Assembly (NCBI RefSeq): GCF_001194135.2
Contig: NC_068981.1
Location: 147,533,353-147,581,740 of the forward strand
Reading direction: 5' to 3'
DNA length: 48,388 bases
Source: Octopus bimaculoides
Lineage: Eukaryota
Below, one piece after another: positions 1 through 48,388 of this stretch. A program made the position numbers and the translations under genes. The notes under the pieces were generated by a model. That model had not been told where the DNA came from. It was given only the letters and a program-made list of their open reading frames with translations, and searched no databases. Each line of letters opens with the position of its first letter. The stretch's first letter is position 1.

Positions 1-59
<59 letters not shown>

Positions 60-125
60 GTATATATAGATATACATATATTTATATATATATCTGTCTG
101 TATATATATAAATATATACATTTTT
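1..125. repeat. (TG)n(TA)n compound microsatellite; representative of many simple repeats
   Basis: Read directly. Others are at about 1208-1280, 1328-1380, 1625-1710, 5320-5367, 8235-8322, 14749-14860, 15235-15306, 16125-16160 (CT), 26850-26888, 27100-27150, 33346-33385 and 42315-42428. Confidence 0.95.
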
Positions 126-1328
126 TATATCCAAACATTCTCATGAGATTTTGGAATTGTGAGAGATTTCAACCAGATTAAATGTGAATGGTCATGCAAG
201 AAAAATATATAAAATTGACAAATGTGAAAGAGAAAATTTTTAGAATCTGTATAGTTATATTGGTCTGTATTTTGAAGCTTGATATATACGTATGCATATG
301 TATATGTATATATACAAAAAAAATTATATACATATATAATTATATTTGTATGATATGATCTTCCTGAATTTATCTGTACTTCTTTTTTCATGATATGAGA
401 TTTTTTTTAAATAGATGGTAACTACAAAAGTATGTATATATGCGATTTAATATTAAAAAATATATCTAAAAAATATTCTTTATAGATATTTGTTGTTTGA
501 TCTTGGCACATGTTTTATATGAGGCTCATCTCATTTCAAACACAGAACATAATCAACCATTATACTATTATTCCACTTCGTCTTGGTATCTCTCCTCCAT
601 TTGCATAATAATGGTAACCCTGTGAAAACATTGCTTTGCTTTTACTTGCTCTGCATTCTGCTTCTCAGTTTTCTAGAAAATAATAAAGATGGTCATGTAC
701 AAAGTGTTTTTTTACTTGTCTGTGATATCTAATCTTGCTTTTAATTGCAATCTGGGACTTTTACACATCGAAACATTTTCAAGTAACATTTAAATACTTG
801 CCAAGCATATTGTTCTGAGAACTTCATTGCTTCTCTAATTTTGCTCAATGAAAAATGCCAACTTTTAATTCTACATTAATTACATGTATAGCCACACCAC
901 TTATTGTTCAATTCCCTTCTATCTTTGATTTGTTGAGGCAAATTTTCTATGGCCAGTTGCTCTTCCTGTTGCCTACTCTCTCATGTGTTCAAGTAAGACT
1001 AAATTTCTCTATTAGCAGACATCTTTTCATGAAGGATTGGAAACAAAGGACATTGCTTGCATGCTGGTTACATTTGTTTACAACTATCAACCAATGTGCA
1101 GGCAAGGAGGCAGCACCCCTCCCACGCTTATATATATATATAGTCAAATCAGTCAAATCGTCCAACCCATGCTAGCATGGAAAGCGGACGTTAAACGATG
1201 ATGATGATATATATATACTTTATATATATACATATATATATACATACATATATATATATATATATTCATACATATATGTGAAACCAATGGTCAGTCTATG
1301 AGTGGCTATAACAATTAACTTCACAAAA

Positions 1329-1377
<49 letters not shown>

Positions 1378-1623
1378 GCAGTAATTTCTCGCTATATCAT
1401 GGTTCACCCATTGTGTACTTAGTACACTGCGGTTCATGTACCATGCACTCAATACACTGCGTATTTTTCTGGCTAATATATGTAAATTCATATCATGGAC
1501 TCCTCAGTACATCCAGGTTTCTCCGGCTGATAGGTAATTACATTTTTCTAGATTTTAATTATTTCTGTGGTAAGTTTTGGAATGTAACACCCGCAATAGT
1601 TGAGGGATTACTGTATGGATTAC

Positions 1624-1714
<91 letters not shown>

Positions 1715-3647
1715 GTTATCCTCAGATCAGAGGCATAGATAGAATGCTTACAGCAAAGTACACTCTACTAAAAAGGCAGCCAAGATTCAGGCAGGGAACC
1801 TAAAGTGGACTACAGATTAAGTCTATCAATTTATATTAATATTAATCATTACATCATCATTTAACGTCCACCTTCCAGGCTAGCATGGGTGGGACGGTTT
1901 CACAAGAGTTGGCCAGGTAGAAGCCTGTATCAGATTTCTGTAGCAGTTTTGGCAGGATTTTTACAGCTGAATGCCCCTCCTAACACTAACCACTAGAGTG
2001 GTTGGTGTTAGGAACTAAATTTACAACTAAATGTAAATGTTTGAACACAAGAGAACAAGTATATATATATATGCATGGACCTATATTTATCTACTCATTA
2101 ACATGTTTAGAGATGACCTACAAACCTAATAAACACCAAAATTATTTGGGCTAAATGAAAACTAGCTTTGAAAGTCTTTTCCCAGATACTTCTAAGTAAA
2201 TTCAAAATGACTTATCTACATTGAATGCAGGCTAGACTTTTGAATTACAAAAGTGGAAAATACATTTACAAAATACTAAACTTTTTCTTTTCTAATTCTC
2301 TGATCAAAAATCAATATTTAAATTCTACATTACTTGGGAAATAGATTTTCTAAAACGAGAAATAAAATTAGAAAAAAATATAAATGTTTTCATTTCCCTC
2401 AAACTCAGTTTTGTTCACAAATTAGAACAGGCTAAAGAAATTTTTTTTTTTTTTTTACAACGATGGTGTTTTAAATGTAGTTTTCTCAAAAGACAAAAAA
2501 ATTAAGGCTACAGGAGTAAATGAGAAATGGAGTTATTTTTCTAAAAAACATTTTATAAATACACACACACACACACACACACACACATAAATTCACACAT
2601 ACAGTGGGCACTGTAGGATATGTTCTTCATCAGCTTTTGTTTAGAAATCACTACAATTTTAATACATTTTGAGAGAACATTTTCTAGTGGCTCCAAACAA
2701 ATTTTTGCAAACAGGGAATATTCAACTTCTTGTAGCACATTATAGTATGTTTTATTTTTAATACCTTTGTTTGAAGCTGAAGATTCACTCTAGCATTATT
2801 TCAATTTTTTCACTTTTGAGCATTTGCTTAGGCACAAAAGTGAGAACCTTGGAGTAGTGATAGAATGAATTATCAGCTTCAAACAAATAAATTTCATATA
2901 TCGAGTCCTTTTTCTCCTGTGTAACCATCCAGAAATATATGTATATATTATGTATGTATGTGTCTACATATACACATTTATAATTACTATCATGCAAATA
3001 GTGTCATTCGTTTGTAATTCTGTATGAAAATCTGTCTGGCAAATTGGATTGTCTATTTGAAAGACAAGGGGAAATATTATCTTTCTCAGAAACAGATGAG
3101 AGTTGGCAACAGGAAGAGCATCCACCCATAAAACATTCTGCCTCAGCAAGTGTTGTCTGACCAGTACAAGCATGGAATAGTGGATATTAAAATGATGATG
3201 ATGATATATGTATATTTATATACCCAATAAGATTTGCATTTGAATGTCTAGTGTTGTTGTTTTCTCTTTATATACATCTATTTAGCTACATTCATTTAAA
3301 ATGACTGGCTAGTTAGACTAATCAGTACGTATAAATATTTTACATAAATAGCAAGTCAGATGCTTACAACTTGGATAAAATGAAATGAAGATGTTACTTA
3401 TTATTTCAGTAACATAGCTCAAGAGCTGCAGTAATTTCATTTCTCTTCTAAATGATATGAAAATATTCAGTCAGGAGTATGAGTTGATTAATAAGCTCTC
3501 GTTGAGTAGACTTTAATAGAAAAAGATGATTAATGAAACCTATAGGAGTGACTGGGAAGAAGTTAGTGTTACTTTTTTCATGCAGAGAACATTAAATATG
3601 CTTACTAGAAATAATTACACAGTGAGATATATATATATATATTTTAA

Positions 3648-4900
3648 CATCATCATCGTTTAATGTCTTTTTTCATGCTGGCATGGGTTGGATGGTTTGA
3701 CTGAGATCTGGAGAGCCAGTGGCTGCACCAAGCTCCAATCTGATCTGGCAGTGTTTCTACAGCTGGATGCCCTTCCTGACGCCATCCACTCTGAGAGTGT
3801 TGTGGATGCTTTTTACGTGCCACTGGCACAGGAGCCAGTCAGGTGGGCCAGGCATCAATCACGTTTGGATAGTGCTTTTTATGGGCCACTGGCATGGGAG
3901 TCAGTCAGAGGGTACTGGCATCAGCCACGTTTGGATGGTGTGTTTTACATGCCACTGGCATGAGAGTTAGTCAGGGAGAACTAGCATTGGTCATGTTCAG
4001 ATGGTGCTTTTTACATGCCACCAGCATGGGAGCCAGTCAGGGGGCAGCTATGATATTGGTTTTACTTGACTCAACAGGTCTTCTCAAGTATATCATATCA
4101 CCTCATGCATCAGGGGTACTCTTAACTGGGCCAGACATGTGTAGTTGCGATCTCACTTTAGTTGCCAGGTCTTCTCAATCACAGCATATCTCCAAAGGTC
4201 TAGGTCGCCTGTCATTGCCTCTGTGAGGCCCAATATTCAAAGGTCATGCTTCACCACCTCATCCCATGTCTCTCTGGGTCTACCTCTTCCACAGATTCCT
4301 TCCAGTTAGGGAGTGGCACTTTTTCACACAGCTGTCCTCATCTATACGTAACACACGACCATACCAGTGCAGTCATCTCTCTTGCACACTACATTTGATG
4401 CTTCTTATGCCCAACTTTTCTCTCAGGGTGCTTACACTCTGTCTTGTATGCACACTGACATTACACATTCAGCGGAGAATACTTGCTTCATTTCTTTCAA
4501 GCCTACGCATGTCCTCAGCAGTCATGGCTCATGTTTGACTGCTGTGTAGCATGGCAGTTTGCACACATGCATCATACAGTCTACCTTTGATCCTGAGCGA
4601 GAGGCCCTTAGATGCCAGCAGAGGTAGGAGCTTCCTGAACTTTGCCCAGGCTATTCTTATTCTAGCCACTACAACCACCCCCACTACAGACTTGGTCGCC
4701 TAGGTAGCGGAAGCTAGTAACTACCTGTAGTTTTTCCCCCTGACATGTGATGGAATCTGTTTTCTGTACATCTTCAGTGTTTATTGCCCCAGTGCATCTG
4801 CCATACACAAAAACTATTTTCCCGGTTAACCTTCCTTTGATATTGCTGCACCTTTTATGTGTCTATAGCTTACACCATATCGAGTTTCTACCCATGCCTG
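3648..4900 (-). mobile_element. RTE-clade LINE, 5'-truncated (RT C-terminus, 3' UTR and (GAT)n tail)
   Basis: The minus strand encodes VVTSFRYLGDQV...AWAKFR...KGLSLRIKGRLYDACVQTAMLHSSQT*AMTAEDMRRLERNEASILR*MCNVSV...LREKLGIRSIKCSVQER*LHWYGRVLRIDEDSCVKKC, which is typical of the RTE RT C-terminal region. It ends in ...TAAACGATGATGATG at 3648. Confidence 0.85.
3807..4045. repeat. 66-bp tandem repeat (about 3.6 copies) in the RTE 3' UTR
   Basis: Units begin at 3807, 3873, 3939 and 4005 (TG(C/T)TTTT...GCCACTGGCA...AGTCAG...GCAT...CA(C/T)GTT...GAT(A/G)G). Confidence 0.8.
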
Positions 4901-5318
4901 TTCTACAGATTGAGCAAGGCTATCTACCTGAAGGGGATTGTGGTTTGACAGCCTTCCTACTTACTAAGACTTTGGTTTTTGCTAGGTTGTGTGTGTGTGT
5001 ATGTGTGTGTATATATATATGTATATATGCATACATATATCCAAATTGAGGGAGTGGAACAGGCAAAATCCAGGCTACATATGTTTCCTTGCTAGCAAAT
5101 CCTCTGATACAATAATTACTCAACAAGGGGTACTCAGCCAGGCTGAAGATAGCTTAACTATATGAAGGTTACATTGTCGTTTGGGAATCCCAAGTTACAA
5201 CATTTAACGTCAAGTTATTGTTCCTGAATGTTGTTTTTATATACCTACCACAGACTGCTTGAAGCTTACAAACTTTCTATGCTCAGATCCTCAGATCTTA
5301 CAATTGCACATATACACG

Positions 5319-5370
<52 letters not shown>

Positions 5371-8236
5371 TTATTAGTTAATGACTAATAATTTTATTTT
5401 TCTTGTAAGTGGGAGAAAGAACTCTGGATATATTTTGGTTTTATTCTGATCTCATCAGATATGCATAGCATTCAAAATCAAACCCAGAACATTAGTCTAA
5501 ATAAAATATTTCTATAGCTACAGTTTTGTAAATAAAGAAATGAATGAGTGGATAAAGCATAGAGATTTATATCACATTGAGAATTTTATGGGTAAGACAT
5601 TTTTTCTATGTGTCAGTCTATTTAACTAAGAAATAAGTACCAGACATTTGTAGGAAAGTCAACTTAGATAAATAAGCATTCTATCCAATGAAATAATCAT
5701 CTCAGCTGCTAAACAATCAGATAAGCACCAACCTGATATTTCTATGTGATTCATGGCTATTGGCCAATGCAGGCTTGTTACTTGTTTCCTTAGATTTACT
5801 TCAATATTTTCTAGTATATAATACTTCACACAATATTCAGATTTGAGGAGAAAATTTAGTAGCAACTGAGAAAGCATCTACATAGCCTAGCGTTCCTGCC
5901 ATGATCTTTCCATTTTTCCGCACCCAAATTGTAAAACCTGGATTACACTTAATATGCCTTTTTTAAGACAGTAGAGAGATCTGGTTGCTATTTCTAGCAT
6001 ATCAAGAGACCACAAAGAAGATCCTTCATTCACTTGTAGTGGTAATAGTATATACAAGAACACCACCAATTTTCTAGTATTTTTGGTTTCAAAGCCTTCA
6101 ATGATTAACCACTTGCTGGACCATCCACGGTCTCATAAGAATAAATTGTCAACTGTAACTCACTAATTATATCACACAACTTACAAACTGAAACACCATG
6201 GTCCATTTTCTTTAAAAAGTTCTGCTTAAAAGTTGATATAGATTAGTGTTTATTTTTGACACTACCACTGATGCTCTCAGTTCTCTTACCTGTAGTAGCC
6301 ATAGCTAAGCTAAATAAGCAGAGCATCTCTCAAAATTTTGGCATCACTAATAACAAGTGCAGTGTAAGTAATGTGTGTAAACACGTGGTATACACAACAC
6401 TACCTAACATCCTGCAGTGAACTAGACTAGTGGTCATGAGAATATCAAGTCCCCACCTTGTAATTTTTCCAGATTAAAGGAAGTGCCAGACCATCAGTTG
6501 CTGTAAAATCAGTAGTGTACCTATATAGGTCTCTTTAGCAGCTCTTGCAATATATTCTTATGGAGTTACTTTAGTAGTAGAAATATTGGAGCAAATACCT
6601 AATGGCTCTTTATGATATGAATTCAAATCCTACCATAGTTAACTGACTGCCTTTCATATTTTTCTCGGGACTGACAAAATAAGTGATAGTCTAGTACTGG
6701 GGTTGAGTTAATGGATTGTGGCTTTGCTCATCTCAGTATTGTAGTCTTGAGAGTACTTGGTGACCTCACCAGTGCTGGTACCATGAAAAAGCACCCAGTA
6801 TACCCTGAAGTGGTTGGCATAAGGAAGCACATCCAACTGTAGTAACCATGCCAAAGCAGAAATTGGAGCTCAGCACAGCCCTCTGGTTCATCAATTCACA
6901 CCAAACTGTCCAGCCCATACCAGCATAAGAAAAGGGACATTAAATGATGATAATAATGATAACTAAAATTATGAGAGTGGTGAATTGGCAGAACCATTAG
7001 ATTGTCAGACAAAATGCTTTGCAGTATTTGTTCTGGCTCCATACATTCTGAGTTCAAATCCAGCTGGGATCAACTTTGCTTTTCATCCTTTTGCAGTCAA
7101 TCGAAGCCAAGTACAACAGTAGATGGTAATGACTAAACCTCTCCCCTAAATTTCTAACCTTGCACCTATGTTAGAAAAGGCTGTGAATTGGCAGAACTGT
7201 TAGAGCACCAGTCAAAATGCCTTGTGATATTTGTTCTAGTCTCCTATGTCCTGGATTCAAATCTCACCAAAGCCAACTTTGCATTTTATCACTTTGGAGG
7301 TCAATACAATAAAGTACCAGTCAAATATTGGGAGTGGTGGCATGAATTAACACCACTCAAAAATTACTGGCATTGTGTTTAAATCAAAAACCATTATATT
7401 TGTTGTCTAGGGAGAGTCACTGTGTCAATATCAATAACACACAGACACTGGTTCAATTCCACTCCTTTATTATTTTTGTTATTTTTACAGTTGTGTTAGG
7501 AAAAGAAAAGTAACAATATTTTAACCTATATAGGTGGAGTTCTATAAAGTTATGAACATTCTTAAAAGAATTAACATTAGCGCATTTTTCGGTATACAAG
7601 CTTAATTTTTCAGACCAAAATTTACAGCAAAACAATATAGGTTGACCTATATACCAAAGCAACCGTAGAACCAAAGATTCCATGTGAAATGCAGCAGGAT
7701 TTGGAAAGAGTGACACTGTTTGAATGTTTATGCTACATGTTTACATGATACACTACATTGACTTGTATGCCAGAAAATATGACATACAGTTTATTGATTT
7801 GGAAGTGAGCTCAAATGTTGACTAGGTGAACTATCAAGACTCATAAATAGCTCAATGCTATCACAAGATACAGAGAAATATGATCAGTCACCATCGTTTT
7901 TTTTTTTTTTTGTTAACGTATATCAGAAGCTTGTCACCATATTAGGTCCATGTGTACCACTACACTAATTTCCCAGCTGTAATTGTATCGAGTGAGTGGT
8001 GACATCATGTTTACAAAAAAATATGTAAACTGATCAAACATTTCACAGCTGGATGTTCTCCATACTGTATACTAAAGTATGTTGAGAGGAAGATATGTGA
8101 ATTATTGCAACACAATTAATATAACTGACGGTAATTACACACACACACAGGCACACAGAGTAGATGTTACACAGTAGGGATTTAATCTGAAACTATATGG
8201 TTGCATAGAACTCGATGACACAGTTGTACCTATATA

Positions 8237-8316
<80 letters not shown>

Positions 8317-11300
8317 TATATGTGCATTCATTTAATGTCTGTTTTTCAAGTAAAGCATTTTCTACATCCAGATACCCTTCCTGTCACCAATCCACACCTG
8401 TTTCTGAGCGAGGTAATATTTTCCTCATAGCTAGGCGTTTCTCATAGAAAACTGGAATTAAACAACCTTACTTGTAGGATAACGGTGCTCATTTACAACC
8501 ATCTAGACAGGGACACACACAACAAGCTTCTTTCAGTTTCTGCCTCCCCAATCTACTAACAAGTCTTTGGTTGGCCCACAGCTACAGTGGAAGACATTTG
8601 GCCAAGGTGCCACACAGTTGGACTGAACCTAAGACCACATGATTGGGAACCAAACCTGTGCCTACACATGTGCACGCACGCACATGCACACACAGGCTCA
8701 CTACCATGCTTCTGCCTATAACCAATAGATCTTATGATTCTAAGTCTCCATTTATTTCAGTCGTTGCTTAGCCTCATGTCAATCAAGGCCCTATTATTGA
8801 ATACTTTCCCATTGTGATCATACTGTTCTGTCTTAGACAACAATTTCTGTCAAACTGTTATTAGCTATATTAATTTGATGGTTGTTTTTCTTTGAAGACT
8901 GATCTGGAATATAGAAAAAGCTGAAGGTAATATACTGCCCACTAAAACCTATTGGAAGGAGTTAATAGCAGAAACCGAAATAAGAAATATGAAAATATAG
9001 AGAAAAAAACAAATAGATTGGAAGTTATAGAGAAAAGATGACAGGAGAAACAAAAATATATAAGATAAAGCTATATAATTAAAATAAAATAGTACTAAAA
9101 TAAGACAAAAGAAAGTTGACTATATAACCTAAGATCTTGTATAAACAACACGGAGGCTCCTCACAATATTATTTCATCAAACTTCTGACAACAAAATTTC
9201 CTAGTAATCAACAAACACTTCATTTCATGTCTTTTGTAATTTTTGCACACATTTCAAGATAACCCACTGTGAAATATAATGATTAGATTCCAACTTGTAG
9301 TAGCAGCAGTAATACTAGTAGTAGTAGAAAGCACTGATTCTCATCAATTTTACCTAAATAACAAAGTTTCTTTACTAAAGGTAATGTAAATGAAAAAAAA
9401 AATCCTGTTTTATGTTAGCATACATGCACATTCACTTACATCTTATTTACAGTTTACATTATATAAAATGTCCAGAATATAAGATGACTAATAGTAAATA
9501 TTTCCCTGCAGCACAGTTGATACCAATTAAAGTAGCAAATAGCAACCTTAACTACAATGATAGTATGATGGAAAAATTACCAACAGCAAAGTGAGTGTGT
9601 GTGTGTGTGTTTGCAACCATATGCAAAACATTGAGATATATCATTAAGCTGTTCCCTCAAGTGTTATCAAAACATACTCTAGTGTCCTACCTTTACATAG
9701 CAGTCTATTGCCTATGAAGAATGCCTGATGTGGAAATAAAATATCCATACCAAATTAAGCAACATAAATTCATTGCTACATCAAACCAAATATTCCAACA
9801 AAATGCCCAAAGTATTTTGGTGATACTCAAAAGAAATACTGTAGAAGGTGGGGAGTTGATTCAATCAATTTTAAAAATTAATTAAAAATGAAAAGTGAAA
9901 AATAATAAATAAATTTTTTAAAAATTCTAATTCTAGTAGTTTTGAATTAATGATTGTCTAGGGATTTTTGGTCTAGTTAATTTATATGAAAATATCAAAA
10001 TGTAATAAAATATATTTTATTTAACTGTTAGTTTTAACAGGTACAAAATACATAAAAGTTGAAAGAAAATTTTATTTTAAAAAAGCAATTTGCTTAATTC
10101 AAACAAGAATATTCCTTTTTTAAAAACAAAACTAAGAAATAAATTCTGCCAAGCAAAGAAAATAATGTAAAATGGATTTAAAAAATAGATACATTTAACA
10201 AAAGTGATAGTTATACTAGTTATTTAACAACCAAATTTAAATGCCCAAGTTTTCTCTGAAAAAGAAAGTAAAAATAAAAAATATTAATATTCATAGATTT
10301 CGAAATCAAATCCATAAGAGGCATAAGATGTGTATGGAATTTCTATTGTCTATATCCATATAAAGACCAGGACACTTCACTCTAGGCAAATAACCAAGTT
10401 GAATGAACCACTTGCATAATATCAAAACTGCAAAGTTCAATGGAGTCCCTTTTTCAATTATCAGAGTAGTTATCTAACATATTGAATCAACATGGAAATG
10501 CTGAGAAAATATTACAAGAATACAAATAAAATATCTTCTTGATAATTTAGTGACAAAAAAAAAATTTTGAAATTTTTTTTTTTTTTTCCAATGGTGAATT
10601 ATAAAAAAAAAATGCTTGAAATTCAGCAATTTGACAATATCTGAAGAGAAACTCATTTTAGTTTTCTAACTACATTCATTATATTAAACCATCTGAAAAC
10701 TATTCTTTTACAGCCAATTCATTATTTTTTCTACTTAATAATTTTGATACTAATCTACAATGAAGCTGCCTTTGGTTCTATAATACAAATTCCCCATTTA
10801 CAGTGATTCAAAACCTTCCATAAAAATTTCCTGCTAATTTATATTCAAAACATAAGCTTAATAATCACAAAATCATATTAATAAATCCTTCGCTATTTTC
10901 AAAATTGATTGAAACAAAAGCCGTATATTTCAATATAAATATCACAACGAAAGGGTTAAAAACAACTTTTCCCCTGATTCAAGTGCTATATCAATGTAGC
11001 TAATAGAAATAGTATTGTTTGCTTATTCCAGACAAGTTTAATTATTTAAAGTGCCAGTCTGAAATAAAGTGTAGCTGTTTGTTTTAAAATGTTTGTTTGA
11101 AAACCTCATCAATTTCAAATTCTATTGATTTGATTACTTCCCATCTTATTCACATGGGCAGTAAACAGCGGATATGGAATGAGTTTGAGTAACATTAAAA
11201 TAACAGTGCTGGCCTTACTTCAGATCTTGTGTTAGAGAGGAAATTGTACAAAATTTACAATTTAATGGTCACAACAAATAAATAAATTTAATTATTTTTT

Positions 11301-12882
11301 CCTCTTTAAAGTTCTGAGAAACCAATATATATCTTTAAAATCAAATCACTTCACAAAAAATAGATTTGGTTTGAGAGGCAGTAAATATTCAATTCATTAA
11401 AATAATCCTTAAATACAGATCAGTGCAGTAAATCAGCGACTAAAATCTCTAAAAGTACTAAAACTTCAAAATTATGACCAAACCACTTATGGATTAGGTA
11501 AGTCTATGGGAATGGTTCATCTTCACTTCTCATAAAAGTGAAAGTAGACAATTCCATTTGATAAAATGAAACAAATCCAGGGAAATTAGTAAACTTCTAC
11601 ATTAAAAAATAATTTATGCAAAAACTTTACAAAGTGAAATTAATTTTGCCACAAAGAAGGTGGGAAAAAAAAATCAAGTGTTTACTGATATAAAATATTA
11701 ATATTGTTATGAGTAAACATTGCATCTTCCTCTGACAAAAGAACCTTAAACAATGCTTTTTCCTTACAGTAGAAAAAAGAACAAAAATTTCTCATTGCAA
11801 AATGCTTTTGTTAGTTTTTCCATGAAGCCTCATCTTCATATCAAATAACTTCATCTATTTCCAGAAAGCCATATGCTTCCAACTTGTATCATTTTTTCAT
11901 GTCTACACCAATACAGTTAGTTATCTGCCTTGGATGTACAAACCAACATTTCTAATTTCCATTACTTTTGAACTTACATTTGCCTTTAGTTGGTCTTTCA
12001 ATATCACACCACACAACAAAAGATGAATGATTTCATACCCTCACATTCCATGTTTAGATTTAGTATTGAACTTTCATTCTGTTGCAATCATTTGGACTAA
12101 GTCCTTCTGGTTCCCTGCCTGTGTACATTGACTATTTTGGCATATACAATCCTTGATACTATCTGGTTATGATTAGACTTGGCATCAACTCTACTGATCT
12201 TATGGGTCTGGGAGGTTCTGCAGAGTTCATGGACTAGACCCTTTCTCCTTTGCTTAACTGCAGAAAAAACAAAAAACAAACAAAAAAAAAAAAAACCTGA
12301 TATGCAGTTTGCAACCTAACTACCATTCAAAGAGATTTTTAAAAAATTCCTCACATTTGCATCAAATTAAATTTTATGATGCCAGTTAAATATTATGCTG
12401 CTCCTCCAGCTAAAGTAACAGATGCTTTGATTCTGAATTAAAATATTGTATAAAAAAATGCTAATTGTTACTCTGAATGACAAAATATTTCTCTCTATGT
12501 AAAATATCTACTACTGCAATAAACGTAGAGTCCACTCAAAGCTTAAGAAGTATAAAACCAAATTCAATAGTAGTCACTATGGAGACTTTATTTGAAAACA
12601 GCTAACTTACCTTTAACAGGAAAGAGAAACACTCAAAATTCCAAAACAAATTATGCTTGGCAAAAACATGATTTAAAAAGAAAGATTTGAATGTTTTGTC
12701 AGAGAAGGTAAAGTATCAATAGAATCATCTTATCAGTTGCATGTCTAGAGTACAAGCATAAGAATGAGATGACTGGGTGCAACTGTTTTGATACTGATGA
12801 TTCAGCAACTTATTGAACATTCAATTTGTTTCAGTGACAGTATATTCTTGGCTCTAGTGTTAAATGCACATGCACACACATG

Positions 12883-13087
12883 ACACAGAAATATACACAT
12901 ACAGATAAACAAAGAGAGCATGAAAGACAGTGAGAAAGAGACATTACACATATATACAAACATAACTAGGTACTCACAGACAAAGAGAGAGAGGCAATGA
13001 AAGAAATATTAAAATGTATGATGTCAAATAAGTCAGCACTTTGAATCAGTGATGCCAAAATAGTTGTGCCAAAATGTCTTATACCCT
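12883..13087 (+). repeat. Dispersed duplicate of about 200 bp; the other copy is at 39119-39302
   Basis: Both copies run ACACAGAAATATA...GAGACATT(A/G)CACATA...AAACATAACTAG...TGTATGATGT...TGTGCCAAAA(T/C)GTCT(T/C)ATACCCT. Confidence 0.7.
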
Positions 13088-13265
13088 ACAGCCATGGATT
13101 GCAGAGATTTATAATGCAGCAGCCTTCTATGTCTTTATGAAATGGTTTTTTTTTTTGTAGAGTCCAATGTTTTAAAATTTGTTATTACTTTGGTTAGTGT
13201 GTCTACTAAAGATGCTTTATATAATTATATATATATTAGCAACGGAGGCAGTATTAATACAAAGA

Positions 13266-13632
13266 GGTAATATTTATCCCCACTTAAGCATAAATGTTCT
13301 GTTAAAACAAACTATACTGCAGTAGATACCATGAGAGAAACTCTCATATTGGCTTTTGGTGCAAAACACAGTCTTGTTTATATTGTTAGTGGGGGAATAA
13401 ATCCTCACCACCTCTAGCGCTGAGACCAGCAGATCACAAGATGATTGAAATCACACGATCTAGTAGTCTCAGTACAAGAGGTAGCAAAGATTTATCCACC
13501 CCCCACCACTAGCAATACAAACAAGAGGGCATTTTGTACCAAGAATCAATATGGGAGGTTCTCTTACAGTAACTACCGCAGTATAGTTTGTTCTAACAGA
13601 ACATCCACACTTATGTGGGGATAAATATTACC
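13266..13632. mobile_element. Old 367-bp foldback (palindromic) DNA element / MITE
   Basis: GGTAATATTTATCCCCAC at 13266 pairs with GTGGGGATAAATATTACC ending at 13632. The arms align along nearly their whole length to a loop of about 20 nt near 13436-13456 and differ mostly by transitions. No TSD is visible. Confidence 0.8.
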
Positions 13633-14746
13633 ATTTTATATAGTTGACTCATGGTATGTTTTCACCCATCTTGCATACTTCATTCATAATGAATGTTTTA
13701 TACAGACATTTCTCTAACATACCAATACTTTGTTAGTTCACCTGAACAGTTATATTAAGTCAATAGCATCACATGTGCACTTCCATCAGGCAATAATGAA
13801 ATCAGATATGTTATAGATAAAAGAAAAGGAAATGCTCTCTTACAGATCAACACCAACACTACCTATGAACTGTGGTTTTTAACTTGACCAGCAGTAGCCC
13901 CCTTCAAATTGACAAGAAATTATTTCCTATCTTTTACCATTTTGGTGTAACCTTTCTTTACTTTGTTCAAGCACATCTATGGCCAAATCCAGGTGTAGCC
14001 ATTGAAGAGCCCTGCTCTGATTTGCTCTATCATACCTACGGCAAATCAATCAACGGTCATCCTGTCATTATCGTTATTCATTACTTAGGTTCAGAGAAAT
14101 GGCTTAATAGAAGTGAAGAACTTGTTTAGGTTAATTTATTTATATTAAATATTTTGTAAAATTTATCTTAAGATCAATGATAATTTTCCTCAAATTTCAA
14201 GAAATGTGGCCATCATCATCATCATTTAATGTTCGTTGCCTATGCTGGCATGGGTTGGATGGTTTGACGAGGGCTGGTATGCTGGAAGGCTGCACCAGAC
14301 TCCAGTCTGATTTAGCATGGTTTTCTACGGCTGAATGCCCTTCCTCATGCCAACCACTCTGAGAGTGTAATGGGTGCTTTTACGTGCCAACAGTACAGGT
14401 GCCATTTGCATGACACCAGGATCTGCCACAACAGCGATTTTACTTGGCTCGATGGATGTCTCTGTGAGGTCCAACACTTGAAAGAAACTCAGCCACTTTG
14501 CCAATAAATATTTTATCAGATTAAAAAAATTAAACACCAATGATAAATAAAAGCTTAAAAATGTCATTAGTTTAAAACAACTCTCATGATTGTTTTCTTA
14601 TTGAGGAAACTACTTGGACACAGAACTTATTAATGGATCTGAAGGAAGGAAGTATTATTTGGATTACATCATTAAAATGCAAAAATGCAGCTACATTTAT
14701 TGTATGGTATATATACATGATATGGCTTACTCAAATTTAAAACTAC

Positions 14747-14827
<81 letters not shown>

Positions 14828-16119
14828 CATACTACATACATACATGCATATATATTCACACACAAACATAAAAGTGTGTGTGTATGTGTATATATCAGTG
14901 TCAATAGTGAGCTTTTCCTTTCCTGTATTTCTTTCTGTCTTCAAGTGGAGAAGAGAAACCTTAAGCCTCAAACCATTTTCCACTTGTCTGTCAAAAATAA
15001 TTAAGAAAGATAATGGACATAGGATACTAATGGTCTAACTAGCGACATATGAAAAACAAAAACTTGGGGAAGTTCATATGAGTAATGATGTTGAAATGTG
15101 TGTTTATGTAAGGAAGTTAGTGTTAATTAGGGGATTGAAAGAGGAAATTTGCAGCTGGCTAAAGGGATGTTTGAATCCAAATTAATAATGGAGCAGGTCA
15201 AATTAAGAACTGACATAGTACCCACTAAGTATTATATATATATATATATATTTATACACACGCACATATATATATGCATGTATATATATATATATATATA
15301 TATATAAAGGCTAAGACACTAGCTCCACCTTCACTGAAGAAATAAATGACACACACAGGCAATGGTTTCACTAGGATATTTTTTTACCAAAAAATTTGTT
15401 TATGCAAAAAAAAAATTCAACACTAAATTTATTACCTAATTTTAATAATCAAGAATTGAGAAGTTTAGAGGCTAAACAATTAACTTTTGATATTAATACT
15501 ATTTAACCAATGAAAACTACTATTTTTCATGTAATAATGATATTACAGTTCAAGATTTGAATTCAAATATGACTGCAAGCTATCTTGGAAGGTGTGTGTT
15601 AGAAATGTTAAATATTGTCATATTTACTTTCACGTCTCATGTATGGCTACTGAAAGATTATCTACGGTTATATTATGATTAAGGTTAGTACAACTAAAAT
15701 TCACATCAGTAAATAAAATAATATAAATCAGAATAAATGACTGTAGAGGTGTAGGAAGCTTATAAGAAAGTATTGTGGATCATATATATATATATATATA
15801 TGATCCATGAATGAGTGGACAAACGAAAGAAATATATGTATATACAATCAACAGATGAAATTTAGAGATGCTCAATATAGAAAACAGTAGCACTCAAATG
15901 ATTTGAGCTTCCCAGAAACAGCTGTCAGACCTGTAACACCATACCTTCTGCTTTAATTTACTGTACCTTTGTACTCTGTATAAGCTTGCTCAGTTAATTT
16001 ATAAATATCTATATATTCATTGTCTGAATATTTTCAGCCTTTGCTTTCTCTCTGTATACATGTATACATGTATGTATATTTTGTACATCTAACCCAAGCA
16101 GTTTTATTTATTTGCATCA

Positions 16120-16162
<43 letters not shown>

Positions 16163-16189
16163 GTGCTTGAAAAGACACATCAAGCTAAG

Positions 16190-16440
16190 TAAAAGTGTGG
16201 TTGTCCTTGCAACCCTCTCCAGCTGAATATCTCTAATCTCACAGGCTTGTAGGTGCTGTGTAAAAGCAGCCAATAGACTCTATAAAGTGGTTGGCATTAA
16301 GAAGGGCATCCAGCTGTAGAAACCATGCCAAAAGAGACAGAGAGCCTGAACAGCCTTTCAGCAGGTCAGCTCCAGTCAAGCCGACCAATCCATGCCAGCA
16401 TGAAAAATGGATGTTAAATGATGATGATGATGGTGATGAT
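16190..16440 (+). mobile_element. Short element ending in the RTE 3' tail (representative of a family)
   Basis: GTTGGCATTAAGAAGGGCATCCAGCTGTAGAAACCATGCC...CCATGCCAGCATG...GTTAAATGATGATGATG matches the RTE tail at 3648-3790. Similar tails occur at about 1145-1208, 1852-1990, 3090-3205, 6770-6960, 14215-14500, 20350-20460, 22600-22645, 32780-32825, 36780-36835 and 46100-46240. Confidence 0.7.
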
Positions 16441-17321
16441 AAATGGAGATAATTTTTTTAGAAAATGTGCAAGGGTGAATCTCAACTGGAACAGTGGCTG
16501 ACTTCAAGACATTGCATAAATAAAGTAAAAATGTATTTTGAAGAGCTTAAACATGTAATTTAAAGATTAAATAAACAAAGAATTCATCTTCAAAGTGGGC
16601 AACATCACAGGGATTATTAGAAAACAAATCTTTAGAAACATTATTTTTTAAACCTCAAATTTTTAATGGAAAATTCAAAATTTCAGTAAAAGTAATTCCT
16701 TGACAAATATGAAGTGGTAAAAAAATTTATCGTGTTAATTGCTCCTTTATAGAGACCTATTTAGTCTAAATGGAGCAGACTAAATAATTACACATGAATA
16801 TTTGGGTTATATAAACAGAATTAAGTGCTACTGTTAGCAGATTTTTACTGTGGCATCATACTATGGTCATAGTATTAGAAAGAACTACAGAACTGTAAGA
16901 ATAGTATATACACTTGCTTCTTTCATTTGTTCAAGATTTTTTTATCTTATGTTTTTTATTTGTTTAAGTAATTGGACTGTGGCCATGCTGGGGTACCACC
17001 TTGAAGAATTTTAAGTCAAATGAATTGATTCCAGTATTTAATTATAAGCCGAGTACTTCTATTGGTCTCTTTTGCCAAACTGCTAAGTTACAGGGACATA
17101 AACACACCAACATCAGTTATGAAGTAGTGGGAGGGAGGACAAACACAAAGACACACACACACACACACACATGACTTCTTTCAGTTTCCGTCAACCAAAT
17201 CCACTCATAAGGCTTTCGTTGGCTCAAGGCTATAGAAGACACTTGCTCAAGGTGCCACACAATGGGATTGAACTGAGAACGATGTGGCTGAGAAGCAAGT
17301 TTCTTACCACACAGCCACACC

Positions 17322-17729
17322 NNNNNNNNNNNNNNNNNNNNNNNNNNNNNNNNNNNNNNNNNNNNNNNNNNNNNNNNNNNNNNNNNNNNNNNNNNNNNNN
17401 NNNNNNNNNNNNNNNNNNNNNNNNNNNNNNNNNNNNNNNNNNNNNNNNNNNNNNNNNNNNNNNNNNNNNNNNNNNNNNNNNNNNNNNNNNNNNNNNNNNN
17501 NNNNNNNNNNNNNNNNNNNNNNNNNNNNNNNNNNNNNNNNNNNNNNNNNNNNNNNNNNNNNNNNNNNNNNNNNNNNNNNNNNNNNNNNNNNNNNNNNNNN
17601 NNNNNNNNNNNNNNNNNNNNNNNNNNNNNNNNNNNNNNNNNNNNNNNNNNNNNNNNNNNNNNNNNNNNNNNNNNNNNNNNNNNNNNNNNNNNNNNNNNNN
17701 NNNNNNNNNNNNNNNNNNNNNNNNNNNNN
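17322..17729. other. Assembly gap (408 N); smaller gaps at 26889-26898, 28431-28452, 37547-37556 and 42366-42415
   Basis: Runs of N. Several long ORF-track entries are artefacts of these gaps. Confidence 0.98.
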
Positions 17730-19103
17730 ATGTCGCACTACATAAGCACCCATGAAGTAGCAATTCCTTTGGCCAGTTTTCTGAGAGCTAATTAGATTTA
17801 GAGAAGTAAAATGTGACTCAGCCATGGTCCTTGAACCACTTGATGACCATTGTCCTTAATCTAGGCAAGTCCTGTTTATAAAAAAAAAAAAATACTAAGC
17901 ATTGTTTTTATTCATTTGATTTTTATTTATTTATCCTCAAAAAATTCTCAGGAAAAGTTGAATATTACTAAATTAATAGAAAGAAATCAATTCATCCAAC
18001 TCAAATAGATACAAATATTTTTTTTCTTCTACTTTATTTAAATGCAGGCAAGGTTGTATGGTTAAGAAGCTTGTTTTGCAATCATGTGGTTCCAGGTTCA
18101 GTCCCATTGCATAGCACCTTGGGCAAGTGTCTTCTACTACAGCTCTAGGCTGGCCGATGCCTTGTGAGAGATGGAAGCAGTGTGGAAGTAAGCTGTGTGT
18201 GTGTGTGTGTGTCTGTCTGTGTCCCCTGTCACCGCTTGACAATGTTGCTTTATTTACATTACCAGATTTAAAAAAAAAAAAAAAAAAAACGGGGTTGATT
18301 TGGTCAACTAAAACTCAAGGAGGTGCCCCAGCATGGCTATACTCCAACAACTGAAGCAAATAAAGAATAAGATATAAATAAAATATTAACTTTACATTAT
18401 CTTTTAAAAAAATAATACCTCAGTGGAAAGTTTGATGTTTAAATGACTAAGTACTTGACCATTTTAAAGAGGAAACAAGTGTATTGTAACAAAAATAGTT
18501 GGATCTAGTTTATGGTGCATGGCTTTTCTATCTAACTAACATTAGCAGGAAATGGCTAGCAACTACCAATCAGAGTATATATTTAATCAACAACATTTAA
18601 GAAGCTGGCTAAAATTAGAAAAAAAAACACATATAAATCTAAATTATTATGACAACAAAACAAGCCACCTGAACATGTCTTGCCTTGTAAACTATAGCTC
18701 TAATAGAGGTTAATATATGTTAGCATCAAAGCAGTTACTTAAAGTTTGTTCATATTTGTAGTAATGACTTGTTCAGCTGCTTAAGTGATATATAATCAAA
18801 TACTAGATCTTATCTTTTAAACAATTATTTTCCCATATTTCACTAGAGATATGTTTCAGCAGCTACAGCTGAAATACAACAATTAAAATTAACCATTATA
18901 TGAACAGAAAATAATTGTTACTTATTTTTTTTTACCAAACTATAAGATGAAACAAAAAGTTCTTCATTTATAAATTAATAGATTTGTTTCTGCCACCGCC
19001 ACCATTTGACAACAGGTGTTTGTTTATGTACTAATAATCTAGCAGTTCAGCAAAAGAGGCCTATAGAGTAAGTACCAGAGTTTTAAAAAAAACAAAAACA
19101 TAA

Positions 19104-19270
19104 GGCGCAGGAGTGGCTGTGTGGTAAGTAGCTTGCTTACCAACCACATGGTTCCAGGTTCATTCCCACTGTGTGGCACCTTGGGCAAGTGTCTTCTACT
19201 ATAGCCTCGGGCTGACCAAAGCCTTGTGAGTGGATTTGGTAGACGGAAACTGAAAGAAGCCTGTCGTATA

Positions 19271-19302
<32 letters not shown>

Positions 19303-19525
19303 ATATATATGTATGTGTGTGTATATGTCTGTGTTTGTCCCCCCAACATCGCTTGACAACCGATGCTGGTGTGTTTACGTCCCCGTAACCTTAGCGATTC
19401 GGCAAAAGAGACCGATAGAATAAGTACTAGGCTTACAAAGAATAAGTCCTGGGGTCGATTTGCTCGACTAAAGGCAGTGCTCCAGCATGGCCGCAGTCAA
19501 ATGACTGAAACAAGTAAAAGAGAGA
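19104..19525 (+). mobile_element. Full-length young tRNA-derived SINE (family B) with an internal (TA)/(TG) microsatellite
   Basis: A-box-like TGGCTGTGTGGTAAG, B-box-like GGTTCATTCCC, central CCTTGGGCAAGTGTCTTCTACTATAGCC, internal microsatellite at about 19268-19330, and an AAAAGAG tail. CpGs are intact. Partial copies occur at about 8520-8650(-), 17090-17321(-), 18045-18370(+), 20018-20330(+) and 45890-46000(+). Confidence 0.8.
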
Positions 19526-22500
19526 GTACTGGAGTAGATTTGTTTGATTAAAACTCTTCAAGATGGCACCCCAGCATGGCCACAGTCCAATGATTGAAAC
19601 AAATAAATAGATAAAGGTATATGAAATCAAAACAGTTTTCCATCTCTAACCCTTTCATTACCATATTTCTGTTGAAGTACACTGCTTTTGTTTCTATTAA
19701 TTTCACAAAGAAAGAAGAATTTCATCAAATAATTTCATCATTATTAAGTTAGTGTTTAGAACATAAATTAACATGGAATTTTAATGGAAGCTTTTAATTT
19801 AGATGACTTTTAAATTGGAAATTTGTATCAAAGGAGCAGGGGCAGTCTTAGGTGAGTTGGCATCAAAAGGGTTAACAAAGAAATGTTAAAAACTACCCAA
19901 AAAGTGGTAAATCCCTCAAAAGCTTAAAACTTCTAAACAACTAGAACTCTAAGAAATCATCAAGACTCCAAACCCAAATACATGAAGAGTTGTAGAATGA
20001 AGTTCCTAACAGGTACAGGTAGGTCGTGTGGTAAAGAAGTTTGTGAACTCAGCTTCAGTCCCACTGCACAGTATCTTCTACAATAACCCCAGGCTGACAA
20101 ATGTCTTGTGAGTGAATTTAGTAAACAGAAACTGTGTGGAAGCTCATCATATATGTATACATACATATGTCTTTTTGCTTGTATCCCACTACCCACTGCT
20201 TGATAACTGGTGCTAGTTTGTCTACAGTGCCATAACTTAGCGATTTGGCAAAAGTGACCAACAAAATAATACCAGATTTTAAAAAAATATGTACTAGGGT
20301 CAATTTGTTTGGCTAATCCCTGCCCTGTGGTGTACTTGTATGTACAAAATATAGTATGGGTTGGATGGTTTGATAGAATCTGGCAAGTCACAAGGCTGTG
20401 TCAAGTTCCAATGTCAGCTCTGACATGGCTTCTATGGCTGAATGTCCTTCCCAATACCAACCATTTTTCATATCACCAGCACATGTGAGGTTGCAAAGTA
20501 ACTTGCAAGACAAGTGTGAGAAGGAGAAAAGAAAAAGCCCCTTGAGAAGGTAGGGTAGGGGTTATTTGAGAAGGGGTGAGACGATGGTTCTGTGCCAGGG
20601 ATCAAGAGGTTAAAATGTGATAGAGGGACAAGCGCAGGTATCTTTCTATAGAGGAGATATATGAGCGGTCAAGTTGCAAAACCCATTCAATAAAATAAGT
20701 ACCAGACTACAGTAAGTACTGAGGTCCAATGACTGTAACCATAAATGGCAAATCAGAATTCCCAGTTAGAGTATAACTAAACTTGTTTGTTTAAACATCT
20801 ATGGTGAACACACACACACAAAAAAGTAATAGTATAAACTCCAAATACGGTACTAGATAATAAAGAATAGTTCTTTGAGCACAGAATTTTACAAAAAGAA
20901 TTACAATATGTGACTGCCACAACACAATTTAAAAACCCAGACAGACAGACTGGTTGTTGTTGTTTGGCACCAGGTCAGTTCTGATGAGTGAACTCGTTAT
21001 CAAATGCATTGTAGCTGCAACCATCTCGTTTTGCATACTTAGGACTACAGAGTCAAATGAGTGCCATTTTTTTCCAAAGACAGAAGTGTGTGTTTGATTT
21101 AGGGAAATTTGCATGTTTTTTCTAGTGGTTAAAGTTAACCATGTAGAGGTTATCCCACTGGCTCAAGTTAGTATCTAGTATATCACTCATGTAACCCTTG
21201 CACTACTCCAAGCCAACTATTAATATATACATTTCTTTTCTAATAAGGTTAATTTTTGCATAGGAGGGGATAGTTTATTAAAGAGAACCCAACATGTAAC
21301 AAATACTTATTTCATTGAAGAGAATAGTGAATCATACCTATGTAAATAATTTAACCTGGCTCAACTACTGCAGATCACCAGCCGATAAATAATAAAAAAC
21401 ACATAAGGTAACTGACCTGGTTTAGCTTTTCAGAGTCTCAACACCTTTGAAATGATAGCCATAGTAAATGGTGAATATTTAAAATAAAGGGGTTTTTTTG
21501 TCTTTTCTCTTACTATTGGCAGATTAATGATAATGCAACAGCACTATGATATGAGGCATATAACATTGCCTGTTCCAGCTGAAACACTTTTTGTATTGAA
21601 ATAATAAATACCACCTGGCATCATTTTAAAGTTTAATCAGCATCATCTGGAAGATTAATCTGCAAACCAATATTTGTAGTTGGGATAATGTTATCAACCT
21701 ACATAATCACGATGTGTTCAAGAAAGAAGTAGAAAAAATTTTGAAATATCCTGAGCTGAAAATACGAAGAACATTTCAGATTTGTCATCAAAATAAACCA
21801 TTATTATTTTTCTATATAACTTATAAAACAAAAGAAATTCTTCTTTCAGTTAATCTTGTCTGAGATAACTGTTTCTGCAAAAAGAAAAAAAAAAAAACAA
21901 TGGTGATTTAATCTAGCTTAAACTCCACAAAATATTTCTTTGTTCTAACAGAATGGGCAGAATTGCTATTATTTAAACAGAAATAGCAAAACTAATTTGC
22001 TACATATAAGACAAAGTTTAAAAAAAAAACACAAAAAGACCCTTTAGACAGATCAAAATATTCTTAAAATCAGAGACAAAATAAGATGCAAGAAACATTG
22101 AAATATACTTAATATCTATTTTACTGTGTTGTTCTTGTTTATAATAATTCCAATTTTTTCCACAAGGCCAGCAATTTGGGGAGGAGGAGCTAGTCGATAG
22201 CATTCATCCCAGTGCTCAATTGGTACTTATTTCATTGACCTCTAAAGAATGAAAGGCAAAGTTGAACACGGCAGAATTTGAACTTGGAAATGTAAAGCCA
22301 CAAGAAATGTCACTAAGCATTTTGTCTGGGGCACTAATGATTTTGTCAGCTCTCAGCCTTCCTCTAGTTTATAATAATAATATTACTGTTTCTAACACAG
22401 ACAAAGCCAAAAAGATTTTGGAGAGAGCATTAATTGATTACATCAACTGGTATGTGGGTGGTACTTTATTTTGTTGACTTTGAAAGGATTAAAGGCAGAG

Positions 22501-25500
22501 ATGGTAATAATAATAATAATAATGGTTTCTGATTTAGGTACAAGGCCAGGATTTTGAGGGAAAATTACATTGACTGACACTACATTTTATCAACCTTGGT
22601 TTCATGCTAGCATAGAAGGCGGACGTTAAACGATGATGATGATGAATGTAAAGAGCATTTCTCTGATATTCAAATGATTCTGCAGCTTGCCACCCTTATA
22701 TTAATGATTTCTGATTTAGGCACAAAGCCAGCAATTCTGAGAAGAGGGGATCAACAATAACTTGGCACTTAATTTTATTAACAACAGAAGAATAAGGGCA
22801 AAGCTGACCTTAGTGAAATTTGAATTCAGATTGTAAAGTGCCGGAACAAATGCCAAAAGACATTTTTTACATTCTAGCCTTTCTGGGATTTTGAAAACAG
22901 AAAGTAAAGAGTCAGAAAGAAAAACTGCAAAGGATTTTATCTGACCCTCTATCGATTCTGCTAATAAGAGCAGAAATTTGGGGGATTAAATAAAGACTTT
23001 GCAAAACAAAAATTAAGTTAAGGAACTCCCCCTCTCTCTTTGCATAGTTGAGAGACAGGAACTGAGCATATAGACAACGTGTATTTAAAATTAGCAGTGC
23101 TATTTATTTCTTACAAGTACGGAATATTCTTTAACTTATTGAATGGCAGAACTTAATTCCTATCCTTCATAAATGATATTAGCTACAAATAACTAGCATT
23201 TCCTATTAAAAAGTGCGGTTTATAAACTAATTAACAGAAAGTATGACGGCATTAATAACAATGTATAATAAAAGATAAACATTTCAGTCGCGACCACATT
23301 AACAAAGGGACATGCTTACTTAGAAAGCCACGAGATGTGAGAAGTGAAATACCAAAAATTCTAAAAGCTATGGAAATGGTGAAATGATAGAGCAAGGTAA
23401 AGTAATTGTATGTTAAGTAAATGGCAGAGCAACAAAATAGAAAGTAGTACCATGAAAGGAGAAGTAGAGAGAATGTGTTTGAACAACTAGAATAGTTCAG
23501 GCCAGTGCACAGGTCACGGTTTAAGCGTGATGCAACGAAGCGCATAGAAGGCGCTGGAGTAATTATTTATTATTCAATAGTGCAGATTACCCGACCGTAC
23601 ATTATAATACATGCTGATCTTGGCATTGGACAAAGACAAAATATGTTGGCCAATAAAATGATAACCCTCTAGTTATAAACAAGTTCAATTATTCGTCTTC
23701 TCCGAGATAGAAATGCTTTTCTCCAATAATACACGAATCCTCTTTGTGCTTAATAAGGAAACGCATCGTTATCTATTTCGATACTATATATATTTAAGCC
23801 ACACAAATGTAAATGTAAAACTTAAACTAAATTGCTTTTGTAAAAGAAATTCCGAATGTTAAATATTTATTTTATTAAAAGCTATCGCATTAAATTATAA
23901 TCCCAACAATTATACACTGGAAAAATATTTGTATTTTATGTAAACGACCGCTTCTATTTAAATACTTATAAAAACCCTAAGGAAATATAATGACTGAACT
24001 ATATTTTATATCACCTTTCTCATTTTCTTTGGCACAGAACGATGTCCATGATAATTAAATAGATGGTTTAAGTAATCTTAAAATAAACGTTGGAGTTAAT
24101 AACTCCGAGGGAAGGTAAAGGCGATTTATGTTGGTTGTGATATACAGAGCAGCAAACTTCAGTCTGCAATAGCGTTTTCTAATGGCAAGACTACATTAAA
24201 TTATAGTTTCTCTTAATAATCACAGAAAAGTGAGAATAAAGCAATATATGAGAAACTTAGATGTCACAAATCTTTTTCCAATAATTATCAACAATTCCTG
24301 CTGAAAGACTCGCCATAATCCTGTCTTTGGGTAATCTTAAGACGTGAAGCTAAAGAAAGCAAGAACGAAAGAGAAAGAACGAGAAAGCGAGGAGAGTAAG
24401 TGGCATACACCATATAAAAATCAAAGAAAAGGGCTTTGCGTGAGCAGAACTGAAACACAGGGGAAAAGACAACTGTATACTGGAAGATTAAGTGGGCGGT
24501 AATATGTGAAAAGTATCCGATTGCCAATAAATCTGGTCGAACCGAACTTTCAACTAGACACGAGAATTATAAACACCCATAATATGAGTAATATATTGCC
24601 GCAAGCTTCATCGTGTATAAACAGAAATCTATAATAGTAGCAGGTACGTACCAGAGAAATAATCAACCCAGGCCTGATACAGACATAAAAAAATAACTGA
24701 TTATAGTTCTTTATTGCATACTGAACGAATTTTCTTTTAATTCCAGATAAATTAAAATACTTAATAAAGCTATAAGAAGCAGACTAATAGAACATTCTCT
24801 TTTAAAGCTATTCGAATACAGAAAAAAAGAAAAGAAACGCATTGAGAACAATACAACCTGCAAAGTATTAGAGAGAAATGTTTTCCTGCTTATTCATTTG
24901 GCATCAAAATGGATCTACACACACGCACACACACACGTGATGTTCCTTAGGTTCAACCAACATCCCTTTTAACGAACTACATTTGATTTTGAATAACAGA
25001 GATCCTTTTAATCAGTTTGAATTCTCGGATTGCAAATAAGCAACTCTAAAAAAAAAAAAAAGAGCAGTGAACAAAGAAAACACAAAATAGTAAACATTTT
25101 TAACATAAGCACTGGTGGGTGTGAACACTCGTTTAAATTGACTCAAGTACTTATTTTATCGACTCTTAAAGGGAGTATATAATATAATTAAAACTATAAA
25201 GCATTAGCAGTATGTGGTTTGCATGTCAGTTATGTCTCAACGAGGGGTAGAGAAAGATAAATAGCGTCAAACAAGTGTTTGGCTTAAGGCATACACCAAA
25301 TCACAAGATAACAGCTAACTCCAACTCAGTCCTAATCGAATAACCTACGGAAAAATGCTGTTCTAGCTTTGATATTTCCATCTTTTGAGTTTACTCCATT
25401 ATATTATCTAACGTTTTCTTCCTTTTTCAAAGACAACGTATGATTTTAGGGAAATTTGGTTCTTTCTAGCATGTCGAGTGATCGCGTGGACATCCCTCCC

Positions 25501-26846
25501 TGGTTCGAACAAGAAGGAAAGTAGATTTACACAAGAATTTTAGGAACGTGTTTTCGTGTTTAGGATCTTTAAAAGGAAAAGATCCAGGAACGTTTTCCTG
25601 TGAACATCAAAAATTCAATAGAACAAAAATATATTCTTCATTTGAAGAATATACTAAAGAGAATAACAATATCAATAATAGCAATTTTATAAAATTAACC
25701 CAACTGTATTTTTCTGTCATTAGAGAGACCGAAATGTCTGCTTTGAGGATATGGTTTCGATTGAGTTTTGTAAGCAAGCTGTGAAATGGTCGGCCAAGTT
25801 ATCAAAACAAGACAGAAAACTATTGATGGCACACAATCTCAATTTTCGCCGATACTATACAAATAACGTAATGAAGGTACTGTATGTCTGACTGTAAAAG
25901 CCAGAACGGTGTTACGAACACAGGCCACATTTTGTAAGAGGGATATTAGTCAACTATATTGACATGACACTTGGAGAGAAGAAAAAGTAAAAGTTAACTC
26001 ATACGCAAAAGCATACATGCAAAGAGATAAAACAGAAAAAAAACTTCATCCTCTCCTATCAACTCCTTTTAAAATATACGACTAAATGAATGCGAAATGC
26101 AATAAAAGTAACAATGAAAGAAATAATAGTGTAATAATTAAGAAGTAAATGTGTAAGCAGAGACAAGGTGAACTGGAGGCGTTTTGTTGTAGACGTAACA
26201 ACGTCCAGTTGCTAGCAGGACTAATAAAATAGACCAGTCAACAAACAGCAATGATTAACTGCTTTATTAATAGAACCGGTGACACATTCAATTTTTTATC
26301 CCATTGAAATTTAGTCCACTTTCTGTCGGAACAACTACAGCATAGCGCATACATGCATTGAATACAAAATAAACTTCCAGCCAACGAGAGAACCTGTATA
26401 TGATTGCTTGACATGCTGAAAATAGCAGCAAAATTTCATTCAGATCACTCCGCCTACCGTTTCAAAAGAAAGAAGAAGAAATAAGAGACATTAGATGATG
26501 TGGGCCGAGACACGCTTTTGCTGAAAAAGACGGAATGATTCATGTCTTGAATACCTTAGATTCGATCAGGGTTCAACATCATTAAACAAACTATTTTCTA
26601 GAAAAGAAATCAAAATCCGAGGACGACGAGAGGAATTTAATCAAAAGCGGCAGAAAACTTAATAAAACAGTGAAATGATATTAGAAATTGCTTTTCCGAA
26701 CGACATACGAATTTATAGTTTGCGACTATTTTTCAAGGTTTGACTTTACTAAATCAACTTCATTCCAAATATTTTATTCGAACCAACAAGGCCGTTTGAC
26801 TGGTTTAAAAAGGCAACAAAATCATCATCAAATTACACACTCTATC

Positions 26847-26888
<42 letters not shown>

Positions 26889-27102
26889 NNNNNNNNNNAC
26901 ACATTGTATAATGTAGTCCCAGACACTGATAAAATTTGGGATGGTTATAGTTGGAACACCTCTGATCATAGATTTTGCTCTGGATCAGAGTGGAGCTGGG
27001 TCCTAAACAGGAAAAATAACCCACCATTCTTTGTTAATGAAAGTATTGAGATTAAAAAGAAAGAAAAAAAACTATGGGGCATAATATCAACATTATGTGT
27101 AT

Positions 27103-27156
<54 letters not shown>

Positions 27157-27253
27157 TGATGGAAATTTTGAAAAATGTACCACATTATATTACAAAAATG
27201 AAACTGAATAATAGAAGAGAAGATATATTTAAATCAAAAATATTTAGTTGACC

Positions 27254-27354
27254 AATACTCGAATATACACGCGCGAGTATTTATGGATAGACAGATAGTG
27301 CTTTTTTTCGGACTTATGAACAACTGATTTTATATATACATTGTATGAAGAATA
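27254..27354 (+). repeat. 101-bp near-identical duplicate; the other copy is at 28499-28599
   Basis: AATACTCGAATATACACGCGCGAGTATTTATGGATAGACAG...GAAGAATA, with two substitutions between the copies. Confidence 0.85.
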
Positions 27355-27909
27355 TTTACGATCAAACAATAATTGTTCGAAGAATACATGTGAGAGAGTT
27401 TTAAATGTTAATAAAGAGAGTAAAAGAAATGAACAAAGCTGAGCGTCAAGTTGGAATTGAACCAGACTAAGTTCAAGTGTCACACTTTCTCTTCGCATCT
27501 TATATTCATATTCAGAAAGAAATCATTATTAATTATTATATGAAAAATATTAAAAAATTTAATACGAAATTAATCTGTTTAAAGTTTTAACAGGGAAACT
27601 AGACGAAGTTTCAAAATGCATGTATATGGAAAATTCTTTAAAAGAAATTAAAGTTTAACAACATCAAGAGAACCGGAAAAGCACTGAAGTGGATAAAAGT
27701 TGTAAATTTTGATTAGAATTAAGAGAGTGATTCTGAGAATATGATTGTTTACAACTTTGAAAGTATTATTCTGCAAGGAAGATGATAATTAGATTTTTTC
27801 AACTGTGTGTGTTTGTGTGTATATACAACATGGATGTATGGATAAAATTATCAATGAAAAGAGCAAGTACGTTGCACTGGAAAATGTGATGGCAAAGGAG
27901 ATTGAGGTT

Positions 27910-28085
27910 GTTGTTGTTTAGACCACATATTCCTATTCTAGAAGATCTAGCACGATGCAGTCATGACCATCACACCTTTTCTTTCAGACACACTATAACC
28001 GATTAAATTATCAAGTCCTTTCTTTTTAAAACGATGGGATTTGAGGGAGGAGGTGCTACTATTTTTAGCAGGTTAAGTGTCCACA
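27910..28085 (+). repeat. Dispersed repeat family of about 200 bp (unclassified), representative copy
   Basis: Shared motif ...GATTTGAGGGAGATTTGGCTGCTATTTCTAGCAGG..., also seen in decayed form at about 5940-6010, 20960-21150, 25290-25510, 26395-26590(-), 31730-31880, 35480-35680(-), 36500-36590 and 45330-45490. Confidence 0.5.
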
Positions 28086-28452
28086 TGTAGTTTCACTCGT
28101 TGGCTGGAGACGTCGTAAATGGTAGTTATTTAGGCTCAGTCCGTCCAAAATCCGGCAAATCCGTGAACAAAACCATTCAAGACTTGACAATCCACATTTT
28201 TTCATAGTGTTCCTCGGACTACATAAACCAACGGCGAGATATGATTTAGCTGCTTTTTTCAGCAGGTAGATTGACACAAGAAGTTTGAGCCTGGACAAAA
28301 ACCGAGAGATAATACAGGATTTCCAAGTTGCTATTAAGGAGGCCCATCAGGCATTTCAAAACACATGGCTTAAAAACAACAAAAAGAAGTGTGTATATAT
28401 GACGGCAACATTTGCGTGTAGGTATATATANNNNNNNNNNNNNNNNNNNNNN

Positions 28453-28490
<38 letters not shown>

Positions 28491-28890
28491 GTATGAAGAA
28501 TACTCGAATATACACGCGCGAGTATTTATGGATAGACAGATAGTGCTTTTTTTCGGATTTATGAACAACTGATTTTATATATACATTGCATGAAGAATAC
28601 ATTTGTGTATGTATATGTATGTGTGTGTGTGTAAAGAAAACATGTGTCTGCATATATACCGATATATTTTTATGAAGAATATGTGCGTGCGTGTGCATAT
28701 AAATATGTATATATATATATCTGTTTGCTTATTACTTGACGTTTCGACTTCGGAAAATATATATATTTATATATGTATACACACGAACATGCAAGTTGAG
28801 ATATCGGTGTCTAGATCAAATGGTTGATGCAGACAAAAACAAACCACTGAACAAATAAGCATCATAAAAAGATATATATAAAACATTAAG

Positions 28891-28939
<49 letters not shown>

Positions 28940-29149
28940 GCCACACACGTGCAATGTACATTCGGAAAAACAAGAAACCTTGCATTTATGGCTTCAATGT
29001 TTTCTTTCATAAGCGTTGTATTGTTTTGTTTCCTCATTTTTCGTCTTTTCACAGAGCAAACTATTCAAACATGTTTGATTGTTTGTTTTTTAAAGGAAGA
29101 GCATTTCTAATTATTAATTATTATTGTCTATGTATTAACAAATACATAC

Positions 29150-29200
29150 CTTTCCAGCAGCTCTGCCTAGTCTAATAATTCCCAGTTTGAAGCTAGACAT
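29150..29200 (-). CDS. ZMYND19: First coding exon of a ZMYND19 (MIZIP, MYND zinc-finger protein 19) orthologue
   Basis: The minus strand reads ATG TCT AGC TTC AAA CTG GGA ATT ATT AGA CTA GGC AGA GCT GCT GGA AAG|GTATGT, giving MSSFKLGIIRLGRAAGK followed by a canonical phase-0 donor. This matches the human ZMYND19 N-terminus as I recall it (MTDFKLGIVRLGRVAGK), where the first intron falls at the same position. Later exons were not found in the window. Confidence 0.82.
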
Positions 29201-29380
29201 GTTTGCTGCACATCGGCGGTAAAGATTGCCATCCAAGTCGGTGCCAGTGCAGAACGTGCAAGACGTCCCTCTCACTGAGGTAATGTTGCCTGTTGTGGCA
29301 TGGACTTCACTCACTCTAACTATAGCTCTCTCTCTCTCTCACTTTAACTAACTTAACTGTCTATCTTCTCGTTGCCAGCA

Positions 29381-29900
29381 CTCACTCAATAACTAAACTG
29401 TTTTCACTCACACTCTCCCAGTTTATGTTATTTCTCCGAACTATAGCTCCTCCCCCTTTCTCTCTCTCTCTCTGTTTTCTCAACTCTTGCTCTCACTCAA
29501 TAACTGAATTGTTTTCACTCACATTCTCCCAATCTGTCTTCTCTCTGAACTGTTCAGCGGTTATGTTCCACTCACTCTAGCTATCCCTCCCTTCCGCTTT
29601 CTCACTATTTGTTTTCTCGACACTTGTACTCACTCAGTAACTAAACCTTTACCTTCACTCTCTCTCCCAGTCTCTGTACTTTTTATATACACTTCATTGC
29701 TGTAATATTTCACACTCTCTGTATCTCTCTATCTTCTAGTCGCTAAACTGAACTGTTTTCACTCACACACTTCCAGTTTCTGCCCATTCTATAAACAATT
29801 CATGGAAGTAGTGTTACTCCACTCATTCCAGCTTGCTTCAGTAACATTTAATCAACTCGTCGCTGCACTCAATAACTAAACTGTTTCTACTCACATTCTA
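29381..29900. repeat. Degenerate motif of about 45 bp repeated five times upstream of the ZMYND19 start
   Basis: Variants of CTCACTCAATAACTAAACTGTTTTCACTCACACTCTCCCAG start at about 29381, 29492, 29629, 29743 (partial) and 29866. Confidence 0.65.
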
Positions 29901-32082
29901 TCCTCCTCACTTTCTCTAAACATTTCAACCTCTCTTATTCTTAGTTTTACTCCTACTTTGTCCCGTTTATCATCCGTCACTCTACCTTTACCTCATTCAA
30001 AATTTTCCGTCTCTCACATTCTTCTTTTATTCCTTCAATTGTTTCATCTCCTGCTTTTTTAGAATTGTTTTTCTTTTCCACTATCTTTTATCCAACTATG
30101 CATTCAGTTTTTTAACCAGCTACCCCTTATCTTTTCCCCACTTTATTTCTGTCTTTGTCCCTCTGCTATTCTTTCCTATTTTCTCCTGTTTAAAAAGAGT
30201 TCTCATTTTTTTTTCATTCTCTGCTCTATCTAGTCATTCTTTACTTTTACATTTCTATTCTACATCTGTGTATCTCTCCTGTTACCTTTTATTATTATTT
30301 TTTTTATCTGATTATCTCTACCGTTCACTAATCTTTTATCGCTCTCCATTCTCACTTTCTCTTTTACACCTCTCCTCTCTCTCTTCTCACATTCAGTATT
30401 TTCTTTCCTCCAAACCGATTCGCTCTCACTCTTTCTCCCTCTTTTAAGATTTCATTATATCTATTATTTCTTTACTCTCATTCTCCTGTACTCTTATCAA
30501 AATTTCCTACTTCCCTATCTTTCTTTGTGCCCATTAATGTCTCTTCTTTCCGCTCCAATTTCGGCTTTCGCATTAGCTGTTTCATTCCTCCCTCCCTGAT
30601 TTCATTAAAATTCTTTTGCAGTTTTTTATTTTTTTCATTTTGCTCTCGAACCTCTTTCAACCTATCAACTCTTACTTTCTCCCACTGGCGCACGAACCAT
30701 AGTTAAATCATTGTAAGCATTACTTCATGTAATCACTTTTTTTTTGTCCCAGTAAACACGATTTTTTCCTTACTCTTACATCCAACCCGACCCAGTTCCT
30801 TGTTATCTCCGTAAACACCTACCCACATTTGAATAACAACCAACTCGGCTTTATTCCCCCACATAGCCACCGTTCATTCATCCTACCTATTGTCTTAATT
30901 TTAGTGCTTTATTCCTCTTTTCTTCTTTTACATACTTATTATTCAAATCCCTATTTTCCGAAACAGCGGTTGATATGATTCTCAGCGATCTTCAAATGAG
31001 ATTTTTTTTTCCTCTTACTATATTGATAACGTAGTTTATAGTGGTATTTCTCTCATGGCAGTTCCACATTGTAACACTGAATAATAGTTTCCAGGTTAAT
31101 TCAAACACATTCTCTACGATTCTGTCTCTTTCTCTGTTTGGCTCTGGACACCTATCAAATTATCGTTCGTAGAAGCACTTTCTATATATTAAAATTTCTT
31201 TTCTTAACACATAGCTCGTCCTAGATGAAATTTATATATTTTTTGTCCTCTATTTCTCCCTATATCAGACAGAACCTCTCCATATCTTTCGCTGTTCTGT
31301 CATCTTCGAATGACATGGTTGGCTTTCTGCTAGGAAGTTCAACTTGTCCTGTACGGCAGTGGAGGAGGCTCAAAGTAGTAGTGACAAGGGGAATAGGAGT
31401 AGTAGTGACTTACGAAGCTAGAGTGATCTCGCCTTAGGTAGGAGGAGGTGTAGTAGCGGTGGTAGTATAAGTAATCACTGTGGTAGCAATGACTTGCGTT
31501 AACGAAGGCGAGGAGAAGAAAAACACGCTGAAACGCCTTGTTGAGTTTTGTCTTTCTGTTAGAATTCCATTCACACCTCGGGTGTTCTATAGAAATATTA
31601 AATCAATCCAATACTTGAATGATACTTTATTTTATCTGCTACAGTAGAATGAAAAGCAATATTAACTTTACTAGAATTTGAACTCAGAGACGTAACTAAA
31701 TAGCGAGTTTGTGCTTTGTTTGTTTTGATTGTTGTTGTTTAGCAGACCCATGGCCTAAAGAAACTCCAGCTTTGACCAACCCATCTTTTATTCAAATACA
31801 GTGCATCTATGACTAGTTTATCAAATGTTGTGTGTGTTGATGAAAATTTAGTTGATATTTCTTGCGTGGAGGCTTTCTCGTTAATTGTTCTTAAAGGCGG
31901 CAAATTAGCGGAAAGTTCGGATGAAACGATTCAGTGATCTGGTTTCGATTCGAGGTTCCAGAAATTTCCTTTTACATCCTGACAATGTCATGAATATCGC
32001 CACATTCCATTTTTAAGTTTTGGCTTTTTATTTTTTTATTTTTTGTAAAATGTTTACCCCGAGTTCCCTCGAATTACTTTTA

Positions 32083-32329
32083 GGTACTACTAAAGCAGCG
32101 CGGACCCGAACGCGCAGTCGCGCGTCCGCGCTAGCTAGTCTTGAGTGGTCGATCCTAACCCTAACCCTATCCCTAACCCTAACAATATCCCTAACCTGCG
32201 TGTGCAAATGAATACGTGTTTAGGGTTAGGGTTAGGATCGACCACTCACGACTAGCTAGCGCGGACGCGCGACTGCGCGTTCGGGTCCGCGCGACTGCGC
32301 GTTCGGGTCCGCGCTGCTTTAGTAGTACC
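32083..32329. mobile_element. Young 247-bp foldback MITE with a 9-bp TSD and internal telomeric repeats
   Basis: TIRs start GGTACTACTAAAGCAGCGCGGACCC. The left arm (32083-32169) matches the right arm (32221-32329) except for one mismatch and a 22-bp duplication in the right arm. The TSD TTACTTTTA is at 32074-32082 and 32330-32338. CCCTAA repeats lie in the left arm and TTAGGG repeats in the right arm. Confidence 0.9.
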
Positions 32330-33342
32330 TTACTTTTATAAGTAAAAACTTTCCTTCTTTTAATACTTGTACAATGAATAAACACGCTTCTTGATTGCAT
32401 GTCCTTTAACAAAAGACTGTCTACGTTAACAAAAACAAAACAATATCCAACATAAAGCCGACGATGGAATACATCTACATGATTGTATGTTTCCTAAAAT
32501 TTTGAGGAAGGTCTTACAAAATAACTTTCATATGATGTTGTGCAACACCAGGCCAACACTGATTCAGCTAACCTATATTCTAGACTCTAGATTATAGGTT
32601 AGCTAGATTCTAGAGCATTACGATCAAGAAGCGAGTCTTCATATCACAGTCCTTTAGATTATGAGTTCAAATCACACTGAGATTGAATTTACCATTTATC
32701 CATCCGGGATCGATACAGGGCACCCTTTATAGCGTTGGTGCCTCGAAAAAATACACATAGTATACTGTAGAATGTGAGACTGGGACCAGCATGGAAAACG
32801 GACGTAAAAAAAAAAATGATGATGCATAGGAGGAAGAGGACATCATGTTTATTCGGTTAACCTCTAGTGTTTGACCCGAGCAAAAAAAAAAAAATTAAAA
32901 AAGAAAATTGTGTAATAGGTGTAAAACAACATGTAGTAAACGAATATGAAAAAGCAATGCGCGCTGGCGAACGTGGGGTGGGGGAGGACTGAAAATTCAC
33001 TTGCCCAAGGTGCTATGTTCCATAGCATGGGCCACCTTACCTAACGGTAGGGCAAGTTACATAAATTGGATCACAAAAAATAGTTTTAGAGGAATCTCTT
33101 TAAGTTTTTGTTGAATGTTTGGTGAGTTTGTAACAAATGAATATCTATAAAAAGATGTTGCAGTAGATTTATCTGTATAACCATATGTTGAAAATAAAAT
33201 CTTTTGGGAAATGTGTTCCAACTAACTCCACCTTTCTCTGCATACAGACAGTTTAGGCTAGACAGAAGAAATTATTTAGTTAAAACTTCTCCATAAGCCA
33301 AATTCTTGGTGCCCAACCTCTCTGTTTTATAATTGTTTACAG

Positions 33343-33387
<45 letters not shown>

Positions 33388-33809
33388 CAAATAGATTTTA
33401 AAAAACTCAGAATGCTACAATTCTCATTTCTTCCTCTGCAAAAAAATTTCATATCTTATGCCTGTATTAGAAAAGAGCATTATAGTTACTTAGAAATAAT
33501 TAAGTAGAAAAAACTAGAAATTACTGTTGCATTTTTAGTTGGAAATAAGTCATTTGTTAAAGTTGAGTGGTAAAATATCAATGCCTGTATTTAGTTACAT
33601 TCTGAGTTCAAATTCAGTTAGCAATTGACCATGTTGTTCATCCCACCCAGGTTGATAAAATTAAGTACAAACACTGGTGCTAAGATCAAGTTAATGACTG
33701 CATCTTGCAAAACTTGTGGGTTTGTGTCTTAATGAACGTTTTTTAACATGCTTTCTTTGACTTTAAGTACATGGAGATATTGAAATATAATTTTTTTTTG
33801 TATAAGTTA

Positions 33810-34870
33810 TTGAGTTGGCCAAACAGCCTGTTCAGCTATTCGCTGACACTAAACTTCAAGCACTCTAATAAGAAGCTGACTTCAGTCTGCTCCTTGTGCA
33901 TGCACATTTGACATTTCAACATAGTTTGATGTGAACTTGCAATGAACCAAGTTTTATTTTATGTGCATAGGGTCACCCTGAAAATTGGAGAATCAGAACT
34001 AGCTTTATTGACATCTCATGCTTTTGTATTTTAAAAAAGGCAGCTAAGTGGCAGAAATCTGCAGGAAGATATGCATTGTGTATGGAGATGTTGTTGCGGA
34101 ATGTGTATGCCAGAAATGGTTTACAAAATTCCAATCAGAAAATTTTTCTGTTCAAGATGCACCTCACTTTGGCCTGCCTGCTGAGATTAACAGGAACATC
34201 CCCACCTCCCATCCTTTATATGACCAGGATGATGGCATATATTCTTCAAATATCCAAATTTTGTGTTGAAAACCATCTGTCTCAACATAGTTATGTCAGC
34301 AGGTTTGATGTTTGCATCTCACATCAGCTGAATGAGGCTAACCTCACCCAATAGATTTTCATTTGTGATTCATTGCAGAAACACAAAGAAAATTATTCTT
34401 TTTTGAAAAAAATGGTGATAGAGGGCAAAAAATGGATTGTCTATAGCAATGTGAAGTGCAAACAATCAAGGGAGAAACATGGTAAATTACCATAAACAAC
34501 CTGCAAGGCAGGACTTCATCCAAAGAAGATTCTGCTTTCAATTTGGTGGGATTTGAAGGGTGTTGTCTTTTATGAGCTTCTTCCCACAGACAGGACCATC
34601 AATTTGGATGTGTACTGTAACCAACTGAACAAATTAAATGCAGTTAGCACTTGTTAGTCATAAGGGCATTGTGAAGCAGCTAGCATTTGTTAGTCTAAGA
34701 GCATCATCTTTCATTATAACAACGCTAGACTGCACGCTTCTTTGCAGATGTGACAGAAGTTACTGGGGCTTGAGTGGGAAGTTTTGCCACACCTATATTT
34801 ACACCTCTAGATTTCCACCTGTTTCTGTCTCTTCAAAATCCACTGAACAGGCCTTCAATTCTGAAGAGGA
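33810..34870 (+). mobile_element. Decayed mariner (DD34D-type) transposon
   Basis: TA is followed by a TIR-like TTGAGTTGGCCAAA at 33810. Peptide remnants include HLSQHSYVSRFDVCISHQLNEANLTQ*IFICDSLQKH...FLKKMVIEGKKWIVYSN (degenerate TGDEKW) and LHPKKILLSIWWDLKGVVFYELLPTDRTINLDVYCNQL. Multiple stops and frameshifts. Confidence 0.85.
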
Positions 34871-36229
34871 ACACAATGGCAATTATATCATTGATTGAAT
34901 AAATCATGTTAGCATTTAAAACTTGTCTTATTTTCACATAAAAATAAATGTGAAGTGAACTTCTCATAACTGCAAGTCTGATGAGTTCCATCCAAATAGC
35001 TTACTTCACTATCTTAATTAATGAGAAACAGTCTCTATGTTAGGGATATCAAATATTTGACTCACAACAGTGTTTAATCTATCCTTCATAATCTGAATTT
35101 CATGAAAAAAATTTAATCATATTTTTAATTTTAGAATATTCTGTAATCTAGCTTGCATTCAGAGCCAGAGCCACTTAAGTGGAATCGTGACTAACATGAG
35201 TTCTGATTAATCAAATCAATATACCTTGGGGAATCTTTTATTTCAACTAATGAAAAAAAATGCATATGAACCCATATACTAAAAGGTGTAATCTATTTCT
35301 CCTTCACTTTGTTTATACATACCAAGCCAAACAAGTTCCCCCCACCGCATCCCACCCCAAATTTACACATGTTTTCATCTGAATAATATCAAAAGGCTTT
35401 GCAGCTGAAACAGAGCATAATTTCTATCAAGCAATGGTTTTCTCAAGAATCTAGCCTGCAAAACTAAATGGATTTGACAACCCTGCTCTATGTGGTTGTT
35501 CAACTGCTAGAAAGAAAAAACAACCGAATCTCCCTTAAATTAGACCATAGCATTTTAAAAGAGGAAGGTCATATAAATAGATGTAAAATATCTAAAAAAT
35601 ATATTAAATGGTCACTGCTGAAATGTCATTAAGCAAAAGTCTGTCTGATCAGAGCTAACTTAGGTTAAATAACAACACCTTCCACCATATGGTATGAAAG
35701 TTTAATTGGCAACCAACCTTGATAGTGTCTTATTAACCAGAATTGACTTTTATCATTGCTCGCTAGTGATATATTTCAATATAAGAAAACATTCAAAATG
35801 TCCCTCATTCACACAAAAGGCAATCTTTTTAACTCCACTAACCTATTGCCTTGATTTCCAACATCCCAAATCTAACAGTAAATGAACGAATATTCCCATC
35901 CTCATGGTTACATGATCTGCTAGAAATAGAAGCTAGTCTCTCCCTAAATTATCTTCATATTCCCTTCAGGATATATAGGGTCAATGGACCCTGAGTTCTC
36001 TGCAACTTGATTTACACTTGGAGTTGATTCCTTTTTCCTCTTTGCGTGTGCTCATAAGCAGTGATGGTTTATGCCCCTGGTTACTGACCCAGACAGTCCA
36101 CCCAGTTATATACTGGTATAGCTGTGGACACAGTAGTTAGTATCTTCTAGAAATATGCTTTAACAAAATCTAAGGAGTGCCTCACTCCCAGTGGTCATGC
36201 AGCATGCTGAGCACTAACTCCAAATTTCT

Positions 36230-36460
36230 GAGTTCCTGCACTAAACCTAATAGATTTCGTCAAACACCTTCTTCATCACTGTGAGTCTTTCTCTCCCTCT
36301 TTATTGATGATCAGTATAGTGTCTTTAATCAGATCTATTTTATAATTCCTTTCTGAGTAATGTAGCACTTTGACAAAAACAATGTTATTGCACTAGACAT
36401 CAACAAAGCCCTGTACTGTGTCTGGCATAAGAGCCTTCTAGCAAAGTTGCCACAGCCTAT
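36230..36460 (+). mobile_element. LINE reverse-transcriptase fragment
   Basis: GCACTAGACATCAACAAAGCCCTGTACTGTGTCTGGCATAAGAGCCTTCTAGCAAAGTTGCCA gives ALDINKALYCVWHKSLLAKLP, a decayed ALDISKAFDRVWH motif. Confidence 0.6.
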
Positions 36461-37323
36461 CATCACTTTTGATAGTTACACATTAATTAATGTGTCCTTT
36501 TTATTGATAGTAGGTTGATGTAAGAAGATTTGGCTGCTATTTCTAGCAGGTTGAGGAACCTCATAGAAGATCCTTTTGTTGGCCCAGATATTGTGTGTGT
36601 GTGTAGCTGAAATATTTTCTGGCCATTTATGTCAATCTGGTTTGCTAAAATATCTTTCACAATGCTAAGTGCTACATCTCATTATACTATCTCTCCATCT
36701 TTCTCTGTAATTTTTGTAGGTTTGTGCCAAGAAGGTGACTTTACATGATCATTCAAGCTGGTAGAAATAGCAGCCAAATTTCATCATCATTATCATTATC
36801 ATTTAGTATCAGTTTTCCATGCTGGCATGGTGGAGGCATGTACGTGGCTTAGTGGCTAGGGTGTTGGACTCATGGGCATAAGATTGTGGTCTTGATTCCT
36901 GGACCAGGCGACGTGTTCTTGAGCAAAACACTTCATTTCATGTTGCTCCAGTCCACTCAGCTGGCAAAAATGAGTAATCCTGCAACAGAGTGATGTCCCA
37001 CCTATGTGGGGAGTATATATGCCATGAAACCTGGAAACCATCCCTTATGAGTTGGTATGACTTAAGGTAACTTTTACTTTACACAGTAGTGTGTCGATAA
37101 GCCAGCTGGAGGAGATGTCCTCCTGGGGCTAAAAGCAACAGTAACATCCACCCCTAGGGGTCAGCCACACTTAAGTGGCAATATACTTCACTTTATCATG
37201 CAGTTACTGTTAATACTTCATTTAGAGAATTAACATTGCTTGTTTTCACCTTTTCGATATCAGTGAAGAATTTCACTGGAAAAGTATACATAAGATTGCC
37301 AAGAATTTATCTCTCTCATCAAA

Positions 37324-37392
37324 GATCAGTGGCTATCGGACGCTGACGAAGGGAGATAACCCTGAAACCCGGGTCTGTTCGTGCTACAGATC
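37324..37392 (+). ncRNA. Type I hammerhead ribozyme, copy 1
   Basis: Core CTGACGA 37343-37349; stem II AGGG/CCCT with loop AGATAA; GAAA 37364-37367; palindromic stem III ACCCGGGT; GUC cleavage triplet with the cut after 37375. Stem I is CGGACG (37337-37342) paired with TGTTCG (37376-37381). It extends past a TAT/T internal loop by GTGGC/GCTAC and past an A-A mismatch by GATC/GATC. Confidence 0.88.
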
Positions 37393-37597
37393 ACGATGGG
37401 AGGGATAACTTCCCTTGGCAAACAGGACACAGTAGTGTGTCGATAAGCCAGCTGGAGGAGATGTCCTCCTGGGGCTAAAAGCAACAGTAACATCCACCCC
37501 TAGGGGTCAGCCACACTTAAGTGGCAATATACTTCACATTATTATANNNNNNNNNNAGTATACATAAGATTGCCAAGAATTTATCTCTCTCATCAAA

Positions 37598-37666
37598 GAT
37601 CAGTGGCTATCGGACGCTGACGAAGGGAAATAACCCTGAAACCCGGGTCCGTTCGTGCTACAGATC
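37598..37666 (+). ncRNA. Type I hammerhead ribozyme, copy 2 (true tandem copy or allelic assembly duplicate)
   Basis: Same fold as copy 1, shifted by 274 nt: CTGACGA 37617-37623, loop II AAATAA, GAAA 37638-37641, cut after 37649, stem I CGGACG/CGTTCG. It is separated from copy 1 by a 10-N gap. Confidence 0.75.
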
Positions 37667-38849
37667 ACGATGGGAGGGATAACTTCCCTTGGCAAACAGG
37701 ACACAGTAGTGTGTGATAAACCAGCTGGAGGAGATGTCCTCCTGGGGCTAAAAGCAACAGTAACATCCACCCCTAGGGGTCAGCCACACTTAAGTGGCAA
37801 TATACTTCACATTATTATAACAATTTCTACTGATTATAACTCACTTTATAATAAATTGATACATTACTTCTGCATTTCAGAGAATTATCAGATGTGGATG
37901 AATTTTACATTAAAACTATATATAATTTTCAAATAACTGTATTGGAATGATTGAAATAACAAGAGTATTTCTGATGGCTTTAAAATTTATGAGACTATGT
38001 TAGGAAAATGGTGATATAGTATGAAGAAATGGAACCTGTGTTTTGAGTCCAGAGAATACAAGTAATTCCTAAAGTTAGATTGATGAATTTGTCTGATGAG
38101 ACAATTGATTAAAATTAAAATTTTAATCATTCTAAGGATTGAGATAATTCATCAATTTGATTAAAGGAAAGATTGTAAAAAATATAAGTGAGGATATTTT
38201 GAGATGGTTATTTTTCTTTTCTAAAAGGACTTCTTTGAAAATCTTTGACTTCATAATTAACAAAAAATTTCTAATTTATTTGAGATTAAAAAAAAAAAAA
38301 TTATTCAGAACAGACTGCTCCTCATGTCCTTTACATGCTCTTCCCAGATAGCTATGGTCGACGCACTTAATTAAGTGCAGCTTCAAAACTGCACTTAACA
38401 CTTTGATAAGTTCTTTGTCTGGAGAGGAAGGATTCAGCAAGTATCAAGTGCAGGCTTCAAGAAGGTGACACATTAAGAATAATGAGAGGTGAAAAAGAGG
38501 TAAATGGATCAGGTGGGCTTGGGGGTGATAACTATATAACTTGCCGGTTTAGTAGAGCAAAATCCATTAAAGTAGCTGAAAGAAATAAGTATGTCAGTGA
38601 ACTAGTAGATGTTATGTAGCGATAAGTGAATCATTGCCTATTGGCTGAACGGTCTTTTTTGTAGTCTTGGACAATGTTTCTCATAGGGAGAGGAATGAAT
38701 ATAAGGAGTGTAAAGTGGGACAAACAAAAGCAGAGAAAGGAAAGTATATTTTGTTGTACTTCCAACTTTAAAATAATGGCAAAGAAAAAAAAATTATAAG
38801 GATGCAAATGTTATCTTCTCATTACTAAGGAGCAGAGGCACAAAAAAAA

Positions 38850-40220
38850 TCTTGCTAATATTTGGTGGAGTGGATCTGGTATTTGTCATTTTGAGAATCT
38901 CTGGTCTAAAGTGTTTCTGTTTGTAGTAGTAATTACACTGTTCTAAATATGTGAGCAATACTTCAGCATGGGTCACATTTGAACTTCAGAGACAGCATCT
39001 GATTAGAATTAATGGAATGAGACAATTGGACCTGATTATTTGGACCTTCATAATTTGACATGGTAGACTAGGCATTCAACCTCCTTTGGCAACAGTACAT
39101 TTGATAATAACAGCAAACACACAGAAATATATACATATAGGTAAGGTGAGAGAGACATTGCACATACATACAAACATAACTAGATGCTTATGCACATAAA
39201 CAGAGAGTGAGAACAAGTCACTGTATGATGTTAAGTCTGCATTGAATCAATGAATCCAAAATGATGGTATCAAAATGGCTGTGCCAAAACGTCTCATACC
39301 CTAGAACTGAAGTATCTTTTAGTTAAAGAGATGAAATCTAGTCTTTGGAGTCTGGTTTTGGCAATGCTATATACATGTGGTCTTTCCATGAAAATGGTTA
39401 TTAAATTATAGCATGGTAAGTTCAAGGATTTTAGCTGTGTGTTGTTTATGTGTGAGGATAGTGAGGCACAAGACTGTTTTCTTGCTACATGTAATGATTG
39501 TGTCTTGGTACTATTGAAGGACGTTTTCAATCTCTCTATGAAGGATTTATATGCAGTAAATGCCACTGAATTAAGCAAAAAAAAACCACTTGAACATTAT
39601 ACTGTATAAAGATCTGGATAACCCTACAACACAGTAAAAAATACATATGATAAGCTGCTGTTTGAAAATCTTTAAGTTCTCAAATATGAAATGCAGAATG
39701 AAGGTTGCAACAGCATTAAAAGCAGTGCTCCATCATGATTACAGTCAATTAGCTACAATTAGTAAAATGATAAAAAAGCAACAAAGATATTTAATTTATC
39801 AATCCAGGATTTTGATTAAACTGACCCTGTTAAGATTTGAACTGAGATATAAACTACAAGATATATCAGAATTCAACCATTCTGATTTATGTTTGTTGTG
39901 TTGGACTTCTTTGAAGTGTATTCAGTAAACACTTTCCTGATATGTGTAATGATAGTGTCTTGGTACTGTTGAAGGATGTTTTCGATCTCTGTTTATGGAG
40001 TAGAATGAATGAAGAGTCTCGGTTATGTGTGGAAGACAACTGGGTATGCAAGATAGCATCATCTACATAGGCGTATGTAGTGTTAGAAGTGACAGCGGAG
40101 AAGCCATTAATGTACAGAAGACAAACATTGAGTTATCCTGATTAGCTCTGTTCAAACAAGCTTCTGTGATTAGTATTCTAGTTAAGACATTGCATCTTTA
40201 TTATGGGATGGCATATATTA
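38850..40220 (-). mobile_element. Fragmented CR1-like LINE RT region interrupted by two insertions
   Basis: At about 40040-40130 the minus strand gives LLYINGFSAVTSNTTYAYVDDAILH (degenerate YADD). At 39300-39535 it gives FNSTKTQSL...HVYSIAKTRLQRLDFISLTKRYFSS. Weaker remnants continue to about 38850. Confidence 0.6.
39542..39926 (+). repeat. Dispersed duplicate of about 385 bp; the other copy is at 44011-44397
   Basis: Colinear similarity from CAGTAAATGCCAC through GAAATGCAGAATGAAGGTTGCAACAG to GTTGGACTTC...GAAGTGTATTCAGT, with many substitutions. Confidence 0.8.
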
Positions 40221-40812
40221 AGATTTAGAACTAAGAAGACATAGTCTCTATTTTAAAGACTGTGCAGAAGTTCTTTTTTTTTTTTGTAAGAAAACTTTAC
40301 TGTTTGATTGTGTAAATTGAATAACTAGTTTAAAGCTCCCTTATTAGGTCACATAACTATAAAAATGTTTGGTATTTTCAACAATGTTCATATTTTTATA
40401 ACATAGAACCACTTGTGTTTGAAAGGATAAAATAAGAAAATATATATGTCAGTAGAAACATTAATAAAAAAGAATTATAAATTTGCAATGAAAATAAGAA
40501 ATATTTAATGGGATATTCTTGTAATGTATCATCTTCATCATGTTGTTAACATGATGGATAGAATTAGTTCCAGCAAATATATATACATATGTGTGTGTAT
40601 GTGTATGCATACATGCATGTGTATATATACATACATGTATACACACACACACACACATTTATGTATTTGTTTTGCAACTTCTTGATGTGAAATTGTGTGT
40701 TGAAATAGATATCATTATATTTGGGAATGGTCATCTTTTGCCATTAAACACATGCACTATTTATTTAATCTTTACCTTAGCTTTATTATTATTATTATTA
40801 TTATTATTAGTT

Positions 40813-41205
40813 CTGGCAGAAACGTTAGCATGCCGGGCGAAATGCTTAGCGGTATTTCGTCTGTCTTTACGTTCTGAGTTCAAATTTCGCCGTGGTCGAC
40901 TTTGCCTTTCATCCTTTCAGGGTCGATAAATTAAGTACCAGTTACGCACTGGGATCGATGTAATCGACTTAATCCGTTCGTCTGTTCTTGTTTGTTCCCT
41001 CTATGTTTAGCCCCTTGTGGGCAATAACGAAATAGGTATTTCGTCTGTCTTTATGTTCTGAGTTCAAATTCTGTTGAGGTTGACTTTGCCTTCCATCCTT
41101 TCAGGGTCAATAAATTAAGTACCAGTTGCATACAGGGTCAATCTAATCAACTGGACTCCTCCCCCAAAATTTCGGGCCTTGTGCCTAGAGTAGAAAAGAT
41201 TATTA
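40813..41205 (+). mobile_element. Young tRNA-derived SINE (family A) followed by a second partial copy
   Basis: A-box-like TGGCAGAAACGTTAGC, B-box-like GAGTTCAAATT, central GTCGACTTTGCCTTTCATCCTTTCAGGGTCGATAAATTAAGTACCAG, and an (ATT)n tail. Decayed copies occur at about 6972-7170(+), 7185-7390(+), 22150-22350(-), 22690-22870(-), 33580-33720(+), 43780-43970(-), 44430-44620(-) and 44870-45000(-). Confidence 0.8.
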
Positions 41206-41483
41206 TTATTAGTTGATTTGTCAAAGTTTTTTTGTCACATTCTGTGACCTCTACAGCAACTTTCTGCATCTTGTGTCTCCTCTTCTCTCTAGTCTTGTCT
41301 TGTCTATTCCATTTTGTCTTTCTGTGGTATGCACCCCCATCTGCATGTGTGTTTACATTTACAACTGTGTGTGTGTCTCTGTGTGTTTAGTATGTGTATG
41401 TGTGTCTTGTGTGCATGTATATAAGTTTGTATATTACACTGTTTGTACCTGAATCTTTTTTCTTTTCTTTTCTCATTCTGTCT

Positions 41484-41610
41484 TTAGTAATTATGTTGTA
41501 TAATGTGGTGGAGTAGGTGGGGGGGTGTTATTACTCCATTTGTATTTTCTGTTGAGGCTCGGTCTATTTTCTGTTTTGTGTGTAGCCTCTGTAATCTGTC
41601 TGAGTGTTGT
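41484..41610 (-). mobile_element. Inverted copy of the Penelope-like element 3' end (inverted pLTR-type segment)
   Basis: The reverse complement encodes TLRQITEATHKTENRPSLNRKYKWSNNTPHLLHHIIQHNY*, which is homologous to about 42183-42245 (ACACTCAGACAGATT...AGAAAATAGACC...CCTCAACAGAA). Confidence 0.7.
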
Positions 41611-41659
41611 GTCTGTTCTACATAGATCATTACATCTATGTTATCTACTGAGCCCCCAA

Positions 41660-42270
41660 TTATGCAAATGGGATCTGTCCACTATACAAGAGTAAATCAT
41701 AGAATAATACAGAAGGAGTTAAGAGGAAGATAGGTAAGGCCAACTCATGGTATGACAACCAAAGATATCAGAGTGTCATGTTTGTTGATGGATGCAAACT
41801 AACAATCATTTTAGAAAAGCCTTAGGTAAGATTAATCTATGGATTAAAGTAATAGAAAGACCAGGAACTCCCATCAAAACTCTGATCTGTAGAATATACC
41901 CATTTGTAAAAAAACTCTGTATGAATAGGAACTGTATAGTGTGTAGAGTAAGCCCACAGATAAACTGTAAAACTAGGAATGTTGTCTATAGTATAAGGTG
42001 TGCAGAGGGATGATGCAGTAATAGGACAACAAAGTACACTGGAGAGACAGCCTGTAGCATAGGTGAGAGGATAAGTGATACTGACAGGAATTCAAGGAGG
42101 AGAAAAGCCATCAGTAGTATACCCATGTGCTAAATTAGAACATAGGGGCTTGGTAGATAATATAGATGTTAAGATGTTGTTGACACTCAGACAGATTATG
42201 GAGGTCACACACATAAAAGAAAATAGACCAACCCTCAACAGAAGACTACAGCAAAGCAAACACTGGAGTA
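41660..42270 (+). mobile_element. Penelope-like retroelement remnant (linker plus GIY-YIG endonuclease, with stop and frameshift)
   Basis: Translates as ...IKVIERPGTPIKTLICRIYPFVKKLCMNRNCIVCRVSPQINCKTRNVVYSIRCAEG*CSNRTTKYTGETACSIGERIS, then a frameshift to EKPSVVYPCAKLEH...LRQIMEVTHIKENRPTLNR. This shows the VVY-x-I-x-C / Y-x-GET / R-x-I-x-E...LN pattern of PLE GIY-YIG domains, preceded by a Cys cluster. Confidence 0.8.
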
Positions 42271-42429
42271 CAATGCAATACTTGGACCCATCAGATTCTG
42301 TCAAATTGCCCATGTGTATATATATCTATCTATCTATCTATATATATATATATATATATATATATNNNNNNNNNNNNNNNNNNNNNNNNNNNNNNNNNNN
42401 NNNNNNNNNNNNNNNTATATATATGTATA

Positions 42430-43440
42430 CAGGGTGTGGCAAATAAATTGCCGTCTGAATTACGCAAAAATGAAAATAACACTGACATCTCATTTTAACA
42501 GATATATTTACCAAAATTACATAAAAATATCTTGAAATACTAAAGATTAACTTTATCCAATAAAATTGCCATTGGCTTCAACCATGGCCTCCAGATGGCT
42601 TTGGAATCTCCTGCAACTCTTCTAGATGGTCTCCTTGTTTAAGTTGGTGAATACTGCTATAATCCTTGCCTTCAGTTCATCTTTAGTGTTACAAGGAATT
42701 TTGTTGGTCTCTCGCTCAACTGTGGGTTGCAGTCTGGGGAAGTAGGTGGCCACATGTTAGATGTAATGTGGTAGAAATTGTCTGACAGCCATGACTGGGT
42801 TCGCCTGCTTGGTGACATGGTGCAGAGTCTTGTTGCCAGATATAGGGTCTTCCAGCAGCCACCCTCTTGACCCAGGACAGCACTACCTCCTCCAGGCATT
42901 TGATGTAGGCCTCTGTGTTGAGTGTAAGGCCATGTGGGAAGATGAATGGAGGCATAATGTTGCCATCACTAGTGATCACTCCAAACACTATAATGTTGAT
43001 TGGATGTTTGATTTTTATCACACTTGGTACATGTTTTGGGGACACAGTAAGCTAACAGTTCTGTGTGTTCACCATCTGATCCTGGCAGAATTTTTCCGTC
43101 TGGGTAAAACCAAAGCATGTTCAGTTGAGTTTGTTCAAAAGCTTTGTAGCACAGTCTTTCCTCTTGTTAATCGCTTGGGATAAAAATTGGCCCTTTCTCA
43201 TCTTGTATGAGGAATACTGAATGTCTTCATGCACTACTTGCCTGATAAGAAACTCAGACACTCCCATATCTCTGGTGATGAACCTGATTGACCTGGAGGA
43301 ATTGTTGTCAATGGCCTGGATCTCACCAACAAATTTATGAGTTTTTTTCTTATCAGAACGATCAGATTGAGTTTTCCAAACTGCTCTACCTTCATAATCA
43401 CCATTAGACTCATCCAACTCTTTCCGAATGCTCTGCAACA
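42430..43440 (-). mobile_element. Tc1/mariner-superfamily remnant, maT/DD37D-like
   Basis: ORF fragments include SRSIRFITRDMGVSEFLIRQVVHEDIQYSSYKMRKGQFLSQA, IVFGVITSDGNIMPPFIFPHGLTLNTEAYIKCLEEVVLSWVKRVAAGRPYIWQQDSAPCH and NMWPPTSPDCNP. The 3' TIR CAGGGTGTGGCAAATAAA follows TA at 42428-42429. The 5' TIR was not seen. Confidence 0.82.
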
Positions 43441-46400
43441 ACAACAACAAAGCCTAGTTTTCATTGCTTGTATGGGTCAGTTGGAATTCATTGAGGTGGG
43501 TTTTTTTTATGGCTGGACATCTTTCCTGTCACCAGCCTTTACTTGTATACATACTAGGATATATTTCCCCATGACAGTACACTTTTCCCTAAAAAACTGG
43601 AAATAACAATACTGCTTGTATGATGGCGATACTCATTTACAACTATTTTGTTATGTCCAGAAGTGGACAAACATGCACATATACACATATATACATATCG
43701 ACATATATACATACAACTGATTTTTTTTAGCTTCTGTCTACCGAATTCACTCATAAAAAATAATTTCTCTTTTAATATTGGTTTCAAATTTCGGCACAAA
43801 GCCAGCAATTTCGGTGGTGGAGACATGCTGATTATATTGATCCCATTGCTCAGCTGGTATTATTTTATTGACCCAAAAGGATGAAAGACAAAGTTGATCA
43901 CAGCAGAATTTGAACTCAGAATGTAAAGATGGACCTTACTTGGCATGCTAATGATTCTGCTAGCATGGCGGCATTTTCCCTTTTAACATTACCCTGCAAA
44001 AAAACAGAAAGGGTTTGTATACAGTAAATGCCACCAAATTAAAAAAAAAACACTTGGACATTATACTGCATACAGATCTGGATAGTCCTACAACACAGCA
44101 AAAAATATACACAATAAGGTGCTGTTTGAAAATCTTTTAATTCCCAAATATGAAATGCAGAATGAAGGTTGCAACAGTCTTAAAGACAGTGCTCCATCAT
44201 GATAATAGTCAGTTAGGTATAACTAGTAAAATAATAAAAAGGCAACAAAAATATTTAATTTATTAATCCAGGATTTTGATTGAATTGATACCACTAAGAT
44301 TTGTACTGAGATATAAGCTACAAGATATATCAGAATTCAGGGGTTAATCATTCTGATTTATATCCATTGTGTTGGACTTCATGGAAGTGTATTCAGTTAC
44401 TCATTGTAAGCATTTAATTTTAAAATTCATATTGGTTTCAGACTTTGGCATAAGGCCAGCAATTCCAGGGGAGAGGAAAGCTGATTACATTGACCCCAGT
44501 GCTCAGCTGGTACTTATTTTATCAACCCTAAAAGGATGAAAGGCAAAATCGACTGTAGTGGAAATTGAACTCAGAACATATGCCCAGCATGCTAGTGATT
44601 CTGTCAGCACACCACCTTAATTTTATGATTTATATTACCTCAAGAATTGAAAGCTTAGAATCTAGCCTTAGCATCATCTCTATTGGCATTCCATTCTGTA
44701 CTTCACATTAGTCCATCCTTGAAGACTTCCAGTTGCATCTCAGGTATTTTTGTTAGAAGGTGGCATTGAATCTTCACTCAACTCTTTTTCCTTTCTAAAG
44801 AAAGGGATGCTATGCTGTGAAACATCCCTAATGACCCTTCTCATGGTACAACATATCAGAGTCAAAGAAAATCAACTGGTACTTTATTTATCATCTCTAG
44901 AAGGACGTGAAGCAAAGCTAACTTTGATAAGATTTGAACTCAGAGCTGGAACAAATACTGCATGGCATTTTATCTGATACTCTAAAGATGCTGCTAATTT
45001 CCCACCTTATTCTGCTGAGCATTAAGATTTGATAAAAAGAAAATAAATTTAGCTACTGTATTAATAAGTTGAGTGACATATATAGAAAGTCTCTAATTGT
45101 CTTTGAAGTTATGCTGCTAACTTCAAGAAATGCTTTAGTCAGCAATTTACTGAAGATACATAATAGAAAAATAAAGAAATTTTATAGATATTTCATATAA
45201 CATTTCTTCAGAAATTCTTCTTTCAAAACTGTATGCAGAGATATTTTGAAAATGTACTGCTGTTTCTCATAATAGAATTTAACTTAGCTTGCGTATGCAT
45301 TAATTTATTTTGTATTGTTATTATTCAGCTCCAGATCAGTCCTGATCAAACAAACCCAAGATCAAAGACAGTCCATTCATGATCAACTCATATTTTTTAT
45401 TTTCAGTCTTTAAGATGGTAGACAGTGGGTTGAGGGAAAGTTGGCTGCTATTTCTAGTGGACCAAACGACCACATAGAGGCTCCTTTGATGGCTTGATTT
45501 ACTTCATTAAACTTGTTCTAATGAACAATCTTACTCATAGAATGAAAAGGGTTTTGTGTAGTTAGAAATGTGGAAACACAGCATAGCAACATAGTCAAGG
45601 CTGAACTTAAAAATGGTGCATTAACCACACTAGTATTCTTATGTTATTGATAGCTCACAATACATTTACAAGAAGGAGCCATGACAATACATTACATCAC
45701 ACACCATAAAATAAAGGTAGATAGAGGGATTTAAAACATTTTATCCAAAACAATGAGATTAATCATTGAAACTATATGAATAGCACAATGCAAGGCAAAA
45801 TACACATGCATATATTGTACAGTGATAACGAAAAAAGACCACTCTCTGATATAGGATAAAATAAGAAAGGGAGAAATATCAATACTTAGCCCCAAGCCAA
45901 CCAAAGCCTTGTGAGTGGATTCAGTAGATTAGATAGAAACTAAATGAAGCTTGTCACGTGTGTGTGTGTGTGTGTGCATGAGGGTGTTTGTGTCTTGTGA
46001 CTGAATGATTGTTTGCCATAATACCAAGCATCACCATAATACAAGCAGTGTTATTTGTTTCCCATCTTCTGTGGAAACATATTAAGCTATGGAGAAATAT
46101 TAACTTAATTGGAAGTAGATGAGTTGGTGACAGGAAGAGTATCTGCCCTTAGAAAATCTGCCCAGCAAATTCCATCTGATCCATGCAGGCATGAAAAGTA
46201 AGCATTAAAATGAGGATGATGTTAATAATGATGATGATGATGATATGCACACTCATATGTAGGTAAATGTGAATAGAGTGTAGTCAAAAATATACATGCA
46301 TATCATCATGTTGCATGTTTGCTTATCTTTCCAGCCTTAGATCCAACTTTTCAAACGTTTTTCATTTTTTACCTTGGAAAAAGTGACCATAGTGTATCTC

Positions 46401-46699
46401 TCTCTTTAAGAAACATAAAATATTACAGTTCCTCATTCTAACAACTGTGAGTTTCCTTTTTTCCGGAAACACAAATGCTCCTACTTTTCAACAACACTAT
46501 CATTAACGTTAAGATCACTCACAAAGGAATCCCCTATGTGACTGTTAAACTCCCTCTTATCTTATGCTACTGTCTTCAAATAAGAAGGACATGTTATAAT
46601 AATGATAGTGAAATTATTGTGTATAGTGCTCAGGTGCACTATAACTCATCAAAAGAGCATGTATAGTACAGAGAATTATGTGCAAAAGTCAGGAAAGTG

Positions 46700-47380
46700 A
46701 ACAGTGTATGAGTCATGATACACATGTATGCATATATCAGGTATAGTGTTGGTAAATTTCAGGAAGCATGGAGGTTTTAAAGGATGCAATGTCTCAGCAG
46801 CTAACAACTGATGCAGGTAATTTGTTCCATGTTTCAGCAACTCTGAGTGTGAAAAAATGTTTCCAAAAGTCATGAGAGCTGTGCTGTTTTCAAACTTTGT
46901 AGGCATGCCAACATGTGTTAGGACACATGGAGTTCAAAAAAGTGCTCAAGGTAGTTGTTGGCATGATGGTTAATAATTTTGTGGGTGTTTACCAAGTCAG
47001 TTGCCAGACGTTGGAGCTTCAATGTATCTATGCCCAGGGATATGCCTGGTGGAGGCAATTCACTTGGCTGCATGTCTCTGAACAGTTTCCAGGAGGTCAA
47101 TGTCCTGAGCAAGTTAGGGGTTCCAGACTGGAGATGCAAATTCCAAGTGTGGCCACACCATAGCCATATACAACCTTAAATAGATAGCTGGAGAGCGACT
47201 GACAAACATCTTACTGAGTGATGCCAAGACACTCTCAACCTTCTTGACAATTTTAGAGATGTGCTTTGCCCAGCATAAATTGCTGCTGACAGTAATGCCC
47301 AGATCATGTTCACAAGAAGACTTCTTGATAAACAAGTATGTCATTTTTCTACATAGTCTCCTTCTTTTTTGATGCACTTA
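46700..47380 (-). mobile_element. CR1/L2-like LINE 3' fragment (RT C-terminal region)
   Basis: Remnants EHDLGITVSSNLCWAKHISKIVKKVESVLASLSKMFVSRSPAIYLRLYMAMVWPHLEFASPVWNP, LKLQRLATDLVNTHKII and FFTLRVAETWNKLP match the CR1-group post-RT motifs (DLGV...HLEYA...VW.P; FFS.RV...WN.LP). Confidence 0.8.
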
Positions 47381-47399
47381 CTCCAGCAGTCCACAAGCT

Positions 47400-48082
47400 T
47401 GTATATTTGAGTCTCAAAAAAGGGTTAGCATCACCTTTCCCATGGAAAACTGAGTCTTGAATTTCTTTGTTGCTGGCAAGCCAGGATGTTTCCACTCCAT
47501 ACTCTGTCTTTTAGATTCTGCCTCATAATGACAGACCCATGTCTCATCTCCTGTGACTATTCTGCTCAAAACCTCTTCACCCTCATTGTTGTAGTGATTG
47601 AGTAAATGTTGGCAGACCTCAAGACGTTTGCGCTTGTGCTCTGCAGTAAGCTCTCTTGGCACCCATCTTGCACAGACTTTATGGAAGTCGAGCTCATCGT
47701 GGATGATTTGATAGGCAGAACCATGACTAATCTGCAGAAAATGAGCTACCTCATTGATGATAACCAGTTCACCATTACCATCTTTTGAGCTTGCTGAATC
47801 TTTTTGTCAGTGGTAGAGGGTGATCGGTATCCTGACATACCTGACACACCTTCTGACCAGAGAAATCAGATTACTACTCTTTGATTTTCTTTGGTGCACA
47901 TTGCTAGTGGAGCAGCCTTGCTTACACTGTAAATCCAGAAAGAAAAATGGCGCCATCTAGCTCAAAACTTCGATAATGTAACCGCAATAGTACCAACTAT
48001 AAGTACACATGCACAGGAGGCAGTATGACAATAATAAAGATATACTATGGCGAAAGTAGGGATAATTTTTGACTTCCTCTCA
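47400..48082 (-). mobile_element. Mariner (DD34D-type) 5' half, truncated
   Basis: ORF 47414-47662 reads PRELTAEHKRKRLEVCQHLLNHYNNEGEEVLSRIVTGDETWVCHYEAESKRQSMEWKHPG...KKFKTQFSMGKVMLTLF. A TIR-like TGAGAGGAAGTCAAAAATTATCC follows TA at 48083-48084. Confidence 0.85.
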
Positions 48083-48159
48083 TATATATATAAATATATA
48101 TATGTGTGTTAAAAACATATGCATACACATGCATATATGTACATATATGAAAGTTCCTG

Positions 48160-48357
48160 TGTGTTGTAAAGTTCCTGGCTTCGAGTAAAAGAAAATACAG
48201 GAGGATCAGTCGACATATTTCCCTCTCAGATTCACACACTTATTGCAGCAGTCCTTCAATTTTTCTCTAAGCCCAATAAAAGAAATTGAAAGGTTTGACA
48301 TCCAACCAAGCCTTTCATGATACACTTAAAGCGAGGAACTTTTCAGCATCCCCTTGT
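48160..48357 (-). mobile_element. Short mariner deletion derivative (MITE-like)
   Basis: On the minus strand the right end reads TA-CAAGGGGATGCTGAAAAGTTCC and the left end carries a degenerate AAAGTTCCTGGCTT. The interior encodes a mariner C-terminus-like KDCCNKCVNLRGKYVD*. Confidence 0.6.
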
Positions 48358-48388
48358 ATACATACATACATACATACATACATACATA

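What the first reader, a model, noticed from the sequence alone, without database searches (positions are those of the whole stretch)
37081..37810. Candidate retrozyme: small non-coding retroelement with a complete type I hammerhead ribozyme
Seen: every conserved hammerhead core nucleotide (CUGACGA, GAAA, GUC cleavage site), a 4-bp stem II, and a long stem I. Stem I has 6 bp, a UAU/U internal loop, 5 bp, an A-A mismatch and 4 bp. The motif sits in a hairpin-rich unit with no ORF, and its CpGs are intact inside a CpG-depleted region, which suggests a young insertion. Established: type I hammerheads use a stem-I bulge to loop-II contact (as in Schistosoma Sm-alpha), and tandem hammerhead repeats of a few hundred nt in animals (non-LTR retrozymes) produce self-cleaved monomers and circRNAs and are thought to be mobilised by Penelope-like RTs. 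Inference: this is such an element, and I do not know of one described from this lineage.
Basis: partly seen in the sequence, partly recalled or inferred. Interest (0 to 1): 0.9.

Follow-up and report, generated by a model that had tools for sequence, protein, structure and literature searches.

The report
Hammerhead-ribozyme tandem repeat (retrozyme) in octopus
A 346-base non-coding repeat in what looks like an octopus genome carries a complete self-cutting hammerhead RNA motif in each copy, which makes it a new example of a mobile-element class (non-LTR retrozymes) already known in many animals, mussels included.

Summary
A 346-nt unit is repeated head to tail: copy 1 at 37081-37426, copy 2 at 37427-37700 (broken by the N gap), and a 119-nt partial copy 3 to about 37819. 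Each complete unit carries a canonical type I hammerhead: CUGACGA, 4-bp helix II, GAAA, a 2-bp helix III capped by the palindromic tetraloop CCGG, and GUC with cleavage at 37375/76 and 37649/50. Helix I is 6 bp, a UAU/U internal loop, 5 bp, A-A, 4 bp.

Rfam finds no hammerhead. A covariance model built only from four experimentally tested retrozyme hammerheads (coral, mussel, two axolotl) ranks these two sites first (21-22 bits, E about 5e-4; next hit 10 bits). The unit has no ORF, 43.6% GC and an unusually stable plus-strand fold (z = -6.1). Two copies are predicted to form a double hammerhead. No reverse transcriptase or GIY-YIG endonuclease lies within 6 kb.

The host is octopus-like. This is a new member of a known kind. 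Not tested: cleavage, circular RNA and genome-wide copy number. The gap hides about 82 nt, so locus copy number is uncertain. The CpG argument for a young insertion is weak. Interest is about 0.3, not 0.9.

The parts
37081..37426 (+). Repeat unit, copy 1 (complete, 346 nt, 43.6% GC, no ORF)
37427..37546 (+). Copy 2, unit positions 1-120. Its last bases (cacattattata) are identical to the copy 3/flank junction.
37547..37556 (.). Assembly gap (10 N) standing for unit positions 121-202, about 82 nt if copy 2 is complete. The true copy number at the locus is uncertain.
37557..37700 (+). Copy 2, unit positions 203-346 (98.6% identical to copy 1). Contains hammerhead 2.
37701..37819 (+). Copy 3, truncated (unit positions 1-119, 96.6% identical to copy 1). 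No hammerhead.
37324..37392 (+). Hammerhead ribozyme 1, type I. Helix I 37324-37342 / 37376-37392; CUGACGA 37343-49; helix II 37350-63; GAAA 37364-67; helix III 37367-74. Predicted cleavage after C37375.
37598..37666 (+). Hammerhead ribozyme 2. Predicted cleavage after C37649. It differs from hammerhead 1 only in loop II (G to A) and at position 1.1 (U to C, turning a U-G pair into C-G).
37295..37421 (+). Long imperfect hairpin arm whose inner end is helix I of hammerhead 1, continuing outward for about 20 more base pairs (GAUUGCCAAG.../...CUUGGCAAAC).
37834..37890 (+). Older, diverged piece (about 75% identity) of unit positions 101-155, directly after the young array.
   Evidence: score 34; shuffles 20.3 +/- 2.6, maximum 32

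Best explanation
This is a short tandem array of a non-autonomous, non-coding repeat of the non-LTR retrozyme kind, in the genome of an octopus-like cephalopod. Each 346-nt unit encodes one canonical type I hammerhead ribozyme on the plus strand.

Proposed working. Steps 2-5 are inferred from tested retrozymes of coral, mussel and axolotl and were not shown here.
1. The array is transcribed as a multimer of plus polarity.
2. Helix III of a single motif is too weak to hold the active fold (2 bp plus a tetraloop; it costs +1.4 kcal/mol). Two neighbouring motifs therefore pair through the 8-nt palindrome ACCCGGGU into a double hammerhead, and each cuts after its GUC (37375/76 and 37649/50).
3. 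This releases a 346-nt monomer with 5'-OH and 2',3'-cyclic phosphate ends. Helix I and its roughly 45-bp extension hold the two ends side by side.
4. A host RtcB-type tRNA ligase closes the monomer into a highly self-paired circular RNA.
5. The RNA is copied back into DNA and inserted by the reverse transcriptase and endonuclease of an autonomous element, most likely a Penelope-like element. This yields tandem copies.

Shown here are the sequence anatomy, its statistical distinctness, the predicted folds and the absence of coding capacity.
For: Core and helices were read from the sequence and verified pair by pair.

My descriptor hits only these two sites and expects 0.007-0.07 by chance per window.

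Covariance model R1 was built solely from four experimentally tested retrozyme hammerheads taken from Supplementary Table 2 of PMC7229834.
- It gives 22.1 and 21.2 bits (E = 3.7e-4 and 6.9e-4) for the two sites. Both match the full length of the model with every pair canonical.
- The next window hit scores 10.3 bits, E = 1.1.
- There are no hits at E<=1 in 40.8 kb of control DNA, comprising an Octopus bimaculoides locus and an ENA contig that shares the mariner fragment.

The geometry matches that of the amphibian hammerheads. My reading of the Ax330 and Ax353 sequences gives the same helix I layout (6 bp, 3-nt/1-nt internal loop, then 5 and 4 bp); Ax330 also has a 6-nt loop on a 4-bp helix II. 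The helix III layout A-C-[4-nt palindrome]-G-U matches mussel Mg353 (ACGCGCGU). PMC4209133 defines the canonical metazoan motif as helix I 6 bp, helix II 4 bp, and helix III 1-2 bp capped by a 2-4-nt palindromic loop.

The only two differences between the two hammerheads are in loop II and a U-G to C-G change within helix I.

The cofold of two motifs gives the double hammerhead, with an 8-bp intermolecular helix III, as the minimum-energy structure at -58.8 kcal/mol.

The circular monomer folds at -112.4 kcal/mol, z = -6.1 on the plus strand and -3.1 on the minus strand. Seventeen control windows reach -4.2 at most (linear fold z = -5.3).

The unit is 346 bp, 43.6% GC, with no ORF above 62 aa.

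ORF pieces of at least 45 aa from 31-44 kb match only mariner domains, with no RT or GIY-YIG.

Octopus vulgaris carries Penelope-like elements (PMC13282606), so a candidate autonomous partner exists in the lineage.
Against: Rfam release 15 reports no hammerhead family, even at E<=10 on a 111-nt stretch.

Pair 10.1-11.1 is A-U instead of the usual G-C. This could lower activity, although axolotl HHR_Amex2 has a U-U mismatch there and still cleaves (PMC7229834).

Only one locus was seen. There is no other copy in the window and none in the collections I could search, none of which is known to hold the source genome.

No target-site duplication was found.

The second hammerhead lies beyond an assembly gap. 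The contig end left of the gap is identical to the array/flank junction, so a redundant join that leaves only one hammerhead at the locus cannot be excluded.

The monomer's minimum-energy fold is not the hammerhead fold (-25.2 against -18.3 kcal/mol).

There are no expression or cleavage data.
Confidence: 0.8

Rival explanations
1. The repeat is a terminal pseudo-LTR of a Penelope-like element, left here as a tandem remnant without its ORF. It would not be an independent small element with its own RNA life cycle.
For: Hammerheads sit in PLE pseudo-LTRs (PMC4209133). Xenopus retrozyme families are sister to PLE pseudo-LTRs (bioRxiv 10.64898/2026.07.22.740005). Octopus genomes hold PLEs (PMC13282606).
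Against: - Metazoan PLE hammerheads are described as minimal or atypical: helix II of 6-8 bp, a short helix I, and little or no helix III (PMC4209133; PMC7229834). This motif is the canonical 6/4/2-bp form.
- The units abut directly with a 346-nt period.
- No RT or GIY-YIG signal occurs in 31-44 kb, and no ORF above 194 aa occurs anywhere in the window.
Confidence: 0.1
2. The tandem arrangement is partly an assembly artefact. The sequence after the gap (37557-37819) would be a redundant or allelic copy of 37283-37546. The locus would then hold about 1.35 units with a single hammerhead, that is, a solo copy that cannot release a monomer.
For: The contig left of the gap ends in cacattattata, the same bases that form the copy 3/flank junction. 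The two stretches are collinear with 4 differences in 264 nt. The gap is a minimal 10-N placeholder, whereas the tandem model predicts 82 nt.
Against: A contig break exactly at the point where an internal copy and the last copy diverge is what a short-read assembler produces for a true tandem array, because the graph branches there (inference). Copy 2-left lacks the two variants of copy 3 (a 1-nt deletion and G to A near 37714-37720). Even a solo copy would still belong to the same element family.
Confidence: 0.15
3. The locus is a dead relic. It would be a real hammerhead-bearing repeat by descent, but not transcribed, or catalytically impaired by A10.1-U11.1, and with no present function.
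For: Only one small array was seen. Pair 10.1-11.1 is non-consensus. An older, decayed fragment of the same unit lies next to the array. Most copies of any repeat family are silent (general knowledge).
Against: Copies are 97-99% identical. All core nucleotides are intact in both hammerheads, and the one change inside a helix improves pairing.
Confidence: 0.2
4. The motif is hammerhead-like by chance, inside an ordinary local tandem duplication.
For: At 0.007 strict chance hits per 48-kb window, a genome of a few gigabases should hold hundreds of chance motifs. Rfam does not call this one.
Against: Several independent features coincide. The tandem period lies in the retrozyme range. Helix III is fully palindromic. 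Helix I extends to about 35 further pairs. The fold is strand-specific at z = -6.1. The independent covariance model scores 11 bits above background. The geometry matches that of tested ribozymes. None of the core-pattern matches in metagenomes has the helices.
Confidence: 0.03

Closest known systems
Non-LTR retrozymes of metazoans (Cervera & de la Pena 2020, PMC7229834), especially the Mytilus galloprovincialis 350-390-bp repeats and the axolotl/newt 330-350-bp 'satellite 2' repeats
   Same: - A tandem unit of a few hundred bp (346), low GC, no ORF, and no LTR, PBS or PPT.
- One canonical type I hammerhead per unit, and a highly self-paired predicted circular RNA.
- Helix III of 2 bp plus a palindromic tetraloop, as in 'invertebrate HHRs'. 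The 8-nt palindrome has the same layout as mussel ACGCGCGU.
- The same helix I geometry as axolotl Ax330 and Ax353 (6 bp, 3/1 internal loop); the distal helix is 5 bp in Ax330 and 4 bp in Ax353.
   Different: - No sequence similarity outside the ribozyme core (such repeats are species-specific).
- A10.1-U11.1 at the base of helix II.
- Only 2.3 units at one locus were seen.
- Expression, cleavage and circularisation are untested.
- The host lineage (octopus-like cephalopod) is not among those described in the papers I could search.
Schistosoma Sm-alpha and newt satellite hammerheads (classical type I motifs that are active as dimers)
   Same: Type I topology, a weak helix III, predicted dependence on a double-hammerhead conformation, and a helix I internal loop facing a 6-nt loop II.
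   Different: The loop I-loop II tertiary contact here is inferred from geometry only. The nucleotides involved could not be checked with the tools at hand. My recollection of the Sm-alpha loops is from memory and was not used as evidence.
Hammerheads in pseudo-LTRs of Penelope-like elements (Cervera & de la Pena 2014, PMC4209133)
   Same: Type I hammerheads in direct repeats of an animal genome, thought to act as dimers. PLEs are the likely source or mobiliser.
   Different: PLE motifs in animals are minimal, with a long helix II, a short helix I and little or no helix III, and they flank an RT/GIY-YIG ORF about 3 kb long. Here the motif is canonical, the repeats abut, and no such ORF lies within 6 kb.
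Plant LTR retrozymes (Cervera et al. 2016, PMC4918200)
   Same: Non-autonomous retroelements whose hammerheads excise a circular RNA intermediate.
   Different: The plant elements have type III hammerheads within LTRs, with PBS, PPT and 4-bp TSDs, are 600-1000 nt long and have GC above 55%. None of this applies here.
Rfam Hammerhead_1 (RF00163)
   Same: The same ribozyme class and topology by manual analysis.
   Different: The Rfam scan reported no hammerhead family at or below E = 10, so an Rfam-based annotation such as the 235 giant-squid loci in PMC6962438 would miss this family.

Membership tests
Canonical metazoan type I hammerhead ribozyme (definition in PMC4209133) | Conserved core CUGANGA ... 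GAAA ... UH with the A15.1-U16.1 pair | tested here: met
   CUGACGA 37343-49, GAAA 37364-67, A37367-U37374, GUC 37373-75. The same holds in copy 2.
Canonical metazoan type I hammerhead ribozyme (definition in PMC4209133) | Helix I of about 6 bp and helix II of about 4 bp, with helix I open (type I topology) | tested here: met
   Helix I is 6 bp up to the internal loop. Helix II is 4 bp with a 6-nt loop. Helices II and III are capped, and helix I leads into the rest of the unit. The base pair of helix II is A-U, not G-C.
Canonical metazoan type I hammerhead ribozyme (definition in PMC4209133) | Helix III of 1-2 bp capped by a 2-4-nt palindromic loop, allowing a dimeric active form | tested here: met
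   A-U plus C-G capped by CCGG. ACCCGGGU is an 8-nt palindrome, and the dimer minimum-energy structure is the double hammerhead.
Canonical metazoan type I hammerhead ribozyme (definition in PMC4209133) | Tertiary contact between loop I (helix I internal loop) and loop II | not testable with these tools
   The geometry (3/1 internal loop after 6 bp; 6-nt loop II) equals that of axolotl Ax330, which its authors describe as having all the conserved interactions. Nucleotide-level contacts were not assessed.
Canonical metazoan type I hammerhead ribozyme (definition in PMC4209133) | Self-cleavage at the predicted site | not testable with these tools
   Needs in vitro transcription of monomer and dimer.
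Canonical metazoan type I hammerhead ribozyme (definition in PMC4209133) | Match to a covariance model of the family | tested here: inconclusive
   Rfam gives no hammerhead hit at gathering score or at E<=10. My model, built from four tested retrozyme hammerheads, gives 22.1 and 21.2 bits, E about 5e-4, as the top two hits.
Non-LTR retrozyme (PMC7229834; operational rule in bioRxiv 10.64898/2026.07.22.740005) | [quoted passage not shown] | tested here: met
   346-nt unit, 2.3 copies, two complete hammerheads. The result depends on the join across the gap at 37547-37556.
Non-LTR retrozyme (PMC7229834; operational rule in bioRxiv 10.64898/2026.07.22.740005) | Low GC (below 45-50%), non-coding, no LTR/PBS/PPT | tested here: met
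   GC is 43.6%. The longest open frame in a multimer is 62 aa. The units abut without other terminal structures.
Non-LTR retrozyme (PMC7229834; operational rule in bioRxiv 10.64898/2026.07.22.740005) | Monomer RNA predicted to be highly self-paired | tested here: met
   Circular fold at -112.4 kcal/mol, 57% of bases paired, z = -6.1. The minus strand gives -3.1, and control windows reach -4.2 at most.
Non-LTR retrozyme (PMC7229834; operational rule in bioRxiv 10.64898/2026.07.22.740005) | Many dispersed copies or arrays in the genome; target-site duplications when present | tested here: inconclusive
   No second locus in the window. No TSD (p = 0.8). The source genome could not be searched, and the collections available gave nothing.
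Non-LTR retrozyme (PMC7229834; operational rule in bioRxiv 10.64898/2026.07.22.740005) | Expressed as linear and circular monomer RNA | not testable with these tools
   No transcriptome access.
Non-LTR retrozyme (PMC7229834; operational rule in bioRxiv 10.64898/2026.07.22.740005) | Co-existence with autonomous Penelope-like elements in the host genome | not tested
   Literature only: O. vulgaris has PLE families (PMC13282606). There are none in this window. The host species of the window is inferred only.
Penelope-like element (pseudo-LTR with hammerhead) | RT plus GIY-YIG ORF between or next to the repeats | tested here: not met
   Pfam on all open stretches of at least 45 aa from 31-44 kb finds only mariner HTH_48 and Transposase_1. 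No long ORF exists in the window.

The most novel reading that the evidence does not exclude
This is a young, still active retrozyme family of octopuses that makes abundant small circular RNAs. Its arrays would grow by re-insertion beside older copies of themselves. The young array abuts a 75%-identical older fragment of the same unit at 37834-37890, which would be a trace of homology- or microhomology-primed reverse transcription at a pre-existing copy. That could explain how tandem retrozyme arrays arise.
Probability: 0.1. Interest if true: 0.55.

Novelty: new member of a known kind. Interest (0 to 1): 0.3.

Why it matters
If confirmed, this extends the known range of hammerhead-bearing circular-RNA retroelements to cephalopods. 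Cephalopod genomes are about half repeats, and their repeat annotations do not mention such elements (PMC13282606). The case also shows that Rfam-based annotation misses this family. It would give a defined 346-nt, self-processing, self-paired RNA to look for in octopus tissues. It would not change the picture of what retrozymes are or how they work, because the class, its ribozyme architecture and its presence in molluscs are already published.

Tried and rejected
- Rfam at gathering score on the whole window, and at E<=10 on 1.1 kb and on 111 nt. No hammerhead or other ribozyme family was found; only chance sRNA and snoRNA matches appeared.
- Tandem Repeats Finder returned nothing, probably because of the N run and only 2.3 copies. 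The repeat was recovered with the repeat finder and blastn.
- Search for other copies through translated frames of the unit against the 5.8-billion-protein collection: no hit.
- Exact-pattern scans for the family-specific hammerhead in metagenome, prokaryotic-genome and viral contigs: none.
- A looser core pattern in metagenomes gave 24 loci, all without helices I and II. These are chance matches, useful only as a control.
- Target-site duplication: none above chance.
- Left flank compared with the unit: no similarity.
I redid it with open stretches joined by X.
- The 1593-aa gene on the ENA contig L002 was checked as a possible PLE: no Pfam domain.
- The tRNA scan and the bacterial promoter/terminator scan are uninformative for this eukaryotic locus.
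- A minus-strand ribozyme (viroid-like, both polarities) was considered and rejected. There is no motif on the minus strand and its fold is weaker.
- A role as an intronic or 3'-UTR mRNA-processing hammerhead was considered and judged unlikely, because the motif sits in a tandem repeat with a dimer-dependent helix III. Gene context could not be determined.
Full report
THE SEQUENCE

The region holds a head-to-tail repeat with a 346-nt unit.
- Copy 1 is complete (37081-37426).
- Copy 2 runs 37427-37546 (unit positions 1-120), then the 10-N gap (37547-37556), then 37557-37700 (unit positions 203-346).
- Copy 3 is truncated (37701 to about 37819, unit positions 1-119).

Identities to copy 1 are 98.3%, 98.6% and 96.6%. 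No other copy exists in the 48-kb window. Tandem Repeats Finder missed the array.

THE ASSEMBLY GAP

The bases on the two sides of the gap map to unit positions 120 and 203. If copy 2 is complete, the 10 N stand for about 82 nt, and the true spacing of the two ribozymes is 346 nt rather than 274. Reading frame is irrelevant because nothing here is coding.

One caution remains. The contig left of the gap ends in 'cacattattata', which is exactly the copy 3/flank junction. In addition, 37283-37546 and 37557-37819 are collinear with only 4 differences. A redundant join, leaving a single ribozyme at the locus, cannot be excluded.

I consider a true tandem more likely. A contig break at the point where an internal copy and the terminal copy diverge is what a short-read assembler produces at such a branch. 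This is inference. The array could also be longer than assembled.

THE RIBOZYME

Read directly and verified pair by pair:
- CUGACGA at 37343-49.
- Helix II AGGG/CCCU with loop AGAUAA.
- GAAA at 37364-67.
- Helix III: A-U and C-G capped by CCGG.
- GUC, with cleavage predicted at 37375/37376.
- Helix I: 6 bp, a UAU/U internal loop, 5 bp, an A-A mismatch and 4 bp.

The second copy (cleavage at 37649/37650) differs only by G to A in loop II and by U to C at position 1.1, which turns a U-G pair into C-G. One departure from the usual consensus is that base pair 10.1-11.1 is A-U rather than G-C.

IS IT MORE THAN CHANCE?

A simple descriptor (core, helix I of at least 4 bp, helix II of at least 3 bp, a minimal helix III) finds only these two sites on either strand of the window. 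In 300 simulated sequences it finds 0.07 hits per window, or 0.007 at the observed helix lengths. Across a genome of gigabases that still allows hundreds of chance motifs, so the motif alone is not sufficient.

No hammerhead family appears at gathering score, nor at E<=10 on 1.1 kb or on 111 nt.

I therefore built an independent test. The four retrozyme hammerheads whose self-cleavage was shown experimentally are coral Amil224, mussel Mg353, and axolotl Ax330 and Ax353. I took their sequences from Supplementary Table 2 of PMC7229834, aligned them and made a covariance model with the textbook structure.

Searching the whole window with filters off gives the following:
- The two sites are the top hits at 22.1 and 21.2 bits (E = 3.7e-4 and 6.9e-4; the calibration is rough).
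- Both match the full length of the model with all 12 pairs canonical.
- The next hit scores 10.3 bits (E = 1.1).

The model finds nothing at E<=1 in 40.8 kb of control DNA, comprising an Octopus bimaculoides locus and an ENA contig that shares the mariner fragment.

As a further control, 24 metagenome loci (25 matches; one search lists 24) fit the bare linear core CTGACGA-N12-16-GAAACCCGGGTC. None has helices I and II together.

ARCHITECTURE COMPARED WITH TESTED RIBOZYMES

PMC4209133 defines the canonical metazoan type I motif as helix I 6 bp, helix II 4 bp, and helix III 1-2 bp capped by a 2-4-nt palindromic loop, working as a dimer. All of these are met.
- The 8-nt palindrome ACCCGGGU has the same layout as mussel ACGCGCGU.
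- The helix I layout (6 bp, 3-nt/1-nt internal loop, then 5 bp) and the 6-nt loop on a 4-bp helix II equal those of axolotl Ax330; Ax353 shares the 6-bp helix and 3/1 loop, with a 4-bp distal helix and a 5-nt loop II. This is my reading of the sequences.
[quoted passage not shown] It also notes that axolotl HHR_Amex2 has a U-U mismatch at the base of helix II and still cleaves. The A-U pair here is therefore not disqualifying.

PREDICTED FOLDS

The single motif does not favour the active fold. The hammerhead structure has -18.3 kcal/mol against a minimum of -25.2, and helix III costs +1.4 kcal/mol. Two motifs together have the double hammerhead, with an 8-bp intermolecular helix III, as their minimum-energy structure at -58.8 kcal/mol.

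Helix I continues outward into a long imperfect hairpin (about 37295-37421). This hairpin would hold the two ends of a cleaved monomer together.

The 346-nt monomer folded as a circle reaches -112.4 kcal/mol with 57% of bases paired.
- z = -6.1 against dinucleotide shuffles on the plus strand.
- z = -3.1 for the minus strand.
- Seventeen control windows from the same sequence reach -4.2 at most.

CODING CAPACITY AND NEIGHBOURS

No frame of a multimer is open for more than 62 aa. GC is 43.6%.

All open stretches of at least 45 aa between 31 and 44 kb match only mariner-type transposase domains (HTH_48, Transposase_1). There is no reverse transcriptase or GIY-YIG endonuclease. The longest ORF in the whole window is 194 aa and consists mostly of gap. 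The array is therefore not the pair of terminal repeats of an intact Penelope-like element.

No target-site duplication is detectable. Directly after the array, 37834-37890 is about 75% identical to unit positions 101-155 (score 34 against 20.3 +/- 2.6 in shuffles). This is an older fragment of the same unit.

THE CpG ARGUMENT

CpG observed/expected is 0.49 in the unit and 0.34 in the rest of the window, and 23% of equal-sized windows reach the unit's value. The unit is itself CpG-depleted. The 'intact CpGs, hence young' argument is weak. The 97-99% identity between copies is the better sign of recent origin or homogenisation.

HOST

A mariner fragment at 42716-43045 is 74% identical in protein to an Octopus bimaculoides entry. 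A 146-nt repeat at 19375-19520 is 92% identical to O. bimaculoides chromosome DNA. The window therefore comes from an octopus or a close relative. The species was not determined.

WHAT IT IS AND HOW IT MOST LIKELY WORKS

This is a non-LTR retrozyme-type repeat. By analogy with the tested coral, mussel and axolotl elements (PMC7229834), the following steps are inferred and were not shown here.
1. A multimeric plus-strand transcript self-cleaves through double hammerheads.
2. This releases a 346-nt monomer.
3. An RtcB-type ligase circularises the monomer.
4. The RNA is reverse-transcribed and inserted by an autonomous element, most likely a Penelope-like element.

Such elements are present in Octopus vulgaris (PMC13282606). 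The 2026 preprint 10.64898/2026.07.22.740005 derives vertebrate retrozymes from their pseudo-LTRs.

KNOWN OR NEW

The class is published and described as widely but patchily distributed among animal phyla, including a mollusc. The giant-squid genome paper lists 235 Rfam hammerhead_1 loci (PMC6962438). In the searchable library, no paper describes retrozymes in octopus or other cephalopods, and the detailed O. vulgaris repeat annotation does not mention them.

The finding is a new member of a known kind, of moderate-to-low interest (0.3). I place 0.8 confidence on the sequence-level identification. Cleavage, circular RNA, genome-wide copy number and the exact copy number at this locus remain to be shown.

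Noticed in passing
window 32082-32330: A near-perfect CpG-rich foldback. Arms 32098-32169 and 32221-32292 are 72 nt and 99% complementary, with a 51-nt spacer. The outer 43-nt arms are 100% complementary. It carries inward-facing telomere-type hexamers, (CCCTAA)n at 32153-32182 and (TTAGGG)n at 32220-32237 (6 matches against 0.2 expected). It lies 5 kb upstream of the hammerhead array. No hammerhead was found in it and no link to the array was shown. Endonuclease-lacking Penelope-like elements are known to combine reverse-complement telomeric repeats with hammerheads (PMC8557442).
   Followed up: partly
window 37834-37890: The right flank of the array is about 75% identical to unit positions 101-155. 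This means an older, diverged fragment of the same unit sits 15 nt after the young array ends.
   Followed up: partly
window 42428-43450 (- strand), and + strand pieces within 31000-44000 (not mapped more finely): Decayed mariner (Mos1-type) transposon remnants. The plus-strand pieces match Pfam HTH_48 and Transposase_1. The minus-strand piece is 74% identical in protein to an Octopus bimaculoides entry.
   Followed up: partly
window 36790-37060: A sequence that looks like a tRNA-derived SINE directly abuts the left end of the array. ARAGORN finds no tRNA, and only short, weak matches occur elsewhere in the window.
   Followed up: partly
window 36528-36554 / 36753-36779: A 27-nt inverted repeat (93% complementary) encloses 198 nt, just upstream of the SINE-like sequence. 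It may be a small foldback or MITE.
   Followed up: no
window 29000-31000: Strong strand asymmetry (GC skew -0.43 to -0.58, AT skew -0.26 to -0.40) from a long C/T-rich low-complexity tract.
   Followed up: no
window 17171-17300 and 19039-19360; L001: A repeat family next to (TA)n/(CA)n microsatellites recurs in the window. One piece, 19375-19520, is 92% identical to Octopus bimaculoides chromosome CM046625.1.
   Followed up: no
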